DNA of 64,000 nucleotides. Origin: Acidobacteriota bacterium (lineage in GTDB: Bacteria; Acidobacteriota; Vicinamibacteria; JAXLQT01). The notes beneath the pieces are model-generated. The model worked only from the letters and a program-made list of their open reading frames with translations, did not search any database and was not told the origin of the DNA. This document shows, one piece after another, positions 1-64,000 of this stretch. Within the stretch, counting starts at the first letter, position 1; each line of letters begins with the position of its first letter. Both the position numbers and the translations under genes were made by a program. The DNA is taken from the NCBI GenBank assembly GCA_046331505.1, contig JAXLQT010000036.1:267-64266 (forward strand), in the 5' to 3' direction.

Positions 1-962
1 TCCGAGAGCAGGTCGTCGAGCGTGACGAGGCCCGCGGTCACGCCGTACTCGTCGAGCACGACCGCGAGCTGCACGGACGCCTCCTGCAGCTCGCGCAGGA
101 GGTCCCGCGCCTTCTTGCTCTCGGGTACGAAGAGGACCGGACGCATCAGGTCGCGCAGGGAGTCGGCGGCGCGGATCCCGTAGCGGTAGGCGAGCAGGTC
201 GTTCGCGTAGACGATGCCGGCGATCTCGTCGATCGACGCGTCGTGGACGGGTACGCGCGAGAACTTGTGGCGCACCACGAACGCCACGGCGTCGGGAAGC
301 GGCGTCGCGAGCGAGAGCGCTTGAAGATCCGAGCGCGGCGTCATGAGCTGCCTCACCGTGCGGTCGGACAGCTCGAAGACGGACTGGATGAGCTCGCGCT
401 CCCGGGGATTCAAGGCACCCGCGCGCTCGCCCTCGTGAAGGAGCGACTCGAAGTCCTCGGCGGAGAGCCGGCCCTCGGAGCCCTCGCCCGACACCGCGTC
501 CACGATCCCACCGAGAAGCGCCCGGACGGGCGCGACCAGTCGATGGAACAGCGCGAGCGGACGCGCCACCATGCCGGCCCATCTCTCCGGGCTCCCCAGG
601 GCGAGGTTCTTCGGCAGGAGCTCGCCGGCGAGCACCAGGAGGATCGTCGTCGCGAGCGCCGCCCCCACCCGCATCGCCGGGGCGTAGGCGGCAGGCACGT
701 GGGACTCGAGGCTTCGCCGCAGCTCGCTTCCGGCGTTGGCGATGGCGATGTTGACGGTCTCGTTGCCGATGAGGATCGTGATGAGGAGCTTGCGCGGGTC
801 GCAGAGCAGGTCGGCCACGACGACCTGGGCTCCACGGCCCGCGTGGCGGTAGCGCTCGACCCTCCAGCGCCTCAGCGAGAAGAGCGCCACCTCCGATCCC
901 GAGAAGAAGGCGGAGCAGGCGAGAAGCCCGAGCATCGCGACGGCGAGCCAGATGCCGGGCAC
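1..962 (-). CDS. CNNM/DUF21 + CBS-pair hemolysin-like membrane protein (TlyC/CorC family); 3' end runs off the window
   Basis: Absent from the ORF track because there is no stop in the window. Manual reverse translation from GTG at 962 gives VPGIWLAVAMLGLLACSAFFSGSEVALFSL...GELLPKNLAL (DUF21 TM region). It continues ...RERELIQSVFELSDRTVRQLMTPRSD...SRVPVHD...IAGIVYANDLL...LAVVLDEYGVTAGLVTLDDLL (CBS pair). Alternative ATG start at 935. Confidence 0.8.
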   Translation of the reverse strand, partial: MPGIWLAVAMLGLLACSAFFSGSEVALFSLRRWRVERYRHAGRGAQVVVADLLCDPRKLLITILIGNETVNIAIANAGSELRRSLESHVPAAYAPAMRVGAALATTILLVLAGELLPKNLALGSPERWAGMVARPLALFHRLVAPVRALLGGIVDAVSGEGSEGRLSAEDFESLLHEGERAGALNPRERELIQSVFELSDRTVRQLMTPRSDLQALSLATPLPDAVAFVVRHKFSRVPVHDASIDEIAGIVYANDLLAYRYGIRAADSLRDLMRPVLFVPESKKARDLLRELQEASVQLAVVLDEYGVTAGLVTLDDLLS

Positions 963-1013
963 GCGCGCGCTACGCCAGCCGGCAGACCGGCGCTCCGGAC
1001 GAGGGCCCGGGCG

Positions 1014-1448
1014 TCAGAGGCGCGTGCAGTTGAAGGAGAGCTCGGCCCCCGTGACGAAGCCTGTAAGCGCCGCGCCGTCGGGCGTCGCCTGCCACGTCAC
1101 CGTCGCTCCACCCTCGGTGGTCGTCCACGTCGCGGTGGTTCCGTTCCAGGTCCCCGAGCTCATGGCGCCGTCGGGAACGTTGTCGGTGATCACCGTGCCG
1201 CCGAAGGTCGAGGCGTTGCTGTCGAAAGTGAGCTGGATCGGCTGCGGGACGCCCGCGATCCCGAAGAACGCGGTCCCGACCCACGTGCCGAGGAGCCCGG
1301 ACGAGTCCGGCCCGGTCGGATCGTTGCTGCTGCACGACAGAGTGGCCAGGGAAAGGAGCACCACCATGCCGGCAATTCGCACCTTGGGCCGCCAGCCGGG
1401 GACGGCGTTCGCGGCGCCTGGAGCTGCCGCGCTTCTCATTGATTCCAT
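1014..1448 (-). CDS. small lipoprotein, function unknown
   Basis: In ORF 1014..1538 the internal start MESMRS.. is followed by a hydrophobic stretch and the lipobox-like LATLSC. The mature part is Thr/Gly-rich. Start (1448 or 1439) uncertain. Confidence 0.5.
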   Translation of the reverse strand: MESMRSAAAPGAANAVPGWRPKVRIAGMVVLLSLATLSCSSNDPTGPDSSGLLGTWVGTAFFGIAGVPQPIQLTFDSNASTFGGTVITDNVPDGAMSSGTWNGTTATWTTTEGGATVTWQATPDGAALTGFVTGAELSFNCTRL

Positions 1449-1562
1449 GACTCCTGCGATGCCTGCCTTTCCGCACGGACGCGCCGCGCGACGGACGAAG
1501 CGTGCAAGGTAGATGCCTTCCCGGGGCCGTCGCGTCAAGCGGTCGCAGCGGGATCGTTCCGA

Positions 1563-2366
1563 TCAGGGCAGGATCTTGATGGGCACGCGCGCGACCTCGA
1601 CGTCGTCGACGGTGAGGCGCAGCAGGTGGTCGCCGGGAGCGAGCGCGCCGGCTTTCCCGCTTCCGGCCGTGCCCTTCCACACGACCCTCTCGTCGGACCA
1701 GCGCAGCAGGAGCGTCCCCACGCAGGCACCCCACTCGACCTTGTCTCCGTCCTGGAAGGAGGCGCGCACGGCGACGGCCCTGTCACGCGGATCGGGGCCG
1801 AGGTACCCGTCGTTCTGGAGCGCCGTCTCGAATCCGACCATCGGCGCCTTTCCGGTCGCGACGCCCTCGGCGGGAATGGCGGAGCGATCGGTGAAGCCGC
1901 GGCCACAGGTGAAGAGCTGTACGGGATCCAGCGCGAGCGACTTCCCCTTGCGGCGATCCGAGGGCGGCATGGGATCCCAGGAGACGCCGTCCGGAGTCAG
2001 GTAGGAGGCCCGGACGCGAAGGACGCGCGCGTCCCTGACGCTCCCCGTCCACGGGCCAGGGTCCTTCTCGGTGAAGAGCGTGTCCTTGCCGGGCGGGATG
2101 GTGTTCCCCTTCTGGAAGAACGTCCGGACGCCGAGACGCGCCCCGGAGGCGTCGAGGTACTCGAGCGCGATCTCGACGTCCTTGAACGTGCGGTCCTTCG
2201 ACGTGTTGCGGATCGCCCAGTCGAACGTGGAGATCGTGTTCTCGAAGCGCATCTTCTCGACGGCGATCCCTGCCGCCGAGGCGGGTGCGGATGGCGCTGG
2301 CGCGGGCGCCGCACCGGCATGGGCCACCGAGAAGGCGGCGGCCAGGATGGTTCCCTGGATCCTCAT
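1563..2366 (-). CDS. secreted hypothetical protein
   Basis: 267-aa ORF with an N-terminal signal-like MRIQGTILAAAFSVAHAGAA. It has non-junk composition and G/C-ending codons. No recognisable family. Confidence 0.6.
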   Translation of the reverse strand: MRIQGTILAAAFSVAHAGAAPAPAPSAPASAAGIAVEKMRFENTISTFDWAIRNTSKDRTFKDVEIALEYLDASGARLGVRTFFQKGNTIPPGKDTLFTEKDPGPWTGSVRDARVLRVRASYLTPDGVSWDPMPPSDRRKGKSLALDPVQLFTCGRGFTDRSAIPAEGVATGKAPMVGFETALQNDGYLGPDPRDRAVAVRASFQDGDKVEWGACVGTLLLRWSDERVVWKGTAGSGKAGALAPGDHLLRLTVDDVEVARVPIKILP

Positions 2367-2375
2367 GGGGGAATC

Positions 2376-2708
2376 CTATACGTCCCGAGCCGAGATCACC
2401 GCTTCGTAGCCGAGGACCTCCTCGCAGTCCTCGGGGATGAGCGCGCGGCGCTCTCCGAACGCGCTCGCGGTCGGACCCGTACCCTCCCGCGCCAGGCTCC
2501 AGGCCGAGAGATCCTGGAACAGGTAGGACTCCAGGAAGAAACCCGGGCGGGCGGCATCCTCCCAGAGCTCCGTGCGCAAGAGGTCCGATCCCGCGGAGGC
2601 GGCGATGCGCGCGACCGCCGCCCGGTACCGTTCCCGGAGCTCCGGCGGGACGAAGAGCCGGACGACCACCAGGTACGGAGGAAGGGCGGGCGGGGCCGGA
2701 CCGGCCAT
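2376..2708 (-). CDS. small hypothetical protein (110 aa)
   Basis: The ORF has balanced composition (LVVVRLFVPPELRERYRAAVARIAA...) and lies 9 nt upstream of the next minus-strand gene. No family recognised. Confidence 0.45.
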   Translation of the reverse strand: MAGPAPPALPPYLVVVRLFVPPELRERYRAAVARIAASAGSDLLRTELWEDAARPGFFLESYLFQDLSAWSLAREGTGPTASAFGERRALIPEDCEEVLGYEAVISARDV

Positions 2709-2784
2709 CGGCGAAGATGCTACCGGATCTCGCCGCCGAGCCGCGGAGTAAGATTCTTCCTTTTACGGACAGCCGCGAGCGACC

Positions 2785-5700
2785 GTGTTCATCAACTACG
2801 CCACCGGCGAGATCATCTTCAAGATCGTCTACTACGGGATGGGTCTGTGCGGGAAGACGACCAACCTGCGCGCGATCCACGATGCGTCGACCCCGGAGAC
2901 GAAGACGAAGCTGCTCTCGCTCGCGACGCTCTCGGATCGCACGCTCTTCTTCGATCTCCTGCCGATCGAGGTCGGCACGCTCGCTGGGATGCGCCTGCGG
3001 CTCCAGCTCTACACCGTACCGGGCCAGGTGTTCTACAACGAGACGCGGCAGGCGGTGCTCAAGGGGGTCGATGGCGTGGTCCTCGTCGTCGACTCGCAGC
3101 GCGCGCTCTTGCCGGGCAACATCGACAGCCTGAAGAACCTGAAGGAGAACCTGAAGGAGCTCGGCATTCCCTGGGACGATCTCCCGCTCGTCGTGCAGTA
3201 CAACAAACGCGACCTCCGGGACATCGTCCCCACCGAGGAGCTCGACCGCCACTTCGCCATCGCCGGAGCGCCGAGCGTGCACGCGTGCGCATCCAAAGGG
3301 ATGGGCGTGTCGGAGACGCTGCGCGCGATCACGCGACAGGTCCTGAAGAAGATGCCGCTCGCGCTCGACGAGGAGCACCGGACCGGCGAGGCGGTGCTCG
3401 ATCGGATGCCCGAGACGGAGCCGGCGCCCGACGTCGAGGCCGAGGCCGCCGACCTCGCGGAGGCGCAGCGCAGCAGCGACTCCGGATCCCTGAGCGGCTG
3501 GTCGGACGCCGAGGCCATCGAGAGCAGCGATCCCCTCGGTCTCGACGACCCCTCCACGAGCGAGATCGAGCCGGTGGAGGTCTCGCAGATCGCGGACGGC
3601 ACGCTGCCGCAGACGATCGCGGCGGACGACGCGAAGCCTCCGAAGGCGGGCGAGCTGAACGAGCTCATCACGGCGTTGCAGGGAAGCGGGTGGCTCCAGG
3701 ACGAGTCGACGCCCCAGGCGTCCTGGCCGCGCGGCCGCGACGGAGCGGTCGCGGCCGGCCCGACGATCGTCGAGGACGTGGACGATCTGCTGCTCAACTC
3801 CGCGGCGCTCACCACCGTGCCCCATCCCCAAGACTCCGGACCGATCGTCGATCCCGACCTCGACAGCGCCCCGGTCCGCGACAGCGATCGCTTCCTCGAC
3901 GACAGCGGTCCGATCGTGGACCCGGATCTGTTCGGCATCGACAGCGATCCCATCGAGGACCCCGAGCTGCAGTCGGACGACGCCGCGACCGTCGTCCTGA
4001 CCGAGGAGGACGAGGCGGCACGCGACGCCATCCTGGCGGAGCACCTGCGCGCGGCCGCGGAGACCGCTCCGAACACCGAGGCCGCCGCGCCAAGGCGTGG
4101 GCCGGCGCCGCCAAAGAACGTGCAGTCGGATGCGCTCCGGGGATTCGTCGCCCGCCTCGAGGAGGTATCTCCTCCGAGGGTCGTCCAGGCCGACCAGTCC
4201 AGCATCTCCACCGACTCCCTCCTCCAGGAGATCGCACGCAAGGCAGCGGAGCTCGCGCGATCGAGCCCGCCGAAGCGCGCGCAGCCGCCGGCCGCACCCG
4301 AGTGGATCGAGTCCCGCTCCGCGGTCCCCCCAAAAGCGCCACCGCCGGCGGCCGCCGCCGAGCCTCCGCCCCCGCCCACCCCCGAGCCGCCGAAGGTCGT
4401 CCGGCGCGCGCCAGCCCATCGCGCACCCACGCCGCCACCGCCGGCGCCCGATCCTGCGCCGACGCCGGAACCACCGAAGGCCGCGCCGCGCCCCGCCCCC
4501 CATCGCGTGCCCACGCCTCCTCCGGCGCCACCGGCGCCCGCGGCGGCGCCCGAGGCTCCTCGCCGACCGCAGATCCAGTCGCGCGTCACCACGCTCCGAC
4601 TCCCGGAGTCGGAGGCCGCCGAGGGCTCTCCCTCGGGCGCAGAGGCCGCGCTTCGCCTCGAGTTCGAGGGGCCGATCTACTGCGACTCCCGGTTCGCGGT
4701 CGAGGCGCTGGCGACGCTTCCGGAGGAGATCGACGCCGGAGACGTCAACCTCGGGCTGCTCTGCGATCCCGAGCGCATCGGCCTCATCACGCATCCGATG
4801 GCCCCCCTCGCATCGCGCGGCGGGCGCACGCGGTTCCCGCTCGTCGCGGTGACGGAAGGATGGCATCGCCTCCAGTCGTTCCTCCTGTGGAATGGGACGT
4901 TCGTCGCGCGGGCCGGGTGCGAGCTGTTCGTCTTCGGCAGGCACCACGTCGGCCAGCCGTACGTCACGGCGACCGAGCCGAAGTCGTCGCCGATCGACCT
5001 CCGGTTTCCCATCCACGCCCACGACCTGGTCGTCGGCCTCTTCACCGATCGTGTCGGCGACGAGTACCGGCTGTCGTACTTCGTCTACCAGCGCCAGACC
5101 GACACGGTGATGGTGCCGCGCCCGCTCACCCTCCCGGCATCTCCCACCACGATCTGCCGCAAGGCGCTTCACGGCATCACCGCCGCGGAGCCGCTGCGAC
5201 GCGAGGGGCAGATGGTGAGCGCCGGCATCTCCCTCTGGAGCATGCTCATCCCGCCGGAGCTCGAGATGCTCTTCTCCACGAGCGGCGAGGCGATCGACAG
5301 CATCCTCATCGCCTCCGAGGACACGTGGATCCCCTGGGAGATCTTGCGGTCGGGACCGGAGGAGCTGCCCCTCGGCGCGACCTACCGCTTCGGCCAGTGG
5401 CCGGGGACCCTCGCTCCGCGTGGCTCGATCGCGCGCGGCGCGACCGTCTCCGTGCTCGGCGACAAGGAGGATGGCGCGCTGGTGCCAGTCGGGAACGTGG
5501 CGCTGTGCCGCACGCGCGAGTCAGCCCTCGTGACGTTGACGGGACGCCGCACCGACCTCATCTACGCGCGCGGCGTCTCCGAGTCCGATCCCGATCTGCC
5601 CGCGTTCTCCGCCCTATCGATGTCGGACGGATCGTTCCAGGTCGCGGACCTCCAGGGCTTCGCGACGGAGATCCACGAAGCGCGCCCCTGGATCTTCCTC

Positions 5701-5991
5701 GACCCTCTCGCGACGGACGACGAGTCGACCGCGGACTCCGGCGCCTCGGCGTGGGCGAGCCTCACCTGCGGCCGGCTCATGGCGGGAGGGCTCGTCGCGC
5801 CGCGGCTCGCGCTGACACGCGAAGGGAGCCGCGAGGCCTGGCGACGCCTGGACCAGCACCTCCTGGGAGGGATGACGATCGGCGCGGCGCTCCGGGAAGT
5901 GCGACGCTACGCGCAGAGCGATCCCGATGCGGACGCGACGCTCATGACGTTCGCGCTCTTCGGCGACCCGGAGGCCCGGCTCGAGGGCTGA
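2785..5991 (+). CDS. MglA-type Ras-like GTPase fused to an acidic/Pro-rich linker and a C-terminal CHAT-like domain (1068 aa)
   Basis: From the GTG start, the N-terminal ~195 aa matches my recollection of Myxococcus MglA almost motif for motif: FINYATGEIIFKIVYYGMGLCGKTTNL, SDRTLFFDLLP, YTVPGQVFY, VQYNKRDL. A low-complexity region follows (PPPAP runs, duplicated DSGPIVDPDL). The last ~330 aa have CHAT-like order (LWSMLIPPEL...IPWEIL...TFALFGDPE). Confidence 0.85.
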   Translation: MFINYATGEIIFKIVYYGMGLCGKTTNLRAIHDASTPETKTKLLSLATLSDRTLFFDLLPIEVGTLAGMRLRLQLYTVPGQVFYNETRQAVLKGVDGVVLVVDSQRALLPGNIDSLKNLKENLKELGIPWDDLPLVVQYNKRDLRDIVPTEELDRHFAIAGAPSVHACASKGMGVSETLRAITRQVLKKMPLALDEEHRTGEAVLDRMPETEPAPDVEAEAADLAEAQRSSDSGSLSGWSDAEAIESSDPLGLDDPSTSEIEPVEVSQIADGTLPQTIAADDAKPPKAGELNELITALQGSGWLQDESTPQASWPRGRDGAVAAGPTIVEDVDDLLLNSAALTTVPHPQDSGPIVDPDLDSAPVRDSDRFLDDSGPIVDPDLFGIDSDPIEDPELQSDDAATVVLTEEDEAARDAILAEHLRAAAETAPNTEAAAPRRGPAPPKNVQSDALRGFVARLEEVSPPRVVQADQSSISTDSLLQEIARKAAELARSSPPKRAQPPAAPEWIESRSAVPPKAPPPAAAAEPPPPPTPEPPKVVRRAPAHRAPTPPPPAPDPAPTPEPPKAAPRPAPHRVPTPPPAPPAPAAAPEAPRRPQIQSRVTTLRLPESEAAEGSPSGAEAALRLEFEGPIYCDSRFAVEALATLPEEIDAGDVNLGLLCDPERIGLITHPMAPLASRGGRTRFPLVAVTEGWHRLQSFLLWNGTFVARAGCELFVFGRHHVGQPYVTATEPKSSPIDLRFPIHAHDLVVGLFTDRVGDEYRLSYFVYQRQTDTVMVPRPLTLPASPTTICRKALHGITAAEPLRREGQMVSAGISLWSMLIPPELEMLFSTSGEAIDSILIASEDTWIPWEILRSGPEELPLGATYRFGQWPGTLAPRGSIARGATVSVLGDKEDGALVPVGNVALCRTRESALVTLTGRRTDLIYARGVSESDPDLPAFSALSMSDGSFQVADLQGFATEIHEARPWIFLDPLATDDESTADSGASAWASLTCGRLMAGGLVAPRLALTREGSREAWRRLDQHLLGGMTIGAALREVRRYAQSDPDADATLMTFALFGDPEARLEG

Positions 5992-6959
5992 CGTCCCTCC
6001 TCCACCATCGCGCGGAACCGCTCGAGGCACTCGGAGAAGGTCGTCGCCTTCTCGATCGCGCGCCGGAACGCCGCGGCGCCCGGCAGCCCCGCGGTGTAGC
6101 GCTGGAGCTGCGGCCGCATGGCGCTGATGGTTTCCGCCTCGGTCCGCGTGCCGCGCTCGCGCGCGAGCGCGAGGTGGCGCTCGACGAACAGCACGCGCTC
6201 GGCCGCGGTGACCGTCGCCAGCTCCCGGCCCTCGGAGAGCGCCGCGATCTCCCGGAAGACCCACGGGTGCTCGATCGCTCCGCGGCCGATCATCACGCCG
6301 TCCGCGCCGGTTGCCTCGCGCACGGCGAAGGCGTCCGTCGCGGTACGGATCCCCCCGTTCGCAAGGACCGGGATCGCCACCGACCGCTTCACCTCGGCGA
6401 CGAGATCGAGATCGACCGCGCCCGCGTGGCGCTGCTCGCGCGTCCTCGCGTGCACGGCCACGGCGCTCCCTCCGCCGGCCTCGATCGCGCGCGCGACCTC
6501 GGGGGCGTTGATCTCGGAGTCGTTCCACCCCGCGCGGATCTTCGCCGTCACGGGAATCCGCACGCTCCGCGCGACGGCGGCGACGAGCCGCTCGACCTTC
6601 GCCGGATCGCGCATCAGGGCCGCGCCCGCGCCCAGGCTCACCACCTTGGGAACGGGACATCCCATGTTGAGGTCGATGAGATCGCCCACGCCGAGCGACT
6701 CGACCAGCGCGGCAGCATCGCCGAGCTCCCCGGGATCTCCCCCGAAGAGCTGGATCCCCACCGGATGCTCGCTCTCGTGCGTCTCCACGAGACGGCGCGA
6801 TCCCTGCCCCCCGCGCAGCAGGCCCGTCGCGCTCACGAGCTCCGTGTAGACGAAGGCCGCGCCGAGCTCCTTCACGAGCACGCGGAACGGCAGGTCCGTC
6901 GCGCCCGCCATGGGCGCGAGGCACGCAAAGCCCGGAGAGTCGATCGCGCCGATCCTCAC
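5907..6959 (-). CDS. tRNA-dihydrouridine synthase (Dus family)
   Basis: Real start is GTG at 6959 (VRIGAIDSPGFACLAPMAGATDLPFR...), inside spurious ORF 5907..7895. Dus motifs are LNMGCPVPKV and IPVLANGGI. The GTGA overlaps the stop of the upstream gene. The last ~30 aa look junk-like and overlap the convergent gene by 85 nt. Confidence 0.85.
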   Translation of the reverse strand: MRIGAIDSPGFACLAPMAGATDLPFRVLVKELGAAFVYTELVSATGLLRGGQGSRRLVETHESEHPVGIQLFGGDPGELGDAAALVESLGVGDLIDLNMGCPVPKVVSLGAGAALMRDPAKVERLVAAVARSVRIPVTAKIRAGWNDSEINAPEVARAIEAGGGSAVAVHARTREQRHAGAVDLDLVAEVKRSVAIPVLANGGIRTATDAFAVREATGADGVMIGRGAIEHPWVFREIAALSEGRELATVTAAERVLFVERHLALARERGTRTEAETISAMRPQLQRYTAGLPGAAAFRRAIEKATTFSECLERFRAMVEEGRQPSSRASGSPKSANVMSVASASGSLCA

Positions 6960-9072
6960 GGCTTCAGATTCTCCACCACCGGGGCCGGATTCCCCTCGCG
7001 GACGACGACCCGCTTGCCCTCGGCGACGGCGGGAAGCTCCGCGCGCGCGCCGGAGGGCCACGCGATCTCGATGCGATCGCAGCCAGGAGCGCTTCCGAGC
7101 CCGACGAGGATCGTCGGGTCCTGGCTCGCGAAGTAGCCCTCGCCCGTGCGCACCACCCGCACGAGCGACCTTGCGCCGCAATGGACCGTCGCGCGGGCGC
7201 CGATCGCCGGCGAACCGTTCCGGTCGAGGACGTCGAGCGCGATGCGGCCGCCCGAGTCCTTCCCGTGCAAGAGGAGCGCGCCGCGCTGCGTCACCTGGCG
7301 CACGTAGAGGTCGGGCCGCCCGTCGCCGTCGAAATCCGCCCGCACCGCCCCGCGCGCGTCTCCCGGCACGCCGGCGCCCTCGACGAACCCCACCTCCTCG
7401 AAGGGCGCGGCGCGTCCCGCGGCCGGTCCCGGGTTGTGGAAGAGCGCGTCGCGCTGGTGGCCGTGCAGCGACCGGCCCTCCATGTCGAAGACGGCCTTTC
7501 CCTTCAGGTACTGACTCCAGCGCTCGGAGCTGTCGATCCAGAACGCGAGCTCTCCGTCCTCGCCGCCCCGCACCCCTTCCTGCGTGACGAAGCCGTTCGG
7601 AGAGAAGAGGTCGAGGGCTCCGTCCAGGTCGTAGTCGACGAAGAGCGCGCCCCAGCTCCATCCGCCGCGCCAGACGTCGCGCGCGCGCGTCACGTCCTCG
7701 AACGTGCCGTCCCCGCGGTTCCGGAAGAGGGAGTTCCCCGAGAGCATCGTCCGCATCATGGGGACGACGCGGAAGCGGAACAGCTTCCCCAGGATCGGGA
7801 GCGGGAAGTTCTTGTCGTCGAGGAGGAACGCGTAGCGGCTCTCGATGTTGGAGACGTAGAGGTCCTCGCGACCGTCCTCGTCGGCATCGCCCCACGTGAC
7901 GCTCATGCCGTAGCCCCTATCGCCCGTACCCGAAGTCCTCGTCGTCTCGCGGAACGTCCCGTCGCCCTCGTTGCGGAAGAGCTGGTTCAGCCCGAAGTCG
8001 TTGGCCACGTAGAGGTCCTGATCTCCGTCGCCGTCGTAGTCCGCGAACGAGGCCGCAAGCGACCACCCGCGGGAGTCGACCGCCGCGCCCGGCGCCGCAT
8101 CGGCGAAGCGGAGCCCGCCCAGGTTCCGGAGGAGGTGGTTCGGATAGCCGTTGCGCGCGTTCCAGACCGGGTCCGGGAGGAAGCTGTAGTAATCGCCGGA
8201 GCTGCAGACGTAGGCATCGAGGAGCCCGTCGCCGTCGTAGTCCGCGACGGCGACCGAGCTCGCCTTCCTGCAGCCGGTCGTGCCGGACGCCGCGGTCCGA
8301 TCCACGAACGCCCCCGAGGCGTTCTCGAAGAGACGGTTGTCCGCGAAGACGTCGGTGACGAGGAGGTCAGGATCGCCGTCGCCGTCGAAGTCGGCGAAGG
8401 CGCAGCCGGTACCGGCGAGCCCCGAGAGCCGGCGACGGTCGGTCGCGTCGGTGAAGCGGGCGTCGCCGTCGTTCTCGTAGAGGATGCTCCGCTCGCCGTC
8501 CAGCACGAGCAGATCCACGTCGCCGTCGCCGTCCACGTCCGCGGCGCCCGCCCCCGACCCCGGCCAGATGCCGCGCACGAGATGGTTCTGGGCCTGGATC
8601 GGCGGAGCATGATGAACGTCGGCGACGCCCGAAGCGACGGTGACGTCGCGGTAGGCCGGTCGCGCGCGCGACGTCGCGGCCACGCTCTCTGGAGCATGGA
8701 GCGCCAGGGCGGTGCCGTCCCCACGGCGCGACACGTCGCCGGAGATCTCCGCTCGCGAGAGCGCCGTGCCCTCCCCGGCGCTGGCGCGCACCTCCGCGAA
8801 CGCCCGGAGCGACCTGGGCGCATCCCCGTCGAAGCGCAGGTCGCGAAGCTCGATCGAGACGTCACGGCTCGAGCCCGCGGGGACCGCGGCAAGGAGCGGC
8901 GCGAGCGCGGGATCGGGGTGACCGGCAGCTGCCTCTTGGGCAACGCGCGCGAGCTCGGACTCGACCTCCTGGGTCGACGCGACGACGCGGGTGAAGGCCG
9001 CGCGGTCCGAGCCGCACGCGCCCGCGAGGAGCGCCAGGAGCAACGTGGGCAACGACGAGGCGCGTCTCGTCA
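6956..9072 (-). CDS. CRTAC1-family lipoprotein with FG-GAP/VCBS repeats and ASPIC/UnbV-like C-terminus
   Basis: Start ATG at 9072 (MTRRASSLPTLLLALLAGACGSD, lipobox). There are repeated DxDGDGDxDL(Y/L)V motifs, each followed by N.L(F/Y).N. The C-terminal ...GEGYFASQDPTILVGLG...IEIAWPSG is typical of ASPIC/UnbV. Confidence 0.8.
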
Positions 9073-9114
9073 TGCTGCTATCATCCTCCGGAGCGGGCGG
9101 CGGCAGGACTTCTC

Positions 9115-9400
9115 CATGGGCGACCTCTTCGAGCCATACGATCGGCTGATCCCGATCTACGTCATCAGCCGGCGCTTCGAGGTGCCCGAAAACAACACCA
9201 TCCTGCGCTGCTTCCAGTTCCTCAACACCGCCACCATCAGCTACGGGAAGTTCTGCTGGAACGGCGAGTGCGAGAACTGCAAGATCCACCACCTCGATCC
9301 CCGCACCGGCAAGGAGGTCGCGGTGCTCGCGTGCCAGACCCCGGTGCGCGAGAACCTCGTCGTGACGCGGCTCTCGCCGGAGATCCGGGGCATCAAGTGA
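9115..9400 (+). CDS. small 2Fe-2S ferredoxin-like protein (95 aa)
   Basis: This is the tail of spurious ORF 7181..9400. MGDLFEPYDRLIPIYV... contains FCWNGECENC (C-x4-C-x2-C) plus a downstream LAC, the plant-type 2Fe-2S Cys spacing. Confidence 0.55.
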
Positions 9401-9984
9401 AGCTCCTCGTCCCGCTCCTCTGCGTCGCGCTCGTCGTCGGCACGATCGTCGTCGCGCTGATGTCGCACCCACCCAATGCCTGGCAGGCCGTCGTCGGCGG
9501 CAAGGCCTACACGATCGCGGCGAACGGCGGGGTCTACGACGGCGATCGATCGATCGACGGTCAGGAGAAGATCGCCGCGCTCGCCGCGCCGCGCACCGCG
9601 CTGCCGCGCGCCGACTTCACGCACGCCTTCCCGGACGCCTCGCGGCGACCGCCGCTGCAGGTCCTGCTCAACGACGCGGTCAGCGACGACGCGAACGAGC
9701 GCCTCCGGGCCGTCATGTTCCTCGGCTTCTACCGATCGGAGCGCGCCTTCCAGGCGCTCCTCGCCGCGCTCCAGGACAAGGACATGCTGATCCGGCTGCG
9801 CGCTCTCGAGGGCCTTCGCATGCAGCAGGACACGCGGGCCATCCCGGCGATCGAGGCGCTGAAGAAGACCGAGAAGGAAGGCATGGTGCAGCTCAAGGCC
9901 GAGAACGTCATCGAGCAGATCCTCTATCCGTTCGGCCCACCCGCCGGCACCCCGACGTCCGACGAGAAGTGGGGAGGCTCCTAG
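9397..9984 (+). CDS. membrane-anchored HEAT-repeat protein
   Basis: GTG at 9397 overlaps the preceding stop (GTGA). An N-terminal TM (VKLLVPLLCVALVVGTIVVAL) is followed by HEAT-like ERLRAVMFLGFYRSERAFQALLAALQDKDMLIRLRALEGL...AIPAIEAL. Confidence 0.6.
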   Translation: MKLLVPLLCVALVVGTIVVALMSHPPNAWQAVVGGKAYTIAANGGVYDGDRSIDGQEKIAALAAPRTALPRADFTHAFPDASRRPPLQVLLNDAVSDDANERLRAVMFLGFYRSERAFQALLAALQDKDMLIRLRALEGLRMQQDTRAIPAIEALKKTEKEGMVQLKAENVIEQILYPFGPPAGTPTSDEKWGGS

Positions 9985-10147
9985 TGCCCCGTAACGGATG
10001 GATCGATAGCGCCTCGGCGCGCCCTCGACGGCGCTGGCGTCGTTGCGCCTCCTCCGAATCCAACACGGGATGCGTCGTCGGCGCGCCTCGCGAGCGCCGC
10101 CGATTGCGCGCCGATCCACCTACCGATCCATCCGTTACGGGGCACTA
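9982..10147. mobile_element. MITE-like element: 162 bp long imperfect palindrome with 22-bp perfect terminal inverted repeats flanked by TA
   Basis: TA-GTGCCCCGTAACGGATGGATCG (9984-10005) ... CGATCCATCCGTTACGGGGCAC (10124-10145)-TA. The interior arms are also partly complementary (TCGGCGCGC, CGGCGCT). The palindrome explains why plus and minus track ORFs both translate YRSIRYGALG here. Confidence 0.5.
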
Positions 10148-10154
10148 GGCGTCC

Positions 10155-10937
10155 GTGAAGCCGCGGTGGACGGACTGGCTGCTCGTCGGGGTGAGCGGCG
10201 CGTTCGTCGCCGCCGGCATCCTCATCCTCGTCACGGGAAAGGACGTGCGCGGCGCCGTCGCGACGATCGCCTTCTTCGGCACCTGCCTCGGCATCGCGAT
10301 CTGGGGCGTCCGGCAGCGGCTCGCGGGCGGGAGGAACGCCACGGCCTCGTCCGTCAGCGTCGCCGGATCGGTCCCCATCCGCATGAAGCGCGGGCGACTG
10401 GCCCTGATGGGACTCGGCCTGGTGGCGCTCTCGACCATCCTCCTCTGGGCCCACATCAACCCATCCCCGGTCTATCTCGGAGCGATCGTCCTCATGGGGA
10501 TCGCGGGGCTGGCGGTGCTGATCCTCGTGGCGGCGGGACGAGGCCGCGACGACTATCTCGTCTTCGAGCCGGGAGGCCTGCGCATCGGCCGCCCGCAGTG
10601 GCAGGTGCTCGTCCCCTGGGACTCGCTCAAGGACGTCTCGCTCGGCGAGATCCAGCGCAACCCTGTCGTCCTCATCCTCCTGGCCGATCCCGACGCCGTC
10701 GCCGCCACCGCTCTCGGCAGCGATCCCGAGCGGGCGCGCAAGGCGCTCCAGAAGCGCTTCGAGCAGGACGCCGTATGGACGGGAGCCCACCTCGCCCTGC
10801 ACCCGTTCCGCTACGGCCTCGACGCCGCCCTCCTCGCGAAGGCCCTCGCCCGCTACGCATCCGATCCCGGGAGCCGCGTGGAGCTCCGCCCCCGCCCCGC
10901 GCTGCCCGAGGTGGCAAGCCTCCCCGGAAGCTCCTAG
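10155..10937 (+). CDS. integral membrane protein, function unknown
   Basis: 260-aa ORF with four clear hydrophobic helices (LLVGVSGAFVAAGILILV, TIAFFGTCLGIAIWGV, LALMGLGLVALSTILLW, AIVLMGIAGLAVLILVAA) and then a soluble domain. Confidence 0.6.
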   Translation: MKPRWTDWLLVGVSGAFVAAGILILVTGKDVRGAVATIAFFGTCLGIAIWGVRQRLAGGRNATASSVSVAGSVPIRMKRGRLALMGLGLVALSTILLWAHINPSPVYLGAIVLMGIAGLAVLILVAAGRGRDDYLVFEPGGLRIGRPQWQVLVPWDSLKDVSLGEIQRNPVVLILLADPDAVAATALGSDPERARKALQKRFEQDAVWTGAHLALHPFRYGLDAALLAKALARYASDPGSRVELRPRPALPEVASLPGSS

Positions 10938-11012
10938 AGACAACCGGGGCGCCGATGTTTCGACAGCCGATTGCCTCGAAGAGAAGCTCGGGCCGTGGCT
11001 CGGATCGCGGAT

Positions 11013-12326
11013 TCACCCGAGCCGCGCGGCGAGGCGGGTGGCGGCGGCGCGCCAGAGGGCGACGTCGGAGCGGCGGGCGGCGATGACCTGCCAGGGCCGA
11101 TTGCCCGTGAGGGCGCAGTGGGTGGCGAGGAGGCCGCCGAAGATCACCGCGTAGGTGAGCGTGGAGACCAGCGCCGCGCCGTTGATGCCGTAGCGGGGGA
11201 TCGCGAAGAGGTTGCCCGCGAGGTTGATGCCCAGGCCGGCGAGCGCGACGAGGCTGTTGGTGAGCGGCTTGCCCCTGCCCGCGATGTCGCCGCCGAGGAC
11301 CTTGGCGCCTGCCATCACCACGATGCCGGGCAAGAGCAGCGCGAGGGCAGGGACCGCGGCCGCGTACGGGGCGCCCCAGGCCAGGGGCACGACCCAGGGC
11401 GCGAGGATCAACGCCGCGAGCGCGCCGAGGAGGGCGAGGGCGAGCGCGTTGCGCGTCACGACCGGGGTGAAGGCGTTCTTCGCCGCGCCCTGGTCGGCGG
11501 CGACGCGCGGGAAGATCGCCGTCGACGCGGCGTCGGGCACGAGCCAGAGCTGCTCGCAGATGTTGACCGCGACCGAGTAGACGCCGAGCTGCGCCTTGCC
11601 GAGGTAGAAGTCGACGAGGAACTGGTCGACGCGGTAGTTGAGGAACTGGACCGCGTTGCCGATGTTGGCGCGCACGCCGTAGCCGAGCGCCTCGCGGACG
11701 TAGGCGAGATCCGGGCGGAACGCGATGCCCGTGACGCGCGCGAGCCAGACGCTCGCGATGACGGAGGTGAGCGCGTATGCGATGGCGATGCCCGCGAGCG
11801 CCCCGCGCGTCCCCGCCCTGAAGTAGAGAAGCGACGCCGCGATCGCAGAGAGCGCGATCGCGCTCTGGAGCGAGGAGACGAGGCCCCACTCCTTGAAGCG
11901 CTGGAGGCCGCTGAAGATCGCCTGGAGGCTCGAGATCAGGAACGTGAACGGGATCGTCGCCAGCGCGAGCACGACGTCGCCTCGCGCCTCCGGGTCGAAG
12001 AAGCGCGCGAGGGCGAGCCCCGCGACCGTCGAGAGCAGCGAGACGGATACGGCGAGAAGGAGCGTGTTGCCGAGCACCACCGACGGCTCGCGGCGACCAC
12101 GCGCGAGCTGGTAGGTGGTCGCCGGTCCGACGCCCAGGCTGCACACGATGACGAGCGACGTCGCGCAGAGCATCGCGAAGGCGTAGCGTCCCTGCCCCGC
12201 CGCGCCGAGGACGCGCGCGATGACGACCGAGGTGGCAAGCCCCGACGCGAGCCCGACGATCCGCGCCGCGAGCACGAAGAGAGCGTTGCTCGTGAACCTG
12301 CCGCCGCCATCCGGGCCGTCAGGCAA
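11013..12326 (-). CDS. polysaccharide/oligosaccharide flippase (Wzx/MOP superfamily)
   Basis: Polytopic membrane protein: NALFVLAARIVGLASGLATSVVIARVLGAAGQGRYAF...VYSVAVNICEQLW...YGINGAALVSTLTY. The proposed TTG start at 12326 overlaps the upstream stop by 8 nt. The start is uncertain. Confidence 0.7.
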   Translation of the reverse strand: MPDGPDGGGRFTSNALFVLAARIVGLASGLATSVVIARVLGAAGQGRYAFAMLCATSLVIVCSLGVGPATTYQLARGRREPSVVLGNTLLLAVSVSLLSTVAGLALARFFDPEARGDVVLALATIPFTFLISSLQAIFSGLQRFKEWGLVSSLQSAIALSAIAASLLYFRAGTRGALAGIAIAYALTSVIASVWLARVTGIAFRPDLAYVREALGYGVRANIGNAVQFLNYRVDQFLVDFYLGKAQLGVYSVAVNICEQLWLVPDAASTAIFPRVAADQGAAKNAFTPVVTRNALALALLGALAALILAPWVVPLAWGAPYAAAVPALALLLPGIVVMAGAKVLGGDIAGRGKPLTNSLVALAGLGINLAGNLFAIPRYGINGAALVSTLTYAVIFGGLLATHCALTGNRPWQVIAARRSDVALWRAAATRLAARLG

Positions 12327-13857
12327 AGTACCTCCCCCGTTCCTGCACGAGGTGCCACGCGGCGCGCGTCGCGAGCCCCATGATCGTGATCTGCGGGTTG
12401 ACCGCGACCGACGTCGGGACGGTCGACGCGTCGACGACGAAGAGGTTCCTGACGTCGTGGGTCTCGTTCCAGGGTCCGACGACGCTCCTCTTCGGCTCCT
12501 TCCCCATGCGGCACGTCCCGAGGGGATGCTGGGCGGACGATTCGATCTCGCGCCCCGAGATCGCCTCGGGCGTGATGCGGTCGAGGTCGGCCGGCGTCTC
12601 GGCGACGGGATGGAGATGGAACGGGAGGTAGAGCCGCTTCGCACCGGCCTCGAAGTAGATCTGGCCGAGGAGCTTCACGCCGCGGACGAGCTTCCCCTTG
12701 TCCACGGGGAGCATGCGGTAGGTCATCACGGGCCACGGGCCCACGCGGCGCACCTGGCCGGTCGAGACGTCGGAGATCATCGTCCCGTACGCCGAGATGT
12801 TCCGCGCGCGCTCCATGATGGCGGCGTTGTCGCGGCCGAATCCGGGCAGCGTGGCGGCGAGCACGCCGATGGACGGGTAGATGTTGATGAGCTTGATCGC
12901 CTCGGCGTAGAAGTGATCGACGACGTAGCTCTGGAAGGAGCCGCGCCAGGGATCGACGGCATCGGCGAACTCTCCCCAGACGCGCGCGGCCGGGTGGACG
13001 GTCAGGTTCCTCCCCACCTGGCCCGACGACAGCGCGACGCCGCTTCCCTGGAGGATGAGCGGCGAGTGCACGGCGCCGGCCGCGAGGATCACGACCTTGC
13101 CGCGCGCGATCAGCTTGTGGCGGCGATGGCCGGCGACGGGGTCGACGACGTGCGCGCGCACGCCCTCGGCGCGCCCACCCGACACGAGGATGCGATCGAC
13201 CTTCGCGTCGGCGTAGACGCGCGCCCCGAGCCGCACTGCCTCGGCGAGGTAGGTGACCAGGACGTTGCGCTTCGCATCGTGGGGGCAGCCGAAGATGCAG
13301 CGGCAGCAGCCATCGCAGCCCTCGACGTTGCGATCGATCGTGTGGCCGCCGTAGCCCAGGCGGTCGGCCGCCGCCCGGAAGCGCCTCACGCCTTCGTTGT
13401 GCAACTCCTCGCGCACGCGCTGCACCGAGAGCATCGCCTCGACCCGGGAGAAGGCGCGGTCCATCTCGTCGTGCGTGATCTCCTCGATGCCATGGTCGCG
13501 CCGCCACGCGTCGATGACGTAGGGTGGAGTGCGGAAGCAGACGCCTCCGTTGATGACCGAGCTGCCGCCCACGCACTTGCCGACGAGGAGGTAGATGTTG
13601 GGCGTGTCGCCCTGACCCATCACCATCGCCGCCCCGTAGTCGCGGTAGAGATAGCGCAGCGACTCGCTCGGCGTGAAGCGCCCGTACTGCTCGCGCGTGT
13701 AGTGGCTGCCCTCCTCGAGGACGACGCACGAGAGTCCGGCCGACTGGAGCTCGTACGCGAGCACGGCGCCGGCGCATCCGCTCCCCACGATGACGGCGTC
13801 GGCCTGCTCGAGGACGTCGCGATCGACCCGGTCCCCCGGCGTGATCGAGCCGCTCAT
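12319..13857 (-). CDS. GMC-family FAD-dependent oxidoreductase
   Basis: ATG at 13857 (MSGSITPGD..). It has the FAD fold DAVIVGSGCAGAVLAYELQSAG and the GMC C-terminus AQHPLGTCRMG...NLFVVDASTVPTSVAVNPQITIMGLA. An ATGA overlap joins it to the upstream gene. Confidence 0.85.
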   Translation of the reverse strand: MSGSITPGDRVDRDVLEQADAVIVGSGCAGAVLAYELQSAGLSCVVLEEGSHYTREQYGRFTPSESLRYLYRDYGAAMVMGQGDTPNIYLLVGKCVGGSSVINGGVCFRTPPYVIDAWRRDHGIEEITHDEMDRAFSRVEAMLSVQRVREELHNEGVRRFRAAADRLGYGGHTIDRNVEGCDGCCRCIFGCPHDAKRNVLVTYLAEAVRLGARVYADAKVDRILVSGGRAEGVRAHVVDPVAGHRRHKLIARGKVVILAAGAVHSPLILQGSGVALSSGQVGRNLTVHPAARVWGEFADAVDPWRGSFQSYVVDHFYAEAIKLINIYPSIGVLAATLPGFGRDNAAIMERARNISAYGTMISDVSTGQVRRVGPWPVMTYRMLPVDKGKLVRGVKLLGQIYFEAGAKRLYLPFHLHPVAETPADLDRITPEAISGREIESSAQHPLGTCRMGKEPKRSVVGPWNETHDVRNLFVVDASTVPTSVAVNPQITIMGLATRAAWHLVQERGRYFA

Positions 13858-14837
13858 CGCTCCATGACCCGCGGCGTGTCGGGAAAGGCGGGCGGCCGCG
13901 CCTCCTGCCGGCAGTGATAGTCGGCGCCGATCGTCGCCAGCACCTCGGGGCGCTCGTAATGGAGGACCGAGAGCAACGTCTTCGGGACGATCAGCACCAT
14001 GCGCAGGAGGTCCTTCGGGTGGTGCTCGAGCGCGCGGAGGTAGGCGTCCTTGCCCGCATCTTCGAGATCGACGAAGCGCGAGGGAACGCGCGTCACGAAG
14101 GGCGGCAGCCACTGGGCGCCGAAAAGGACGAGCCGGAACCCGGCGCGGTTCGGGAACGTCATGCTGCCGATGTAGCGGGAGAGCTGGCGCGCGAGCGCGC
14201 TCGCGTCGCGGTCGCCCGGGAGGAGCCGCATCGCGAGCGCAGCGACGATCGCCTCTTCCGCGCGGTTCAGGTAGCGAGGCTCGGTCCGGCGCCACGCGCG
14301 CCATCGCGGGACGTAGGCGAGGGCGACGCCGGCGAGCCACATGACGATGAGAGCGCCTCCCGTGCCCGACACGCGCGCGAGCGGGAGGTGATCGGGGAGG
14401 CGCACGGCGGTTCCCGCGCGCCATGCTTCCAGGCTTCCGACCCTGATGTAGCGCTCCCATAGCCCGCCGACCACCATCACCTGGGCCGCGAGCGCGCCGA
14501 GGAGGCAAGCCGCCGCGAGGGACCTCGCGCGCTGCCGGGCCTCGAGCGCGAGCGCGAAGCCCGCGACGTACGGCAGCGCATAGAGGAGGATCCCCATGTA
14601 GGCGAGGCCCGCCGTGCCCACGGACGGGCCGGGCACGAAGTACATGAACATCCACTCCGGCTCGAGCGCATAGGACGCCACGGCCGTCCCGAAGAAGAGC
14701 GCGGTCATCACGAGGCCGTGCCCGAACGGCCAGACCCTGAAGAACGGCGCGCCCTCGCGGCGGTCCACGGCGAAGAGGGACGTGACGACCCCGAGAGCGA
14801 AGACGGCAGGTGCATCAATGATGAATGTGGCGGCCAC
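13854..14837 (-). CDS. membrane protein translationally coupled to the GMC oxidoreductase (possible small-subunit/anchor)
   Basis: 327-aa ORF. The N-terminal half has about 5 TM helices, followed by a soluble C-terminal domain (LNRAEEAIVAALAMRLLPGD...). The stop overlaps the GMC start. Confidence 0.55.
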   Translation of the reverse strand: MAATFIIDAPAVFALGVVTSLFAVDRREGAPFFRVWPFGHGLVMTALFFGTAVASYALEPEWMFMYFVPGPSVGTAGLAYMGILLYALPYVAGFALALEARQRARSLAAACLLGALAAQVMVVGGLWERYIRVGSLEAWRAGTAVRLPDHLPLARVSGTGGALIVMWLAGVALAYVPRWRAWRRTEPRYLNRAEEAIVAALAMRLLPGDRDASALARQLSRYIGSMTFPNRAGFRLVLFGAQWLPPFVTRVPSRFVDLEDAGKDAYLRALEHHPKDLLRMVLIVPKTLLSVLHYERPEVLATIGADYHCRQEARPPAFPDTPRVMER

Positions 14838-14895
14838 CCCCTCTCGCGGAGCGCCAAGTTACCACGCGCGGGCGATCGCCACATCGATGCCAGCG

Positions 14896-16116
14896 CTACG
14901 GCGCCGGCGTGCGCTTCTCCTGGAAGTCCCGGTACTCCTGCTCCATCCTGCGGAACTCGCGCTCCCGCCTTGCTCGCGAGGCCGCGTCCTCCGGCTTCGG
15001 CGGCAACGGGCGGCGATCGGTCGGCGCGGGTCCCGGGACCTCGACGAGGGTCGGCGTCGCCGGAGTCGGGGCGGCCGACTTCGCCACGGGCGGAGCGAAG
15101 AGCCCGCGCGCGCCGCGGTAGATCGAGGAGATCCCCCAGCCGAGCGCGAGCGCCGCGGGCAGGACGATGGCGGCGACCACGAGCGGGACACGCAGGCCGC
15201 TGCGCGCGACGGGCTTCTCGAGGGTGAGCGTGCTCGCGTCCTCCGTGCGCTCGCCGAGGAGGGCCGCGATCACTTCGGTGGCGCTTCGCGGTCGGTCCGA
15301 AGCGCGTTTCGCGAGGAGCCTCGCGATCGTCGCCGCCAGCACCGGCGGCGTCTCCGGCACGGCATCCCGAATCGGCACGGGCTCGTCGTGGAGGAGGCGC
15401 GCGCAGGTCTCCGCGACGTCCTTGCCCTGGAACGGATGGCGGCCCGAGAGGAGCTGGTAGAGCACGATGCCGAGCGAGAAGAGATCGGCGCGGCCGTCGA
15501 GCGGCGCGTTGCCGACGAGCTGCTCGGGGGCGAGGTAGGTCGGCGTACCGACGACCGTGCCCTCGCGCGTGATCTGATCGCCCGCGGTGCGCGCGATGCC
15601 GATGTCCGTGAGCTTCACCGTTCCGTCCACCGCCAGCAGGATGTTGGAGGGCTTCACGTCGCGGTGGACGATCCCGCGCGCGTGTGCGGCCTCGAGGGCG
15701 CGCGCGAGGCCGAGGGCGATCTCCTGGACCTGCTCTGGAGGGAGCTTCCCTGCGCCCTTCTGGAGCGACTGGAGATCGATGCCCTCCACGCGCTCCATCA
15801 CCAGGAACATCGTGCCGGTCGGCTCGTCCTCGCCGGCGTCGTACATCGCCACGACGTTCGGGTGGCTACACGCGCCGAGGAGCTTGCACTCGCGACGGAA
15901 GCGGTCGAGCATCTCCTCGGCATCCTTCTTCCCGCCGAGAAGGCCCCTCTGGACCGTCTTCAGGACGACGTCGCGATGGATGAGCGGATCGTGGGCCGCG
16001 TAGACATCCCCCATCGCGCCTCCGCCGAGCTTCTCCTGGATCTCGTAGCGACCGAGGATCTTCGGCACCGCGGGACGGGCCAGCTCCGTGCGATCGGGAT
16101 CGTCCTTCATCGCCAT
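14896..16116 (-). CDS. Hanks-type Ser/Thr protein kinase with C-terminal TM segment
   Basis: Kinase motifs: GGGAMGDVY, VVLK, HRDVKPSNILL, DIGIA, GTPTYLAPE. A TM segment (LRVPLVVAAIVLPAALALGWGI) follows the kinase domain. Confidence 0.9.
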   Translation of the reverse strand: MAMKDDPDRTELARPAVPKILGRYEIQEKLGGGAMGDVYAAHDPLIHRDVVLKTVQRGLLGGKKDAEEMLDRFRRECKLLGACSHPNVVAMYDAGEDEPTGTMFLVMERVEGIDLQSLQKGAGKLPPEQVQEIALGLARALEAAHARGIVHRDVKPSNILLAVDGTVKLTDIGIARTAGDQITREGTVVGTPTYLAPEQLVGNAPLDGRADLFSLGIVLYQLLSGRHPFQGKDVAETCARLLHDEPVPIRDAVPETPPVLAATIARLLAKRASDRPRSATEVIAALLGERTEDASTLTLEKPVARSGLRVPLVVAAIVLPAALALGWGISSIYRGARGLFAPPVAKSAAPTPATPTLVEVPGPAPTDRRPLPPKPEDAASRARREREFRRMEQEYRDFQEKRTPAP

Positions 16117-16163
16117 CGCCGTAGGGGTGATGGGTAAGCATAGCGCTGCTACACTCGCGCGCG

Positions 16164-18347
16164 ATGGCCGCCAGGATCGAGATCTGGAGAGACCGCGCCG
16201 GCGTCCCGCTCATCAAGGGCCAGACGGAGAAGGACGTCTTCCACGGCCTCGGCATGGCGCACGCGCGGGACCGGTGGCTCCAGATGCAGTCCGTCCGCAT
16301 CGTCGGCGAGGGGCGCTCCGCCGAGCTGCTCGCCGATCACCCGCTCCTGTTCGACTACGACGTCAAGGTCCGCGGGGCTCGCCTGGCCGCGGACTCGAAG
16401 GAGCAGGCCTCCCTCATCGAGCCCCCTCTGGCATCGCTCCTGGACGCCTACGTCGAGGGCGTGAACGCGGTCGCCTTCACCGAGAAGAGAGGAAAGAAGA
16501 CGCTCGAGATGCGCCTTGTGGGGCTCGACGCCGAGCGCTGGGAGCCCTGGCATTGCCTGCTCGTCCTGAAGGTGATGACCTTCATAGGGCTCGCGGAGAT
16601 CCAGGAGGACGCCGAGCGCTTCGTCATCGACGCCGTGCGGCGTGGCGTCGATCCCGAGCTCCTGAAGGAGATGTTCGATCCCTACCTCGACGGGATGGAC
16701 GCCGAGCTCGTCAGGAGCGTCGGCCACGCTCAGGGGCTCACCGAGCGCTCGCCGCTCGCGCAATCGCTCGCGGCGGTGGGATCGAACGTCTTCGCCGTCG
16801 GAGGCGCGCGTTCCGTCTCCGGAAAGGCGCTCCTGGGCAACGACCCGCACCTGATGGTGAACCGGCTCCCCGCGATCTGGATGGAGGCGATGACCGAGTG
16901 CGGGGGCTTCCGCGTCCAGGGATCGACCATCCCGGGAGGGCCGGGGTTCATCTCGGCGCGGTCGAACGACATCGCCTGGGGCGTCACCTACTCGATGGCC
17001 GACGTGATCGACTTCTGGGTCGAGGAGGTCAAGGACGGCCGGGTCCGGCGCGGCGACGGATGGGTCCCCCTCGCCACGCGGCGCGAGCGGATCGGGCGGC
17101 GCGGCAAGGGAGCGGCCGACGTCGAGATCCGCGAGACCTCGCACGGGATCCTCGAAGGAAGCGGTGACGGGCGCCATCTCTGCTTCGGATGGTCGGGGAG
17201 CAAGGCGACCGGCGCCGCGACGTTCGGGGCGCTCTACCACCTCGCCCACGCCCACTCGGTCGAGGAGGCGATGCCGATCATCCGGACGACCGACATCCCT
17301 CCGCTCAACTGGATCGTCGCGGATCGCTGGGGCAACATCGGCTATCAGCTCGGCGGCCGCTACCCGGTGCGCCGTCCTGGATGGAGCGGCCTTTATCCCA
17401 TCGCCGGATGGGAGAGCGACAGCGGGTGGAGCGGGTTCCGCGATCCCGAGGGGTTGCCGCGCGTCGTGAACCCGCCGAGCGGGATCCTGGTCAGCGCCAA
17501 CGACAACCGGAACGACGCGGGCCAGCCGCCGATCATCTCGGTTCCGCACCCCGACTGCCGTGCCAAGCGCATCGAGAAGATCCTCTCGACGCCCAAGGCG
17601 CACCTCGACATCCTGAAGACGGCGCAGCTCGACCTCAAGAGCCTGCAGGCGGAGCGGCTGATGCCGCGCCTCATGCCCCACCTGCCCGACGGCAAGGAGA
17701 AGGAAGCCCTCGCGAAGTGGGACTTCCGCTACACGCCGGAGTCGCGCGAGGCGACGCTGTTCGAGAACCTGTGGCGCGAGATTGTCCTCACGGTCTATGG
17801 CGACGCGGCCGGCGCGGGCGCCGGCGGGTTCACGCGGGCCTGGCTCTCCCACATCTTCGACGAGACCAGCCTGCCCGTCTTCATGTTCGGGCAGCTCGAC
17901 GAGGCGCTCTATCGCGGCGACTCGCGCTGGCTCCCGCGCGACAGGCGGGACGCCGTGTTGCGCGCCGCCGCCGCGCGGGCCTTCACCCATCCGTGGCATC
18001 CCTGGGGCGAGGTGCAGCGTTTCCAGATGGGGCACATCTTCCTCGGCGGGCGCCTGCCCGGCGTCCTTGGCTTCGACAAGGGTCCGCTCCCGGTGTCGGG
18101 TGGGCGCGCCACGCCGCGCCAGGGATCGCTCTTCAAGTCGCGCGGGCGGCCCGTCTTCGTCGCCCCGTCGTACCGCACGCTGATGGAGGTCGGCGACGAG
18201 ATGGTGGCCGAGACGTGCTTGCCTGGAGGTCCGTCCGAGAGCCGCCTCTCCGGCCGCTACGCCTCCGAGGTGCGGGCATGGCTTCAGGGAAGCTACAAGC
18301 GCCTCACGCCGTCCGCGGCCACGAAGCTCGAGCTCTCGATCTCGTGA
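16164..18347 (+). CDS. penicillin/AHL acylase family Ntn-hydrolase
   Basis: 727 aa. GVPLIKGQTEKDVFHGLGMAHARDRWLQM is typical of the alpha chain, and GSNVFAV is the likely autoprocessing Ser. No obvious signal peptide. Confidence 0.85.
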   Translation: MAARIEIWRDRAGVPLIKGQTEKDVFHGLGMAHARDRWLQMQSVRIVGEGRSAELLADHPLLFDYDVKVRGARLAADSKEQASLIEPPLASLLDAYVEGVNAVAFTEKRGKKTLEMRLVGLDAERWEPWHCLLVLKVMTFIGLAEIQEDAERFVIDAVRRGVDPELLKEMFDPYLDGMDAELVRSVGHAQGLTERSPLAQSLAAVGSNVFAVGGARSVSGKALLGNDPHLMVNRLPAIWMEAMTECGGFRVQGSTIPGGPGFISARSNDIAWGVTYSMADVIDFWVEEVKDGRVRRGDGWVPLATRRERIGRRGKGAADVEIRETSHGILEGSGDGRHLCFGWSGSKATGAATFGALYHLAHAHSVEEAMPIIRTTDIPPLNWIVADRWGNIGYQLGGRYPVRRPGWSGLYPIAGWESDSGWSGFRDPEGLPRVVNPPSGILVSANDNRNDAGQPPIISVPHPDCRAKRIEKILSTPKAHLDILKTAQLDLKSLQAERLMPRLMPHLPDGKEKEALAKWDFRYTPESREATLFENLWREIVLTVYGDAAGAGAGGFTRAWLSHIFDETSLPVFMFGQLDEALYRGDSRWLPRDRRDAVLRAAAARAFTHPWHPWGEVQRFQMGHIFLGGRLPGVLGFDKGPLPVSGGRATPRQGSLFKSRGRPVFVAPSYRTLMEVGDEMVAETCLPGGPSESRLSGRYASEVRAWLQGSYKRLTPSAATKLELSIS

Positions 18348-19126
18348 GCCCGCGCCGCTTCGCCGAGCGGCTCGCGCGCCAGGCGGCCCGCGTCGCGCTC
18401 GCCCACGCGCGCAGGCCCGGCCAGTCTTCCGTGCGCGTCACCCGCAAGGAGGACCACACGATCGTCACCAGGGCGGATCGCGCGATCGAGCGCATCTTCG
18501 TCCGAGAGATCCGCGAGGCGTTCCCCGATCACGGCATCCTCGGGGAGGAGGGCGCGCGCCGCGGCGGATCGGGCCGCCACCTCTGGGCACTCGATCCGAT
18601 CGACGGCACGAGCGCCTACAGCCGCGGCATCCCGCTCTACACGATCTCCATCGCGCTCCTGGAGGACGGCGTCCCCCGCATGGGCGTCGTCCACTTCCCC
18701 GCCCTGCGCGAAACCTATTCCGCCGAGCGCGGCGAGGGCGCCTGCGAGGGGGCGCGACGGCTCCGCAAGATCCCGAGCCCGCTTCCGTTCGGTGTCGAGA
18801 CGCTGTTGCTCCTGCCGAGCAACGCTCACCGGCGCTACCTCATCGAGCTCGCCGGCAAGGGACGATCCCTCGGCAGCACGGCGGGTCACATCGCCTACGT
18901 CGCGCGCGGCACCGCCGAAGCCGCCCTCTGCCGCGGCTCCCTCTGGGACATCGCCGCCGCCGCGGTCAGCCTCGAGGAAGCGGGCGGCGCGCTCTCCTAC
19001 CTGTCGGGCCGGGCGATCGACTGGTCCGAGCTCGCGTCCGGCCGCATCGCTCCCGAGGCGATCCTCGCGGCCCATCCCGCGGCCCTCCCCGAGCTCCGCT
19101 GGCGCATCGCACGCAAACCGGTCTGA
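18344..19126 (+). CDS. inositol monophosphatase family protein
   Basis: GTG at 18344 overlaps the acylase stop (GTGA). Motifs are ILGEEG, WALDPIDGT and WDIAAA. It lies inside spurious ORF 17189..19126. Confidence 0.8.
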   Translation: MSPRRFAERLARQAARVALAHARRPGQSSVRVTRKEDHTIVTRADRAIERIFVREIREAFPDHGILGEEGARRGGSGRHLWALDPIDGTSAYSRGIPLYTISIALLEDGVPRMGVVHFPALRETYSAERGEGACEGARRLRKIPSPLPFGVETLLLLPSNAHRRYLIELAGKGRSLGSTAGHIAYVARGTAEAALCRGSLWDIAAAAVSLEEAGGALSYLSGRAIDWSELASGRIAPEAILAAHPAALPELRWRIARKPV

Positions 19127-19131
19127 CCGCC

Positions 19132-19668
19132 CTACTCCCCTTCGATCTCGTGATCGATGATGACGGAGGCGTCGGTCGCGCCCGCGTCGGTCTCCTTCAG
19201 GATGCCCTCGAGATCGCCCGCCGTCGTCGACATCGCGTCGCCGTCCTTGTCCACGCGTGCCTTGATCATCAGCTTGCCGCTGAGACCCGCCCCGCCTCCC
19301 ATGGGGTTGTCCGCGGACGTGAGGGTGAACGAGGCGGGAAACGAGATCGGCGAGATGCGCTTGAGCGCGAGCGGCGGTCCTCCCGCGGCGGGACGCGCGA
19401 TCACGTAGAGGATGTCGTTCGCCCCGACCTTGGACGCGAGCTCCGGCGCGATCGTGATCTTCCCGGAGATCGAGCCTCCGGATGCCGGGACCGGCGCCGC
19501 GGCGGGAGAGGCGGCGGCACCGCCGAACGTCTCGGGCTCGTGCGCGGGGACGAGCGGGAATTCCTCCGCACCGGGCGGGAGCGTCGGGGCAGGCGTCGCC
19601 GTCTGGGCGAACGACCGCCCGGAGACGGAGATCAGTGTGGCGGCGAGCACGAAGGGGAAGCGTCGCAT
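19132..19668 (-). CDS. periplasmic protein resembling the C-terminal domain of cytochrome c biogenesis factor CcmI/CycH
   Basis: Start at MRRFPFVLAATLISVSG (signal peptide). SISGKITIAPELASKVGANDILYVIARPAAGGPPLALKRI...KARVDKDGDAMSTTAGDLEG resembles the CycH C-terminal region as I remember it. Confidence 0.45.
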   Translation of the reverse strand: MRRFPFVLAATLISVSGRSFAQTATPAPTLPPGAEEFPLVPAHEPETFGGAAASPAAAPVPASGGSISGKITIAPELASKVGANDILYVIARPAAGGPPLALKRISPISFPASFTLTSADNPMGGGAGLSGKLMIKARVDKDGDAMSTTAGDLEGILKETDAGATDASVIIDHEIEGE

Positions 19669-19729
19669 CCCGCGATCGTAGCCTGCCGACCGGCTAGGAT
19701 CATCGCGCCGTGAACGGGAACGCGTCTCG

Positions 19730-21403
19730 ATGAGCGCCAAGCCGATCCTCTCGACGGGCGCGCGCCTTCTCGTGGGTGCGCTCGCAGACGCCGGCGTGGC
19801 GCGCGTCTACGGGATGCCCCAGGCACTCGACCTCCCGCTCTGGGATTGCCTGAAAGGCGGGACGCGCGGCGAGCCGCCGCTGAAGCCCTGCGTTCCCGTG
19901 AGCGATCTCGGCGGCGCGTTCATGGCGCTGGGCGACGGCAGGCTCGAGCGGGCGCCGGCCGCTCTCCTGCTGACGCCTTCGCCGGGTCTGGACCAGAGCC
20001 TCTCGGCGATCGGCGAGGCGCGCCTCCTGGGCGTGCCGATGCTCGTCGTCGTCACGCTGCCGGGAGAGGCGGGATCGGATGCCTTCGAGCGGCTGCCGCT
20101 CCGGCCCTTCAAGAACGTGTTGATCGTCGAGAGCGCGCCGCGGATCGCCGAGGTGGTCGCCGCGGCGTGGAGCGCGACGCGCGAGGGGCGCGGGGGACCG
20201 GTCGCCCTCCTCCTGCCGGAGCGACTCCTCGGCGAAAGCGCGCCGAGGACGCTGGCACCCGTACCGGATCCCGGCGCGCTCCTACGAGATCCCGAGGAGC
20301 CCGCGAAGATCGAGCGGGCGATCGGGATGCTGCACGGCGCTCATCGCCCCGGGATCATGGTCGGGCCCGGAGCACTCCCCGCGGCCACCGAGCTCGCGCA
20401 GCTAGCCCAGAACCTCGGCGCCCCGTCGATGGGCACCGCCCTCGGACGCGGCGCGCTCGGCGACGATCATCCCCTCGCCATCGGACACGGCGACTTCGAC
20501 GCCGGGCCGCGCCACGCACGGCGGATCGTCGAGACGCGGGACGTGATCCTCGCGGTTGGGATCGGGCGTGTACCCCCTCCCACCCGGAAGGGCGTCACCG
20601 TGATCCAGATCGACTCGAGCCCCGATCCCGCGTCGGCTGCGGATCTCGTGATCGCATCGGATCCGCGCTCGGCCCTGCCGCTCCTCTCCGCCGCGGGCCG
20701 TCGCGCGCCCGAGCGAAAGCTGCGCGAGCGCATCCAGAAGGGAAAGCGCGATCACGCGGCATCGCTCACGCTCGCGCCGCGGGAGGACGGCGTCCAGCCC
20801 GAGCTCTTCTACTCGCGCCTCCGGAGCCGCATGGCCCGCGATGGCGTCCTCGTCGTCGATGCGGGCCGCCACGCGCTGTGGGCGCTGCACGCCTTCTCGG
20901 TTTACCAGCCGAACACCTTCCACGTGCCCGCGAGCGATCAGGCGCTGGGACTCGCGCTTCCCGCGGCCATCGGAGCGAAGCTCGCGCAGCCCGACCGCCC
21001 CGTCGTCACCGTCACCGGGCACGCATCCTTCCTGGTCACCGCCATCGAGCTTCGCACCGCCGTCGACCTCCGCGTCCCGCTCCCGGTCTTCGTTCTCGAG
21101 GAGAAGGAAGACGAGCCCGGCGCGATGCCGCCGGCTCGCGGCCGCAAGGGACCCGGAGTCGATTTCCGCGCCCTCGCCCAGGCGCTCGGCGCCCGCAACG
21201 TCCGCATCGAGAACGATCTCGCGCTCGACGCCGGCCTCGACGCCGCGCTCGCGAGCGCCGATCGCCCCACGCTCTGCCACGTCCGCATCCTCTACGACCG
21301 GCCCGCGCCCTCGACGTCGCAGGACCATGGCCGCGCCGGGCGCATCTCCGGCGTCCGGTCGCTCGCGCGCGCCCTCACGCGCCGCCTCTGGCGCCGGAGC
21401 TGA
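19730..21403 (+). CDS. thiamine-diphosphate-dependent enzyme (acetolactate synthase-like fold)
   Basis: 557 aa with the three-domain ThDP enzyme layout: GARLLVGALADAGVARVYG..., a central domain, then C-terminal VVDAGRHALWA...TVTGHASFL. Confidence 0.7.
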   Translation: MSAKPILSTGARLLVGALADAGVARVYGMPQALDLPLWDCLKGGTRGEPPLKPCVPVSDLGGAFMALGDGRLERAPAALLLTPSPGLDQSLSAIGEARLLGVPMLVVVTLPGEAGSDAFERLPLRPFKNVLIVESAPRIAEVVAAAWSATREGRGGPVALLLPERLLGESAPRTLAPVPDPGALLRDPEEPAKIERAIGMLHGAHRPGIMVGPGALPAATELAQLAQNLGAPSMGTALGRGALGDDHPLAIGHGDFDAGPRHARRIVETRDVILAVGIGRVPPPTRKGVTVIQIDSSPDPASAADLVIASDPRSALPLLSAAGRRAPERKLRERIQKGKRDHAASLTLAPREDGVQPELFYSRLRSRMARDGVLVVDAGRHALWALHAFSVYQPNTFHVPASDQALGLALPAAIGAKLAQPDRPVVTVTGHASFLVTAIELRTAVDLRVPLPVFVLEEKEDEPGAMPPARGRKGPGVDFRALAQALGARNVRIENDLALDAGLDAALASADRPTLCHVRILYDRPAPSTSQDHGRAGRISGVRSLARALTRRLWRRS

Positions 21404-21753
21404 TGCTCATCGCCGTCGCCGGCCCCTACTCCGCGCCCACCGAAGCGGAGCGGCAGCGGAATCTCGACCGCATGAACCAGGCAGCCGCGGAGCTCCTCGC
21501 CCGCGGCCACGTGCCCGTCATCGGCGTCAACGCCGCGCTCCCCGTCGTCGCCCGCCTTCCTCCGTCCGAGCGCTACGAGGCGATCATGACCATCTCGCTC
21601 GCGGTCGTGGATCGATGCGACGGCCTGCTCCTGCTCGGCGAGTCCCCCGGCGCCAACCGCGAGCGCGATCTGGTCCTGGGCAAGGGGCTCCCCGTCTGGA
21701 CGCGCCTCGCCGATGTCCCGCCAGCTGGACCAGCGGAGTCTCGATCCCGTTGA
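21403..21753 (+). CDS. DUF4406 / nucleoside 2-deoxyribosyltransferase-like small protein
   Basis: TGATG overlap with the upstream stop. MLIAVAGPYSAPTEAERQRNLDRMNQAAAELLARGHVPVIGVN...CDGLLLLGESPGANRERDL fits the DUF4406 pattern from memory. Confidence 0.5.
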   Translation: MLIAVAGPYSAPTEAERQRNLDRMNQAAAELLARGHVPVIGVNAALPVVARLPPSERYEAIMTISLAVVDRCDGLLLLGESPGANRERDLVLGKGLPVWTRLADVPPAGPAESRSR

Positions 21754-21785
21754 CGGCGGGGAAGCAGAAAGCGGCACGACCTCGT

Positions 21786-23845
21786 TCACCAGATCCAGAG
21801 GACGTCTCGTCCGCCGCCGTCTTGGTCCAGGAGCAACGTGCAACGCCTGCCGGTGAGCCACCGCGCGACGTCCGCGGGGTGGTAATCAGGCGGGTACTCG
21901 CGCCCACTCCGGCCGTCGACGACCGTCTCGATCCGTTCGCCCAGGTCCGTCGCTGCACCGGAGAGATCCAGGCCGCACTCCCCGCCTCCGTCCAGCACCA
22001 CGTCGATCGCGACGACGCCATCGTCCGTGGCGAGAAGGCGCACGATCGATCCGCCGTACGGGTGCCCCACGGGGAGAGGATCGCAGGCGGCCGCCTCCGC
22101 GAACGGGCCTGAGAGCCAGCATCGAACCGAGGCATCGCGACACTCCGGGCATGAGACGTGAAAGAGCCGCCGTCTCCTCGCGGCACGGTCGAGCGCCGGA
22201 ACCAGCACGCCGGCGCGATACCGGAACGGCGTCGCCTGGAAGTAGGTGCCGTCGCCCCGGACCGGATCCGATCCGCGGGCCCACTGCGTGACGTTGACGA
22301 TGATCTCGTCCTCGATCGCCTCGAATGTGCCGACGCCGTAGTCGTGGACCGTGAACAGGAGCGGAGCTCCGCCGCTGCCGTCGAGGATCGCGACCGTCCA
22401 GTAGGCGATGCCCAGACCGTTGCCGGTGTAGCAGTGGCGCGCGACGATGAGCTCCCTGTCTCCATCGCCGTCGAGATCGGCCATCAGCACCTCGAAGTCC
22501 CGCGGATCGAAGCCAGGACTCGACCATCGCGCGATCACCTGCGCGCGACGCTCGATGCGCGCCTCCTGATCGGATCCCGTTCGTCCCACGCAGACGCGCT
22601 CCGTCCGGCCGACCGCGACGCACCAGGACTCGTCGCAGCCTTTGGATGGATCCCGGCTCGGGGCCGGAAACTTCTCGAGCAGCGCCGGGCGGATGGGCGG
22701 CGCGGCACGGAAGGCTGACCGGACGACCGGCCTCCGCCCGCCGAGAACCCGCGCGAGGCGTGCGTATCCTCTGGCCGCTGCGTAGTCAGCCGCCGTACGG
22801 CCCCAGCGATCCTCCTGTCGCCGATCGCCGCCCGCCCGGACGAGCGCGAGGGCGATCGCCTCCTGACCCGTCTCCGCGGCGAGCATGAGCGCGCTGCGTC
22901 GGTCCTCCGTCAGCAGGTTGGGGTCCGCACCCGCCCGAAGCAACGCCGTGACGATCCGCCGACGTCCACGGTGCGCGGCGTACATGAGCGCCGTCACGCC
23001 GTACTCGTCCCTTCCGTCGACGGGGAGTCCCTGCGAAAGGAGCAGCCGCACCATCGCGGCGTCGTCGCGCACGACCGCGGCCGAGAGCAACGTCGTGCCC
23101 TCACCTCCTCGCCGCTGGGATCCGCTCCCGCCACCAGGAGCTGCCTAGCGGTGCGTACCCTCGAGGCCTCGACGGCCGCGCGAAGCGCCCGGCGTTCCGC
23201 CACTCCACCGTCATCGGAGAGTTCTCCGAGCGCGAGGAGACGCTGCAGGAGAACGACGTCTCCTCGCTCCGCCGCCCACGCGACCACCTTTCGCCGCTCA
23301 TCCCGCGCCAGAGGCACCGTCCTCTCCAGAAGCGCGCTCACGCACGGCACGCACCCGGCCTCCACGGCTTCCTCTAGGGGCGTGTGACGGTCGCCTTCGG
23401 GCCAGACTGGCCTCGCGCCCGCGCGCAGCGCCTCCCGGATCACGGACGCGCAGCCAGACCTCGCCGCAAGGACGAGATCGGCAGTGCCGTGATCCCAGAC
23501 CTTGATGCCAACGCCGAGAAGCAACCGGGCGGCCCCAACCTGACACTGCTCCGCCGCGAGCGCGATCGCCGTCTTGCCGTCCGGCCCCGCGGCGTCGATC
23601 TCGGCTCCGGCATCGAGCAAGACCCTCATGGTCTTCAAGTGACCGCCCATCGCAGCGAGCATCAGCGCCGTCTCGCGCTCGCAGGTGGTCGCGCCGACGA
23701 GCTCGGGCGCCGCCGCCAGGAGACGCTTCACCTCCGCTGCCCTGCCCTGCCGCGCCGCCGCCAGGAAGGCCGCGGTCGGATCCTCGGACGCGCTCGCGCC
23801 CGACCACCACACGAGCCAGGCGGCCACCGCCGCCTTCGCAGTCAA
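21786..23845 (-). CDS. secreted ankyrin-repeat protein with Cys-rich/FG-GAP-like C-terminal domain; apparent frameshift near 23095-23112
   Basis: ORFs 22994..23845 (signal peptide plus ANK repeats, ending ..LLVAGADPSGEE then junk) and 21786..23090 (..GTTLLSAAVVRDDAAMVRLLLSQGLPVDGRDEYGVTALMYAAHRG..) join into continuous ANK repeats if one frame change is allowed. Confidence 0.6.
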
Positions 23846-24095
23846 GCTTCTGTCCTCGACCAGCGACGATCCAAGCCGCGTGCCACGACCTGCTCGCCCG
23901 TGCCCTCCCCGATCGTGTCACCACGTCAACGGCGCGAGGGTCGGCGAGTGCGCCCCGCTGACACGCGCGTCGCTTCGACGAAGGCTCGCGACGGTCCGCG
24001 CGCGGGCCCCAACTACCCCCTCGCAGCACGAGGCGCGACGAGGACGCCCAGGAAAGGGCTTGACTCCTGGCGCCAGATAAGATAGCCTTAATCAA

Positions 24096-24797
24096 ATGCC
24101 GGCACCTGTGCAAGCGGATCTCCCATTCAAGGCTCGCGGGGGCAAGCGCGAGGGCGCCGGGCGGCCGCGATCGCCCCACGGAGGCGTCCCCCACCGGCGG
24201 AGGCCGGAGGTGTCGCGCCACCATCCGATCCATCTCACGCTGCGGATCCACAAGAACGCGGGGAAGATCCGCAACCGGGAGGCTGCCCGCGTGCTGCGCA
24301 AGGCGTTTCGGGAGGGACGCGAGCGCTTCGGCCTCCGGCTCGTCCACTTCTCCGTGCAGGACACGCATCTGCACCTCATCGTGGAGAGCGAAGGCAAGGA
24401 CTCGCTTCGTCGCGGGGCGACCGGCCTCGCGGTGCGCATCGCACGGGGCATCAACCGGCTCAGGAAGCGGCGCGGTCAGGTCATCGCCGAGCGGTACCAC
24501 ATGCACGTCCTGGCCACTCCCTCGGAGGTGAAGAACTGCCTCCGCTACATCCTCAACAACGCTTTCCATCACCTCCCAGAGCCGCCGCCTCCACCGCGCG
24601 CGCCGCTCGGGGGCGTGGACGTCTTCTCGTCGGGCCTCTATTTCGACGGCTGGCGCGATCAGCACCTCGTGAAGGCGATCCCCAAGGGTCCGCCGCCGCG
24701 CGTGCCGCCACGCACGTGGCTCCTGGAGTCGGGCTGGCGCCGGCACGGCCGCATCGGGTTCCACGAGATCGGTCCGTATGCGCCTCGAGGCGAATAG
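24096..24797 (+). CDS. REP-associated tyrosine transposase-like protein (RAYT / IS200-like Y1 transposase fold)
   Basis: HUH motif in FSVQDTHLHLIVESEG. The candidate catalytic Tyr is in EVKNCLRYILNNAFHH. There is an Arg-rich N-terminus. A locally AT-rich stretch (ataagatagccttaatcaaATG) lies just upstream. Confidence 0.7.
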   Translation: MPAPVQADLPFKARGGKREGAGRPRSPHGGVPHRRRPEVSRHHPIHLTLRIHKNAGKIRNREAARVLRKAFREGRERFGLRLVHFSVQDTHLHLIVESEGKDSLRRGATGLAVRIARGINRLRKRRGQVIAERYHMHVLATPSEVKNCLRYILNNAFHHLPEPPPPPRAPLGGVDVFSSGLYFDGWRDQHLVKAIPKGPPPRVPPRTWLLESGWRRHGRIGFHEIGPYAPRGE

Positions 24798-24877
24798 GCG
24801 GACATGGGCGATCGCGATCCTCGAGGTCGAGAGGAGCCGCGAGCGTCAGGGCGCGATCGCGACCCGCAGGGACGCGA

Positions 24878-25595
24878 TCAGGCGGGACTGGCTTCGATCA
24901 CGCTGAGGAGGCCCGGCATGGGGACCACGCGCCCCATCTCGAATCCCGCGTGACGGAGCAAGGCGTCCCACTCGTGGGTCGAACGCTCGCGGCCGCCGAG
25001 CGCCACCATCATGTGGAGATCGATCCACTTCGCGGGATGGGGATCGTTGTCCTTCCCGAGCACGGCTTCGACGACCAGGAGCGTCCCGCCGGGCGCGATC
25101 GCCTCGCGACTCCGCGCGCGCAGCCACGCCGGCGCTCTCGAAGACCAGCGGCGCACCGGCGATGGCATCCGGGATGTCGAACAGCACTCCCCGGAGGCCC
25201 GGGATGGCCCGGAGGATGCCCGCGAGCGCGCGCCCCTGGCCTCCGCCTACGTCGACCAGCGACGTGAGCTTCGAGAAGTCGACGGCCGCGCAGAGCGCTG
25301 GCGCCGACCCGGCCGAGAGGACCGACATTGCACGGGCGAAGCGCTGGCCCACCTCGGGCCTCGCGCGGAAGTAGTCCCACATGGACATCCCGGTTGCCGC
25401 GGGGAACGACGGCTCGCCCGTCCGAATCACGTCGTGAACCCGCATCCAAGCCAGGAGGTTGCCGTCATGAGCGGCGTAGAGCACGTAGTCACGGACGGAT
25501 CCGGGCACGCCATCGCGCAGCGGCTCCGAGAGGGCGGTGTTCTCGAAGCGTCCTTCTTCGTCCTCGCGGAAGATCCCGAGGAGGCTCTGGAGCGC
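24878..25595 (-). pseudogene. decayed class I SAM-dependent O-methyltransferase (Methyltransf_2/COMT-like)
   Basis: The N-terminal dimerisation domain is cut off by an in-frame TGA at 25596-25598. LVDVGGGQGRALAGILRAIPGLRGVLFDIPDAI is followed, after a frame change near 25120-25160, by AIAPGGTLLVVEAVL...RERSTHEWDALLRHAGF. About 45 aa normally found between these blocks are missing. Confidence 0.6.
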
Positions 25596-25633
25596 TCATC
25601 ACGTCATTTGAGCACGAGCCGGCGTGGCCGCAC

Positions 25634-26041
25634 TCAGGTCCGCCCCCGGCGCCTCGCCGTCGTGGCCACCTTCTTCGAGGTCGTCCCTCTCGTCAGGCTC
25701 CGGGGCGCGCGCACGCGGTAGGACGCCTCGATCAGCTCGGCCGCCTTCGATCGGTCGATGGCGCCGAGGCGTACCAGCACGATCGCGTGCCCGTCGTAGT
25801 GGGGCGTCGTGAAGTACCGGCGCGGGTCGAGCGCGATCATCGCCTCCTTCGTCTCGATGGACTCCACCCAGACGACCAGCGCCTCCGGGTCGGGACGGAT
25901 CCACGCGAACATGCGCGGCTTGGTCCGCCACGACGGGCGGCCCTCGTAAGACGGTTGCTCCAGCGCACCCGGCAGTGCCATGGCGATGCGGCGGATGTCG
26001 GCTTCGGTCACCACCGAGCGCCGCCTCCGGCGGAGATGCAA
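25634..26041 (-). CDS. MmcQ/YjbR-family protein
   Basis: IRRIAMALPGALEQPSYEGRPSWRTKPRMFAWIR...HYDGHAIVLVRL fits the YjbR-like pattern. Both ends are uncertain. Confidence 0.6.
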   Translation of the reverse strand: MHLRRRRRSVVTEADIRRIAMALPGALEQPSYEGRPSWRTKPRMFAWIRPDPEALVVWVESIETKEAMIALDPRRYFTTPHYDGHAIVLVRLGAIDRSKAAELIEASYRVRAPRSLTRGTTSKKVATTARRRGRT

Positions 26042-26042
26042 G

Positions 26043-26714
26043 TCACGACGTGCGCGGCACGCGCCGGGACAGCCAGGCGGCGACGTCCCGGATCTCCTCG
26101 GGCAGGACGTGGTGCGCCATCGGGTAGGTGTGGAACTCGACGTCGTAGCCGAGCTCCTCGAGCTGACGGCGGCAGAGCTGTCCGAGCGGCAGCGGCAAGA
26201 GTGGGTCGTGGGTGCCGTGGGCCTGGAAGATGGGCGTGCTCTGGTTGGCGGGGCTGCGCTCCGTTGCGAGGGCTTCGGCCTCGATGAGGTAGGTGGAGAG
26301 GGCGAGGATCCCCGCGAGCTTCTCGGGGTGGCGAAGGCCGGCGTAGAGCGCGATGGCGGCGCCCTGGGAGAAGCCGGCCAGGAGGATGCGATGCGGGGCG
26401 ATGCCGCGAGACGTCTCGCGGGCGATGAGGTTCTCGACGTCCTCCTCCGACTCGCGGACGTCGCCCATGTCGTAACCGGCCGCGGTGCCGAGATCGGTGA
26501 TGTCGTACCAGGCGGGCATGAGCATGCCCATGTTGACCGTCACGCATCGCCGCGGAGCGTGGGGGAAGACGAAGCGCACGTGAGGCAGGCCCAGCTCGGG
26601 GACGATGGGCTCGAAGTCGTGGCCGTCGGCGCCGAGGCCGTGGAGCCAGATGATCGATCCGGAGTGCGGCTCCACGGGCTCGACATCGACCGTCGGGAGC
26701 AGCGGCCGCGCCAT
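26043..26714 (-). CDS. carboxylesterase/phospholipase (alpha/beta hydrolase, Abhydrolase_2)
   Basis: Start ATG at 26714 (TGATG overlap with the upstream stop). Motifs are IIWLHGLGADGHDF, the nucleophile elbow GFSQGAA, and HGTHDPLLP. Confidence 0.85.
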   Translation of the reverse strand: MARPLLPTVDVEPVEPHSGSIIWLHGLGADGHDFEPIVPELGLPHVRFVFPHAPRRCVTVNMGMLMPAWYDITDLGTAAGYDMGDVRESEEDVENLIARETSRGIAPHRILLAGFSQGAAIALYAGLRHPEKLAGILALSTYLIEAEALATERSPANQSTPIFQAHGTHDPLLPLPLGQLCRRQLEELGYDVEFHTYPMAHHVLPEEIRDVAAWLSRRVPRTS

Positions 26715-28747
26715 CAGGAGGAAGCCGTCGCTTCGTAGACCTTCGCGTCGATGAACAGGCGCACGACGTCGGAGTCGAGCTGGCCTTCCTTCACCTCGGC
26801 CTCGATGATGGCGAGCGCCTTTGGGACGGGCACCGCCTTCTTGTAGGGGCGGTCGCTCGCGGTGAGGGCGTCGTAGATGTCGGCGACGGTCATCATCCGC
26901 GACTCGATGGGGATGCGCTCGGCGATGAGCTTGCGCGGGTAGCCCTTCCCGGTGAGCTTCTCGTGATGGGCGTAGGCGATCTCCGGCACGCGCTGGAACT
27001 CGCGCGTCCACGGGATCTGGGAGAGGAACTCGAAGGTCTGCGTGACGTGGGACTCGATCTGCCGCCGCTCGGTCTCGTCGAGGCTCCCGCGGCGGATGGA
27101 GAGGAGACGCACCTCCCTCTCATCGAGGAACGGCCGCTCCTCGCCGCCGATGTCGCGGTAGGTCCGTGATCCGAGCTTGTGGATGGCATCGAAGTTGCCC
27201 TCGGCCAGCACGGTCGGCTCGTTGGCGATCAGGACCGTCGCGAGCGCGTCGTCCACGAGGCCGAGCTCGGCCTGGAGCCGCTGCTCGATCTCGGGGATCT
27301 CCTTCTCGAGCCCGGAGGCTCCGCGGCCGAGCAGCGTCTCCACCTTCTGTCGCAGTGTCTCCGCCTCGATCCACTTCTTGATGTAGGCGAACCGTGCGCG
27401 TACGAGATCAAGGTGCGCCGGGTAGAGCTTCTTGCCCTTTACCAGCACCTCCTCGCGGACGCCGACCTTGCCGAAATCGTGGAGCAGCGCTGCGTAGCGG
27501 ATCTGCTTCATCTGGTCGCTGGTGAACGACACCTGGCGGAACCGTCCCTCGCCGGAACGGGCGACGACGTCGGCGAGCGACGTCGTCAACGTCGCCACGC
27601 GGAACGAGTGGCCCGACGTGGTGGGATCGCGCTGCTCGATCGCGGTCACCGACGCGGAGACGAACCCCTCGAAGAGGTTCCGCACCTCGGCGTAGAGCTT
27701 GTTGTTCTCGATCGCGACCGCCGCCTGTCCCGCGAGCGAGAGCACGAGGTCGACGGTCGGCGTCGAGAACGTGATCACCTCGTCGTCGACGTTCTGCTGC
27801 GTCAGCCTCCGGCCGCCCCGCTGGCGGCGGCGGTTGATGAGCTGGAGCACTCCGAGCCGCTCGCCCTTCACGTTGGTCATCGGCACCACCAGGACTGACT
27901 TGGTGCGGTAGCCGCCCTTCTGGTCGAAGGAGCGATCGAAGCTCAGCTCCGACCCTTCCGGCAGGTTGTAGGCGTCCTCGATGTTGAGCACCTGCCCCGT
28001 CAGGACCACGAACCCGGCGAGGCTGCTCTTCTTCAGAGGCAAGGGCGTGCTCTCGCTCTTGTCGAAGTTGACCGAGTCGTTCTGCGCCACGCGGAAGATG
28101 AGGCACGGCTCCCCTTCGCGCTCCTCGAGCAGGTAGAGGCTCCCGGCGTCGCACCCGGCGAGCTCCCGCGCCTTCCGCAGGATGAGCGAGAGCAGCTTGT
28201 CGAGATCGCGCTCGGTGGAGAGCGCCATGCCGATCGCGTTGAGCTCGCGAAGCTCGCGCGTCCGGTGGATGAGCTCGCTCTCGAGGAGCCTCGCGCGCCG
28301 CACCTCGAGTGCGGTCAGCGCGGCGCTCTTGATCTGCCGCAGAAGCGTCCTCGGCCGGAACGGGGGCGGGGCGTAGGAGAACACGCGCTCCTCCGGGATC
28401 GCCTCGGGCCGGTCCTCGGGATCGCAGACCAGGATGACGCCGATGTCTTGCCGCAGCGCGAGAGTCGCGACGGCCGACGGCTGGAGCGCCTCCGCGGCGC
28501 CCGCCCCGAGCGCGAGCACCATGATCTGATCGCCCTCGATCGCCGGGAGGTCCGCGCCCGGCGCGAGCCGCGCGACCTGGATGCCGAGCGCTCTGGCAAG
28601 GAGCGCGGCCTCGTCGAGGGTCGCGTCCGCCGAGAACCCGAGGACCATCAGGGGCTCGACGGCGGTGCGCGCGAGCGACGGCAGCTCCTGGGTCTCGGAC
28701 GTCTGCCGGCTGTGCATCGGGACCTCGCGCATGGAGCGTCCACCCAT
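26714..28747 (-). CDS. GAF + HD-GYP domain protein (probable c-di-GMP phosphodiesterase)
   Basis: 677 aa. The GAF region is DAGSLYLLEE...LQLINRR. The split HD-GYP has HSFRVA, LLHDFGKVGV and HHEKLTGKGYP. The N-terminal ~150 aa are unrecognised. Confidence 0.8.
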   Translation of the reverse strand: MGGRSMREVPMHSRQTSETQELPSLARTAVEPLMVLGFSADATLDEAALLARALGIQVARLAPGADLPAIEGDQIMVLALGAGAAEALQPSAVATLALRQDIGVILVCDPEDRPEAIPEERVFSYAPPPFRPRTLLRQIKSAALTALEVRRARLLESELIHRTRELRELNAIGMALSTERDLDKLLSLILRKARELAGCDAGSLYLLEEREGEPCLIFRVAQNDSVNFDKSESTPLPLKKSSLAGFVVLTGQVLNIEDAYNLPEGSELSFDRSFDQKGGYRTKSVLVVPMTNVKGERLGVLQLINRRRQRGGRRLTQQNVDDEVITFSTPTVDLVLSLAGQAAVAIENNKLYAEVRNLFEGFVSASVTAIEQRDPTTSGHSFRVATLTTSLADVVARSGEGRFRQVSFTSDQMKQIRYAALLHDFGKVGVREEVLVKGKKLYPAHLDLVRARFAYIKKWIEAETLRQKVETLLGRGASGLEKEIPEIEQRLQAELGLVDDALATVLIANEPTVLAEGNFDAIHKLGSRTYRDIGGEERPFLDEREVRLLSIRRGSLDETERRQIESHVTQTFEFLSQIPWTREFQRVPEIAYAHHEKLTGKGYPRKLIAERIPIESRMMTVADIYDALTASDRPYKKAVPVPKALAIIEAEVKEGQLDSDVVRLFIDAKVYEATASS

Positions 28748-28805
28748 TTTAGCGACGGGCGCGGCAACCGGCGAGGCGCGCCATCGCTGCTATCATCCTC
28801 TCCCC

Positions 28806-30161
28806 ATGACGCGCGCCTTCGAGCCCCTCCCCGCCTTCCACGCGGAGCGCCGCCGGCGGTTCCTCGAAGCCCTCCCGGGCGGGGCCGCCATCTTCGGCGC
28901 GACGCCTGTGCACCTCAGGAACGGCGACGTCCACCACCCCTATCGCCCCGACTCCGATCTCTTCTATCTCACAGGCTTCGAGGAGCCGGAGGCCGTGGCC
29001 GTGCTGCGCCCCGGAGCCAGGGAGCCCTACGTCCTGTTCGTGCGCGCGAAGGACCCCGTCATGGAGGCGTGGGATGGAGCGCGCGCAGGGCCCGAGGGGG
29101 CGAAGGCGATCTTCGGGGCCGACGAGGCGTTCCCCGTCGGCGACCTGCCCAGGAAGCTCCCCGAGCTTCTCGCCGAGTGCGAGAACGTCCATGTCTCCCT
29201 CGGCAAGGACCCCGCCCTCGACGGGCTCCTCATCGACGTGATCGTGAAGGCACGCAAGCCGCGCCAGAAGGAAGGCAAGGGTCCGGCGAACCTGCTCGAT
29301 CCCTCGCCGTTCCTCCACGAGATGCGCCTGCGCAAGTCGCCCGAAGAGCTCGATGCGCTGCGCCGCGCCGTCGGCATCAGCGCGGCCGCGCACCGGCGGG
29401 CGATGGAGATGGCACGCCCCGGCGTGTTCGAGTACGAGGTGCAGGCCGTCATCGAGGAGACGTTCCGGCGCCTCGGCGCGGCGCGCGTCGGCTACGGCAC
29501 GATCGTGGCATCGGGCCCGAACGCGACGGTGCTGCACTACGTCGACAACAGCCGGCGCATCGAGGAGGGCGACCTCGTGCTGATCGACGCGGGCGCCGAG
29601 TACGAGTGCTACACGGGCGACATCACCCGCACGTTCCCAGCGAGCGGCGCCTTCACCGCCCCGCAGCGTCACGTGTACGACGTGGTGCTCGCCGCGCAGC
29701 AGGCGGCGATCCGCGAGGCGCGGCCCGGGAATCCCCACGAGGCCATCCACGAGGCCGCGCGCACGACCCTCGTTCAGGGACTCCTCGACCTCGGCGCCCT
29801 CCAGGGATCTCTCGAGGAGCACCTCGGCAAGGAGGACTACAAGAAGTTCTTCCTCCACCGCACGAGCCACTGGCTCGGGATGGACGTGCACGACGCCGGA
29901 GCCTACAAGGTCGCAGGGGCGTCGCGCCCTCTCGAGCCGGGCATGGTCCTCACCGTGGAGCCCGGCCTCTATTTCCCTGTCGGCGTCGACGGCGTGCCGC
30001 CCGAGCTCGCGGGGATCGGCGTGCGGATCGAGGACGACGTCCTGATCTCCCCGGCCGGACCAGTGGTCCTCTCCGACGGCGTCCCGACGGGCGCCGACGA
30101 GATGTGTCGCGTGGAAACGCCGAGAGCCGCAGAGCCTCGCGCGGCGAGCCTCGTCTCCTGA
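28806..30161 (+). CDS. pepP: Xaa-Pro aminopeptidase (M24B)
   Basis: ATG at 28806, inside track ORF 28581..30161. Motifs are YRPDSDLFYLTGF, LVLIDAGAEY.CYTGDITRTFP, HRTSHWLGMDVHD, LTVEPGLY and GIGVRIEDDV. Confidence 0.85.
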   Translation: MTRAFEPLPAFHAERRRRFLEALPGGAAIFGATPVHLRNGDVHHPYRPDSDLFYLTGFEEPEAVAVLRPGAREPYVLFVRAKDPVMEAWDGARAGPEGAKAIFGADEAFPVGDLPRKLPELLAECENVHVSLGKDPALDGLLIDVIVKARKPRQKEGKGPANLLDPSPFLHEMRLRKSPEELDALRRAVGISAAAHRRAMEMARPGVFEYEVQAVIEETFRRLGAARVGYGTIVASGPNATVLHYVDNSRRIEEGDLVLIDAGAEYECYTGDITRTFPASGAFTAPQRHVYDVVLAAQQAAIREARPGNPHEAIHEAARTTLVQGLLDLGALQGSLEEHLGKEDYKKFFLHRTSHWLGMDVHDAGAYKVAGASRPLEPGMVLTVEPGLYFPVGVDGVPPELAGIGVRIEDDVLISPAGPVVLSDGVPTGADEMCRVETPRAAEPRAASLVS

Positions 30162-30171
30162 GGCGGTTTCC

Positions 30172-30930
30172 ATGGGGATCACGGCCGCGCTGGCCGTCAT
30201 CGGCAACGAGATCCTCTCGGGCAAGACCCAGGACGAGAACGCGGTCTTCCTCATCAAGGAGCTGCGCGAGCTCGGCGTGCCGATCCGGAGGATCGTCATG
30301 GTGGCCGATGACGTGGGGGAGATCGCGTGGGCCGTCAACGCTGCGCGCGCGGCGGCCGACGTGGTGTTCACCACGGGAGGCATCGGTCCGACCCACGACG
30401 ACGTCACGATCGACGGCATCGCGGCCGCGTTCGGAAGGCCCGTCGTGCGGCACCCGAAGCTCGACGCGATGATCCGCGGCCACCTCGAGGGGCGGGGCAC
30501 TCCCGCTGAGCTCGAGAGCGCGCTCAAGATGGCCGACGTCGTCGAGGGAACGGAGCTCCTCTGGCCCGAAGGGCTCACCTACCCGGTGACGCGCATCGAG
30601 AACGTCTACGTCTTCCCCGGCATCCCCGCCATCCTGAAGAAGAAGTGGCACGCGATCCGCGAAACGTTCCGCCAGGCGCCATGGGAGCTCGCCCTGGTGT
30701 ACGTGATCCCCGAGGAGCACGTGATCGCGCGGAAGCTCTCGCTCGTCCAGGAGCGCTTCCCGGGCATCGAGATCGGCTCCTATCCCGACATCGCCGCCGC
30801 GGACTTCAAGGTGAAGGTGACGCTCGAATCGAAGGACGCCGCCCGCCTCAAGGACGCGCTCGCTCACCTCCTCGCGCTCCTCGACCCCGCGCAGGTGCGC
30901 CGCACGGTCACTCCCGGAGGGTGGTCGTGA
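30172..30930 (+). CDS. molybdopterin-binding (MoCF_biosynth/CinA N-terminal-like) domain protein
   Basis: MGITAALAVIGNEILSGKTQDENAVFL...VFTTGGIGPTHDDVT is the classic MoCF-binding motif. An extra C-terminal domain is present. Confidence 0.75.
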   Translation: MGITAALAVIGNEILSGKTQDENAVFLIKELRELGVPIRRIVMVADDVGEIAWAVNAARAAADVVFTTGGIGPTHDDVTIDGIAAAFGRPVVRHPKLDAMIRGHLEGRGTPAELESALKMADVVEGTELLWPEGLTYPVTRIENVYVFPGIPAILKKKWHAIRETFRQAPWELALVYVIPEEHVIARKLSLVQERFPGIEIGSYPDIAAADFKVKVTLESKDAARLKDALAHLLALLDPAQVRRTVTPGGWS

Positions 30931-31955
30931 CGTCGCGCCCGATCACCGACGCCGAGCGCGACAACGTCACCATCTACCAGGAAGGGCGCCGAGGCTTCTA
31001 CGAGGTGTACTACCTGAAGCTCAACGATCCGGTCGCGGGGCGAGCTCTCTGGCTCCGCTACACGATCCTGGCGCCGTCCTCGGGCGCCGCGCCCGCGGCC
31101 GAGCTCTGGGCGATCGCCTTCGACGCGAACAACCCCGGCGCCACGGCGGCGTGGAAGGCCACGCTCGGTCCCGAGAAGCTCGAGATCGCGCACGACCGCT
31201 TCATGCTGCGGATCGGATCGGCGGTCATCCACCACGCGGGCGCGAGCGGATCGATCCGCGGGCCCTCCGGCGACATCTGGTGGGACCTCCGCTTCGATCC
31301 CGCGTCCAGCGGGCTCCGCCACTTCCCGTCGCAGCGCTGGTACGACCGGGGACTCCCGAAGACGAAGGTCCTGTCGCCCAACGTCGACGCGCGGTTCTTC
31401 GGCGAGGTCTCCATCAACGGGCGGAAGTGGCGGCTCCGCGGCACTCCGGGGATGCAGGCCCATCTCTGGGGGACGCGCCACGCGGAGAGCTGGACGTGGG
31501 CGCACGTCAACTGCTGGGACACCGACTCGAAAGCGTGGTTCGAGGGGCTCACCGCGCGGATCAAGGTCGGGCCGATCCCGATCCCCGTGCTCACGATGCT
31601 CGCGTTCCACTGGAACGGGCAGCTCCACCACTTCGGCGCGGTGAAGGACCTGATGCGCAACCAGAGCGAGCCCGCGGAGCCCAGGTGGTCGTTCTCCTGC
31701 GAGCGGGACCTCGTCCGCTTCGCCGGCGTCGTCGAGGCGCCGACGGCGCGCTTCGTGGGCGTGAAGTACCAGGACCCCGACGGATCGCCGCGCTTCTGCC
31801 GCAACACCAAGCTCGCGAGCGCGACCATCGACGTCTTCACGCGGCAGAGCACCGGCGCGTCATGGGACCTCGCCGACCGCCTGAGCACCACCTACGGAGG
31901 GGCGCTCGAGTTCGTCAGCCGCGACGAGAACCCGCAGGTCGCGACACGGATCTGA
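30927..31955 (+). CDS. hypothetical protein (weak tocopherol-cyclase-like N-terminal pattern)
   Basis: GTG at 30927 overlaps the preceding stop (GTGA). GFYEVYYLKLND recalls the FFEGWYF motif of tocopherol cyclases. This is a memory-based, low-confidence family call. Confidence 0.45.
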   Translation: MTSRPITDAERDNVTIYQEGRRGFYEVYYLKLNDPVAGRALWLRYTILAPSSGAAPAAELWAIAFDANNPGATAAWKATLGPEKLEIAHDRFMLRIGSAVIHHAGASGSIRGPSGDIWWDLRFDPASSGLRHFPSQRWYDRGLPKTKVLSPNVDARFFGEVSINGRKWRLRGTPGMQAHLWGTRHAESWTWAHVNCWDTDSKAWFEGLTARIKVGPIPIPVLTMLAFHWNGQLHHFGAVKDLMRNQSEPAEPRWSFSCERDLVRFAGVVEAPTARFVGVKYQDPDGSPRFCRNTKLASATIDVFTRQSTGASWDLADRLSTTYGGALEFVSRDENPQVATRI

Positions 31956-31971
31956 TCCTGCCCATCCCCGG

Positions 31972-33972
31972 ATGCGGCGCGAGACGGACCATCCCGCGAG
32001 CATGAAAGGCACGTGGGCGTGGATCCCGATCCCGGCGGCGATCGCCGTCGCGCTCGCCGTCCGCATCGTGACGGAGACGACCGGTGGCGCCCGCGGCGGA
32101 CCGTGGCACGTTGCGCGTGCCACGGAGCCCGTGACGATCGCCGACGAGACGCGGCCCGCCATCCCGCTCGGACGGGTCGGGTTCAGCATCTCCGTGCCGC
32201 GCACGGCCGCGGGCGTCGACCTCACGTTCGCATTCGGCGTGCGCGCCCCGGCAAGGCGCATCCAGCACCAGATGATCGTCGCGCACGAGACCCCGAAGAC
32301 GCCGGCCTCTCCCCCGCCACCGGCTCCCGAGCCGCGCCCCACGGCTCCGCAGGGCCCTCCCGCGATCGCCGGAACCTATCTTCTTCGCGTCTCGAGCGAC
32401 GCCGGAGTCCTGCGCGAGGACCGTCTCGGTCCAGGCCCGCCGCGATGGGTCGAGCACAGGATCCCCGTCGACGAGGGAACGGTGCGGTTCGAGCTCGAGG
32501 CCACGGGATCCGCGCCGGGCGAGCAGCCGTTCCTCGGCGATCCCACCCTCACGCTGCGCGGCCAGAACGACGCTCGCCAGAGCGCGATCCTGATCTCCGT
32601 CGACAGCCTGCGGGCGGATCACGTCGGCGCGTACGGCTCGCCCGCCCCCGTCACGCCTCACGTCGATCGCCTCTCGCGGCGCGCGCGCCTCTACGAGATG
32701 GCGCGGACCACCGCGCCGTGGACGATGCCCGCTCACCAGAGCATCCTCGCGTCGCGCTACGGCTCGGAGCTGGGAGCGCTGGATCCGGGATCGGCCGTGG
32801 ATCGCAGCGTGCCGACGCTCGCCATGGCGGCGCGCCGCGGCCGGTGCGACACCTGGGCGCGCGTCAATCACCTGCTCGTGGGACCGGGCTACGGCTTCGA
32901 TCGCGGGTTCGCGGTCTTCAGGTTCGTCCAGAACGGGACCGCCGCAAGCTCGGTGCGGGAAGCCCTCGCGCGCCTCGACGCCTCGAACCGCCGGGCGTCG
33001 TTCGTCTTCCTCCATCTCTTCGACGTCCACATGGACTACACCCCGGCGGCGCCCTTCACGCGCCTCACCGAGGAGAGCTACTCCGGCGTGCGCACGGGTC
33101 ACATGGTCGACCTCCTTCCCTACTTCAAGCCGGAGAACCCGCTCCCCGCGGAGGACCTCCGCCACGTCGCAGCCCTCTACGACGCCGAGCTCGCCGCCAC
33201 CGATCTCGAGATCGGCGTGCTCTCCCGCGGGCTTTCCCGGAACCGCCGCGCCGGACGCACGGTCGTCTGCCTCACGGCGGACCACGGCGAGGAGCTCAAG
33301 GAGCACGGTTCCCTCGGCCACGGGGCGACGCTGTGGGAGGAGCAGCTTCGCGTTCCGCTCTTCTTCGCCGACGGCGGACCGGCGCGCCTCTCGGGCGAAG
33401 CGGCGAGCCTCCTCGACGTCGCCCCCACGCTCGCCTCCTACCTCGGCCTGCCGCCGGAGCGATCGTGGCGCGGCCGCGATCTCTCGGGACCTCGCGTACC
33501 GTCCTGCCCCGCCCTTGCCGAGAACCAGCTCTTCGAGCGCGACCTCACGGCCGAGATCGCCGGCGACGCGAAGCGGATCGCGACCTGGGAGGGCGCGACG
33601 CCGTCGTTCGTCGCGCTCGACCTCGGCCGCGATGGCCGCGAGGTCGCGCCCACGCCGGCATCCGGCGCGCCTTACGCGTCATGGCTTCGCAACGCGTTCC
33701 GGCCGGGCATCCACATCGTCACCCGCCGCCCAGGCCTCTTCGCGCCCGGCGCCGAGCCCGACCCGCACGTTGCCGGGCTCTCCCAGCTCTTCCGCCCCGG
33801 CGATGAGGGCCACGGCACGAGAGTGGCTCCATCGAGCGTCTACGACGTCACGCGGCGTGAGTGGTCGGATCCGCTGCGCCTCGACGTCGACGGATCGCTC
33901 GCGCGGACGTCGACGGATACCCTGTCAGACGATGACCTCGAGAACCTGAGGGCGCTCGGGTACGTGAAATAG
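31972..33972 (+). CDS. sulfatase-like (alkaline-phosphatase superfamily) protein, membrane-anchored, lacking the C/S-x-P-x-R motif
   Basis: ILISVDSLRADHVGAYG...TAPWTMPAHQSILAS has Thr at the nucleophile position. LTADHGEEL..HG..LWEEQLRVPL is also present. Ends ..LRALGYVK. Alternative start at 32002 (MKGTWAWIPIPAAIAVALAV). Confidence 0.75.
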   Translation: MRRETDHPASMKGTWAWIPIPAAIAVALAVRIVTETTGGARGGPWHVARATEPVTIADETRPAIPLGRVGFSISVPRTAAGVDLTFAFGVRAPARRIQHQMIVAHETPKTPASPPPPAPEPRPTAPQGPPAIAGTYLLRVSSDAGVLREDRLGPGPPRWVEHRIPVDEGTVRFELEATGSAPGEQPFLGDPTLTLRGQNDARQSAILISVDSLRADHVGAYGSPAPVTPHVDRLSRRARLYEMARTTAPWTMPAHQSILASRYGSELGALDPGSAVDRSVPTLAMAARRGRCDTWARVNHLLVGPGYGFDRGFAVFRFVQNGTAASSVREALARLDASNRRASFVFLHLFDVHMDYTPAAPFTRLTEESYSGVRTGHMVDLLPYFKPENPLPAEDLRHVAALYDAELAATDLEIGVLSRGLSRNRRAGRTVVCLTADHGEELKEHGSLGHGATLWEEQLRVPLFFADGGPARLSGEAASLLDVAPTLASYLGLPPERSWRGRDLSGPRVPSCPALAENQLFERDLTAEIAGDAKRIATWEGATPSFVALDLGRDGREVAPTPASGAPYASWLRNAFRPGIHIVTRRPGLFAPGAEPDPHVAGLSQLFRPGDEGHGTRVAPSSVYDVTRREWSDPLRLDVDGSLARTSTDTLSDDDLENLRALGYVK

Positions 33973-34017
33973 AACCTGCCAGCCCGGCTTCCGAGCGGCA
34001 CAGGCCGGCGCGTCGTC

Positions 34018-34773
34018 CTATTTCATGTGGGGGGCCTGGACGTCCTGGCCAAGGCGGAAGGCGACCGAGAGGTTCACGATCGTGCGCACCTTCACGCCGC
34101 CCTTCTGGGCCGGCGAGAACTTGTAACGCTTGACCGCCTTCTCGGCGGCGTCGTTCATGTCGTCCCAGCCCTCGATGCGCCGCAGGACGCGGACATCCTC
34201 CACGCTTCCGTCCACGCCGATCGTCGCCAGGACGCGCGCCTCTCCCTCGATGCCCATGCGCTTGGCCGTCTTCGGATAGACGGGCTGCACCTGCTTGACG
34301 AGCTGTGGCTGCACGTCCACCTTGTCGACGTCCACGAAATCGCCTTCCTTGACGCCCGACTCCGACGTCTCGGACGCGAGGAGATCCAGGTCGGAATCGA
34401 GCTCGAGATCGCCGAGGAGCTTCTTGGCCTCCGCCTGGTCGGGAACGAGCTCGAGGATCTCCTTCAGGCGCTTGGCCGCCTGCACGTTCGCCTTGGCCGC
34501 GATGTAGGTCCTTGCCTCGGCGAGCATCTGGTCGATCTTGCCTTCCGCCTCGGCCGCCTTGAGGAGACGCTCCGCTTCTTCCTTCATGGCGAGCGCCTGC
34601 TTGTTGCCATTCTCGGTGGCGAGGACCTTCTCGACGGTCTCGAGGGCGAGGGTGTACTGCTTGCGGTCCATCAGGCCCTTCGCGCGCGTGAGGAGCTCCT
34701 GGACGCTCTGGGCGACGGCGAGGGACGCGACGAGCCCGCATGCCGCCACGACGGCAAGGACGCGTCGCTTCAT
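34018..34773 (-). CDS. TonB C-terminal domain protein
   Basis: Start MKRRVLAVVAACGLVASLAVA (signal). A coiled/TPR-like middle is followed by PQLVKQVQPVYPKTAKRMGIEGEARVLATIGVDGSVEDVRVLR...AAEKAVKRYKFSPA (TonB_C). Confidence 0.75.
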   Translation of the reverse strand: MKRRVLAVVAACGLVASLAVAQSVQELLTRAKGLMDRKQYTLALETVEKVLATENGNKQALAMKEEAERLLKAAEAEGKIDQMLAEARTYIAAKANVQAAKRLKEILELVPDQAEAKKLLGDLELDSDLDLLASETSESGVKEGDFVDVDKVDVQPQLVKQVQPVYPKTAKRMGIEGEARVLATIGVDGSVEDVRVLRRIEGWDDMNDAAEKAVKRYKFSPAQKGGVKVRTIVNLSVAFRLGQDVQAPHMK

Positions 34774-34849
34774 CTCATGGCTCCCATTTCCTCCCACAGT
34801 TTAGCTCGCCCCCACCCGCGCGCGGGGGGCTTTCGTTCCGGCCGCGGGG

Positions 34850-35263
34850 TTGCCCTATGATCGCCGAATGGCGCTCCGGAAGAAGCTGCTCTTGATCGAC
34901 GACAACCCGGCATTCTGCGACCTGGCCCAGGCGTGGCTCGCCCCGCACTACGACCTCGTGGTCGCGAACGACGCGCCGGCCGCGCTCCAGGTGCTCGCGG
35001 CAAAGGCGGGAGTGCCGGACCTCGTCCTTCTCGACGTGATGATGCCGGCGATGTCCGGGATCGAGTTCTTCATGAAGATCCGCGAGGACCCGCGTCTCAA
35101 GATGGTCCCCGTCCTCTTCTTGACCGCCTACCACCAGGTCCTTGCGGGCAAGGACGAGGCGCTCTTCCGGCGCTGCCGCGTGCTCCTGAAGCCGTTCCGG
35201 ATCGAGGAGCTCAAGGAGCAGATCGAGCAGATGCTGGCGGAGTCGCCGCAAGCGCCGTCCTGA
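34850..35263 (+). CDS. single-domain response regulator (CheY-like receiver)
   Basis: KKLLLIDDNPAF...PDLVLLDVMMPAMSGIEF...VPVLFLTA...LLKPF. Start 34850 or 34868. Confidence 0.8.
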   Translation: MPYDRRMALRKKLLLIDDNPAFCDLAQAWLAPHYDLVVANDAPAALQVLAAKAGVPDLVLLDVMMPAMSGIEFFMKIREDPRLKMVPVLFLTAYHQVLAGKDEALFRRCRVLLKPFRIEELKEQIEQMLAESPQAPS

Positions 35264-35295
35264 GCCCGACATCTCCCACGCCGGTCCGGGCCGCG

Positions 35296-37050
35296 GTGAT
35301 CTGCGGCCTACTCGTCGGCGCGATGGAGGCCGCGCACGCGGCGATCGTCCAGCGCTTCCCGCTCGCGGCCGCGGCCTGGCTGATCGCGATGGGCGCCGGC
35401 TCCTACGGGCTCTTCGCGGCCCCGATCCCCGTGCTCCTGCGTTTGAAGAGCGGTGCCGCGGTGCTCTCGGCGACGCTCGCCGCGATGGCGGTCGCGATCT
35501 CTGCAGTCCTCGTCCAGCGACGCTGGTATTCCACCGTTCACCCCGACGCGCGCCGCCTCTTCCTGGAGATCGCCGCCCGCCTGGCGATCGTGGCGGGGAT
35601 CGCCGCCATCACCCTCGCACTCGCACGTGCGGTGTCCCGCCGGCCCGCGGGCGATGCCCTCGCGCGCGTATGCCGTTCACGCGCCGCGGCCGCGGCCTGC
35701 GCGATCGTCCCATCCACCGCGATCTTGCTCGCGGCGATCGACGCGCGCCACGATCCGCTGGAGGACACGCGCACCACCCTCGGACCGGCCGCCACGGGCG
35801 AAGCACGTGGCCCGAGCATCGTGCTGGTCCTCATCGACACGCTGCGCGCGGATCGCGTCGGCGCCTATGGGAGCGCCGATGGCACGACCCCCTTCCTCGA
35901 TCGCCTTTCCCGGTCGGGTACGGCCTTCTCCGACAATCTCTCGCACGCCTCGTGGACGAAGTCGGAGACCGCGTCGATCCTCTCGTCCTTGCCTCCAGCC
36001 GTACACGGCGCCGGACCGGAGGGAGGCGCACTCGCCGACGACGTGCTCACCTTGCCCGAGGCGCTCACCGCGGATGGCTACCGTACGCTCGGCTTCTCGA
36101 CCAACGGCGTCGTGAGCCCGACGTTCGGCCTCTCGCAGGGATTCTCGGAGTTTCGCTACGTCGCATCGACGCGCCCGCGCATCCAGGCTTTCTACGGGCT
36201 CGACGGGATCCGCTTCCTTGGCGGGGTGCTCGGAGCACCCATCTATCTCTCCTCCGCATACGGCGCCACGGCCGACGTCGCCGTGGACGCGGTGTCGCGC
36301 CGGCTCGCGCGCGGGATCGACGGACCGGCGTTTCTGTACGTTCACCTGATGGACCCGCATAGCCCGTACCTGTCGCCGCCCGGCCGCGGGCTCTCGCGCA
36401 GGACCCTGAACTACGTCGGACGGCGCGCCTCGACGGAAGCCGCGTACGACGCCGAGGTCGCCTTCGCCGACGCCGAGATCGAGCGATTGCGGCGCACCCT
36501 GGGCCGCAACGCCGCCTTCGAGGGGTGCATCTTCGCCGTGACCTCTGATCACGGCGAGGAGTTCTACGAGCACGGCAACATCTCGCACGGCAAGACCCTC
36601 TACGAGGAGATGCTGCGCGTGCCGCTGGTCGTCTGCGCGCCCGGCAGCCAGCCCTCGCTCGTCACCCATCGCGTGCGCGGCATCGATCTCGCGCCCGCCC
36701 TGCTCGCGCGCGCCGGCCTGCCGATCCCGTCCGCGTTCCAGGGTCAGGACCCCCTCGATCCGCCGGTCGCGGGACCGATGGTCCACCAGGAGGACTTCGG
36801 CGGGCGGCACCTGCGCGCCCTGCGGGACGGAGATCTGAAGCTCATCGCGCACGTCGGGACGAGCACGCCGTACGACGAGCTCTACGACCTGAGCGTCGAT
36901 CCCCGGGAGCAGCACGACCTGGTTCGCGAGCGCTCGGACCTCGCGGCCACGATGCAGATGACGCGCGAGGCGCGCGAGGCGTTCGCCGCGATGCCTGCGA
37001 TCTCCCCCGACGCGCAGGCCATCCTCCGCGGTCTCGGCTACATCGAGTGA
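35296..37050 (+). CDS. sulfatase-like (alkaline-phosphatase superfamily) membrane protein, paralogue of 31972..33972
   Basis: Tail of track ORF 34933..37050. Several N-terminal TM helices precede IVLVLIDTLRADRVGAYG...HASWTKSETASIL...VTSDHGEEF.EHG...LYEEMLRVPL. Ends ..LRGLGYIE. Start GTG 35296 or ATG 35323. Confidence 0.75.
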   Translation: MICGLLVGAMEAAHAAIVQRFPLAAAAWLIAMGAGSYGLFAAPIPVLLRLKSGAAVLSATLAAMAVAISAVLVQRRWYSTVHPDARRLFLEIAARLAIVAGIAAITLALARAVSRRPAGDALARVCRSRAAAAACAIVPSTAILLAAIDARHDPLEDTRTTLGPAATGEARGPSIVLVLIDTLRADRVGAYGSADGTTPFLDRLSRSGTAFSDNLSHASWTKSETASILSSLPPAVHGAGPEGGALADDVLTLPEALTADGYRTLGFSTNGVVSPTFGLSQGFSEFRYVASTRPRIQAFYGLDGIRFLGGVLGAPIYLSSAYGATADVAVDAVSRRLARGIDGPAFLYVHLMDPHSPYLSPPGRGLSRRTLNYVGRRASTEAAYDAEVAFADAEIERLRRTLGRNAAFEGCIFAVTSDHGEEFYEHGNISHGKTLYEEMLRVPLVVCAPGSQPSLVTHRVRGIDLAPALLARAGLPIPSAFQGQDPLDPPVAGPMVHQEDFGGRHLRALRDGDLKLIAHVGTSTPYDELYDLSVDPREQHDLVRERSDLAATMQMTREAREAFAAMPAISPDAQAILRGLGYIE

Positions 37051-37115
37051 GGCTGGCATCGGAGTTGCTGAAGAGATCGCGGGGAAGGATCCCCACTGGA
37101 AGGAGGCCGACTGCC

Positions 37116-37430
37116 ATGCGCTCGCGCTGGTTACTGGCACCGTTATTCCTGGCCCTGGGCATTCTGTCCACATCGTGTGACACGGTGGACAACGAAAACG
37201 ACATCTTCGTCACCAACGGAAGCGAGTTCTCGGTCGCCAAGGTCGCGCTCGACGGCATCGACCGCGGCGCGCTCGGCAAGGGAGAGCTCAGGCGGTTCGA
37301 CAACGTGGACGACGGCATGCACACGATCGAGGTGTTTCGATTCGCCGACGACACGACTCCGTGCGATTCCCACACGACGGATTACCTCGGCGGGAGCGAC
37401 GACGATTACTGGGTCGCGCGCTGCGAGTGA
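37116..37430 (+). CDS. small lipoprotein, function unknown
   Basis: GGAAGGAGG lies upstream of ATG 37116. MRSRWLLAPLFLALGILSTSC carries a lipobox. Confidence 0.55.
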   Translation: MRSRWLLAPLFLALGILSTSCDTVDNENDIFVTNGSEFSVAKVALDGIDRGALGKGELRRFDNVDDGMHTIEVFRFADDTTPCDSHTTDYLGGSDDDYWVARCE

Positions 37431-37454
37431 TCTCCCACTGACACGGTGCGAGCA

Positions 37455-37491
37455 GGCGGGGGACGAGCCCCCGCCCCGCGGAACCGCGGGG
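37455..37491. terminator. double GC-rich hairpin between convergent genes (REP-like first hairpin)
   Basis: GGCGGGGG-acgag-CCCCCGCC (37455-37475) overlaps CCCCGCGG-aa-CCGCGGGG (37474-37491). The first hairpin closely resembles the 48-bp repeat unit at 42190-42416. Confidence 0.4.
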
Positions 37492-37505
37492 ACGGACCTC
37501 TGCTC

Positions 37506-38591
37506 CTAGGACGCGAAGACGGCGTCGGTCTGGGTGGCGGGATCGGGGACGTGGCGCCCGCGGGATGCGAGCGCCTCCCTCTCGGCGGACTCGATCTCCG
37601 CGAGGACCTCCGCCTCGACCGATGCGAGGTCCGCCTCCGTCGCCTTCTTGCGCGTCACGAGCCAGTGCTCGTACACGCCGACGGGATCGCGCTTGCCCCA
37701 TTGCTCGAACATGCGCGCGGGCAGGATCTTCCGGGACTCGGCCTCGTCGTGCGTCGCGTGGCCGCCCATCCGGAACGTCTCGCTGAGGAGGATCGCCGCG
37801 CCGCGGCCCGAGCGCGCGATGGCGACGGCTTCCGACGCGGCGGCGTGGGTGTCCAGCACGTTGTTGCCGTCGGAGGAGAAGAGCGGGACGCCGTACGCCT
37901 TTCCGAGGTCCTCGTAGCGGTTCGCCGAGTGGACCGGGCTGCGCGTGCCGAGGGCGATGTGGTTCATCTGCACCACCATCACCAGCGGCAGCCGGCACGC
38001 GGCGGCGAAGCTCATCGCCTCGTGAACCTCGCCCACCTTGGTCGCCCCGTCGCCGACGTAGGTCATCGCGACGAGCTTCTTGCCCTGGAGCTTCCCCGCG
38101 AGCGCGATGCCGGCGCACACGGGCATCAGCGCCCCCACGTGGCTGATGGGCGCGACGATGCCGCGTTCGAGATCCCCGATGTGGAGGTCCCGCCCCCCGG
38201 TGTGCGTGTCGGCGGTCGCGAGGTACGCCTTGAACATCTCAGAGATCGGCATCCCCATCTCGTGGCACGCGCCGGCGTTGCGGATCATGGGCCCGACGTA
38301 GTCGCCCGGGCGAAGCGCGTGGACCGACCCGATCGTGACGGCCTCCTCTCCCGTGCCGAGCCATGCCTTCGAGAGGACGCCCTGGCGCACCCATCGCTTC
38401 AGCGCGATGTCGTGGAGCCGGAACCGCAGGAGGCCGCGGTAGAGATCGAGGAGCTTCTCCCTGGGGAGCTTCCTCACGGCCGACGCGCGGGCGCGCGAGC
38501 GCTCGAGCGTCGCCTGGAAGCGCTCGGCGGCGGCGCGAGTCGGCTTGAAGGCGACGTACTCCGGCGGATCGTAGAGCTCGTAGCGCTTCAT
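37506..38591 (-). CDS. 2-oxoacid dehydrogenase E1 component alpha subunit (ThDP-dependent)
   Basis: 361 aa. It has YVGDGATKVGEVHEAMSFAA (ThDP motif GDG..), NN and FRMGGHATHD. No E1 beta or E2 gene is adjacent. Confidence 0.85.
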   Translation of the reverse strand: MKRYELYDPPEYVAFKPTRAAAERFQATLERSRARASAVRKLPREKLLDLYRGLLRFRLHDIALKRWVRQGVLSKAWLGTGEEAVTIGSVHALRPGDYVGPMIRNAGACHEMGMPISEMFKAYLATADTHTGGRDLHIGDLERGIVAPISHVGALMPVCAGIALAGKLQGKKLVAMTYVGDGATKVGEVHEAMSFAAACRLPLVMVVQMNHIALGTRSPVHSANRYEDLGKAYGVPLFSSDGNNVLDTHAAASEAVAIARSGRGAAILLSETFRMGGHATHDEAESRKILPARMFEQWGKRDPVGVYEHWLVTRKKATEADLASVEAEVLAEIESAEREALASRGRHVPDPATQTDAVFAS

Positions 38592-38612
38592 TTCCTGGCC
38601 CCGCGCCCCACT

Positions 38613-41512
38613 CTATTCGAGGCGGCGCGCATGGAGGAGCACGCGGCGGCGCCCGTAGCTTCCGAGGTAGCGTTCGCGCAGACGCTCGGGGAGGTCGGCC
38701 GCGATCGAGAGGACGGTGCGCGCGGACTCGTCGAGGTGCCCGGCCGCCTCGGCGATGCCGAGGGCCTTCTCGATCTCGCCGAGCCGTAGCGCCGCGATCC
38801 ACAGGAGCTCGCGCTGGCCGGTGCGTTTCACGATCTCGTAGCTCCGGCGCGCGAGACCGATCGCTCTCTGGGGCGGCAGGGCCTCGGCGAGGACGCGCGC
38901 CGCCCGCGCCTGGGTGTCCGACGTGCCGCTCTCGGCGATGGCGATCAGCGCCTCGCGATCCGCGTCCGTGAGCTCGCCCGCGCGGTGGCGCAGCGTGATG
39001 TCGAAGACCTCGTGCCACCGCCGATCCGAGGGCGAAGGGTGCGGACCCTGGGCGAGCACGGTCTCGAGGTGGCGGCGCGCCTGCCCGAGGTTGCCGCGCT
39101 CCATCTCGAGCTCGACCAGGGCGAAGAGGGCGCTCGACGTCTCTCCCACGTATCCGTGCTGCTGGGCCAGGGAGAGCGCTTCGATCAGCTTCTCCTCGGC
39201 GGCATCGAAGTCGCCGATCCCGAGCAAGGCGTTGCCCGCCGACGACAGGCCTCGAACCAAGGACAGCGTGCTGGAGGTCGCGCGGCTCTTCTCCTCGATC
39301 TCCAGGCACATCGCGAGCGCCTCCCCGAGCCTGCCCAGGCTGAGGAGTGCGTTGGCACGAGCCACCTGGCAGGCCACGGCCACCGGCGCCGGCGCCGCCG
39401 TCCGGTCGAGCATCGAGACGGCTTCCTCCGCCAGGGCGAGCGACCGTTCGTAGTCGCACCGGTTGTTGGCGATGGCCGCGAGGTTCACGAGCGCGATCGC
39501 CGCGCCTTGATGGTCGCCGCGCCGCCGCTGGAGGCGGAGGCACTCGTTGAGGTAGCTCTCGGCCTCGTCGAGCTCCTCGACGGTGATGTGCAGCGTGGCG
39601 AGGTTGTTGAGGGCTCGCGTCACCCCGAGCGTGTCGGAGAGCCCCTCGAAGATGCGCAGCGCCGCACGGTGCTCGGCGATCGCCTCGGGGAGCTTTCCGA
39701 GCGCGTGGTAGGCGTTCCCCGTGCTCGTGCAGACGTTCCCGTAACCGTCGGGATCGCCGAGCTTCTCGTAGAGCTCGCGCGCCGCCTTCAGATCCGCGAG
39801 CGCGTCGTGCAGCTCCCCCATCGCGTACTTGATCGCCCCGACGGTCCGGTGGACCGCGGCAAGGAGCCTCTCGTCCCGCGCGCGGTGCGCGAGCGCGAGC
39901 GCGCGGTGGCTCGCGGTCGAGGCCTGGTTCAGATCGCCGCGCCGGATCCCGAGGTTGGCCACCTCGTCGAACAGTAGCGCCCGCTCGACGACCAGCTCCT
40001 CGGTACACTCGCGCTGCGCGCGATCGAGCAGCGCCTGGGCATCGCCCACCTGGCCGTCGCGCGATCGCGCCCGTCCCTGCTTTCGCAGGAGCCGCACCCG
40101 ATCCTCCGCAAGGAGCAGCCCTTCCCCTTCCTCGAGGATGCGCGCGAACCCTTTCGCCGCCTGGTCGAGGCTGCCGGTGCGTGCCTCGATGTCGGCCAGC
40201 CCCTCGTGTGCGTAGAGCCGCTCCACCTTCAGGGCCCGCGATTTGCGCCCGCGCCGCGACACGTCCTCGAAATGGCGGCGCGCCTCCTCGATGCGCCCCC
40301 GCCCGAACGCGTGCTTGCCCGCATCGAGCAGCTTCCCCGCGCCGGAGAGCTCGTCGCCGGAGAGGATGAGATGGCGCCCCACCTCGGAGCTCTTCTCCTC
40401 GGGATCGAGGTCGTCCTCCTCGACGATCCGCGCGAACTGGGCGTGGTAGAAGCGGCGCTTGTCCTCGGGGATCTGGGCGTAGACGATGAGGCGCTCCTCC
40501 GACTCCTGGAAGATCATGCGGAGCTTCCCGCCGGGATAGGAGCGGCGCAGGATCCCCTGGGAGAGCAGCGCGCCGGTGAGAGAAGCCACCTCGTCGCGCG
40601 AGAAGCCGCCGAGGCGATCGAAGCGCCAGAAGTTGATGCCCGTCGCGCTCACCGCGGTGACCTCGAGGAGCTCGCGGAGCGGCTCCGACAGCCGCCCGAA
40701 GCGGCGCTCGAAGAGCGGGCGCATGCCGGACGCTCCAGACGACAGCAGCGCCAGGATCTCGCTCTGCGGCAGCGGCTCCGCGTGCAGAGCGAGCTCGTCC
40801 GCGAGCAGCTTCGCGGCGCGAGGGCTCCGGTGCCAGCTGTCGAACAGCGCGGTGGCGGCGCGGGCCGCGAGGTCGGCCTCGACGCCGAGGTCCCGCATCA
40901 GCGACGCGAGCTCGGCGGCCGTCAGCGGCTCCAGGCGGACCTGCCGGCGCTCGTGTGGTCCAGGGTACCTGATGCGGAGGTCCCGTCCGCCGTCGGTCGC
41001 GATGAGAACGGCCCGGGGGCCGCACCCCGCATAGGTCGCCGACGCGACCACCTTGGAGAGGAACCGGAGCAAGAGCGGCTCCGCGTGCTGGCCCTCGTCG
41101 AGCACGAACACCGCGCCGCGATCGGTGAAGCGTTCCTGCATCGCGGGCACGAGGTTCGGCGTGGCGCCGGTCAGAGCAACCTCCGCGAAAAGCGCGTCCG
41201 CCTTCTCCGCGCGCCGAGCGCTTCGCGCACGGTGACGTCGATCGCCTCCCGCGATGCCGGCGAGAGCCCCGCCGAGAGCGCCCGGGCGAGCTCGGGCAGG
41301 CTCGTCACCGACGCGCCGCGTCCGGGATAGGCCTCGAGGGCCAGCACGTCCCACCCCGCACGGACGAACCGATCCTTCAGATGGGTCAGAAGCGTGGTGC
41401 TCCCTCCTCCCCCCTCGCTCATCACCTCGACGAACTGTGGCGGCGCCCCCGGCGGGAGCTCCGCCAGCAGGTTCCAAAGCGTGGCGGCCTCGGCCCTCTC
41501 GAACGGCGTCAT
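38613..41512 (-). CDS. AAA_16-like NTPase (degenerate Walker A) + TPR-repeat protein; apparent frameshift near 41205-41220
   Basis: The N-terminal piece is the tail of ORF 41171..41905, from ATG 41512: MTPFERAEAATLWNLL...VEVMSEGGGGSTTLL...REALGA. It continues in the 954-aa ORF frame (..AEKADALFAEV...AVFVLDEGQHAE Walker B-like), followed by many TPR-like repeats. Confidence 0.65.
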
Positions 41513-41583
41513 GCCGTCCAAGAGTAACGCCGTCGGCCGTGCGCCGCGGCGAGCGGCGTCACGGCCTCCGTGTCTCCGAGGGA

Positions 41584-42180
41584 TCAGCGCCCGCGGGGAC
41601 TCCGCTCGACCACTTCGTCGATGATGCCGTAGGCGCGCGCCTCCTCGGCCGTCATGAAGTTGTCGCGATCGGTGTCCTTGCGGATGTCCTCGAGGGTCTT
41701 GCCGGTCCTCCTCGCGAGGATCTCGTTGAGCTGATCGCGCATCTTCAAGATCTCGCGCGCGTGGATCGCGATGTCGGTCGCGCGTCCCTGGGCGCCCCCG
41801 AGCGGCTGGTGGATCATGATCCGCGAATGGGGCAGCGCGCGCCGCTTGCCCTTGGTGCCGCAGGCCAGGAGGAACGCGCCCATGGACGCGGCCTGCCCGA
41901 TGCACACGGTCTCGACGTCGCAGGCGATGTAGTTCATCGTGTCGAAGATGCCGAAGCCCGACGTCACGTAGCCACCGGGGCTGTTGATGTAGAAGGTGAT
42001 GGGCTTGGTCGGGTCCTGCAGCTCGAGGTAGAGGAGCTGCGCCACGATGAGCTGCCCCTTGTCGTCGTTCAGCTCGCCCGTGAGGAAGACGCAGCGCTCC
42101 TGGAGGAGCCGGGAGTAGAGATCGAAGCCGCGGTCGCCCTTGTCGGACGGCTCGATGATGGTCGGGATCTGGACTGGCAT
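41584..42180 (-). CDS. clpP: ATP-dependent Clp protease proteolytic subunit
   Basis: 198 aa. [23 protein letters not shown] (Ser), RIMIHQP (His) and [12 protein letters not shown] are textbook ClpP. Confidence 0.95.
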
Positions 42181-42189
42181 GGATGGCCT

Positions 42190-42416
42190 TTCGGTGAGAA
42201 CCGGCGGGGGATAAGCCCCCGCCCTACGTCCTTCTGCTTCGGTGAGAACCGGCGGGGGACAAGCCCCCGCCCTACGTCCTTCTGCTTCGGTGAGAACCGG
42301 CGGGGGATAAGCCCCCGCCCACGTCCTTCTGCTTCGGTGAGAACCGGCGGGGGATAAGCCCCCGCCCTACGTCCTTCTGCTTCGGTGAGAACCGGCGGGG
42401 AGAAGTCCCCCGCCCT
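42190..42416. repeat. tandem array of 4.7 copies of a 48-bp unit, each with a GC-rich hairpin (REP/BIME-like), directly upstream of clpP
   Basis: Units start at 42190, 42238, 42286 (47 bp, one T missing), 42333 and 42381 (diverged): ttcggtgagaaccGGCGGGGGataagCCCCCGCCctacgtccttctgc. Read on the clpP strand, each hairpin is preceded by GTAG. Confidence 0.85.
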
Positions 42417-42464
42417 CCGCGCTCGTTCGCGGCACACCGAATTTCGACTCTGGGAGGCTCGGTG

Positions 42465-42770
42465 TCAACTCCTCCCCGGCCGATCGGCCTCCTCGAGGAA
42501 CATCTCCATCGCGAGCACGAGGGCGCGCAACGCATCCACCATGCGACGCGCCTCGTGACGCTCGCCGGCCGCCATTCCTTCCGCCCACGCTGACAGCGCT
42601 TCGGGCGGGCACGCGCCGAGGCGCAAGAGCGAGTCGCGAAGCCACGTCCCGATGCGATCGGAAGGCCCCTCCGCGGACCCGATCTCCTCGAGGAGCTTCT
42701 TGATCCGGATCTGCTCCTCGTCGCCGAAGCGGAGCTTTCCCAGGCGCTTTTCGACTTCTTCGGACTTCAT
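42465..42770 (-). CDS. small hypothetical protein (101 aa)
   Basis: ATG at 42770 (MKSEEVEKRLGKLRFGDEEQIRIKKLLEEIG...). It has good G/C-ending codon bias, lies within junk ORF 42465..43112, and is divergent from the PP2C gene. Confidence 0.55.
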   Translation of the reverse strand: MKSEEVEKRLGKLRFGDEEQIRIKKLLEEIGSAEGPSDRIGTWLRDSLLRLGACPPEALSAWAEGMAAGERHEARRMVDALRALVLAMEMFLEEADRPGRS

Positions 42771-42814
42771 GGAGACGCGAACCGTGCCTCGCGTTCCAGC
42801 GTATTCTTGCAGAG

Positions 42815-44878
42815 ATGCGCGGTCCGCAGCTCGATCTCTCTGGGCTCCCCGCGCAGGCGCCCCGCACGCGCTTCGGCCGCGCGCTGCGCGGCTGCGTCCT
42901 GACCAACATCGCAGTCTCTGTGGTCGTCCTGCTCCTGTCTCCGTCCTGGGTGACGCGTGCCGGCGCCGTGTTCGGGATCGTGCTCGTCCTCCCGGTGATC
43001 GGCTTCTGGGGGATCCAGTGGTTCCGGAGGAAGGTGCTCTGGAAGGTCCGGCGGCGGCTCTTCGTGAGCTTCCTGCTGATCGGCGTGCTGCCCCTCTTCC
43101 TGTCGCTGTCACTGTCCCTCGTCGCCGAGGTGTTCTACGCCTTCTTCGCGAGCGCCTCGGCGGTGAAGCTCGCGCTCCAGGAGGTGGGACCGACGGTGGC
43201 GCTCATCGCAGACAACGCCTCGACGATGGCCACCCACCTCGCCGCCCACGGCCGCGAAGGCGCGGGCGACGAGCCCGGAGAGCTCCTGCCGCAGGGAATC
43301 CAGAGGCGCTTCCCGGGCATCGCCATCCACCGCATCGGCCCGGGAGCCGACCGCGATCCGACCGACTCCAAGAAGGCGATGCCCGAGTGGATGCGCGGCC
43401 CCGCGGTCGACGCCCTGTTCCTCGAGCCGGGATACCACGTCGCGTGGGCGAGCCTGCGGGTCGTCGAAGGCACCGAGGACCGGGTGCTGATCGTCCTGCC
43501 GCTCGACGAGAAGCTCGTGGAGGAGCTGCGCGGGCGCCTGGGCATCGGCACGCTCGTCAAGGTCCTCGCTCTCGACGAAGGGTGGGACGACGAGGACAGC
43601 CACGACCCCGGCATCACGATCGACACCGGAGGTCACCGGGCGCACATCAACGGAGACGACGACACCGAGGAGTTCTTCAAGCAGGTCAAGACGAGGCTGA
43701 ACGAGATCGGGCGGCCCCTCCCTTACCTCTGGGGCGTGACGATGGCGACACAGCGGTGGGAGGATCGGAAGCCGGCCGACGTGCTCGTCTTCTTCGCGTC
43801 GTCGTTCGGCGGCGATCTCGATCGCATGAAGGGCGCCTACTCCGGGGCGCCCGGCGAGTTCGTCAAGGCGCTCGGGATCGTCTTCGTCGCGTGCTTCGTG
43901 CTCGCGTACATGATCTTCCTCGGGATGGGGGTCCTCATCGCGGGCGCGGTCTCGGGGGGGATCGGGAGGCTCTACCAGGCCACGACGGAGTTCGCGCGCG
44001 GAAACCTCGACTTCCGGATCAAGGTGCGCCAGCGCGACCAGCTCGGCCACCTCGCGGCGTCGATGAACGCGATGGCGGACAACGTCCAGCGCCTCCTGCG
44101 CGAGTCCGCCGAGCGCGAGCGGCTCACCCAGGAGTTCGCGCTCGCCCAGGAGGTGCAGAAGAAGCTCCTCCCTCCCGCGTTGCCCCCCTTCTGCGGCGCG
44201 ACCGTCGCCGGCCGGCTCAAGCCGATGAGCGAGGTCGGCGGCGACACCTACGACTGGATGACGCTCTCGGACCACGAGCTCTTCGTGATGATCGGCGACG
44301 TCTCCGGCCACGGCCTGCGTCCCGGCCTCCTCGCCGCGATGGCCAAGGCGTGCCTCATGACGAAGGTGACGCACGACACCGGCCACCCCGCGATCCTCCA
44401 GGCGCTCCACAAGGTGGCCCTCGGCGCAATGGACCGCCGCCTCTTCATGACGGTGTCGCTCGCGACCTTCGACTTCACGGCCCACACGGTGACCCTCTCT
44501 TCGGCGGGCCACCCGCCGACGCTACGCTACCGGGACGGCGCCGTGGCCGAGCTCGGCGACGCGACGTACCCGCTCGGCGTGCGCGAGCAGCGTGAGTTCA
44601 CGTCGCGGGTCCACGACCTCGCGGCGGGCGACGTCTACCTGCTGATCTCCGACGGCGTCGTCGAGGGTCGCAACGGCAACGGCGACGTCTGGGGCTACGA
44701 CCGACTCTGCGACTCTCTCGCGCGCCACGCCTCCCGTCCGGCGGAGGAGATCCTCGACGGCATCCTCGACGATCTGCACTCCTACTGCGGCAACCGTCCG
44801 CAGGACGACGACATCACACTGGTCGTCGTCCAGATCGCCTCCGCTCCTGCTCCGGCAGGGGAGGCTCCCACGACCTAG
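42815..44878 (+). CDS. membrane-bound HAMP + PP2C/SpoIIE-family serine phosphatase (RsbU-like)
   Basis: 687 aa. TM helices flank a periplasmic-like domain. The HAMP region is around IGRLYQATTEFARGNLDFRIKV. PP2C motifs are EVGGDTYDW, VMIGDVSGHG, SAGHPP, LLISDGV and DDITLVVV. Confidence 0.85.
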   Translation: MRGPQLDLSGLPAQAPRTRFGRALRGCVLTNIAVSVVVLLLSPSWVTRAGAVFGIVLVLPVIGFWGIQWFRRKVLWKVRRRLFVSFLLIGVLPLFLSLSLSLVAEVFYAFFASASAVKLALQEVGPTVALIADNASTMATHLAAHGREGAGDEPGELLPQGIQRRFPGIAIHRIGPGADRDPTDSKKAMPEWMRGPAVDALFLEPGYHVAWASLRVVEGTEDRVLIVLPLDEKLVEELRGRLGIGTLVKVLALDEGWDDEDSHDPGITIDTGGHRAHINGDDDTEEFFKQVKTRLNEIGRPLPYLWGVTMATQRWEDRKPADVLVFFASSFGGDLDRMKGAYSGAPGEFVKALGIVFVACFVLAYMIFLGMGVLIAGAVSGGIGRLYQATTEFARGNLDFRIKVRQRDQLGHLAASMNAMADNVQRLLRESAERERLTQEFALAQEVQKKLLPPALPPFCGATVAGRLKPMSEVGGDTYDWMTLSDHELFVMIGDVSGHGLRPGLLAAMAKACLMTKVTHDTGHPAILQALHKVALGAMDRRLFMTVSLATFDFTAHTVTLSSAGHPPTLRYRDGAVAELGDATYPLGVREQREFTSRVHDLAAGDVYLLISDGVVEGRNGNGDVWGYDRLCDSLARHASRPAEEILDGILDDLHSYCGNRPQDDDITLVVVQIASAPAPAGEAPTT

Positions 44879-44923
44879 GGCGGCGGAGGCGGCGGACCTC
44901 CAGCGGATCCCGTGCGGGCGTAG

Positions 44924-44932
44924 TGCTAGAAT
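44924..44932 (+). promoter_or_regulatory. candidate extended -10 promoter element (TGcTAGAAT) upstream of the Pup-like ORF
   Basis: TGCTAGAAT lies 43 nt upstream of GTG 44975. No convincing -35. Purely a motif match. Confidence 0.25.
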
Positions 44933-44974
44933 CTGGTCCACGCGGCGCGCCGCGAAAGGCTCGGAGGTACGTCA

Positions 44975-45154
44975 GTGCGAAAGTCGAATGCAGAGGCGCG
45001 AGAGTCGAAGTCGGGAGTCGCCAGGGTGCTTCCGGCCACGGAGGAGAGCGCGAAGTCGAAGGCGGCGGCGCTCGTCAAGGACCTGAAGCGCGATGCCGCA
45101 AAAGATCCGAAGGACTACGTGACCCGCTGGGTCGTGCCGGGAGGCGGCGAGTAG
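44975..45154 (+). CDS. Pup-like small protein modifier (59 aa) ending Gly-Gly-Gly-Glu
   Basis: Below the 60-aa cutoff of the ORF track. GGAGG at 44963-44967 lies 7 nt before the GTG. Translation: MRKSNAEARESKSGVARVLPATEESAKSKAAALVKDLKRDAAKDPKDYVTRWVVPGGGE*. By hand count, 48 of 59 codons end in G/C. It is immediately upstream of a Pup-ligase family gene. Confidence 0.65.
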   Translation: MRKSNAEARESKSGVARVLPATEESAKSKAAALVKDLKRDAAKDPKDYVTRWVVPGGGE

Positions 45155-45237
45155 CCCGCCCGCTCCGGCGACCGCGGGGCGCAACCGAACGCGGCCCGTC
45201 CCGGCGCGCGGCGTCCGCGCAGCCGTCCCAGCCCGAT

Positions 45238-47145
45238 CGCCGCATCTTCGGGCTCGAGACCGAGTACGCCATCCTCTTCGAGCCTGCCGCCGGAGAGCGG
45301 CAGGCGCCCGACGGCCCGTCCATCTACGACGCCATCTCCGCGAGCGTCCTGTCCCGCGTGCGGGCGCTCCCCGCCAGGCACCGCAAGCACGGCCACTTCC
45401 TCGAGAACGGCGCCTTCCTCCATTACGAGGGACGCGCGGAGTCCGAGCCCCAGGGCCTCCTCGAGCTCTCCACGCCGGAGTGCCGTACCGCGAGGGACGT
45501 GGCGCTGTACAGCAAGGCGGGCGAGAAGCTCCTTGCGGATGCCCTGCCCGACGCCGAGAAGACGCTCGCCGCCGCGGGCTATCCGGGGACCATCGTGCTC
45601 GGGAAGAACGCCCGCGACGCCTTCGACAACACGTACGGAAGCCACGAGAACTACCTGGTCCGCGACCCGATCCCCCGCGCCAGGGCGCTGCTGCTCCTGG
45701 CGGCGTTCCTCGTCCTCCGGCTGCCGCTCCAGCTCTACGACGTGCTGCGCAGGGCCGGCGAGCTCCTCTACGTCATCCTGACGTTCGGCCTCTACCTGTG
45801 CGGGCTCGCGGTCATGCTCGTCCTGCGCCTCTTCAGGCGCCGAGACGAACGGTCCATTCCCCAGCGCATCGATCGCTTCCTCGAAGAGGTCGACGACGTC
45901 CTCCGGCCCCCCGTGCGCCGCGTCGGGATGGCCTTCCACCTCCTCTTCCGCCCCGCGGCGCGGCTCCTCTCGGCATTCATGAGGCTGTTCCTGTTCGAGG
46001 ACATCCGGAGGTTCCTTCCCACCTTCCTCGCGACGCGCCAGATCTTCACCGGCGCGGGCCACTTCTCGCGCGATCCGGACGAGCCGATCTTCTCCGTCAC
46101 CGAGAAGGCCGCCTCCATCACCTGCGTGACGCGCCTTTACTGGGACGACGCGCGCCATCGCCCGATGATCGACCTGAAGAACTTTCTCTTCGACGCGCGC
46201 GCCGTCGTGGCGCCGGAGAAGCGCCTGCAGCTCGTGCTGTCGGACTCGAACATGAGCGACGTCGCCGACTTCCTGAAGTTCGGCACGACGTCGCTCGTGC
46301 TGAGAGCGATCGAGGAGGGCGCCATCCCGGCGGGCCTGTGCCTCGCCGATCCCGTCGACGGCCTCCATCGCGTCGCGGGCGACCCCGAGCTCCGCACCAA
46401 GCTCGCGCTCGCGGACGGCCGCGAGCTGACCGCGCTCCAGATCCAGTGGGAGTACCTCACCCTTTGCGAGGGGCTCTTCCGAAGGAGCGGCACCGTGAGC
46501 ATCTCGGATCGCGAGGTGCTCCGGGAGTGGCGCCAGACCCTGACGGACCTGGAAGCGGATCCGGCCCTCGCCTCGGACCGGCTGGACTGGCCGCTCAAGC
46601 TGTTCCTCATCGGCCAGTCTCTCGAGGACGTCGATGCCCCGGATGCTCCCGGCGGCGCCGAGGATCCCCTGGCCGCGCTCGAAGTACTGGATCCGTGGCG
46701 CGAGATCGTGCTCCAGGCCGAGCTTTCCGGCGTCGATCTCAAGGGCGACGGGCGGGACATGGATCGCCTGCGCGCGCTCTTGCCCCGCGACGTCTTCGAG
46801 CGGCTCCAGCGGGGCCTCGCCTTCCGCCGCCTCGATCCCTCACGCCTCGAGCGGCAGGCGGATCGGATCTACCGGGCAAAGAAGGCCGACCTCAAGTACC
46901 ACGACATCACGCCGGGCCGCGGGTACTACGCCCGGGCCCGCGCGACGGAGCTCGCGCGGCCGCTGCACGACGACGAGAGAGTCGCCTGGGCCGCGAACAA
47001 CCCGCCCGCGGGGACCCGCGCCGCCCTCCGAGGAGCGTTCGTGAAGAGCCACCACCGCGATCCTGGGGGACGCGTCAACTGGACCGGTGGTCGCGCCCGC
47101 AAGGCGCGCGTGCGGTTCGGATCGCCATTCGACACGGACGCGTGA
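45238..47145 (+). CDS. PafA/Dop family (Pup-ligase/deamidase fold) protein with a ~100-aa hydrophobic insertion; true start undetermined
   Basis: RRIFGLETEYA, FLENGAFLHYE...LSTPEC, GKNARDAFDNTYGSHENYL, FLATRQIFTGAGH, LVLSDSNMSDVADFLKFGTTSLVL, LKYHDITPGRG and PPAGTRAALRGAFV parallel M. tuberculosis PafA motifs as I recall them. 45238 is the first conserved codon, not a start codon. Confidence 0.85.
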   Translation, partial: RRIFGLETEYAILFEPAAGERQAPDGPSIYDAISASVLSRVRALPARHRKHGHFLENGAFLHYEGRAESEPQGLLELSTPECRTARDVALYSKAGEKLLADALPDAEKTLAAAGYPGTIVLGKNARDAFDNTYGSHENYLVRDPIPRARALLLLAAFLVLRLPLQLYDVLRRAGELLYVILTFGLYLCGLAVMLVLRLFRRRDERSIPQRIDRFLEEVDDVLRPPVRRVGMAFHLLFRPAARLLSAFMRLFLFEDIRRFLPTFLATRQIFTGAGHFSRDPDEPIFSVTEKAASITCVTRLYWDDARHRPMIDLKNFLFDARAVVAPEKRLQLVLSDSNMSDVADFLKFGTTSLVLRAIEEGAIPAGLCLADPVDGLHRVAGDPELRTKLALADGRELTALQIQWEYLTLCEGLFRRSGTVSISDREVLREWRQTLTDLEADPALASDRLDWPLKLFLIGQSLEDVDAPDAPGGAEDPLAALEVLDPWREIVLQAELSGVDLKGDGRDMDRLRALLPRDVFERLQRGLAFRRLDPSRLERQADRIYRAKKADLKYHDITPGRGYYARARATELARPLHDDERVAWAANNPPAGTRAALRGAFVKSHHRDPGGRVNWTGGRARKARVRFGSPFDTDA

Positions 47146-47157
47146 CCCGGTGCCGCG

Positions 47158-48288
47158 TCACTTCGCGACGCGGCGGAGCTCGCTCTTTCGCCCGGGTGGG
47201 AGCGCGCGTAGCTGGGCGGAGCGCCACGAGATCCCCTCGCGGCCCGCGATGGCGCGGAGCACCCTGAACGCGGCGTCGCCGAGCCACCCCGGCGTGGCGC
47301 AGAGCGCGGCGAGGGCCGGGAGCTCCGCCTTGCCTCCGATCGCCTCGGCGGCGTGCAGGTGCTCGACGCGGAGCTCGTCGCGCAACGTCGACAGGAGCTC
47401 GCGAAGCTCCACCGCGGCCACGCGGCTCTCCTGAGACGCCAGGGCGAGATGGGCGCGGGCCGACAGGGCCACGACCTCCTGGCGATCCCGCGGGCGCGCG
47501 TGGAGCGCTTCCCCCGCGCGCTTGCACACCTCCCACAGCGGGGGGATCAGCGCGGCGTCTTTGACCTCGGTCGCGAGGAGCGCGAGGAGGCCCAGGCGGA
47601 CCGGTTCCGACTCCAGCTCGAGCCGCCGCGCGAGCGTCGAGACGGGGGTCACGCGCGCGACCGCGCGGCGGTGACGCAGCTCCTCCGGGGACTCGGGAAC
47701 GAACGCGAGGTACGCGTCGAGGCTCGGCGCCGCATCCGAGGGCGCGCGCTGCTGGGACGCATCGGCGGCAACGCGCATGTCGCCGAGATCGGCGAGGAGC
47801 TCGTCGAGCTCCCCCCCGGCGCGTTCGAGGGCAACGGGCGTCAGCATCGCGCCCTCCTGTGCGGACACGTTCGCCTCGCTCGCGCCGCTCACGCCGGCGC
47901 GCTGGAGGCGCGCGAGGCTCACGGCGATCGCAGCCAGCTCGGGAGGCCCCGCGGCGGGAACCAGGCCCGCGAGGGCGCGCACCGCCGCCGGCTTCTCGTA
48001 GGAGGCCAGGACCTTGATGGCGAGGATCGATCGCGCGCCGCGCCGCGCGCCCGCGGCACCCTCGAGAACGGGAATGACCCTCCGGTCCTTCAGCAGGCCC
48101 AGGAGCCGCAAGAGCCGCAGCGCCTGGAGCTCCTCCGCCGCGCCGAGCGCCTCGCAGATCGAGGGAAACGCGGGCGAGCCGATCACGAGCAACCGCGCCG
48201 CCGCCGCGGAAGCGCCATCGGGATCGGGGGCGGCGAGCCGCGCAAGGAGCTGCTGGATCTCGGTCCGCTTCGACGTCGCAATCGGCAA
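47158..48288 (-). CDS. HEAT/ARM-like helical repeat protein, function unknown
   Basis: 376-aa ORF, Leu/Ala-rich helical repeats (LLRLLGLLKDRRVIPVLEGAAG...AAVRALAGL). Convergent with the ligase gene. Confidence 0.5.
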   Translation of the reverse strand: MPIATSKRTEIQQLLARLAAPDPDGASAAAARLLVIGSPAFPSICEALGAAEELQALRLLRLLGLLKDRRVIPVLEGAAGARRGARSILAIKVLASYEKPAAVRALAGLVPAAGPPELAAIAVSLARLQRAGVSGASEANVSAQEGAMLTPVALERAGGELDELLADLGDMRVAADASQQRAPSDAAPSLDAYLAFVPESPEELRHRRAVARVTPVSTLARRLELESEPVRLGLLALLATEVKDAALIPPLWEVCKRAGEALHARPRDRQEVVALSARAHLALASQESRVAAVELRELLSTLRDELRVEHLHAAEAIGGKAELPALAALCATPGWLGDAAFRVLRAIAGREGISWRSAQLRALPPGRKSELRRVAK

Positions 48289-48325
48289 GAGGGGCCTTCC
48301 CGCGCGTCGCTATACTACCCGCCCG

Positions 48326-48817
48326 ATGGTCATGGTGAGGCGATCGATCGCGCTCACAGCGGTGCTCGCGGCGTCGTTGGCGGCGGCCGGGGAGCTTGCT
48401 CCGGTGACGGTCAAGCTCCCGTCGGGCACGGCGCTGCGGGGAGAGCTCGCGCAGGACGACGACGATCGCGCGCGGGGCCTCATGTTCCGCACGGAGGAGC
48501 AGTTCCAGCCCGATCAGGCGATGGTGTTCCTCTTCGAGACGATGGAGCTCCAGAGCTTCTGGATGAAGAACATGAACTTCGCGATCGACATCGTGTGGCT
48601 CTCGCCCGAGATGAAGATCGTTCACGTCGAGCGCGACGTGCCTCCGTGCACCAAGGAGGAGCGCGATTGCCCGCTCTACACTCCGGTGCAGAAGGCGCAG
48701 CTCGTCGTCGAGCTGTACCGCGGCACCTACGCCAAGGAGAAGCTGAAGGTGGGCGACGCGATCGAGGTCCGGACTCCGGACGGCAAGCCACTTGCCGTAC
48801 CGGGAAAGGACCCGTAG
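48326..48817 (+). CDS. DUF192 (COG1430) domain protein with signal peptide
   Basis: ATG at 48326 (MVMVRRSIALTAVLAASLAAAG). GLMFRTEEQFQPDQAMVFLFE...FWMKNMNFAIDIVWL is typical of DUF192. Confidence 0.75.
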   Translation: MVMVRRSIALTAVLAASLAAAGELAPVTVKLPSGTALRGELAQDDDDRARGLMFRTEEQFQPDQAMVFLFETMELQSFWMKNMNFAIDIVWLSPEMKIVHVERDVPPCTKEERDCPLYTPVQKAQLVVELYRGTYAKEKLKVGDAIEVRTPDGKPLAVPGKDP

Positions 48818-48818
48818 G

Positions 48819-49622
48819 TCAGGTCGCCCCGTAGAGGAACCGTGCGATGGCCTGGGTGACCAGCGCCGGCTGCTCCACGGGAGACGAGTGACCCGCACGC
48901 GGGATCTCGACGAGGCGCGATCCCGGGATCGCCGCCTGGATCGCGCGCGCCTTCGCAGGCGGCGTGGCGACGTCCTCGTCGCCGACCACGACGAGTGCCG
49001 GGACGCGGATCGATGCGATCTCCCCCCGGACGCCTTCGCGGGTGATGACGCCCATCGTGGCGCGAGCGGCGCCGGCACGATCCACCGCGCGGAGCCGTGC
49101 GCGCCATGCGCCGCGATCCGCCTCGCGCGCGGGGTCGGTCATGAAGGTCCTGCCGAAGAGGATCGGCATCACCTTGCCGATGACGGGCGCCGGACCCAGG
49201 AGCCGGGCGACGAACGCGAGCCGCCGGTAGCGCGGCACGTTCTCCGGCGGCTCGCGCTCGCACGACGTCTCGAGCAGGCACAGCGACCGGACGAGATCGG
49301 GCCTGCGCGCCGCGAGCCGCATGCCGACGAACCCGCCCATCGAGAGGCCGACGAAGTGGCAGGGCGCCGCGCCGAGGGCCTCGATCAGCGCGGCGGCATC
49401 GGCCGACGCGGTGTCCATGTCGTAGCCGCCGCGCGTCACCTCGCTCTTGCCTTGACCGCGATGGTCGTAGGCGATGCAGCGGTAGCGCGGCGAGAGCTCC
49501 GCCACCTGGGCGTCCCAGAGGCGCGTCGAGAGCAGGAGGCCGTGGGAGAAGACGACGGCCTGGGGGCCGCGCCCCGTCTCCTCGTAGGAGATCTCGACGC
49601 CGTTGACGCGGATGCGTGGCAC
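48819..49622 (-). CDS. alpha/beta hydrolase
   Basis: 267 aa. Motifs are VVFSHGLLLS, the nucleophile elbow GLSMGG, and C-terminal GHSSPVEQP. Confidence 0.85.
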   Translation of the reverse strand: MPRIRVNGVEISYEETGRGPQAVVFSHGLLLSTRLWDAQVAELSPRYRCIAYDHRGQGKSEVTRGGYDMDTASADAAALIEALGAAPCHFVGLSMGGFVGMRLAARRPDLVRSLCLLETSCEREPPENVPRYRRLAFVARLLGPAPVIGKVMPILFGRTFMTDPAREADRGAWRARLRAVDRAGAARATMGVITREGVRGEIASIRVPALVVVGDEDVATPPAKARAIQAAIPGSRLVEIPRAGHSSPVEQPALVTQAIARFLYGAT

Positions 49623-49660
49623 GCGGCGCGGGCGGGGCGATCGCCCCGGCCCCGTCTGAC

Positions 49661-49963
49661 CTAGTCCGCCGCGAAGGGCAAGAGCGCGATGTTGCGCGCG
49701 CGCTTGATCGCGATCATCAGCTTGCGCTGGTGCGTGGAGCAGGTGCCGGAGATGCGGCGGGGGAGGATCTTCCCGCGCTCGGGGATGAACTGGAGCAGGA
49801 GCTTCTGGTCCTTCCAGTCGATGGAGTCGATCTTCTCCGCGCAGAACTTGCAGACCTTGCGTCGCCGGAAGAAGCCGCGGCCGCGTCCGCCCGCGCCGCC
49901 GCCGCGCGGGCCGCGCCCGCCTTCCTTGGGATCCCGGAGATCGTCGTTGCTCTCGTCAGCCAT
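49661..49963 (-). CDS. rpsR: 30S ribosomal protein S18 with Arg/Gly-rich N-terminal extension
   Basis: [65 protein letters not shown] is classic S18, preceded by [32 protein letters not shown]. Confidence 0.9.
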
Positions 49964-49984
49964 GTGTTTGCCTTTCGAACCGGT

Positions 49985-50055
49985 GGGGGCAAGCCCCCTG
50001 CGTATCTCGTGGGGAAGAGCCCCACCAAGACATTGCGAGGGGATCGACCCCTCGC
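49985..50055. repeat. three consecutive GC-rich hairpins between dnaJ and rpsR (one REP-like; the dnaJ-proximal one a candidate terminator)
   Basis: GGGGGCaaGCCCCC (49985-49998), GTGGGGaagagCCCCAC (50009-50025), GCGAGGGGatcgaCCCCTCGC (50035-50055). The flank gaaccggtgggggcaagccccc parallels gaaccggcgggggataagccccc of the clpP-upstream repeat. Confidence 0.45.
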
Positions 50056-50108
50056 TGAATCGGGGCCAAGAGCCTACCTCATGCTCCCGGCCGCCACAAC
50101 CCGCGGCG

Positions 50109-51281
50109 TCATCCGAAGATGCTCTTGACCTTCTCGAAGATGGACTTTCCCGCCGCGGGTGCGGACCCGGACCCGCTGGCGGCAGCCGTGCCCTTGGGCT
50201 CGACGATGGGCCCGCCCGCTCCTTCGAGGAGCTTCTGATAGAGCTCGCGCTCGTGAGCGCTGAGGTCGGTCGGCGTGCGCACCTCGACGACCACGTACTG
50301 ATCGCCGTGCCCGTATCCGTCCATGCGGGTGAGACCCTTGTTGCGCAGACGGAACGTGGTCCCGTGCTGCGTCCCGGCCGGCACCGAGACCTTCTCCTCG
50401 CCGCCCATCGTCGTCGGCACGACCAGCGTCGTGCCGAGGGCCGCCTGCGGAAACGAGATCGGGACCGGGCAGTAGACGTCGGCGCCGTCGCGCTTGAACA
50501 GCGGGTGATCGGCCACGTGGACGTCGACGTAGAGATCCCCCGACGAGCCGCCGAGGATCCCGCTCTCGCCCTGGCCGCGCACCCGCATGCGCTGCCCCGA
50601 TTCGACGCCGGCGGGGATCGGCACCTTCACCGCCTTCTCGACGTGAACGCGCCCCTGGCCGCGGCACGCGCGGCACGGATCGGTCAGGATCTCGCCCCGT
50701 CCCTGGCATCGCGGGCACGTGCGGGCGATCGTGAAGATGCCCTGACTGAACGCCACCTGGCCGCGGCCGCGGCAATCGGGACAGCGCGACCGTCCCCGCT
50801 CGCTCGCCGCACCGCTGCCATGGCAGACCTCGCACGCGTCCAGGCGCGGGACCGTGATCGTCTTCTGCACCCCCTTCGCCATCTCGTCGAAGGTGATCGA
50901 GACGCCCGCGCGAAGGTCGGACCCGCGCCGGCCACCGCCGCGGCGCTCGCCGCCGAATCCCCCGCCGCCGAACCCGAACAGGTCTCCGAGGATGTCGGAG
51001 AAGTCCGCGAAGATCGTGGGGTCGAAGCCGGCCCCGCCGGATGCGGCGGACGTGCCGACGGCCGCATGCCCGAAGCGGTCGTAGCGCGCGCGCTTCTCGG
51101 CATCGGAGAGCACCGCGTACGCCTCGGCCGCTTCCTTGAACTTCTCCTCGGCCTCGGCGTTGCCGGGGTTCTTGTCGGGATGGTACTGAAGCGCGGCCTT
51201 CCGGTAGGCCTTCTTGACTTCGTCCGCCGTGGCGGTCCTGGCCACGCCCAGGACCTCGTAGAAGTCTCGCTTGTCCGCCAA
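50109..51281 (-). CDS. dnaJ: molecular chaperone DnaJ
   Basis: J domain (DFYEVLGV...YHPDKN), G/F region, and four CxxCxGxG zinc motifs. Confidence 0.95.
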
Positions 51282-51287
51282 GGCGCC

Positions 51288-53168
51288 TTAGGTTCCCGGC
51301 TTGCGCGCGCCCGGTCCCGTGGGCGCGGCGCCCGTGTCCATCACGCCCTCGTCCGCCGGCTTTCCGGCGCCGAACAGCATCGCATCGGTGAGCTGCTGCC
51401 CCACGACCTGGAGCATCACGATGGCGTTGTTCATCTCGGCCAGCGTCCCCTCCTGGAGCACCTGGCGCGACTTCTTCAGCGTGTCGCGGATCCCCGGCAG
51501 CTCCTCCTTCTTGAGGAAGCGCCCGACCTCCTGGAACACCCGTTCGTTCGTGTAGAGGAGCCCTTCGAGCTTGTTCTGCTGGAGCTGCTTCTCCTTGCGC
51601 TGGCGATCCTCCTCCGCGTGCTTGCTCGCATCCTCGATGATGCCCTTGATCTCGTCCTCGGAGAGCCCCGACGACGCGGTGATACGGATCGCCTGCTCGC
51701 GGCCCGACGCCTGGTCCTTCGCCGACACGTGGACGATGCCGTTGCTGTCGACCTCGAAGGTCACGTCGATCTGCGGCACGCCGCGCGGCGCCGGAGGGAT
51801 GCCGACGAGCTCGAACTTCGCAAGCGACTTGTTGTGGGCGGCCACTTCGCGCTCCCCCTGGAGCACGTGGACCTCGACCTTGCCCTGGTTGTCGGTGACC
51901 GTCGAGAACACCATCGTCTTCTTGATCGGGATCGTGGAGTTGCGCTCGATGACCTTGGTGAACATCCCGCCGTGGGTCTCGATGCCCAGCGACAGCGGCG
52001 TGACGTCCAGGAGGATGAGGTCCTTGATGTCGCCCTGGAGGATGCCGCCCTGGATCGCGGCGCCGACGGCCACGACCTCGTCTGGGTTCTTGTCGCGGTT
52101 CGGCTCTTTCTTGAAGATCTCGCGCACGATCTCGATGACGCGCGGCGTGCGGGTCTGCCCGCCGACGAGGATGATCTCGTCGAGCTTGTCGGGCGACATC
52201 GCCGCGTCCTTCATCGCCTTCAGGCACGGCTCGACCGTACGGTCGATGACGTCCTTCACCAGCTCCTCGAACTTCGCCCGCGTCAGCGTCGTGGTGAGGT
52301 GCTTCGGACCGGTGGCGTCGGCGGAGATGAACGGCAGGTTGATCTCCGTCGTCTCGACCGAGGAGAGCTCGATCTTCGCCTTCTCGGACGCCTCCTTCAG
52401 GCGCTGCAGCGCCATGCGGTCGCTCCGGAGATCGATCTTGGTCTTCTCCATGAACTCCCGCACGAGCCAGTCGATGATCTTCTGGTCGAGGTCCTCGCCG
52501 CCGAGCAGCGTGTCGCCGTTGGTGGCGAGCACCTCGAACACGCCGTCGCCGATCTCGAGGATCGAGATATCGAACGTGCCCCCGCCGAGGTCGTAGACCG
52601 CGATCTTCTGGTTCTTGCGCTGGTCCATGCCGTAGGCCAGCGCCGCGGCCGTCGGCTCGTTGATGATCCGCAGGACGTTCAGCCCCGCGATCTTCCCGGC
52701 GTCCTTCGTCGCGTTACGCTGGCTGTCGTCGAAGTAGGCGGGGACCGTGATGATCGCCTCCTCGACCTTCTCACCGAGGTGCTCCTCGGCGATCTCGCGC
52801 ATGCGCTGGAGCACGATGGCGGAGATCTCGGGAGGGCTGTACTCGCGGTCGCGCACCTTGATGCGCGCGTCGCCGTTCTGCGTTTCCGTCAGCTTGTAGG
52901 GCAGGAGCTTCATCACCTTCTGCACTTCGTCGCTGTCGAACTTGCGGCCGATGAGGCGCTTGACCGCGTAGAGCGTGTTCTGCGGGTTGGTGATGGCCTG
53001 GCGCTTGGCGATCTGTCCAACGAGACGCTCGCCCTTCTCCGTGAAGGCCACGATCGACGGCGTGGTGCGCGACCCTTCCTTGTTCGCGATCACGAAGGGC
53101 TTGCCGCCTTCGATGACGGACACGCACGAGTTGGTGGTGCCGAGGTCTATCCCGATGATCTTCGCCAT
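51288..53168 (-). CDS. dnaK: molecular chaperone DnaK (Hsp70)
   Basis: [30 protein letters not shown] and the rest are full-length Hsp70 (626 aa). Confidence 0.97.
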
Positions 53169-53185
53169 GAAACTTCTCCCAGAGC

Positions 53186-54020
53186 TTATCCGCCCTCAGA
53201 CCCGCCCGGCGACGTCCCATCGCCGTCGCCCGATGCGACGGAAGGATCGGCGGCCGCCGGAACCGCCTCGTCCGCGCCGGCCGGCGCCACCGCCACCTTG
53301 ACGCACGCGGCTCGCAGCAACCGGTCGTGGTGCATGTAGCCCTTCTGGAGCTCCGAGACCACGGTGTTGCTCGGGAAGTCCGCCCGCTCCTCGCTTGCGA
53401 CCGCCTCGTGGAAGTTGGGATCGAACTCCTGGCCGATGGAGACGATCTCCTTGAGGCCGAAGCGCCCCAGCGCGTCGCGGAACTGCTTCATGATGAGCTC
53501 CACGCCCTGCCGGATGCTCTGGGCATCGGCCTCCCGATCGACGCTCATCGCGCGCTCGAAGTTGTCGAGCACGGGCAAGAGGTCCTTGAGGATGCCGCTG
53601 TGGGCGTACTTCTGGAACTCGTCCTTGTCGCGCTGCATGCGCTTGCGGAAGTTGTCGAAGTCCGCGATCTTCCGCGCGACGGCGTCGCGCAGATCGGTGA
53701 TCTCGACCTTCTGGCGATCGATCTCCGACTCGAGCTCGGCGATGCGGCGCTGGTCCTTCGTCGGACCCACGGGCCTGGGAGGGGCGACGGGGGCCGCCTC
53801 TTCCTCGATGATGATCTCCTCCTGGATCTCCTCCGGCGGATCGGCGCCCGCATCCGCGGCCGCGGCCCGCTCCTGCGTCCGCTGCTTCTGCCTCTCGGTG
53901 ATCCTGTCGGCCGATGCCTGCGCCTCCTTGAGGATGTCGTCGAGGCTCTCCTCGCCGGTCTCCTGATCGGCGTCGAGGAACAGGATGTCGTCGTCGGCCG
54001 GGGCCTTCCCCTTCTTGCGC

Positions 54021-54028
<8 letters not shown>
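53186..54028 (-). CDS. grpE: nucleotide exchange factor GrpE (long acidic N-terminus and Ala/Gly-rich C-terminal tail)
   Basis: [15 protein letters not shown]...[11 protein letters not shown]...[12 protein letters not shown]...[13 protein letters not shown]. The start overlaps the hrcA stop by 8 nt. Confidence 0.9.
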
Positions 54029-55103
<1,075 letters not shown>

Positions 55104-55181
55104 GGCAAATGGAAGGCCCCCGCGCGAAACCCGGTGGCCGCTCTGGACGAGAAGGGTCTCGCTCGTGGGGCTCGAAAAGCG

Positions 55182-55216
55182 GCCAAAACATAGCAGGGCA
55201 TGGTTTTGGCTGTCAA
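55182..55216 (-). promoter_or_regulatory. candidate sigma70-type promoter of hrcA operon (TTGACA-18-TATGTT) overlapped by an 8-bp inverted repeat
   Basis: On the minus strand, TTGACA is at 55216-55211 and TATGTT at 55192-55187. The inverted repeat GCCAAAAC (55182-55189) N13 GTTTTGGC (55203-55210) spans the spacer and the -10. Confidence 0.45.
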
Positions 55217-55224
55217 GAAGACGG

Positions 55225-56271
55225 CTATTCCCGGCGGTAGAACTCTCGCGGATCCCAGGCCTCGCGCATCGCCTCCCCGATGAAGGTCGTCAGCAGGAGC
55301 GTGCTCACGAGCGCCGAGAAGGGAGACAGGATGATCCAGACGCCGGTCGTGATCTGGCCGCGCCCCTGCTCGAACAGCTCGCCCCAGCTCGGGGCCGGCG
55401 CCGGGATGCCGAAGCCGAGGTAGTCGAGCGAGGTGAGGAAGAAGATGCTCCCGACGAGGGTGAAGGGGAAGAGCGTGATCACGGGACTGAGAGCGTTGCC
55501 CATGACGTGACTGAAGATGATGCGACCCGACGATGCGCCCAGCGCCCGAGCGGCCGTCACGTAGTCGAGGTTGCGCTCCCGGAGGAACTCACCCCGGACG
55601 TAACGGCTCGTCCCGATCCAGTCGAACACGAGCAGGATCACGACGAGGAGCCAGAACCCGGGCGTGAGGATCGACGATACGAGCACGACCACGTAGAGGA
55701 ACGGGAGCGCGCTCCAGATCTCGATCAGGCGCTGGCAGGATATGTCGATCCAGCCTCCCCAGTAGCCCTGGATGGCGCCTATCACGATTCCCAGGACGGT
55801 CGCCAGCACGCTCAGGACCAGGCCGAAGCTGACGGACGTCCGGAAGCCGTAGAGCAGCCGCGCGAGCACGTCGCGGCCGCGGTCGTCGGTCCCCATCGGA
55901 TGACTCCAGCTGGGCTTGCTCGGCGGAGGATCGCCGGGGATCTTGATGCTCTCCAGTGGTGAGAACGGATGCACCGGCAGGAGGATGCGCCCTCCCGCCG
56001 CCTTGAACTCGGGGCTCGCCGCCAGCTCCCGGAAGTCGGTCTCCTCGTCGGCGGATCCGCCGAACAGGGTCTTGCCGTAGTAACGATGGTTCAGCGCCGG
56101 GAAGTAGGTGCGGCCGCCGAACGAGACGAAGATCGGTCGGTTGCCGACGAACAGCTCGATCCCGAGGCTGAGGACGTAGGTGATGGTCAGGATCCAGAGC
56201 GAGTAGTAGCCGCGCTTGAGCCGGCGGAATTTCGCGAACCTCTTCTTCGTGAGGGGATCGAGCTTGAGCAT
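55225..56271 (-). CDS. ABC transporter permease (peptide/opine family, YejE-like)
   Basis: The N-terminus LKLDPLTKKRFAKFRRLKRGYYSLWIL and a long periplasmic loop precede the BPD_transp_1 region (..YVTAARALGASSGRIIFSHV..). Confidence 0.85.
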   Translation of the reverse strand: MLKLDPLTKKRFAKFRRLKRGYYSLWILTITYVLSLGIELFVGNRPIFVSFGGRTYFPALNHRYYGKTLFGGSADEETDFRELAASPEFKAAGGRILLPVHPFSPLESIKIPGDPPPSKPSWSHPMGTDDRGRDVLARLLYGFRTSVSFGLVLSVLATVLGIVIGAIQGYWGGWIDISCQRLIEIWSALPFLYVVVLVSSILTPGFWLLVVILLVFDWIGTSRYVRGEFLRERNLDYVTAARALGASSGRIIFSHVMGNALSPVITLFPFTLVGSIFFLTSLDYLGFGIPAPAPSWGELFEQGRGQITTGVWIILSPFSALVSTLLLTTFIGEAMREAWDPREFYRRE

Positions 56272-56274
56272 CGT

Positions 56275-57315
56275 CTAGGTGGAAGAGCCACCGAAGCTGA
56301 TCCGCGGATCGATCACGACGTAGAGGAGATCCGACAGGAGGTTGCCGAGAAGCACGAGGATGCTGTCGATCATGATGATCCCGAGCGTCACGGGATAGTC
56401 GCGCTTCTGGAGAGCCTCGAAGGTCAGGAGCCCCATGCCGTGGATGTTGAAGGTGACCTCGACCAGCAGGGACCCCGATACGAACACGGTGAGGATGGCG
56501 CCGAATCCCGTGGCGATGGGGATGAGAGAGTTCCGCAGCGCGTGGCGGTAGAGCGCCTTCCGCCAGGAGAGCCCCTTGGACATCGCCGTCCGGACGTAGT
56601 CGCTCGCGAGGTTCTCCATCAGCGAGTTCTTCATCAGGATCGTCAGGACCGCGAAGCTCTCGACCATGTAGCAAACCAGGGGCAGCACCATGTGGTAGAG
56701 AACGTCCAGGAGCTTGTGCCACGCGTCGAGCTCGTCGAAGTTGTCCGACTTGACGCCCCCGAGAGGAAAGACGTCCCAGAACGTTCCCCCGCCGAAGAGC
56801 ACGAGCAGCACCTGCCCCAGCGCGAATCCGGGGATCGAGTAGCCGATGAAGACCATCGCCGAGGTCATCGAGTCCTTCCACGTGCGATGGTGGATGGCCT
56901 TGAAGATGCCGAGCGGGATGCAGACGAGATACGCGAGCACGAAGCTCGGACCGCCGAAGAGCAACGTCACCGGGATCCTCGACTTGATGAGCGTCCAGAC
57001 GGGATCGCCATAGTTGTAGGACTTCCCGAAGTTCAGGGCGAGGACGTTGCGCAGCCACAGCGCGTACCGGACGTAGACCGGCTTGTCGAAGCCATAGAAC
57101 TTGTTGAGCTGCTCGATGGCCTCCTTCGTCAGCCCGCCCCGACCGCCCCCCGCGAGCCCACCCGCCTCGCCGCCGCGACCGGCTCCCCGCATGCGCTGGA
57201 TGGCCTGCTCGACCGGCCCCCCTGGCACGAAGTTCACCAGGAGGAACACGACGAGACTGATCCCGAACAGCGTCGGGAGCATCAGGAGGATGCGTCTTAC
57301 GACGTACTCGAGCAT
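56275..57315 (-). CDS. ABC transporter permease (YejB/OppB-like)
   Basis: MLEYVVRRILLMLPTLFGISLVVFLLVNFVPGGPVE...DYVRTAMSKGLSWRKALYRHALRNSLIP. Confidence 0.85.
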   Translation of the reverse strand: MLEYVVRRILLMLPTLFGISLVVFLLVNFVPGGPVEQAIQRMRGAGRGGEAGGLAGGGRGGLTKEAIEQLNKFYGFDKPVYVRYALWLRNVLALNFGKSYNYGDPVWTLIKSRIPVTLLFGGPSFVLAYLVCIPLGIFKAIHHRTWKDSMTSAMVFIGYSIPGFALGQVLLVLFGGGTFWDVFPLGGVKSDNFDELDAWHKLLDVLYHMVLPLVCYMVESFAVLTILMKNSLMENLASDYVRTAMSKGLSWRKALYRHALRNSLIPIATGFGAILTVFVSGSLLVEVTFNIHGMGLLTFEALQKRDYPVTLGIIMIDSILVLLGNLLSDLLYVVIDPRISFGGSST

Positions 57316-57322
57316 CGTCCGG

Positions 57323-59180
57323 TCAGGACTTGTGCGTCTTCCAGTAGTCGCTGTTCTCGGGAGCTAGCGGCAGCTCCTTGCCGTTCTTCTGGGCATCCTC
57401 GAGCCGCGCTGCCTTCTCGGGATCGAACCACCACACCTTCCAGGCGATCTCGCGAGGATCGAGCGTCGCGTAGGTGAGCCACTCCGGCATGCCGAGCTTG
57501 TTCCACCAGAGGAGCCTCCAGTTGTCGGCATACCAGTCGAGCAGGTAGGGGCACTGGTCGTAGATGATGGCGTCCATCTTCTGCAGGATCTCGAAGCGCT
57601 TCTCGAGCACGGGCTCCTTCTCGTACTCGTCGATGAGCTTGTCCACCTCGGGGTTCTTGAATCGCCCGATGTTGTTCGTGTCGTTGAGGTCCGCCCGCTC
57701 CGAGTGCCACTGATCCCGCACCTCGGGGAACGCCGTCGGTCCCCAGTTCGCGTAGATGAGCTCGAAGTCCTTCTTCTGGCTCACCTTGATCCAGGCCGGC
57801 GGCGCCATCAGCTTGAGGTTCATCTTCACGCCGTTCTTCCGGAACGACTCCTGGAGCGGCGTGTAGACGCGCTCCGCATCCGGGTGGATGTAGATGAACT
57901 CGAACTCGAGACGCTTGCCGTCCTTCATCAGGATCCCGTCCTTGTCCTTCTTGGTCCAGCCGGCCTCGGCGAGGAGCGCCTTGCCCTTCTCGGGGTTGTA
58001 GCTCACCTTCTCGTTGCTCGGGTTCTCGTAGGGCGAGTTCGGGAAGTAGGAGTTCTTGTTGACGTACTCGTTGAAGAACAGCTGATCGTGGAGCTGCTCC
58101 CTGTCGAGGAGCCAGAACAGCGCCTTCCTGACCTTCACGTCCTTGAAGATCGGATGGGTGAGGTTGAACGCCATCTGCGACGGCACCTCGGGCTGCTTGG
58201 TCTTCATGCGCGTCTTCTGGATCCAGCCCTTCTTCACCTTGTCGAAGTCGCACTCCTCGTGCCACATCTGCGCGCGCGTCACGAGGAAGAAGTCGACCTC
58301 GCCCTTCTTGAGCTTCTCGAAGGCGAGGTTCTCCTCGAGGACGACCTTCGTCACGATGCTGTCGAAGTTGTAGGTACCGATCGCCCACCGCTTCTTCTCA
58401 CCCCAGAAGTCCTTGCGCCTGTCGAGCGTGATGAAGTTGTCCTTCTCGTACTTTCCAAGCTGGTAGGGGCCAGAGAGCACGGGGACGGTGAACTTCCAAT
58501 CCTCGAGGAAGGTCTCGGGATTGACGGCGTGCGCCGGGTAGATCGGCGCCCCGGCGAAGAACAGCAGGTTGCGCCACGTCGACTCCTTGCCGACGAACTT
58601 GATCGTGCGATCGTCGATCACCTCGGGCTTGTCCGGGAAGTAGTGATCGAGATCGGCCTTGATCTGGAGCTCGTTGACCTTGGGATTGCGGATGAGGTCG
58701 ATCGTGAAGGCGACGTCCTGCGCCGTGATGGGCTTGCCGTCCGACCACTTCGCGTCCGGGTCCATGTGAAAGACGATGGTCTTCTGATCCTCGGAGACCT
58801 CCCAGGACGACGCGGCGCAGGGCACGTACTCGAGGGTGTTGAGATGAACGTTGATGAGCGGCGAGAAGAACGCCTCGGCGTAGAGGTAGGCGAGCGTCGC
58901 ATCGCGATCGGGGCCGTAGTAGTTGAGGTGGGTCGGGTAGGAGTTGGTCCACTGGACGAACTTGCCGCCCTTGAGCGCTTTCGGATCACCTGGGTGCGTA
59001 GTTGCCCTCCGGCACTTCGACCGGCGGCGCCGCGGGAGCCGCCGGCGTCGCCGATGCGAATGACGCGGCGGGTGTCGTGCCTCCGCCGGGTGTCTGGGCG
59101 GTCTGGCCTCCGCCGCCACCCAGCCGGTGGCGATCGCGGACGCGACGAGGGAACAGCGGCGAGGTCTTGGTCGCTGGACA
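57323..59180 (-). CDS. ABC transporter substrate-binding protein (family 5, YejA-like); 5' ~190 nt appear frame-scrambled
   Basis: Conserved body from ..GDPKALKGGKFVQWTNSYPTHLNYYGP to the end (track ORF 57323..59596). The only plausible ATG with an AGGAG is at 59180 but in another frame. See findings. Confidence 0.75.
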
Positions 59181-59342
59181 TGCTCGCTGACAACTCCTGC
59201 GTGATCTCGCGTAACTCTAACCGACTTGGCGCGACCCTCCGCTCGATCGAAGGCGGATGCGGCGCGAGCAGCTTGGCCCGCCGCGACGCCGACCCGCGGC
59301 AGCCCGGAACCCAGGGCTCGGACACGGAGACCAGGCGCACCT

Positions 59343-60110
59343 TCATCGCCGGCGTCTCGCCGATCGCGATCGATCCCCGCCTGACGCGTGCGAGCGCCGC
59401 GCCGCCGGAACCTCGACGCTGACGGCGGGATCCCAGCCCGGCGCCATCGCCGTCGCGGTCGCGACGAGGTGCGTCGTGATGGCGTCGGCCGGCGCGCCCA
59501 GATCGACGAGCAGCTCCTCGAGCGGCAAGCCGTAGCGGCTGTAGAGCAAAGGCAACCCACTGCCCACCTTGTCCCACGCAAGGCCGAGCGCGTCACGCTC
59601 GTCGTCGCAGCGGCCGCGGGGAGGCGCGTCGTAGAGGGCGACGCCGCCGCGGATCACCAGGCCGCGCGGCTCGGCCCCGTCGCAGGCGAGCTCGTAGGCG
59701 AACGCGGCCAGCTCGTCGATCCTGCCCAGCACCGTGCGCGGCCCCGCCGCCTCGCCCGGAAGTCCGAGGACCAGGTGCGTCAGATCGCGGCCGGCGTCGC
59801 GGATGGCCTTCGCGACCACGAACGCGGTGCCGTCGTAGGGATCGGCCTGAAGCGGCGACGAGCGCGCGTGCGCCCAGGCGACCGCCAGGCCGGGGAGCTT
59901 CCCCGCGGTCGACAGCTCCGGCATCGGCGCCACCGCGAACGGAGGCTCCCCCTCGAAGAGCGCGACCGAAGCTCCGGCGGGCGGAACCGGTTGGAGGCGC
60001 GCGCATCGCCCGTTCCTCGATCGCCGCGCGCGCGCCGCGATCGCGGACGTAGGCGGGCACGCATCCCGGTCCGGGATCCCCCCGTGCTCGAGGGTGGTTG
60101 ACCCTTCCAT
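59343..60110 (-). CDS. hypothetical protein
   Basis: Track ORF 59343..60137 has strong G/C-ending codon bias through ..VVAKAIRDAGRDLTHLVLGLPGEAAGPRTVLGRIDELAAFAYELA..DDERDALGLAWDKV.. It bears a faint resemblance to YqgF/RuvX-type layout only. The start (60110, 59933 or 59924) and the Arg-rich C-terminus are uncertain. Confidence 0.4.
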   Translation of the reverse strand: MEGSTTLEHGGIPDRDACPPTSAIAARARRSRNGRCARLQPVPPAGASVALFEGEPPFAVAPMPELSTAGKLPGLAVAWAHARSSPLQADPYDGTAFVVAKAIRDAGRDLTHLVLGLPGEAAGPRTVLGRIDELAAFAYELACDGAEPRGLVIRGGVALYDAPPRGRCDDERDALGLAWDKVGSGLPLLYSRYGLPLEELLVDLGAPADAITTHLVATATAMAPGWDPAVSVEVPAARRSHASGGDRSRSARRRR

Positions 60111-60187
60111 CGGCGCTCTGTTAGCCTCGATTCTCACCGACAGGCCGCGCCGCGCGCCATGGGCCTCTCGGAGCCGCCAGCGCGAGC

Positions 60188-61685
60188 ATGGTCGAGACCA
60201 GCAAGCCCAGCATCCTCGTCGTCGACGACAACGACGAGATCCTCGAATTCCTCACGCTCCAGCTCGAGCGGCGCGGCTACCGGGCCATCACCTGCCGGCG
60301 CGGGCGCGACGCCGTGAGGCTCGCGCAGGAGCGGCGGCCCGACCTCGTGCTCCTCGACATCCTTGATGCCCGACGTCGACGGCTTCCGGATCTGCCGCAT
60401 GCTGAAGGACGATCCGGAGACCGCGAAGATCCCCGTCATCTTCCTGACGGCGAAGACGACCGACGTCGACAAGTTGAAGGGCTTCGAGGTGGGGGGCGAG
60501 GACTACCTCGTCAAGCCGTTCAAGATCCACGAGCTCATCGGCAAGGTGCAGATCTTCCTGCGCATCAAGGCGCTCATCGACGTCGCCGAGCAGAAGGCGA
60601 AGAGCGCCCGCGCGCTGTTCGAGATCGGCAAGCTCATGTGCGGGTCCCTCGATCTTCCGGAAGTCCTCTCGGCGATCACGGCGTCGGTGAAGGACCTGCT
60701 GCACGCCGACTCCGCCTCCATCATGCTCTGCGACGAGGAGCGGCGGAACCTCCGCGTGAGCCACGTGGAGGGCCCGTACGCCGAGCTCTACATCGAACGG
60801 ACGGTGCCGATCTCCGAGAGCATCGCCGGCTGGGTGGTCCGGCGCGGCGAGCCCGTGCTGATCGACGACATCGACAACGATCCGCGCTTCGGCGGCTTCC
60901 CGCGGCGGAGCCAGGTCAAGTCCGCGATGATCACGCCGCTCACCCACAAGGACGTCACCTTCGGCACGATCAACGTGAGCTACCTCGCCGAGCGACGGCT
61001 CGGGTCGGAGGCGCTCCAGCTCCTCTTCACGCTGTCGTCTCAGGCCGCGCTCGCCATCGCGAACGCCCGGCTCGTGGCGTCCATCCGGGCGTCGCACCTG
61101 CGCACGATCGAGGCGCTCGCCAAGGCGGTCGACCAGAAGGACAGCTACACCGCGAGCCATTGCGACAACGTCGCCGACTACGCCGCTTTGATCGCGGAGC
61201 GCCTGGGGCTCCCGGCGATCATCGTCGAGGAGATCCGGGTCGGCGGGATGCTCCACGACATCGGCAAGATCGGCATCGGGGACGACATCCTCAAGAAGCC
61301 CGCGCGGCTCGACACCGCGGAATACACGAGCATGATGGAGCATCCGAGCAAGGGCCACGAGATCCTGCTCGGCGCCGGCATCTCAGGCGCGACGCTCGAA
61401 GCCGTCCTGCACCATCACGAGCGCATGGACGGGAAGGGCTACCCGGCGGGCCTCGCGGGGGAAGAGATCCCGCTCGCGGCGCGCATCGTGCTCGTCGCCG
61501 ACGCGTTCGACGCGATGACGACGGACCGCGTCTACCGGAAGGGGATGCCGTTCTCCTCCGCCATCACGGAGCTGCGCAAGTACGAGGGGAGCCAGTTCGA
61601 CAAGGGTTGCATCGACGCGCTCTGCGAGGCGCTCGTCGCGGTGGGAAAGATCGTCGCCGCCGAGCTCGAGCAGGCGCAGCCGTAG
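60188..61685 (+). CDS. response regulator receiver + GAF + HD-GYP protein (RpfG-like); apparent +1 frameshift at ~60359-60366
   Basis: Frame A from ATG 60188 gives MVETSKPSILVVDDNDEILEFL...RRPDLVLLDI. Frame B (track ORF 60363..61685) continues (L)MPDVDGFRICRMLKDDPETAKIPVIFLTAK...VKPF, then GAF, then HDIGKIGI...HHHERMDGKGYP. Deleting one T in gacatccTTgatg restores DILMPDVDGF. Confidence 0.75.
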
Positions 61686-61737
61686 CCCAGACGCCGTGTT
61701 CCGCAATCGGCGCGCGAGCGCTATATTGACGCACGAC

Positions 61738-62700
61738 ATGCGCCGCGCGATCTTCGCCCTCGTCTTCCTGTCCCTGTCCCAGGCACGCGCCGAGGAGGCT
61801 GGCGGCGTCACCTGGGAGAAGTCGGTCGCCGCGGCGAAGGAGCGGGCGGCCAAGGAGAAGCGCCCGATCGTCATCGACTTCTGGGCGTCGTGGTGCGGCT
61901 GGTGCAAGGTGCAGGACCGCGAGGTCTTCAGCAAGCCCAAGATGGCGGAGTTCACGAAGGGGATGATCTTCGTGAAGCTCAACACCGAGGACGGCGGCGA
62001 CGGCACGAAGCTCGCCCGCAACTTCGGCATCTCCGGGCTTCCGACCGTGCTGGTGATGGACGCGACGGAGCACGAGGTGGATCGCATCACCGGCTTCCAC
62101 AAGATCGACGACTTCATCCCCAGGCTCCAGGCCATCCTCGACGGCAAGGGCGAGCTGCAGCTCCTGAGCAAGAAGCCCGATCCGACGCCGCAGGACCTCG
62201 ACAAGCTCGCGAGCCTCTACGTCGATCGCGGCAACGTCCAGATGGCGCGCGATTCGTGGGAGGGAATCCTGAAGAAGGATCCCGACAACAAGCAGGGGAT
62301 CACCGACGACACGATGCTGAAGCTCGCCGCGCTCGCCTATTCCCAGGGACAGCTCGACGATGCGAAGAAGCAGCTCGAGGCGCTCATCAAGAAGTTCCCG
62401 AACGAGGCGAGCGCCGCCAGCGCGAAGTCCTACCTGCAGAGGCTCGACAGCGCGCCGCGAGGCGGCGCCCAGGCGCCGAAGCTCGCGCACTACGACACGC
62501 TGCCGGGCGTCGATCTCGCCACCTTGCCGGCGGACAAGCGTGCGAAGGTCCTGGAACGGGCGAACAAGGAGACCTGCACCTGCGGTTGCCCGCAGGACAC
62601 GATCGCCCAGTGCCTCAACACCGATCCCCAGTGCGCGGTCGCCCCTCGCCTCGTCCAGCAGATCGTGAACGAGGTGACCGGAACGAAGGCCTCGAAATAA
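61738..62700 (+). CDS. secreted thioredoxin-fold protein with TPR-like and Cys-rich C-terminal regions
   Basis: Start MRRAIFALVFLSLSQARA (signal). It has PIVIDFWASWCGWCK (WCxxC active site) and a C-terminal ETCTCGCPQDTIAQCLNTDPQC. Confidence 0.8.
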   Translation: MRRAIFALVFLSLSQARAEEAGGVTWEKSVAAAKERAAKEKRPIVIDFWASWCGWCKVQDREVFSKPKMAEFTKGMIFVKLNTEDGGDGTKLARNFGISGLPTVLVMDATEHEVDRITGFHKIDDFIPRLQAILDGKGELQLLSKKPDPTPQDLDKLASLYVDRGNVQMARDSWEGILKKDPDNKQGITDDTMLKLAALAYSQGQLDDAKKQLEALIKKFPNEASAASAKSYLQRLDSAPRGGAQAPKLAHYDTLPGVDLATLPADKRAKVLERANKETCTCGCPQDTIAQCLNTDPQCAVAPRLVQQIVNEVTGTKASK

Positions 62701-63689
62701 GCGGCCGGAAGCTCTCGATCGCGCTCCTCGGAGGCGGCCTCCTCGCGGGGTTCAGCCTCTGGGCGATCACCGCGGCCCAGGAGCGAACGGCGATCCCGCC
62801 CGGTGCGCGCGCGCTGCCGCCAGAGACGGGGCGCGTGCTCCGCGTGCTCGCCGGCACGGATCGGCGCGCCCTCGCCTGGATGCGCGCGCCGAGCGATCGC
62901 CTGCTCCAGGCAGGCGCGGGGCGCGAGCCGCTCCACGCCGTCCCGGGCGGCCGCCAGATCGCCGTGGGCGCGAGCTCCGTCGACGTCCCCGAGCGATTCG
63001 TCGAGACGATCTCCGCGATGGCGGAGACGCTGCGCGCCATCGACACGCTCAAGGGCCGCCGGGTCGTGCCGGGGTTCTTCGCGCAGCCCGAGGTCCGCAA
63101 GGTCGTCGACGAGGCCTACCAGCAGATGGTGGCCAAGCAGATCGTCGTCGGAGGAGCGCCTTACCGTGTCTCTCGCGCGGGCCTCCTCGAAGAGGGCGAG
63201 GACGGCTACCGGCTCCGGCTGGCGCCCGAGCCGATCGACGGAGCGGTCGCCGCAATGACCGGGGCCCGCGGCTCCTGGGACGGAGCGCTCGCGCTCTACC
63301 ACGGAGACGAGCCGCTCTGGAAGCGCGGCGACCCCATGGCGCTGTTCCCGAACCTCGAGAAGCGCGATGCGGCGCGCCACTACGACGCAGAGAAGCGGCT
63401 CATCCATCTCGGGCTCACTCTCGATGCCGTGATCCCGAACCTCGTGGAGGCGGCGTTCATCGATCCCGCCGCTTTCCTCGAGCTCGCGCTCGAGGGCGCG
63501 CCCCGCTCCGTGGTCGCCGTCGTGGCGATCCGGCACGAGACGATCCTGAACCGGCAGGTCGCCGGCGAGGACGACGTCTGGAGCCGCGAGCTCTGCCCGA
63601 TGTCGATCGTCCTGTACGCGGACGACGGGCACCCGCGCGTGATCCACGTCTTCGACGGAAAGAACGCCGAAGAAGCTCTTCCGCCTTGA
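62631..63689 (+). CDS. hypothetical protein with one N-terminal TM segment
   Basis: Tail of track ORF 61890..63689. The TM is KLSIALLGGGLLAGFSLWAITAA. The nearest canonical in-frame start that retains the TM is GTG 62631, which overlaps the upstream gene by 70 nt. The next start is GTG 62835, which would drop the TM. Confidence 0.4.
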   Translation: MRGRPSPRPADRERGDRNEGLEISGRKLSIALLGGGLLAGFSLWAITAAQERTAIPPGARALPPETGRVLRVLAGTDRRALAWMRAPSDRLLQAGAGREPLHAVPGGRQIAVGASSVDVPERFVETISAMAETLRAIDTLKGRRVVPGFFAQPEVRKVVDEAYQQMVAKQIVVGGAPYRVSRAGLLEEGEDGYRLRLAPEPIDGAVAAMTGARGSWDGALALYHGDEPLWKRGDPMALFPNLEKRDAARHYDAEKRLIHLGLTLDAVIPNLVEAAFIDPAAFLELALEGAPRSVVAVVAIRHETILNRQVAGEDDVWSRELCPMSIVLYADDGHPRVIHVFDGKNAEEALPP

Positions 63690-63746
63690 CACCTCGCGGC
63701 GAAAGCCGTTAACTCTTTTCGCCCGCGCCTGGCGGGCGCAGACGCC

Positions 63747-64000
63747 ATGCCCATCTACGAGTACCGCTGCAAGAAGAACGGACACCAGTTCGAGCTCATC
63801 CAGAAGCTCTCCGATCCGCCGCCGAAGAAGTGCCCCCGCTGCGGCTCGAAGGTCGAGAAGCTGATCTCGGCCGGCGCCTTCGTCCTCAAGGGCAGCGGCT
63901 TCTACGTCAACGACTACGTCCGCAAGGGCAAGGACGAGAAGTCCGAGTCCGGCAAGAGCGAGCCCGCGAAGACGGAAGCCAAGGCCGAGACGAAGAACGA
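63747..64000 (+). CDS. FmdB-family zinc-ribbon protein (CxxC-x-CxxC); 3' end runs off window
   Basis: Not in the track because there is no stop in the window. MPIYEYRCKKNGHQFELIQKLSDPPPKKCPRCGSKVEKLISAGAFVLKGSGFYVNDY... is the classic FmdB N-terminus. Confidence 0.8.
   Translation, partial: MPIYEYRCKKNGHQFELIQKLSDPPPKKCPRCGSKVEKLISAGAFVLKGSGFYVNDYVRKGKDEKSESGKSEPAKTEAKAETKN

Follow-up and report, generated by a model that had tools for sequence, protein, structure and literature searches.

In the literature, pupylation is treated as an actinobacterial and proteasome-coupled process. A membrane-anchored branch unlinked to the proteasome was predicted in 2008: Iyer, Burroughs & Aravind (Biol Direct 3:45, PMC2588565) described a Pup ligase with a transmembrane insert and an adjacent Pup gene in Plesiocystis and Rhodopirellula. 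The insertion, reported to hold four transmembrane segments, lies immediately C-terminal to core strand 4, and the Pup/ligase pair, which shows no linkage to proteasome genes, was proposed in silico to pupylate membrane proteins. Our literature search found no experimental paper on any member of this module.

Here we describe such a locus in a 64-kb stretch of an Acidobacteriota contig, analysed at its full length and referred to as the window. A small GGE-ended protein is encoded directly upstream of one PafA/Dop-fold ATP-dependent carboxylate-amine ligase, a hydrophobic helical insert breaks the catalytic core of this enzyme right after core strand 4, and the tag-ligase pair recurs in many phyla, never beside Mpa or 20S genes. 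The window is an acidobacterial case of a known, computationally described arrangement and not a new kind of system, so that the 2008 prediction supersedes a preliminary description of the same DNA that had not recognised the system as a described one. Regarding function, we lean towards a reading in which the locus, as an acidobacterial representative of the Pup-ligase module with membrane anchor of Iyer et al. (2008), would tag membrane or membrane-proximal proteins without Mpa-20S.

Table 1. Features of the module and its immediate surroundings in the window.
Feature	Position	Strand	Evidence or remark
clpP	41584-42180	-	CLP_protease E 4.5e-80; 2.8 kb from small ORF
102-aa ORF without family match, divergent from PP2C gene	42465..42773	-	orthologue in L001
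HAMP-PP2C (SpoIIE-type) membrane phosphatase	42815..44878	+	Pfam HAMP E 8e-10, SpoIIE/PP2C E 2e-42
Pup-like modifier gene, 59 aa, GTG start	44975..45154	+	ends ...KDYVTRWVVPGGGE (stop), net charge +4
PafA/Dop-family carboxylate-amine ligase, 633 aa counted from ATC 45244	45244..47145	+	PF03136 E 1.3e-85
Ligase Glu62 codon, catalytic-Asp position	45427..45429	+	alignment of 93 ligases
Membrane-type insert in ligase (residues ~145-249)	45676..45990	+	directly after HENY strand (core strand 4)
Convergent 376-aa all-helical protein, weakly HEAT-like	47158..48288	-	HEAT_2 E 2.7

Pfam and ORF inspection bore out the positions given in the preliminary description for the PP2C, Pup-like, ligase, convergent and clpP genes (Table 1), the last of which indeed lies upstream on the other strand. 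The basic, Glu-terminated Pup-like modifier was recovered with its positive charge and GGGE end, as was the PafA/Dop-fold enzyme with its PF03136 match, fold match and membrane-type insert. Of the convergent HEAT-like protein, the orientation stood, while the HEAT match was weak (HEAT_2 E 0.0045 in its orthologue); a single-sequence AF2 model of the window protein was all-helical with low confidence (pLDDT 52). The HAMP-PP2C phosphatase, with hydrophobic segments at residues 22-114 and 344-384, is co-directional with the small ORF and separated from it by 96 nt, and the GLETEY motif of the ligase begins 96 nt after the small-ORF stop. The 102-aa ORF yielded no Pfam, NCBIfam or PADLOC matches. 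The surroundings of the module consist of housekeeping genes (clpP, rpsR, hrcA-grpE-dnaK-dnaJ), and the base composition of the window is uniform. An AAA_16/TPR STAND-like gene is located 3.5 kb from the module.

Ubiquitin-like conjugation systems act in phage defence, and the module, with this STAND-like gene in its vicinity, could be read as serving an anti-phage or mobile-element function through such conjugation. We deem this extremely improbable given the housekeeping neighbours, the uniform base composition and the fact that PADLOC found nothing for the ligase, the tag, the PP2C or the HEAT-like protein.

The ligase frame ending at 47145 scored 288.5 bits against PF03136 (Pup_ligase; cut-off 25), in three stretches broken by the insert. 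With the NCBIfam equivalogs it reached 204 bits for TIGR03686 (PafA; cut-off 551) and 192 bits for TIGR03688 (Dop; cut-off 492); it was rejected as PafA proper on the former score, and as Dop proper on the latter score and, by a rough regex spacing, the absence of a Dop-loop-sized insertion ahead of the NGxR(L/F)Y(V)D motif. According to its AF2 model (pLDDT 91, pTM 0.90), the enzyme would adopt the glutamine-synthetase-like fold of the solved PafA and Dop structures, with Dop 7oy3 (E 5e-28, target-normalised TM-score 0.78) and PafA 4bjr (E 1e-25) as best Foldseek matches. The GhExE (strand 1) and [HQ]x[NH] (strand 4) signatures are present as GLETE and HEN(Y), and all 60 aligned homologues, among them canonical enzymes, share GLETE, TPEC, HENY, DSNM and a set of Arg/Gly positions without variation. 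The frame is intact over 636 codons. No ATG, GTG or TTG was found between the small-ORF stop and the conserved RRIFGLETEY, and the only in-frame start candidates are CTG 45127 and ATC 45244, of which CTG 45127 may be the start.

Dop structures lead the Foldseek list, the databases name these proteins 'PafA2 family' and the best named sequence matches are Dop, all of which would suit an enzyme that is mainly a Dop-like hydrolase (depupylase) or bifunctional, with the real ligase encoded elsewhere. This is unlikely in our view, since the NCBIfam PafA model outscored the Dop model in all six module members tested, each locus holds one ligase homologue (PF03136 gene), and the tags always end in Glu, never in Gln, leaving a deamidase unneeded. 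The GxExE-to-NG spacing is likewise PafA-like by a rough regex measure (46 aa in the window ligase and as the median, versus 37-59 aa in PafA and 85 aa or more in Dop), and a published tree takes single-copy proteins of the insert type as outgroup to both PafA and Dop (PMC7947786).

The insert of about 100 aa that follows HENYLV comprises two hydrophobic helices (residues ~147-167 and 171-194), followed by a charged linker and then a hydrophobic/amphipathic helix at ~224-248. In the AF2 model it is an elongated hairpin formed by helices 145-197 and 205-249. From HENY to DSNM, the window ligase spans 196 aa and related module ligases about 200 aa, as opposed to 94-99 aa in canonical PafA. This region is hydrophobic in nearly all module ligases; in the window ligase the first hydrophobic segment is less hydrophobic than in its relatives, and in the window subclade the C-terminal half contains an additional helical stretch. 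An alignment of 93 ligases revealed a further signature at the catalytic-Asp position, which we take to be Asp57 in the numbering of M. tuberculosis PafA: this residue is Glu in 79 of 79 insert-type ligases and Asp in 14 of 14 canonical PafA/Dop proteins. The window ligase has Glu62 in place of the catalytic Asp of the superfamily, so that its chemistry could differ. A further 7-8 residues are inserted ahead of GLxE..TPEC in the insert-type enzymes.

The small ORF terminates in ...DYVTRWVVPGGGE at its stop codon (tail VVPGGGE). Pup genes are recognised here as encoding 50-90 aa with a G-[EQ] end beside a PafA homologue, and the window ORF encodes 59 aa with a GGGE end in that position. It lies in a high-GC3 frame and the overlapping ligase frame is low-GC3 (codons read by eye), and orthologous ORFs with a GGGE end occupy the same site in the related loci L001 and L106. 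Across the wider family, a small ORF with the C-terminal tail YLxETxVPxGGE was found directly upstream of the ligase (20-150 nt) in about 77 of about 82 loci; these tags end in GGE, rarely GAE or DGE, and no Gln-terminated tag was found among the tag ORFs of the ~82 loci. The window subclade differs in having a net-basic tag with the tail YVxxWxVxGGE. The Pfam models Pup (PF05639) and UBact (PF20513) matched neither the window ORF nor, with E values of up to 1 allowed, any of the 65 family members searched. With hhalign, the tag family aligned to a single Pup at P 7e-4 and to a profile of 24 Pup sequences at P 1.3e-3, with a probability of only 18-26%; the alignment was in register to the C-terminus and paired the Pup-like helical region of the tag with that of Pup. 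The tag shows only marginal sequence homology to Pup, and the tag protein is probably disordered.

These features also bear on the possibility that the enzyme joins the Glu of the tag to a non-protein membrane amine (such as phosphatidylethanolamine, as in Atg8 lipidation, or a cell-envelope precursor), the product of which would therefore be a lipid- or envelope-anchored peptide and not pupylated proteins. The ligase would be embedded in the membrane via an insert adjoining the active-site strand, the Asp-to-Glu change and the extra loop beside the catalytic position are family-specific, no conserved target gene was found at module loci, and enzymes of the superfamily (GS, GCS) typically use small amines according to PMC2588565. 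However, the ligase matches the protein-modifying PafA/Dop enzymes over its entire fold, C-terminal domain included, the helical region retained by the tag is Pup-like and aligns with Pup in register, and no direct evidence points to such a product, making this quite unlikely. Its narrower form, in which the Glu-type PafA relative would ligate the GGE tail to a membrane amine such as phosphatidylethanolamine and tag no proteins, is very unlikely; if true, it would constitute a bacterial, Pup-fold-independent analogue of Atg8 lipidation that is widespread in Planctomycetota, Myxococcota and Acidobacteriota.

At E < 1e-3, 6329 cluster representatives matched the window ligase. Among the best 150 of these 6329 matches, lengths ranged from 492 to 757 aa (510-690 aa in all but two) and the insert region was matched in a single stretch in all but about 17. 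The module itself is present in no fewer than 80 species genomes, most of them from Planctomycetota and Myxococcota, with further ones from Acidobacteriota, Oligoflexales, Leptospiraceae and Verrucomicrobiales; at 50% identity it falls into hundreds of clusters. The window is syntenic with a contig of a UBA4820 MAG. One close acidobacterial relative (L001/L002), with a ligase 56% identical to that of the window, shares its whole region and its PP2C-pup-ligase arrangement; in L106 (ligase 53% identical) the upstream gene differs and PP2C is absent. Overall, PP2C was present within 10 kb of the ligase in only 4 lineages (~100 loci). The convergent protein has an orthologue in L001/L002 only (phmmer 1e-59), the 102-aa ORF is kept in L001 (phmmer 2.6e-30), and the adjacency of clpP and the HEAT-like gene to the module is common only to the window and L001. 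PP2C, the HEAT-like gene and the 102-aa ORF are lineage-specific neighbours, and no conserved third gene or target gene was found across module loci. Of the synteny put forward in the preliminary description, the small ORF-ligase pair was conserved, and the full PP2C-pup-ligase order did not extend beyond the window and L001/L002 and is not a conserved unit.

The same description had noted the absence of Mpa and 20S genes from the window, and this was confirmed: Pfam revealed no PF00227 Proteasome, Mpa-type AAA or OB domains in ~45 coding-like ORFs across the 64 kb, and phmmer searches of every window ORF of at least 30 aa, using Mpa, PrcA and PrcB from Nitrospira and Cellulomonas as queries, gave no matches. 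The lack of linkage held beyond the window, as Mpa or PrcA/B genes were found within ~10 kb of none of about 82 Glu/insert-type loci, compared with about 11 of 22 Asp-type canonical loci. Gene content was read from one 64-kb contig and the window ligase has no canonical start codon, which would be compatible with the locus being a decayed or accessory copy, paralogous to a full canonical Pup-Mpa-20S cluster elsewhere in the genome. This is highly improbable, given that the ligase frame is intact and by definition holds all residues invariant in the 60 aligned homologues, that the pair is kept in at least 80 species of many phyla with a signature of its own (Glu62, insert, GGE tag), and that insert-type loci never adjoin Mpa/Prc genes and canonical loci do.

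In the membrane-protein tagging that we favour, the insert would be a transmembrane hairpin by which the catalytic domain, lying in the cytoplasm, is tethered to the inner membrane face. The ligase would phosphorylate the gamma-carboxylate of the terminal Glu of the tag, with Glu62 taking the role of the PafA catalytic Asp, and would then move the tag onto the lysine side chains of proteins in or near the membrane; Dop-type deamidation would be unneeded because the tag already ends in Glu. The outcome might be regulatory, or a hand-over of targets to a non-proteasomal machine (e.g. a membrane AAA+ protease), rather than Mpa-20S degradation, and the same ligase may also remove the mark. The HAMP-PP2C phosphatase may serve as a target or regulator in the window lineage, but falls outside the conserved module. 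Counted against this tagging reading are the marginal tag/Pup homology, the Glu for Asp, the slight Dop lean of Foldseek and database names, the missing canonical ligase start, the weaker first hydrophobic segment in the window and the absence of a conserved third gene.

New in this analysis are the wide distribution of the module, its regular upstream tag, the 0/82 linkage to Mpa/Prc genes and the uniform Glu at the catalytic position. The branch is marked by an invariably Glu-ended tag, Glu for Asp, one enzyme and no unfoldase, and, if active, would represent ubiquitin-like tagging in minimal form at the inner membrane of bacteria. Cultivable hosts (Rhodopirellula, Plesiocystis/Enhygromyxa, Ca. 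Uabimicrobium) open the role of proteasome-free pupylation to direct test, and the window contributes a subclade from the Acidobacteriota whose tag is basic and which may be linked to PP2C signalling.

Compared with known systems, the locus shares with canonical actinobacterial pupylation (Pup, PafA, Dop, Mpa/ARC, PrcBA) the PF03136 fold and active-site motifs, a 45-90-aa tag with a GG[EQ] end encoded next to the enzyme, and presumably the gamma-glutamyl-phosphate to lysine isopeptide chemistry. It differs in lacking Mpa, 20S and a second (Dop) paralogue, in a ligase predicted to be membrane-anchored with Glu at the Asp57 position, and in a basic tag without Pfam Pup match, in contrast to canonical Pup with its net charge of about -10. 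Corynebacterium glutamicum likewise employs the tag without a 20S proteasome (ferritin disassembly by ARC; reviewed in PMC8223512), but retains ARC/Mpa, Dop and soluble PafA, none of which was found at insert-type loci. UBact (Nitrospirae and other Gram-negative phyla; PF20513; e.g. L085) also combines a Pup-family-like tag outside Actinobacteria with PF03136 enzymes, yet its loci read Mpa-Dop-UBact-PrcB-PrcA-PafA with Asp-type soluble enzymes and its tail, of the R[ST]G[EQ] type, is ...RQRTGE; identity of the window module with UBact was rejected on the missing Pfam match, an hhalign P of 0.05 for the tag family and a gene cluster different from that of L085. The closest likeness is to the Plesiocystis pacifica/Rhodopirellula baltica system as described in the consulted sections of PMC2588565, in which no mention of the Asp-to-Glu replacement was met: both have a single PafA homologue with an insertion after core strand 4 ([HQ]x[NH], the HEN strand), an adjacent Pup-like gene, unlinked proteasome subunit genes and a membrane-protein gene nearby (HAMP-PP2C in the window). 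Unlike that system, the window belongs to the Acidobacteriota, as judged from its synteny with the UBA4820 contig, its insert has two clear hydrophobic helices and one amphipathic helix against the four transmembrane segments reported, and its tag is net-basic with a YVxxWxVxGGE tail.

Pfam scans confirmed most of the gene names proposed in the preliminary description (PP2C, Pup_ligase and clpP), in a window with a uniform G+C content of ca. 70%. Hydrophobic stretches cover residues 22-114 and 344-384 of the PP2C protein, which is therefore a membrane sensor phosphatase, and the Pup_ligase match falls into three pieces because an insert splits the ligase. The HEAT-like label given earlier to the convergent 376-aa protein was marginal at best, its Pfam match being insignificant and its single-sequence AlphaFold2 model of low confidence. 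A scan of positions 42100-48400 yielded no promoter or terminator, a null result that 70% GC renders uninformative. Between a 102-aa ORF and clpP lies a tandem array of 4.8 copies of a 48-bp unit (96% identity), which holds a G+C-rich hairpin (GGCGGGGG-ATAA-CCCCCGCC; five matches observed against none expected by chance). This array looks REP-like, and a CRISPR identity was ruled out because unique spacers are absent.

Features of the locus and further observations in the window
Feature	Position	Strand	Remark
AAA_16/TPR protein	38613-41477	-	Pfam
clpP	41584-42180	-	Pfam
48-bp tandem array	42190-42416		
Extra copy of the array hairpin	37455-37475		
HAMP + SpoIIE/PP2C protein	42815-44878	+	Pfam
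Tag (59-aa ORF)	44975-45154	+	
Ligase (Pup_ligase PF03136)	frame ending 47145	+	Pfam, E 1.3e-85
DUF192 protein	48014-48817	+	Pfam
Two ankyrin-repeat proteins, side by side	21786-23917	-	
GAF + HD/HD_5 protein	26714-28789	-	
GAF + HD/HD_5 protein	60318-61685	+	also with receiver domain
1079-aa coding-like ORF	2752-5991	+	GC3 0.90, no Pfam match
Other coding-like ORFs (among others)	1563-2375, 10149-10937, 13854-14858		no Pfam match

The third codon positions of the 59-aa tag ORF, which ends in DYVTRWVVPGGGE, are strongly G+C-rich, and those of the sole overlapping long frame (GTG 44923) are not, so that by codon reading the former is the coding frame. A word-indexed protein search with this ORF matched only itself, owing to the word-index limit, and the same type of search with the ligase retrieved about ten full-length, insert-bearing relatives. 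The closest of these (L001; 56% identity), on an 'Acidobacteriota_UBA4820' MAG contig, has its whole neighbourhood in common with the window: E1_dh, AAA/TPR, clpP and a small ORF; HAMP-PP2C, a 70-aa ORF ending in RYVVQWEVRGGGE and the ligase; and a convergent 396-aa protein, DUF192, rpsR and dnaJ-dnaK-grpE-hrcA. In a 53%-identical relative (L106) the tag is likewise present and ends in YVLRWEVRGGGE. The ligases of these two relatives start at GTGs that are missing from the window, where no ATG, GTG or TTG occurs between the tag stop and the conserved ligase N-terminus and only CTG 45127 and ATC 45244 are in frame. The database gene call begins at ATC 45244, and the high third-position G+C is kept between the two codons (45127-45250), as in coding sequence. 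A frameshift fusion of tag and ligase was considered as explanation for the missing start codon and rejected as unlikely, given that the C-terminus of the tag must be free and that the two genes start at GTGs of their own in the relatives.

A scan of one genome per species confirmed 94 loci, and in the 80 listed all ligases were 36% identical or less to that of the window. They originated mostly from Planctomycetota and Myxococcota, and further from Oligoflexales, Thermoanaerobaculia (Acidobacteriota), Leptospiraceae, Verrucomicrobiales, Vulcanimicrobiota and Ca. Uabimicrobium amorphum. A small ORF ending in YLxETxVPxGGE was found 20-150 nt upstream of the ligase in 73 of these loci, a few further tags ended in GAE or DGE, and only in three or four loci was no adjacent tag seen. 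Such variant tails (RGAE, SGAE and SDGE) are seen both within the subclade of the window and in a relative of 36% identity (GAE in L005, L014, L015 and L023; DGE in L105), indicating that the penultimate Gly of the tag is not absolutely required. At most of the junctions in loci L005 to L084 the ligase starts only a few nt past the tag stop, and in several (e.g. the window, L019 and L023) the Gly codons of the tag tail form a GGAG/GGAGG string. The latter could serve as the Shine-Dalgarno sequence of the ligase, which would suggest translational coupling of both genes.

The tag family, assembled from ORFs upstream of the ligases in the fetched loci, has a median size of 55 aa. With E values up to 1 admitted, Pfam matched none of 65 members to Pup or UBact, nor did an NCBIfam scan of the family return such a match. 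Profile comparison nevertheless aligned the family with Pup in register to the C-terminal GG (P 7e-4 and 1.3e-3), with a much weaker signal for UBact (P 0.05). The family agrees with Pup as defined by Iyer et al. (PMC2588565) in its size, its GGE terminus and its position next to the enzyme. Its median net charge of -4 is only mildly acidic, whereas canonical Pup is strongly acidic (about -10); the basic modifier noted earlier is thus a property of the window's subclade (+2 to +6) and not of the family overall.

The distance between the HENY and DSNM motifs is ca. 200 aa in the ligases of these loci versus 94-99 aa in canonical PafA, and a hydrophobic block of ca. 50 residues is present in the additional segment in every case, often together with a second one. 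In a confident AlphaFold2 model based on a 60-sequence alignment (pLDDT 91, pTM 0.90), the core is of PafA/Dop type and the insert protrudes from it as an extended hairpin of two helices (145-197 and 205-249); the best PDB matches of the model in Foldseek were Dop and PafA (E 5e-28 to 1e-19). The hairpin would presumably cross the membrane. Canonical and insert-type enzymes share invariant Mg/ATP- and phosphate-binding motifs, and a decayed paralogue is a less likely reading of the locus. The position of the catalytic Asp of PafA (YLD; Asp57 in M. tuberculosis numbering) is occupied by Asp in 14/14 canonical PafA and Dop enzymes and by Glu in 79/79 insert-type enzymes, in which an extra 7-8 residues follow. 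The corresponding Glu62 of the window ligase would presumably take the place of this Asp.

The NCBIfam PafA model scored slightly above the Dop model, both far below their cut-offs, and the spacing before the NG motif (a rough measure) is PafA-like, without a Dop-loop-sized insertion; a mainly Dop-like function of the enzyme is accordingly the less likely alternative to ligation. As to placement relative to PafA, Dop and UBact-associated ligases, a neighbour-joining tree without support values grouped the canonical PafA and Dop enzymes together, UBact-associated ones included, whereas the window ligase fell into one subclade together with L001, L003, L005-L007, L014, L015, L019, L023 and L073. 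An exhaustive HMMER search over 1.84 billion cluster representatives recovered 6329 relatives (E below 1e-3). The best 150 of these scored above 367 bits and ranged in length from 492 to 757 aa (510-690 in all but two), and in all but ca. 17 the insert region was matched in one stretch, so that the insert-type family is large. Two homologues, P0060 and P0115, are canonical Asp-type enzymes with C-terminal HEAT and TPR repeats, respectively; being canonical, P0060 is uninformative for the insert-type module. Another, P0108, is a Dop-Pup read-through product, probably a frameshift artefact.

The reported absence of Mpa and 20S genes from the 64 kb was borne out. After coding-potential mapping, Pfam scans of ca. 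45 window ORFs revealed neither a PF00227 proteasome subunit nor an AAA or OB protein of the Mpa type, and phmmer with Mpa, PrcA and PrcB of two canonical clusters found no match among all window ORFs of at least 30 aa. The PrcA and PrcB seeds matched only the two canonical comparator loci, and the Mpa seeds, among the loci searched with them, only these and two Chloroflexota loci with canonical-type ligases. A metagenome scan with the window ligase returned no close relatives; all 18 loci were of the canonical Asp type and at most 36% identical, and they served as contrast set only. Many of these enzymes have Mpa, PrcB or another ligase paralogue as a neighbour. Mpa or 20S genes thus lay within ca. 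10 kb in 0 of ca. 82 insert-type versus ca. 11 of 22 canonical-type loci.

The reading best supported by these data is that of a minimal pupylation system localised at the membrane. Its tag, which ends in Glu, would require no deamidase, and the anchored enzyme would activate and ligate it, probably onto lysines of membrane-proximal proteins, a non-protein acceptor being less likely. The consequences of such tagging would bypass Mpa-20S, and the tagging may be reversible. The data establish the gene pair, the fold, the insert and the missing linkage to proteasome genes; membrane topology, acceptor, reversibility and the function of Glu62 are inferred from them.

Neighbour clustering revealed no conserved third gene. 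The clusters comprised antisense ligase shadows, synteny among close Pirellulaceae and a mixed single-linkage group of Ser/Thr kinases, sigma-54 activators and GAF proteins. No enrichment is claimed for the latter, which such genomes contain in large numbers; as neighbours, Ser/Thr kinases, sigma-54 activators and assorted membrane proteins differ between loci. The PP2C-pup-ligase row is not conserved: apart from the window, a PP2C gene close to the ligase was seen only in L001/L002, L007 and L034, and the gene upstream in L106 is a different one. A PP2C or partner-switching link, limited to the window, L001/L002, L003/L007 and L034, was rejected as a family feature. A partner-switching set, made up of a STAS protein, a GAF histidine kinase, GAF-PP2C and an RsbW-like HATPase_c_2 protein, is situated at 65-3026 in L003 and 4291-9843 in L007, beside tag-less ligases of the window's subclade, and weakly hints at a signalling link inside this subclade. 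A defence role for the locus was considered less likely and rejected, as PADLOC gave no match. The genes downstream of the ligase are unconserved, with a membrane protein there in a few lineages only: in L009 and L013 (Oligoflexales) a 406-aa polytopic protein (9-10 hydrophobic segments) follows directly, and in L011 and L035 a 213-aa polytopic one (4-5 hydrophobic segments) overlaps the ligase stop.

Iyer, Burroughs and Aravind (2008; PMC2588565) described a 'linked membrane protein' to which these proteins may correspond. In their account, the Pup and Pup ligase of Plesiocystis and Rhodopirellula are unlinked to proteasome genes and linked to a membrane-protein gene, and a regulatory pupylation of proteins associated with the membrane was suggested as their possible role. 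The view that the system had not been described must therefore be withdrawn. In a 2020 paper (PMC7947786) the planctomycete homologues, present in single copy, served merely to root PafA and Dop as their outgroup, and full-text literature searches found no experimental work on the proteasome-unlinked, insert-type branch. The architecture is thus known in silico, and the window adds to it a member from another phylum.

Follow-up and report, generated by a model that had tools for sequence, protein, structure and literature searches.

Pupylation is usually regarded as a pathway of actinobacteria that is tied to the proteasome. UBact, a Pup-like protein found in Nitrospirae, Verrucomicrobia, and further Gram-negative phyla, is encoded in loci linked to homologs of the proteasome, Mpa, and Dop. 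A Pup-like gene accompanied by a ligase with a transmembrane (TM) insertion was described computationally in Plesiocystis pacifica and Rhodopirellula baltica (Iyer, Burroughs & Aravind 2008, Biol Direct 3:45, PMC2588565), and that paper proposes pupylation of membrane-associated proteins. Our search of the accessible literature turned up no experimental tests or biochemistry of the clade of long-form ligases to which such enzymes belong.

The window, by which we mean the whole 64-kb stretch of Acidobacteriota DNA analyzed here, contains a gene pair of this kind. Because PMC2588565 already described such a pair, the window is another member of a known arrangement: the arrangement has been known since 2008, and the window is a further example of it and not new in kind. 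As in the Plesiocystis/Rhodopirellula type, a small gene whose product falls within 50-90 aa and ends in G[EQ] adjoins the ligase, the ligase has a TM insertion directly C-terminal to core strand 4 (the [HQ]x[NH] motif), and linkage to proteasome genes is absent, both from the 64-kb window and from the flanks of its relatives. Relatives of both taxa also carry small ORFs of the window's small-protein family, namely the myxobacterium Paraliomyxa miuraensis (L021) and a Pirellulaceae MAG (L001, E = 7e-4). By way of these related taxa, we infer that the window family is the same as the "Pup" sequences of PMC2588565. The window differs in that 4 TM segments are given in PMC2588565, whereas its enzyme has 2 by hydropathy, or a two-helix hairpin in the AF2 model. 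No clear counterpart of the linked membrane-protein gene mentioned there was seen in the window, and the window comes from an Acidobacteriota lineage, with its closest synteny to a UBA4820 contig.

The small gene and its family

The small-protein gene lies at 44975..45154 on the plus strand and encodes a Pup-like protein of 59 aa from a GTG start, ending ...YVTRWVVPGGGE. Its full translation is VRKSNAEARESKSGVARVLPATEESAKSKAAALVKDLKRDAAKDPKDYVTRWVVPGGGE, followed by TAG, and the C-terminus reads ...KDYVTRWVVPGGGE, with GGGE exactly at the stop codon. A Shine-Dalgarno sequence, GGAGG, can be read from the sequence at 44963..44967 (plus strand), 7 nt 5' of the GTG, and GGAGG or AGGAG motifs are likewise found 5' of the small ORF in L007, L009, L010, L019, and L001. 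A scan of 44700-45400 found no sigma-70-like promoter or intrinsic terminator. The protein contains 8 Lys residues and has a net charge of +4 and a pI of 9.7. On all these points (boundaries, start, ribosome-binding motif, end, and a Lys-rich, non-acidic composition) the first-pass annotation was accurate. It had also described the ORF as hidden, which it is not really, because the public protein collection already lists the identical product of 59 aa, without a name (P0001).

The small protein consists of a conserved C-terminal block of approximately residues 33-59 and a variable N-terminal part that is predicted to be disordered. An AF2 model of low confidence shows one helix spanning residues 23-43 and a short one spanning 45-49, with the tail extended. 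A word-indexed search with the small ORF alone returned no match except itself, and a single-sequence locus scan of GTDB genomes recovered distant relatives only. The family was found by gathering ORFs located 5' of ligase homologs and then running profile searches; an exhaustive profile search adds ~44 small proteins to it, and the GTDB genome scan supplied real Pups as well as the Pirellulaceae locus. The resulting family comprises ~50 small proteins of 34-76 aa with the C-terminal consensus I..DA...P..YV..W.VPGGGE and a median net charge of +1. Near-invariant positions are D(-20), Y/F(-12), V/I/L(-11), P(-5), and GG(-3, -2), while the N-termini vary freely. The C-terminal residue is Glu in all 50 members analyzed and Gln in none, and 47 of the 50 end in GE.

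To place the family in its genomic setting, 12 distinct long-form ligase loci were compared, representing at least six phyla or candidate phyla; they come from Acidobacteriota, Myxococcota, Planctomycetota, Riflebacteria, Xenobia, and marine or groundwater metagenomes. A family member is positioned directly 5' of the long-form Pup_ligase (PF03136) gene, on the same strand, in 11 of the 12 loci examined, with a single family match per locus and a tag-ligase gap of -4 to 209 nt. The exception, L016, has a long-form ligase and no family member anywhere across its 9.4-kb contig. Conservation of the small ORF upstream of the enzyme had been put forward as a check on the original reading, and this check came out in its favor: the ORF and its G-G-E end are kept although the relatives' ligases share just 25-56 % identity, no frameshifts occur in the relatives' small ORFs, and the constraint falls on the C-terminal ~25 residues.

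Spurious long ORFs are common at 70 % GC (91 ORFs of >= 40 aa in 16 kb) and the ligase frame stays open through the small ORF, so a rival reading would make the small ORF a chance frame in GC-rich DNA, or would let the long ORF 44923-47145 be truly coding over its 5' portion. Codon usage argues against both versions. G or C ends 48 of the 59 codons in the small ORF, as the first-pass annotation had counted, and GC3 is 0.81 in this frame versus 0.51 in the overlapping frame of 44923-47145. A family HMM from which the window sequence and its seven closest relatives had been withheld still recognizes the small ORF (48.9 bits; E = 6e-13 in a search of 5,840 six-frame peptides), even though the window's own clade is left out; the ORF is kept in genomes spanning 45-73 % GC; and in relatives the ligase starts 3' of the small-ORF stop. 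Codon statistics, the comparison of loci, and the leave-out HMM effectively refute the chance-frame reading, to which we assign almost no weight. The small ORF is conserved beyond chance, and we are very nearly certain that it is a real gene and a functional partner of the downstream enzyme.

The ligase, its start, and its neighborhood

The downstream gene (45244..47145, plus strand) encodes a long-form enzyme of the Pup_ligase family, which is 633 aa in the public collection, counted from an ATC codon at 45244. The first-pass annotation had called it a PafA/Dop-family enzyme. Family membership is borne out by the match to PF03136 (E = 1e-85, 288.8 bits, cut-off 25), while orthology to either enzyme is not: the protein scores 210.6 bits against TIGR03686 (PafA; equivalog cut-off 551.3) and 193.2 bits against TIGR03688 (Dop; equivalog cut-off 492.3). 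Matches to PDB sequences reach 2.6e-43 for Dop and 4.9e-30 for PafA. The AF2 model (pLDDT 89.9) finds Dop at 1e-28 and PafA at 1e-26 in Foldseek, and from this model we are confident in assigning the PafA/Dop fold.

The catalytic core motifs GhExE, HEN, TRQ, and DSN are intact, and the columns invariant across PafA, Dop, and the long forms are kept (G3, E5, E7, E135, Y137, R265, D334, and N336). The position of the catalytic Asp of PafA/Dop is occupied by Glu62, which keeps a carboxylate there, and the Dop-loop of ~40 residues is absent from the window enzyme. The alpha-loop region matches neither PafA nor Dop; the long-form clade has [FY]WDDxxxRPxxD[LI]KNF in place of TT...NTRDEPHAD, residues of which matter for PafA activity (PMC7947786). 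Without TT...NTRDEPHAD, and with Glu where the catalytic Asp would be, the enzyme could work by a chemistry different from that of PafA. In a crude NJ tree the long-form enzymes form a clade apart from PafA and Dop, and the window enzyme belongs to this third Pup_ligase clade, predicted to be membrane-anchored, and is an ortholog of neither.

Two insertions account for regions of the enzyme that PafA and Dop do not share. Insertion 1 (45676..45990, plus strand; residues ~145-249) is a hydrophobic helical hairpin that directly follows core strand 4 (SHENYLV) and corresponds to a gap in the Dop alignment between query residues 146 and 252. It contains TM-like segments by Kyte-Doolittle hydropathy at residues 149-167 and 175-193, and the AF2 model places helices at 145-197 and 205-249. 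TM-like segments were found in every long form and are missing from the 451-aa PafAs. Hydropathy and the structural model together predict that Insertion 1 is a membrane anchor. Insertion 2 (46612..46869, plus strand; residues ~457-542) lies in the C-terminal domain, is helical in the AF2 model, and is missing from PafA and Dop, with the alignment jumping from query 458/Dop 370 to query 545/Dop 384.

Between the small ORF and the conserved ligase N-terminus is a GC-rich spacer of 89 nt (45155..45243, plus strand) with no ATG, GTG, TTG, or CTG in any frame and an ordinary predicted RNA fold (z = -0.6). Relatives have GTG ligase starts within their spacers. For the window ligase no canonical start codon was found, which could mean weak expression of the gene or an assembly error in the GCA_046331505.1 record. 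A ligase start at GTG 44923 was ruled out by codon statistics. A tag-ligase fusion made by read-through or frameshifting was also rejected, as it would need a -1 shift and there is no slippery site, and the family-invariant terminal Glu would be buried in the product.

Upstream of the module is a gene for a membrane HAMP-SpoIIE (PP2C-type) phosphatase (42815..44878, plus strand; Pfam SpoIIE 2e-42, HAMP 8e-10). It adjoins the module in L007 too, in the same gene order, and could either share an operon with it or regulate it; in L008 and L009, a partial ORF with no family assigned lies 5' of the module. On the 3' side, a convergent gene (47158..48288, minus strand) encodes a conserved protein of ~376 aa with no Pfam or PADLOC match, syntenic with L007:9937-11127 (BLASTP 45 % identity, E = 5e-62). 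A BrkB gene is found 3' of the module in L010, L019, and L020 only. No single membrane-protein gene is conserved across the loci; in the window there is the HAMP-SpoIIE phosphatase on the 5' side. A search for genes of the proteasome, Mpa, Dop, or a second Pup_ligase found none in the 64-kb window and none in the relatives' flanks of ~8-10 kb. An anti-phage defence reading was discarded, there being no PADLOC match for any module protein.

Relation to Pup and UBact

The window protein resembles Pup in being a small tag of ~60 aa that is predicted to be disordered, its C-terminal part forming a helix-turn-helix that leads into a Gly-Gly-Glu/Gln tail. In the window these helices come from the low-confidence AF2 model, whose helix-turn-helix and extended tail agree with the description of Pup in PMC2588565. 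Both have the hydrophobic pattern [FY]V..[YW]V, and the tails of the family and of real Pups align in register (YVxxWVVPGG with FVRxYVQKGG). The resemblance to the Pup tail claimed in the first-pass annotation therefore holds at the level of pattern, in register with one extra Gly, and the M. tuberculosis tail that it had quoted is consistent with the real Pups from L002, L003, and L005. The gene, like that of Pup, adjoins an enzyme of the Pup_ligase family with the same fold and core catalytic residues.

Profile comparisons give a different picture. The Pup models PF05639 and TIGR03687 do not match the window protein at E <= 1, and none of the Pup and UBact models (PF05639, TIGR03687, PF20513, and NF033388) matches any of 11 family members at E <= 10, whereas control Pups match the curated Pup models at 2e-21 to 4e-21 and a control UBact matches the UBact models at 2e-24 to 4e-24. 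Similarity between the family and a Pup alignment is weak in hhalign (P = 0.014, probability 3 %), the family HMM gives real Pups 0.6-4.9 bits, and the family profile matches no Pup chain or other entry among PDB sequences. The first-pass annotation had counted a lack of profile similarity to Pup as refuting, and the two checks it suggested, the Pfam search and the profile-profile comparison, came close to that outcome; homology of the small protein to Pup is not established by these sequence comparisons. The reading as a Pup-like modifier keeps its conservation, its Glu end, and its tail pattern, and loses the match to a curated model and the PafA/Dop orthology of its partner.

Other differences from Pup concern both the tag and its enzyme. 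The family tail has one Gly more and ends in Glu, never in Gln, and the family is not acidic, with a median charge of +1 (+4 in the window) versus -10 to -13 for Pup. The window enzyme falls in a distinct clade and has two insertions, Glu instead of the catalytic Asp, no Dop-loop, and another alpha-loop motif, and no Dop, Mpa, or proteasome genes are near the module. UBact shares with the window protein a small size, a non-actinobacterial origin, a G-E end, and an association with enzymes of the Pup-ligase family. Its C-terminus (...RYRQRTGE in the control sequence) is, in contrast, unlike the ...YVxxWxVPGGGE of the window family, and the linkage of UBact to proteasome, Mpa, and Dop genes has no counterpart in the window or in the flanks examined.

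Proposed mechanism and its implications

Starting from the observed adjacency to this enzyme clade, the invariant Glu, the intact core, and the hydrophobic insertion, we infer conjugation itself, the kind of targets, the way the enzyme sits in the membrane, and what the system does for the cell. The conserved C-terminal ~25 residues would be both the recognition element and the acyl donor for the downstream enzyme, a carboxylate-amine ligase of glutamine-synthetase fold that the Insertion 1 hairpin would hold at the cytoplasmic face of the membrane. By analogy with PafA, two short helices of the small protein would dock onto the enzyme, and the flexible Gly-Gly-Gly tail would bring the terminal Glu to the active site. 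The gamma-carboxylate of this Glu would then be phosphorylated by ATP, and an amine, most likely the lysine of a membrane-associated protein, would attack to form an isopeptide bond. Since all members end in Glu, no deamidase step would be needed, in keeping with what had been expected from the window sequence. The lack of linked proteasome, Mpa, and Dop genes, together with the non-acidic character of the tag, makes a regulatory or other fate more likely than a role as a proteasome degron. Taken whole, and including covalent conjugation to protein lysines, we consider this mechanism moderately probable.

The small protein could be an acyl donor and yet be joined to something other than a protein, such as a lipid or small-molecule amine (phosphatidylethanolamine in an Atg8-PE-like manner, a polyamine, or an amino acid). 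The enzyme family derives from small-molecule ligases of the gamma-glutamyl-cysteine type, according to PMC2588565; Insertion 1, as modeled, would put the active site beside the membrane; the alpha-loop, which contacts protein targets in PafA (PMC7947786), is replaced by a clade-specific motif; and no degradation machinery is linked. The closest characterized enzymes, however, act on protein lysines, membrane proteins were the favored targets in the 2008 analysis (PMC2588565), and no gene of lipid metabolism accompanies the module with any consistency. We therefore regard an acceptor of this kind as unlikely. The absence of the Dop-loop, and a terminal residue that is always Glu and leaves nothing to deamidate, weigh against an enzyme that is mainly a Dop-like hydrolase, or bifunctional, with ligation carried out by another enzyme elsewhere in the genome. 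The same is true of the single family enzyme per locus, with no second paralogue in the window or flanks, of a score under the Dop equivalog cut-off, and of the position of the clade outside both PafA and Dop in the crude tree. What speaks for a hydrolase is that sequence and fold scores are slightly better to Dop than to PafA, that public pipelines label some relatives "Pup amidohydrolase" or "PafA2 family", and that the ancestral enzyme has been argued to be probably promiscuous (PMC7947786); on balance we think it quite improbable.

A non-covalent partner that is never conjugated, whether a regulator, a pseudo-substrate inhibitor, a chaperone, or a membrane-targeting subunit, would also account for the conserved adjacency, which indicates a functional link and not conjugation, and HMMER detects no Pup homology. 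Such a partner would not be expected to have a Gly-rich tail and a terminal Glu at the stop in 50 of 50 members, which is what a gamma-glutamyl ligase requires of its acyl donor, and an invariant Glu end is hard to explain without conjugation. We give this possibility little credence. With a similarly low degree of belief, the module may be a self-contained two-gene tagging system of diderms, in which a membrane-embedded clade, possibly of ancestral type, attaches the GGE tag to membrane-proximal amines, perhaps lipid head groups rather than or beside lysines, and in which the same enzyme may detach the tag and no proteasome takes part.

Our preferred reading remains a tag that is ligated to lysines of membrane-associated proteins. 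A related tag-ligase module, predicted to be tethered to the membrane and lacking linked proteasome genes, occurs sparsely across many diderm phyla. Its tag escapes the curated Pup and UBact models, and as a result annotation calls it "hypothetical" or misses it. For experiments, the analysis provides a tag family of ~50 members with an invariant terminal Glu and a sequence signature, along with active-site features of the enzyme clade's own (an alpha-loop motif unlike that of PafA or Dop, and Glu in place of the catalytic Asp). If conjugation is true, the pair could give an orthogonal tag-ligase system for proximity labelling, and the module would represent a new bacterial protein-tagging, possibly lipid-tagging, pathway.

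A conserved small gene upstream of the ligase

The first-pass annotation had described a missed ORF encoding a Pup-like modifier that ends in Gly-Gly-Glu, and its sequence-level statements hold. The ORF occupies 44975-45154 (+), with 59 codons, a GTG start and the end ...KDYVTRWVVPGGGE-TAG, and GGAGG lies at 44963-44967, 7 nt 5' of the GTG. Codons ending in G or C number 48 of 59 as claimed. GC3 is 0.81 in this frame, whereas the frame of the long ORF 44923-47145 that overlaps it has 0.51; a coding small frame would be expected to give this pattern in 70% GC sequence. The product, here called the tag, is Lys-rich as described (8 Lys, net charge +4, pI 9.7), and the gene that follows it on that strand (45244-47145, +) does encode a member of the Pup_ligase family (PF03136, E = 1e-85). 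Hidden is not quite the right word for the ORF, since the public protein collection already contains an identical 59-aa product without a name (P0001).

A single-sequence search of that collection with the tag returned P0001 as the sole match, and homologs of the downstream enzyme were therefore gathered and their contigs read. The two closest relatives, with ligases 56% and 53% identical to that of the window and one of them on a contig labelled Acidobacteriota UBA4820, both have a called 70-aa gene between the preceding gene and the ligase, ending in ...RDALKAPKRYVVQWEVRGGGE and ...RDASQDPRGYVLRWEVRGGGE. The gene preceding the tag is a HAMP-SpoIIE phosphatase in the UBA4820 contig (L007) and a cut ORF of unknown family in contigs L008 and L009. 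A small ORF also lies directly 5' of the ligase in relatives with 25-35% ligase identity, which come from Candidatus Xenobia, Riflebacteria, a Tara Oceans contig, groundwater metagenomes, the myxobacterium Paraliomyxa miuraensis and a Pirellulaceae MAG. Some of these ORFs are absent from the gene calls, and their ends are ...AYVKNFVAPGGGE, ...AYVKQWVVPGGGE, ...GYILAFTVPAGGE, ...NYVDSWVVNRGAE, ...GYLEDTVVPEGGE and ...KQYADQSLAPEGE.

When the window and all loci were translated in six frames and searched with a profile built from the tag homologs (the family HMM), each matching locus gave exactly 1 match, on the ligase strand and immediately upstream. The expected conservation of the small ORF upstream of ligase homologs was thereby found in 11/12 distinct loci of the long-form ligase, the clade with a hydrophobic insertion; the lone exception, L016, gave no family HMM match in six-frame translation. 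Upstream of the L016 ligase (L016:2900-3374), several frames contain an unusual repeating peptide motif that resembles FTIHHSPFT, suggestive of tandem repeats or of a faulty assembly.

Searched exhaustively with the profile of the tag family, 1.84 billion representatives gave 50 matches at E <= 1e-3, some 44 of them proteins of 34-76 aa sharing the ending. The C-terminal residue is Glu in 50/50 small proteins analysed and the end is Gly-Glu in 47/50; D(-20), Y/F(-12), V/I/L(-11), P(-5) and G-G(-3, -2) are near-invariant, and no constraint is seen in the N-terminal halves. With the window sequence and its seven closest relatives left out of the HMM, the window ORF still scored 48.9 bits (E = 6e-13), and a Shine-Dalgarno motif precedes the small ORF in most loci. 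Because of the upstream conservation, the family constraints, this leave-out score and the Shine-Dalgarno motifs, we regard the tag ORF, on sequence grounds, as a real and conserved gene. A chance ORF was rejected on the GC3 of the tag frame, the conservation of the family and the same 48.9 bits.

TGA is usually the dominant stop codon in GC-rich genomes. Most genomes carrying the tag are GC-rich, and the stop is TAG in 8/11 tag genes (window, L007, L009, L011, L013, L014, L019 and L021, the last being P. miuraensis); the final codons ...GGC GAG TAG are kept in the window, L007 and L009. For the window ligase, no ATG, GTG or TTG occurs in frame between 44923 and 45358, and the 89-nt tag-ligase spacer (45155-45243) lacks a canonical start whatever the frame. 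The start of the 633-aa public product ('MFGLETEY') is called at ATC 45244, before which no Shine-Dalgarno motif was found, and ligases of the relatives have GTG starts inside the spacer, 54-66 nt past the tag stop. A non-canonical start, an assembly error and a decayed start are all possible in the window.

Comparison with Pup, PafA and Dop

The resemblance to Pup did not extend to curated models, as no family member matched the Pfam/NCBIfam Pup or UBact models at E <= 10. As controls, a real Pup from contig L003 matched the Pfam Pup model at 2e-21, and M. tuberculosis Pup and a UBact sequence matched their own Pfam/NCBIfam models at 1e-21 to 1e-24. With the family HMM, real Pups reached 0.6-4.9 bits and did not outscore UBact, and a PDB search with the family profile found no Pup chain. 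Judged by these profiles, the tag falls outside the curated Pup family. Profile-profile comparison with three real Pups plus the M. tuberculosis sequence aligned the last 30 columns gapless and in register, with YVxxWVVPGG opposite FVRxYVQKGG, but with a support of P = 0.014 and a probability of 3%.

The tag family differs from Pup in having one additional Gly before the terminal residue and in not being acidic (median net charge +1, versus -10 to -13 for Pup). In a low-confidence AF2 model, the tag has one helix at 23-43 and a short one at 45-49, followed by an extended tail, which agrees with the description of Pup as a 'bihelical unit plus extended tail' (PMC2588565). On all indirect criteria the tag would work like Pup, and it is either a very divergent Pup homolog or a convergent analog.

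The window ligase is predicted to have the PafA/Dop fold, both from a PDB sequence search (Dop 2.6e-43, PafA 4.9e-30) and from Foldseek (Dop 1e-28, PafA 1e-26) with an AF2 model of mean pLDDT 89.9 and pTM 0.89. Its catalytic core is intact, with GhExE, HEN, TRQ and DSN, invariant across PafA, Dop and long forms, all kept. The assignment to the PafA/Dop family thus stands for fold and core, but the enzyme is an ortholog of neither PafA nor Dop: it scores far under both NCBIfam equivalog cut-offs, it lacks the Dop-loop, and in a crude NJ tree (midpoint-rooted, without bootstrap) it lies outside the PafA + Dop grouping. The alpha-loop residues TT...NTRDEPHAD, which are functionally important (PMC7947786), are swapped in the clade for [FY]WDDxxxRPxxD[LI]KNF, and the position of the PafA/Dop catalytic Asp is Glu62 ('HYE'), a Glu conserved across the clade. 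Placement in a third clade agrees with the PafA/Dop tree of Hecht et al., which was rooted with planctomycete paralogs 29-31% identical to both PafA and Dop (PMC7947786).

Two insertions set apart the window enzyme. One, of ~105 residues right after the strand-4 motif SHENYLV, is hydrophobic and takes the form of a long helical hairpin in the AF2 model. Its TM-like segments by Kyte-Doolittle hydropathy lie at residues 149-167 and 175-193; such segments occur in every long-form homolog (565-665 aa) and in no canonical 451-aa PafA. The other (residues ~457-542) is helical and lies within the C-terminal domain. In a Candidatus Riflebacteria contig (L017:10165-12165) the gene calls divide the long-form ligase into two genes of 315 + 320 aa, 90 nt apart, and there is a 4-nt overlap between the tag gene and the first of them; either the enzyme is naturally split or the MAG carries a frameshift or stop.

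Genomic setting of the tag-ligase pair

Neither the 64-kb window nor, in the relatives, the DNA up to ~8-10 kb from the module contains a gene for a proteasome subunit, an Mpa/ARC ATPase or a second Pup_ligase, and a defence-system library search gave no match for the module. The window and the UBA4820 contig share synteny, with the gene order TPR/AAA protein, ClpP, HAMP-SpoIIE, tag, ligase, a conserved 383-aa protein, DUF192 and DnaJ-DnaK-GrpE-HrcA. Only the tag-ligase pair is conserved outside this lineage, and it therefore behaves as a two-gene module.

In both contigs the neighborhood is a proteostasis one, the module lying between clpP (41584-42366, -) and DUF192 plus the dnaJ-dnaK-grpE-hrcA cluster (50109-55289, -) in the window and likewise in L007. 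This may be mere lineage synteny, since it is not seen in distant carriers. Convergent to the ligase is this conserved protein of ~380 aa and unknown function (47158-48309, -), 45% identical (E = 5e-62) to its counterpart at L007:9937-11127; it matches nothing in Pfam or PADLOC, is Ala- and Leu-rich and may be a repeat protein of the HEAT type. In L010 and L019, proteins annotated as HEAT_2 are found close to the module. Phospho-signalling genes also flank the module in many loci: the HAMP-SpoIIE phosphatase in the window (42815-44878, +) and L007, Ser/Thr kinases in L012, L017 and L021, a Metallophos protein in L017, and STAS plus an RsbW-like kinase beside the L016 ligase. These could reflect regulation or the commonness of kinases in these genomes.

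Elsewhere in the window, a 1216-aa ORF (49689-53339, +) matching Pfam 'NAD-GH' (PF10712, 3e-166) was rejected as a shadow ORF because it is antisense to dnaJ (50109-51287, -) and dnaK (51288-53195, -). Two GAF-HD (HD_5) proteins (26714-28789, -, and 60318-61685, +), one with a receiver domain, are probably cyclic-nucleotide signalling phosphodiesterases and are unconnected with the module.

A predicted membrane-associated conjugation system

Beside the observed adjacency of tag and enzyme, the invariant terminal Glu, the intact core and the hydrophobic insertion, we infer conjugation, its targets, the topology and the role of the system. The most likely explanation, which we favor with some reserve, is that the C-terminal helices of the tag would dock on a membrane-tethered enzyme and the Gly-rich tail would offer its terminal Glu to the active site, where the gamma-carboxylate would be activated by ATP and acylate a nearby amine, probably a Lys of a membrane-associated protein. 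A deamidation step would be unnecessary for the tag, and the proteasome would not be involved. It is rather improbable that the acceptor is instead a non-protein, either a lipid or a small molecule. Slightly less probable still, and about equally so, are an enzyme acting as a hydrolase or bifunctionally and a tag serving as a purely non-covalent partner of the enzyme.

This conjugation model has a precedent in Iyer, Burroughs and Aravind (2008), who described Pup-like genes with C-terminal G[EQ] occurring sporadically outside Actinobacteria (PMC2588565). In Plesiocystis and Rhodopirellula, a Pup gene and a Pup ligase lie without linkage to proteasome genes, the ligase carries a TM-segment insertion right after core strand 4, and membrane-associated proteins were proposed as targets of regulatory pupylation (PMC2588565). 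The window module is built in this way, and the tag family of the window also occurs in relatives of both taxa. The pair is thus an example, from an Acidobacteriota-like lineage, of the arrangement predicted in 2008, and the searchable literature yielded no experimental study of the long-form ligase clade. The present analysis adds the extent of the tag family and its sequence signature, shows that curated models in current use miss it, and describes active-site features specific to the enzyme clade.

Follow-up and report, generated by a model that had tools for sequence, protein, structure and literature searches.

Work on pupylation has been confined almost entirely to Actinobacteria, in which it has been studied as a route to the proteasome. 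Outside that phylum, the UBact loci that Lehmann et al. described in 2017 reportedly include proteasome subunit homologues and encode a tag that ends R-[TS]-G-[EQ]. The systems closest to the locus considered here were described computationally by Iyer, Burroughs and Aravind in 2008, who found that Pup ligases of Plesiocystis and Rhodopirellula contain transmembrane (TM) segments immediately after core strand 4 and are encoded by genes that have a Pup gene adjacent to them and are unlinked to the proteasome (PMC2588565). Planctomycete homologues were placed outside both PafA and Dop by Hecht et al. (PMC7947786). Our literature searches found no experimental test of the membrane clade predicted in 2008, and that clade is not mentioned in two reviews of the field (PMC6466877 and PMC3511204). 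Here we describe a related locus in a 64-kb stretch of DNA from a member of the Acidobacteriota (the whole of this stretch is henceforth referred to as ‘the window’). We consider it probable, at roughly 0.6, that the locus represents a pupylation-like cassette of two genes, one for a tag and one for a membrane-anchored ligase of the PafA/Dop family, without linkage to the proteasome. This is the same reading as that proposed in 2008 for Plesiocystis and Rhodopirellula (PMC2588565), and the find is thus not new in kind.

The PafA/Dop-like gene of the Pup-ligase family (positions 45244-47145 of the window; this and all features below are on the + strand) encodes a protein of 633 residues as called, henceforth referred to as P0001. 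The protein matched Pfam PF03136 with 287.7 bits (cut-off 25, E 2.3e-85), and the match was split into three stretches because P0001 contains two insertions. Its scores against the NCBIfam equivalogs for PafA (TIGR03686, 209.5 bits) and Dop (TIGR03688, 192.1 bits) were both far under the respective cut-offs of 551.3 and 492.3, while a phmmer comparison of the P0001 core gave 151 bits for Dop versus 103 bits for PafA. When the AF2 model of P0001 (mean pLDDT 91.6, pTM 0.90) was used as a Foldseek query, the top matches were the Dop structures 7oxv and 4b0r (E 2.7e-28, target-normalised TM-scores of 0.73-0.83), followed by PafA 4bjr (E 4e-26, 0.72-0.74) and by weaker matches to YbdK/GCS2. Sequence and model together support the assignment of P0001 as a predicted enzyme with a Pup-ligase fold in the PF03136 superfamily, and the comparison with PafA/Dop structures that an earlier, sequence-only reading of this DNA had proposed bears out the fold (TM-scores of 0.72-0.83). 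No in-frame ATG, GTG or TTG was present from 44923 up to the GLETEY core of the ligase, and the true start of the gene may be a CTG at 45127 instead of the called ATC at 45244. The 740-codon open reading frame (ORF) that extends from 44923 was rejected as the ligase gene on account of a GC3 of 0.52 over its first ~77 codons, which are the span of a small Pup-like ORF in a different frame. One of the two insertions is located in the C-terminal part of P0001 (46618-46878; residues ~459-545), where phmmer aligned query 456 to 543 with Dop 370 to 384. This clade-specific insertion comprises ~70-85 residues, was modelled by AF2 as helices with a pLDDT of about 95 and, in the alignment, is limited to a subfamily of proteins of 616-665 residues.

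The other insertion separates the GSHENYL and TRQ motifs, and the distance of 125 codons that the sequence-only reading had given for this span is exact: in the numbering from 45244, the last codon of GSHENYL (L138) ends at 45657 and the first of TRQ (T264) begins at 46033, which leaves residues 139-263 (45658-46032) between them. In the phmmer alignment with solved structures, query 144 was paired with Dop 165 and query 251 with the next Dop residue, 166; ~106 residues of the span, beginning 7 residues past HENYL, were without counterpart in Dop 4b0r or PafA 4b0t. The distance from ENY to the T of TRQ was bimodal in 253 family sequences, being 20-29 residues in 104 canonical PafA/Dop sequences and 80-240 residues, with a mode of 120-129, in the other 149; the figure of about 20 residues that the sequence-only reading had given for PafA agrees with the canonical sequences and with the solved Dop and PafA structures. 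The sequence-only reading had allowed for two trivial explanations of the insert, and both were rejected. An ordinary variable loop of soluble homologues is at odds with the gap of 20-29 residues in 4b0r, 4b0t and the 104 canonical sequences, and a frameshift or assembly artefact with a frame that is coding throughout (GC3 of 0.83-1.00 in the ligase frame), is free of stops and contains the same insert in homologues at 53-55% identity.

To be regarded as TM-grade, a stretch had to reach a Kyte-Doolittle (KD) value of ≥1.6 in a 19-residue window, and only two stretches of the 633 residues of P0001 did so, both of them inside the insert. Hydrophobic segment 1 (45679-45747; residues 146-168, ARALLLLAAFLVLRLPLQLYDVL) is predicted to be a marginal TM helix, with a KD19 maximum of 1.69 and a Wimley-White octanol sum of -6.3; in P0001 it contains Arg159, Gln163 and Asp166, and its Pro161 is conserved in the clade, where it forms part of an [IL]P column in the alignment of relatives. 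Hydrophobic segment 2 (45754-45837; residues 171-198, core LLYVILTFGLYLCGLAVMLVLRLF) is predicted to be a strong TM helix (KD19 maximum of 2.36, octanol sum of -10.8) and is followed by RRRDER. The polar and charged linker helix beyond it (45838-45918; residues 199-225), which AF2 puts within a helix spanning residues 205-249, has a KD of <0 and a high hydrophobic moment of up to 2.3, and is followed by the amphipathic hydrophobic segment 3 (45919-45996; residues 226-251, RVGMAFHLLFRPAARLLSAFMRLFLF), which has a KD of about 1.0 and is only slightly favourable on the Wimley-White octanol scale (sum down to -5.7). Segment 3 leads into the core helix that bears TRQ. The strongly TM-like stretch and the amphipathic third stretch that the sequence-only reading had described in the insert are therefore both present, but the first of its three stretches is marginal. 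Identity to the closest relatives was 62% in segment 3, 28% in segments 1 and 2 and 57-69% in the core; the low identity of the putative TM part compared to the conserved core is as expected for an anchor. The insert has the make-up of a membrane anchor, and P0001 is a predicted membrane-inserted protein of putative topology. In the AF2 models, both P0001 (residues 145-197 and 205-249) and the 55%-identical relative P0002 (residues 170-225 and 227-281) contained, instead of a two-span hairpin, similar long antiparallel hairpins, in which one unbroken helix of 53-56 residues is followed by a turn and a return helix of 45-55 residues (pLDDT 71-88) and the hydrophobic halves are not separated by a break; this helix continuity is weakly informed because AF2 models without a membrane and only 17 alignment sequences covered the insert.

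A search against 1.84 billion representatives returned a best 150 clusters that were nearly all of the insert type, and alignment with homologues, which had been put forward as a gauge of how widespread the insert is, revealed at least 149 diverse homologues that have it (henceforth referred to as the ‘insert clade’). The clade spans Planctomycetota, Myxococcota, probable Acidobacteriota and Candidatus Xenobia. The sequence-only reading had held a membrane-inserted Pup-ligase fold to be unusual, and this view finds no support in the size of the clade or in the description of the kind already given in 2008 (PMC2588565). At least 30 residues of TM-grade hydrophobic cover were present within the insert in 147 of the 149 members, the sequence itself not being conserved, whereas such cover was detected outside the insert in only 2 of the 149 and anywhere in only 1 of the 104 canonical enzymes. 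The first hydrophobic block, which corresponds to segments 1 and 2, had a median length of 52 residues, or about two spans, and averaged 1.5 Lys/Arg and 0.3 Asp/Glu per block across 148 relatives, and the flank after it is rich in Lys/Arg across the clade. Since the block would accommodate about two spans, the chain would be returned to the side from which it came. In the alignment, a Pro is conserved near the middle of the block, where aromatic or polar residues also occur. A separate scan of a genome collection relied on a HENYLV-type pattern that is common to the insert clade and to actinobacterial PafA/Dop, the latter of which swamped the scan; it provided about ten insert-clade loci, together with true Pup genes for comparison, and no genome close to that of the window was among those returned.

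The strongest clue to the function of P0001 is the Pup-like small ORF upstream of it (44975-45154; 59 codons and a stop, with a GTG start), the stop of which lies 90 nt upstream of the called ATC start of the ligase gene. The ORF is preceded by a Shine-Dalgarno sequence, GGAGG, at 44963-44967, and its GC3 is 0.82 compared to 0.52 in the overlapping ligase frame. Its product ends ...RDAAKDPKDYVTRWVVPGGGE, the C-terminus being VVPGGGE, and the terminal Gly-Glu is presumed to be the site of conjugation. An equivalent small ORF was found directly 5' of the ligase gene in all 14 insert-clade loci that we compared, and a profile search with the small ORF recovered 72 clusters, of which 71 end in GE and none in Q. 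To be called a Pup, a product had in 2008 to be 50-90 residues long, to end in G-[EQ] and to be encoded adjacent to a PafA-family gene (PMC2588565); the product here has 59 residues and a GGE end and is encoded directly upstream of the ligase. Searches of Pfam, including Pup (PF05639), gave no match for five of the small ORFs at E values of up to 10, and an hhalign comparison of 13 small ORFs with 14 true Pups gave a weak match (P 0.016, probability 2.8%) in which the two were collinear at the C-terminal helix. The ORF at 44975-45154 was absent from the sequence-only reading.

No Pfam match to a proteasome or AAA Mpa-type protein was obtained for about 40 ORFs of the 64-kb window, nor was a proteasome or Mpa gene present among the called genes with Pfam families in six homologous loci (L001-L007). 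All-against-all BLASTP of the flanking ORFs of 14 loci revealed no conserved third gene beside the tag and ligase genes. In the window, the gene upstream of the pair (42815-44878; Pfam HAMP and SpoIIE) is predicted to encode a multi-pass membrane phosphatase of the HAMP-PP2C (SpoIIE) type, with KD hydrophobic blocks at residues 22-70, 78-114 and 344-384. This gene adjoins the pair only here and in the syntenic relative L001, and ClpP, HAMP-PP2C and the DnaK operon show synteny with this close relative only. An Rfam scan of the window gave no matches. Promoters and terminators were also sought in 44600-47400, with no hits, a result that is uninformative at a GC content of 70%.

The active site of the insert clade differs from that of canonical enzymes in several positions. 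At residue 62 (codon 45427-45429), which phmmer aligned with the position of the PafA/Dop catalytic Asp ('lhyeg' versus 'lyldv' in PafA), Glu was present in 149 of 149 insert-clade sequences and Asp in 104 of 104 canonical sequences. The PafA structure 4b0t has Asp in this position and the 4bjr chain has Asn, which we take to be an engineered mutation of the catalytic Asp. For two His metal ligands, the insert clade mostly has Gln, as at Gln329 in P0001. In Dop, Mg and ATP are bound by Glu8, Glu10, Tyr92, Glu99, His155 and His241, and the catalytic residue is Asp94 (PMC8599861); P0001 keeps the equivalents of Glu8, Glu10, Glu99 and His155 (E5, E7, E74 and H134, respectively), and has His60 in place of Tyr92, Gln329 in place of His241 and Glu62 in place of Asp94. 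Residues E5, E7, E74, E79, E135 and R265 are invariant in both the insert clade and the canonical group, and R327, D334 and N336 are conserved at ≥95% in both. Overall, P0001 appears to retain the carboxylate chemistry of the family within a site that differs from that of every characterised PafA/Dop member, and for this latter reason activity is not to be assumed. Our search of the literature turned up no PafA or Dop mutant of the Asp-to-Glu type.

The locus thus resembles those of Plesiocystis pacifica and Rhodopirellula baltica in having a hydrophobic helical insert right after strand 4 of the ligase (the HENYL strand), a small Pup-like gene with a G-E end directly upstream and no linked proteasome genes, and the insert clade of P0001 includes a relative from Paraliomyxa, which belongs to the myxobacterial group of Plesiocystis, as well as many relatives from Planctomycetota. 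P0001 differs from the ligases described in 2008 in its origin from Acidobacteriota, to which the bin label of the 55%-identical syntenic contig also points, in belonging to a subfamily of longer proteins (616-665 residues) with the second, C-terminal insertion, in having HENY instead of QENY or QESY and in having two clear hydrophobic spans and an amphipathic segment instead of four TM segments. No conserved counterpart of the ‘linked membrane protein gene’ described in 2008 was present in the 14 compared loci, the HAMP-PP2C gene being upstream here and in L001. With PafA (4b0t, 4bjr), P0001 shares its fold, the ATP/Mg carboxylates and Arg, and a Gly-Glu-ending tag encoded in the same locus; in marked contrast to P0001, however, PafA is soluble, has about 20 residues in the gap where P0001 has 125, contains the catalytic Asp and a His where P0001 has Glu and Gln329, and is linked to proteasome genes and Dop. 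Dop (4b0r, 7oxv) is the best match of the P0001 core in both sequence and structure, but it is soluble and has the catalytic Asp and the Dop-loop, whereas P0001 has Glu and the membrane insert, and it acts in many species on a Pup that ends in Gln, whereas the tags of the insert clade end in Glu (71 of 72) and never in Gln. Like UBact, the locus combines a Pup-family tag with a PafA/Dop homologue outside Actinobacteria; compared to UBact, the tag here ends P-G-G-G-E, proteasome genes are not linked and the enzyme contains a membrane insert.

If the locus is indeed a membrane-anchored pupylation-like cassette, the tag gene would produce a small, probably disordered Pup-like protein with a Gly-Glu end, and its neighbour a PafA/Dop-family carboxylate-amine ligase, the catalytic domain of which would be interrupted after the HENYL strand by the helical insert of ~106 residues. 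Within the insert, the initial ~50 residues would form two membrane-spanning helices, followed by a charged cytoplasmic helix and by an amphipathic helix that runs back into the core. By homology with PafA, the enzyme would be an inner-membrane protein with a cytoplasmic catalytic domain and would bind the C-terminal part of the tag. The final Glu of the tag would be phosphorylated with ATP-Mg on its gamma-carboxylate, after which the enzyme would pass the tag on to a target close by, presumably a protein associated with the membrane, where the epsilon-amine of a lysine would be the acceptor. A deamidase step would not be needed because the tag ends in Glu, and the lack of linked proteasome genes suggests that the tag probably serves as a regulatory mark or feeds targets to another protease. 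Ligase activity and the nature of the targets are both putative, as are the envelope-proximal substrates or regulation that the sequence-only reading had suggested.

We considered whether the insert could be something other than a TM anchor or P0001 something other than a ligase. It is barely credible that misassembly produced the insert, or the gene as a whole, or that the gene is a pseudogene in decay: although the gene has no canonical in-frame start codon, the frame is uninterrupted with a GC3 of 0.83-1.0 through the insert, the insert occurs in 149 independent sequences from several phyla, the catalytic residues are intact and the protein was modelled by AF2 with confidence. A long arm in the form of a helical hairpin, used for oligomerisation, for partner binding or for peripheral (monotopic) association with the membrane, would account for the two-helix hairpins with unbroken hydrophobic halves in the models of P0001 and P0002 and for the marginal and partly charged segment 1 of P0001. 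This, too, we consider unlikely, since the median of 52 mostly apolar residues in 148 relatives would be hard to keep soluble, the continuity of the modelled helices is weakly informed for the reasons given above and the conserved Pro and the aromatic or polar residues near mid-block argue against it.

With regard to chemistry, P0001 could be a Dop-like hydrolase, that is, a depupylase or deamidase that removes a Pup-like tag at the membrane. Dop is slightly ahead of PafA in both comparisons (phmmer, 151 versus 103 bits; Foldseek, E 3e-28 versus 4e-26) and NCBI labels relatives ‘PafA2 family’, but in NCBIfam PafA (209.5) is marginally ahead of Dop (192.1), with both scores below cut-off. Moreover, planctomycete homologues fall outside both groups in the analysis of Hecht et al. 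(PMC7947786), the loci contain a single family member beside the tag gene, with no partner ligase in 6-10 kb flanks, and deamidation would be unnecessary for tags that end in Glu in 71 of 72 clusters and never in Gln, all of which makes a hydrolase quite improbable. It is more doubtful still that the Glu of the tag is coupled to a non-protein amine, for example the head group of phosphatidylethanolamine with an outcome like that of Atg8-PE, or that a gamma-glutamyl small molecule is made. A catalytic domain kept at the membrane, a distinct active-site signature of the clade (an invariant Glu for Asp and Gln for His), the lack of a conserved gene for a partner protein or protease nearby and the presence of small-molecule ligases in the superfamily (the YbdK/GCS2 matches) would all be compatible with such an acceptor; however, every characterised member of the PafA/Dop family acts, to our knowledge, on protein lysines, and the strict pairing with a Pup-like tag disfavours a purely small-molecule role. 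The invariant Glu for Asp, the Gln for two His and the lack of a linked proteasome also led us to consider whether the insert clade represents a mechanistically distinct membrane tagging system, the acceptor of which might be an amine in a lipid head group, or else particular proteins of membrane signalling, for example the neighbouring HAMP-PP2C phosphatase; we regard this as a speculative reading with a low chance of being correct.

The insert clade is large, and its members combine a ligase-family enzyme predicted to be in the membrane with a Glu-ending tag encoded next door and no proteasome genes nearby. If active, P0001 would reveal a role of a Pup-type tag without a proteasome, for example in the regulation of membrane proteins or in hand-over to another protease, and would offer a natural Asp-to-Glu variant for probing the catalytic mechanism. 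If the clade were a mechanistically distinct system, it would represent a pathway of ubiquitin-like signalling in Gram-negative phyla that operates independently of the proteasome. With respect to annotation, the tag genes are now ‘hypothetical’ and are missed by Pfam, and the names now given to the enzymes, ‘PafA2 family’ or ‘proteasome accessory factor’, are probably misleading.

The ligase gene of the window (45244..47145, plus strand; P0001 in the collection's gene call, 633 residues) encodes a member of the Pup_ligase family (PF03136, Pfam E-value 2.3e-85). Since its NCBIfam scores of 209.5 bits for PafA and 192.1 bits for Dop lie below the respective cut-offs (551.3 and 492.3), the protein is an equivalog of neither enzyme; these sub-threshold, nearly equal scores fit the work of Hecht et al. 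(PMC7947786), in which homologues present in single copy in planctomycetes served as the outgroup of both PafA and Dop. When compared to the PDB with Foldseek, the AlphaFold2 model of P0001 (68-sequence alignment, mean pLDDT 91.6, pTM 0.90) matched Dop (7oxv and 4b0r; E ~1e-28, target-normalised TM-score 0.73–0.83) and PafA (4bjr and 4b0t; 0.72–0.74), and YbdK/GCS2-type ligases were far weaker matches. The ligase frame across 45400–46200 translates to ...TYGSHENYLVRDPIPRARALLLLAAFLVLRLPLQLYDVLRRAGELLYVILTFGLYLCGLAVMLVLRLFRRRDERSIPQRIDRFLEEVDDVLRPPVRRVGMAFHLLFRPAARLLSAFMRLFLFEDIRRFLPTFLATRQ..., in which 45657 is the last base of GSHENYL (Leu138) and 46033 the first base of TRQ (Thr264; P0001 numbering, first codon 45244), giving the same 125 intervening codons that the sequence-only reading had counted. 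The figure of roughly 20 residues that it gave for this site in PafA also holds: among the 253 family sequences gathered here, the ENYL–TRQ distance is 20–29 residues in 104 canonical PafA/Dop sequences and 80–240 residues (mode 120–129) in the other 149 (henceforth the insert clade). In a phmmer search of all PDB sequences, P0001 residues 74–144 aligned with Dop 99–165 and residues 251–456 with Dop 166–370; the ~106 residues skipped in between thus have no equivalent in the solved Dop and PafA structures.

Iyer, Burroughs and Aravind (Biol Direct 2008, PMC2588565) described Pup ligases with transmembrane segments inserted immediately after core strand 4 (the HENYL strand), and those of Plesiocystis and Rhodopirellula were linked to a membrane protein gene and not to proteasome genes. 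The window's ligase gene belongs to this clade and, like the Plesiocystis and Rhodopirellula ligases, is without linked proteasome genes: neither a proteasome subunit nor an Mpa-type ATPase was detected among the ~40 window ORFs scanned or in six homologous loci with Pfam-listed genes (L001–L007). The earlier proposal of a membrane-tethered Pup-ligase-fold enzyme pointed in the right direction, but such an enzyme is not novel in kind, the clade having been predicted in 2008; the window's ligase is of a known, uncharacterised kind. Two field reviews (PMC6466877, PMC3511204) make no mention of the membrane clade, and no experimental study of it emerged from our literature searches. To the earlier description we add the size of the clade, its range, a Glu-ending tag gene in every locus examined, an Asp-to-Glu/His-to-Gln signature and a subfamily of longer proteins in which a second helical insertion occurs. 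The best 150 clusters (50% identity) in a search of 1.84 billion representatives were nearly all of the insert-bearing type; the clade is large and extends to Candidatus Xenobia and a probable Acidobacteriota genome.

Hydropathy was assessed across the whole protein with a Kyte-Doolittle 19-residue mean (KD19) of at least 1.6 as the membrane-grade criterion, alongside the Wimley-White octanol scale. Just two stretches of P0001 reach this value and both lie inside the insert: residues 146–168, which are marginal (maximum 1.69) and include Arg159, Pro161, Gln163 and Asp166, and residues 171–198 (maximum 2.36), which are followed by RRRDER. A third segment listed by the sequence-only reading (residues 226–251) is amphipathic (KD ~1.0, octanol sum down to -5.7). 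Across the insert clade, 147/149 proteins have 30 or more residues of membrane-grade cover within the insert and only two have any outside it; among the canonical enzymes, only 1 of 104 has any. The median length of the first hydrophobic block is 52 residues (10th–90th percentile 44–60), matching two spans, and a Lys/Arg-rich stretch follows the block. With two spans the chain would end up on its starting side, a topology that is necessary for an insert within a cytoplasmic domain. P0001 and its two closest relatives are 28% identical in the first block, 57–69% in the core and 62% in the third segment, as would be expected if an anchor were followed by a return helix under structural constraint.

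To compare active sites, residues were mapped by phmmer and a MAFFT alignment of 267 sequences and counted over the 149 insert-clade and 104 canonical proteins. In Dop, Glu8, Glu10, Tyr92, Glu99, His155 and His241 are Mg ligands and Asp94 activates water (Cui et al., PMC8599861). Glu8, Glu10 and Glu99, invariant in the canonical group, correspond to E5 (insert clade: E 142, gap 6, G 1), E7 (E 143, gap 6) and E74 (invariant) of P0001. Neither group varies at E79, E135 or R265, and R327, D334 and N336 are kept in at least 95% of each; these conserved residues suggest that the insert clade retains the ATP-Mg carboxylate-amine ligase machinery. The catalytic Asp94, Asp in 104/104 canonical sequences, is Glu in 149/149 insert-clade proteins (Glu62, 45427–45429); position 62 can be assigned to this column because the PafA–Pup complex chain 4bjr has Asn exactly there. 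His155 and His241, both His in 104/104 canonical sequences, are Gln in 104 and His in 45 (P0001 keeps His134, 45643–45645) and Gln in 117 and His in 20 (Gln329, 46228–46230) insert-clade proteins, respectively. Tyr92 (canonical Tyr 104/104) is variable in the clade and is His60 in P0001. By this alignment, a clade-specific active-site signature co-occurs perfectly with the insert. A literature search for Asp-to-Glu mutants of PafA or Dop found no report.

Directly upstream of the ligase lies a 59-codon ORF (44975–45154, plus strand; GTG start, GC3 0.82, GGAGG 7 nt upstream) whose product ends ...RDAAKDPKDYVTRWVVPGGGE. Small ORFs occupy this site in 14/14 insert-clade loci, including L001, a syntenic relative labelled Acidobacteriota_UBA4820 with a 55%-identical ligase (70 codons, ending ...KRYVVQWEVRGGGE), a Candidatus Xenobia locus (...AYVKQWVVPGGGE), a Paraliomyxa locus (...GYLEDTVVPEGGE), the metagenome contig L004 (...GYILAFTVPAGGE), and L010 (an uncultured Myxococcales MAG) and several Planctomycetota, where they end GGE, GAE, SGE or CGE. 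By the Pup criteria of Iyer et al. (50–90 residues, C-terminal G-[EQ], gene adjacent to the ligase; PMC2588565) they are putative Pup-family tags, and in the loci examined the tag gene is universal and always Glu-ending. A profile of 13 tag ORFs matched 72 clusters in a 5.8-billion-sequence collection, all unnamed or 'hypothetical' and none with a Pfam domain, of which 71 end in Gly-Glu and none in Gln. The Pfam Pup profile did not match the tag ORFs, and hhalign against 14 genuine Pups from actinobacterial loci gave a weak match (P 0.016), pairing the conserved tag L..I..DA...P..YL....VP with LLDEIDEVLEENAEEFVR.YVQK, beside the C-terminal Gly-Gly-Glu/Gln. A Pirellula-type subgroup (L018 2571–2777, L019 1669–1875 and 30+ database clusters, P0268 among them) is highly conserved (…IESTVIWIGKDSESxSNEYLEECNTHQ[SC]GE, 68 residues), contains Cys and ends S/C-G-E instead of G-G-E.

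Taken as a whole, we favour, at a probability of about 0.6, an inner-membrane-anchored ligase that tags lysines of nearby proteins without deamidation or a dedicated proteasome. The first ~50 insert residues would anchor the enzyme as two spans with the catalytic domain facing the cytoplasm; the enzyme would use ATP to activate the terminal Glu of the tag at its gamma-carboxylate and would then pass the tag to lysines on neighbouring proteins, which are probably membrane-associated.

Several other explanations were weighed. AlphaFold2 draws the insert of P0001 as a single long two-helix hairpin (helices 145–197 and 205–249 around a 7-residue turn; pLDDT 71–88, informed by only 17 sequences in this region) and not as a two-span membrane hairpin, in a model that contains no membrane, and the 55%-identical P0002 agrees (helices 170–225 and 227–281). 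A soluble or monotopic helical arm, as these models might depict, is nonetheless unlikely beside the hydropathy of the first block. That the enzyme is a Dop-like hydrolase, a reading compatible with its Dop-like fold, is quite improbable; transfer of the tag to a non-protein acceptor, for example a lipid amine, would suit a membrane location and is distinctly improbable. An artefactual insert or a pseudogene is close to negligible: GC3 is 0.83–1.00 in each 30-codon block of the insert, like the remainder of the gene, and relatives at 53–55% identity carry the same insert, which rules out a frameshift as its source.

In the ligase frame, no ATG, GTG or TTG occurs from 44923 to the conserved GLETEY core, and the sole near-cognate starts are CTG at 45127, overlapping the last 28 nt of the tag, and ATC at 45244 (the collection's call); relatives have ordinary ATG starts. 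A long ORF from 44923 was rejected, as its first 77 codons have a GC3 of 0.52 over a span used by the tag in another frame, and coding-type GC3 (0.87) starts directly after the tag stop codon at 45154. The second insertion (46618–46878, plus strand; residues ~459–545, ~70–85 residues) is helical (AlphaFold2 pLDDT ~95) and limited to a 616–665-residue subfamily, being absent from the 540–610-residue subfamily and from PafA/Dop.

When the flanking ORFs of 14 loci were compared all against all, no conserved third gene was found, which leaves the two-gene cassette of tag and ligase as the conserved unit. Gene order around it is common to L001 only (window 41584–55103; L001 6495–19027). A multi-pass membrane HAMP-PP2C phosphatase (42815–44878, plus strand) lies immediately upstream and DUF192 and alpha/beta hydrolase genes lie around the cassette. 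A convergent 376-residue ORF (47158–48288, minus strand) ends 13 nt past the ligase stop; Pfam assigns it no family beyond a faint HEAT-like signal, it lacks any hydrophobic segment, and a 396-residue counterpart sits at the matching site in L001. The cassette sits amid protein-quality-control genes, with ClpP (41584–42180, minus strand) upstream and dnaJ-dnaK-grpE-hrcA (minus strand) downstream; since this order is not kept in more distant loci, it may reflect lineage synteny and not functional linkage. Two GAF and HD/HD_5 (HD-GYP-like) proteins (26714–28747, minus strand; 60363–61685, plus strand), one of them bearing a partial receiver domain, join a Ser/Thr kinase (14896–16116) and the HAMP-PP2C phosphatase in a neighbourhood rich in signalling genes.
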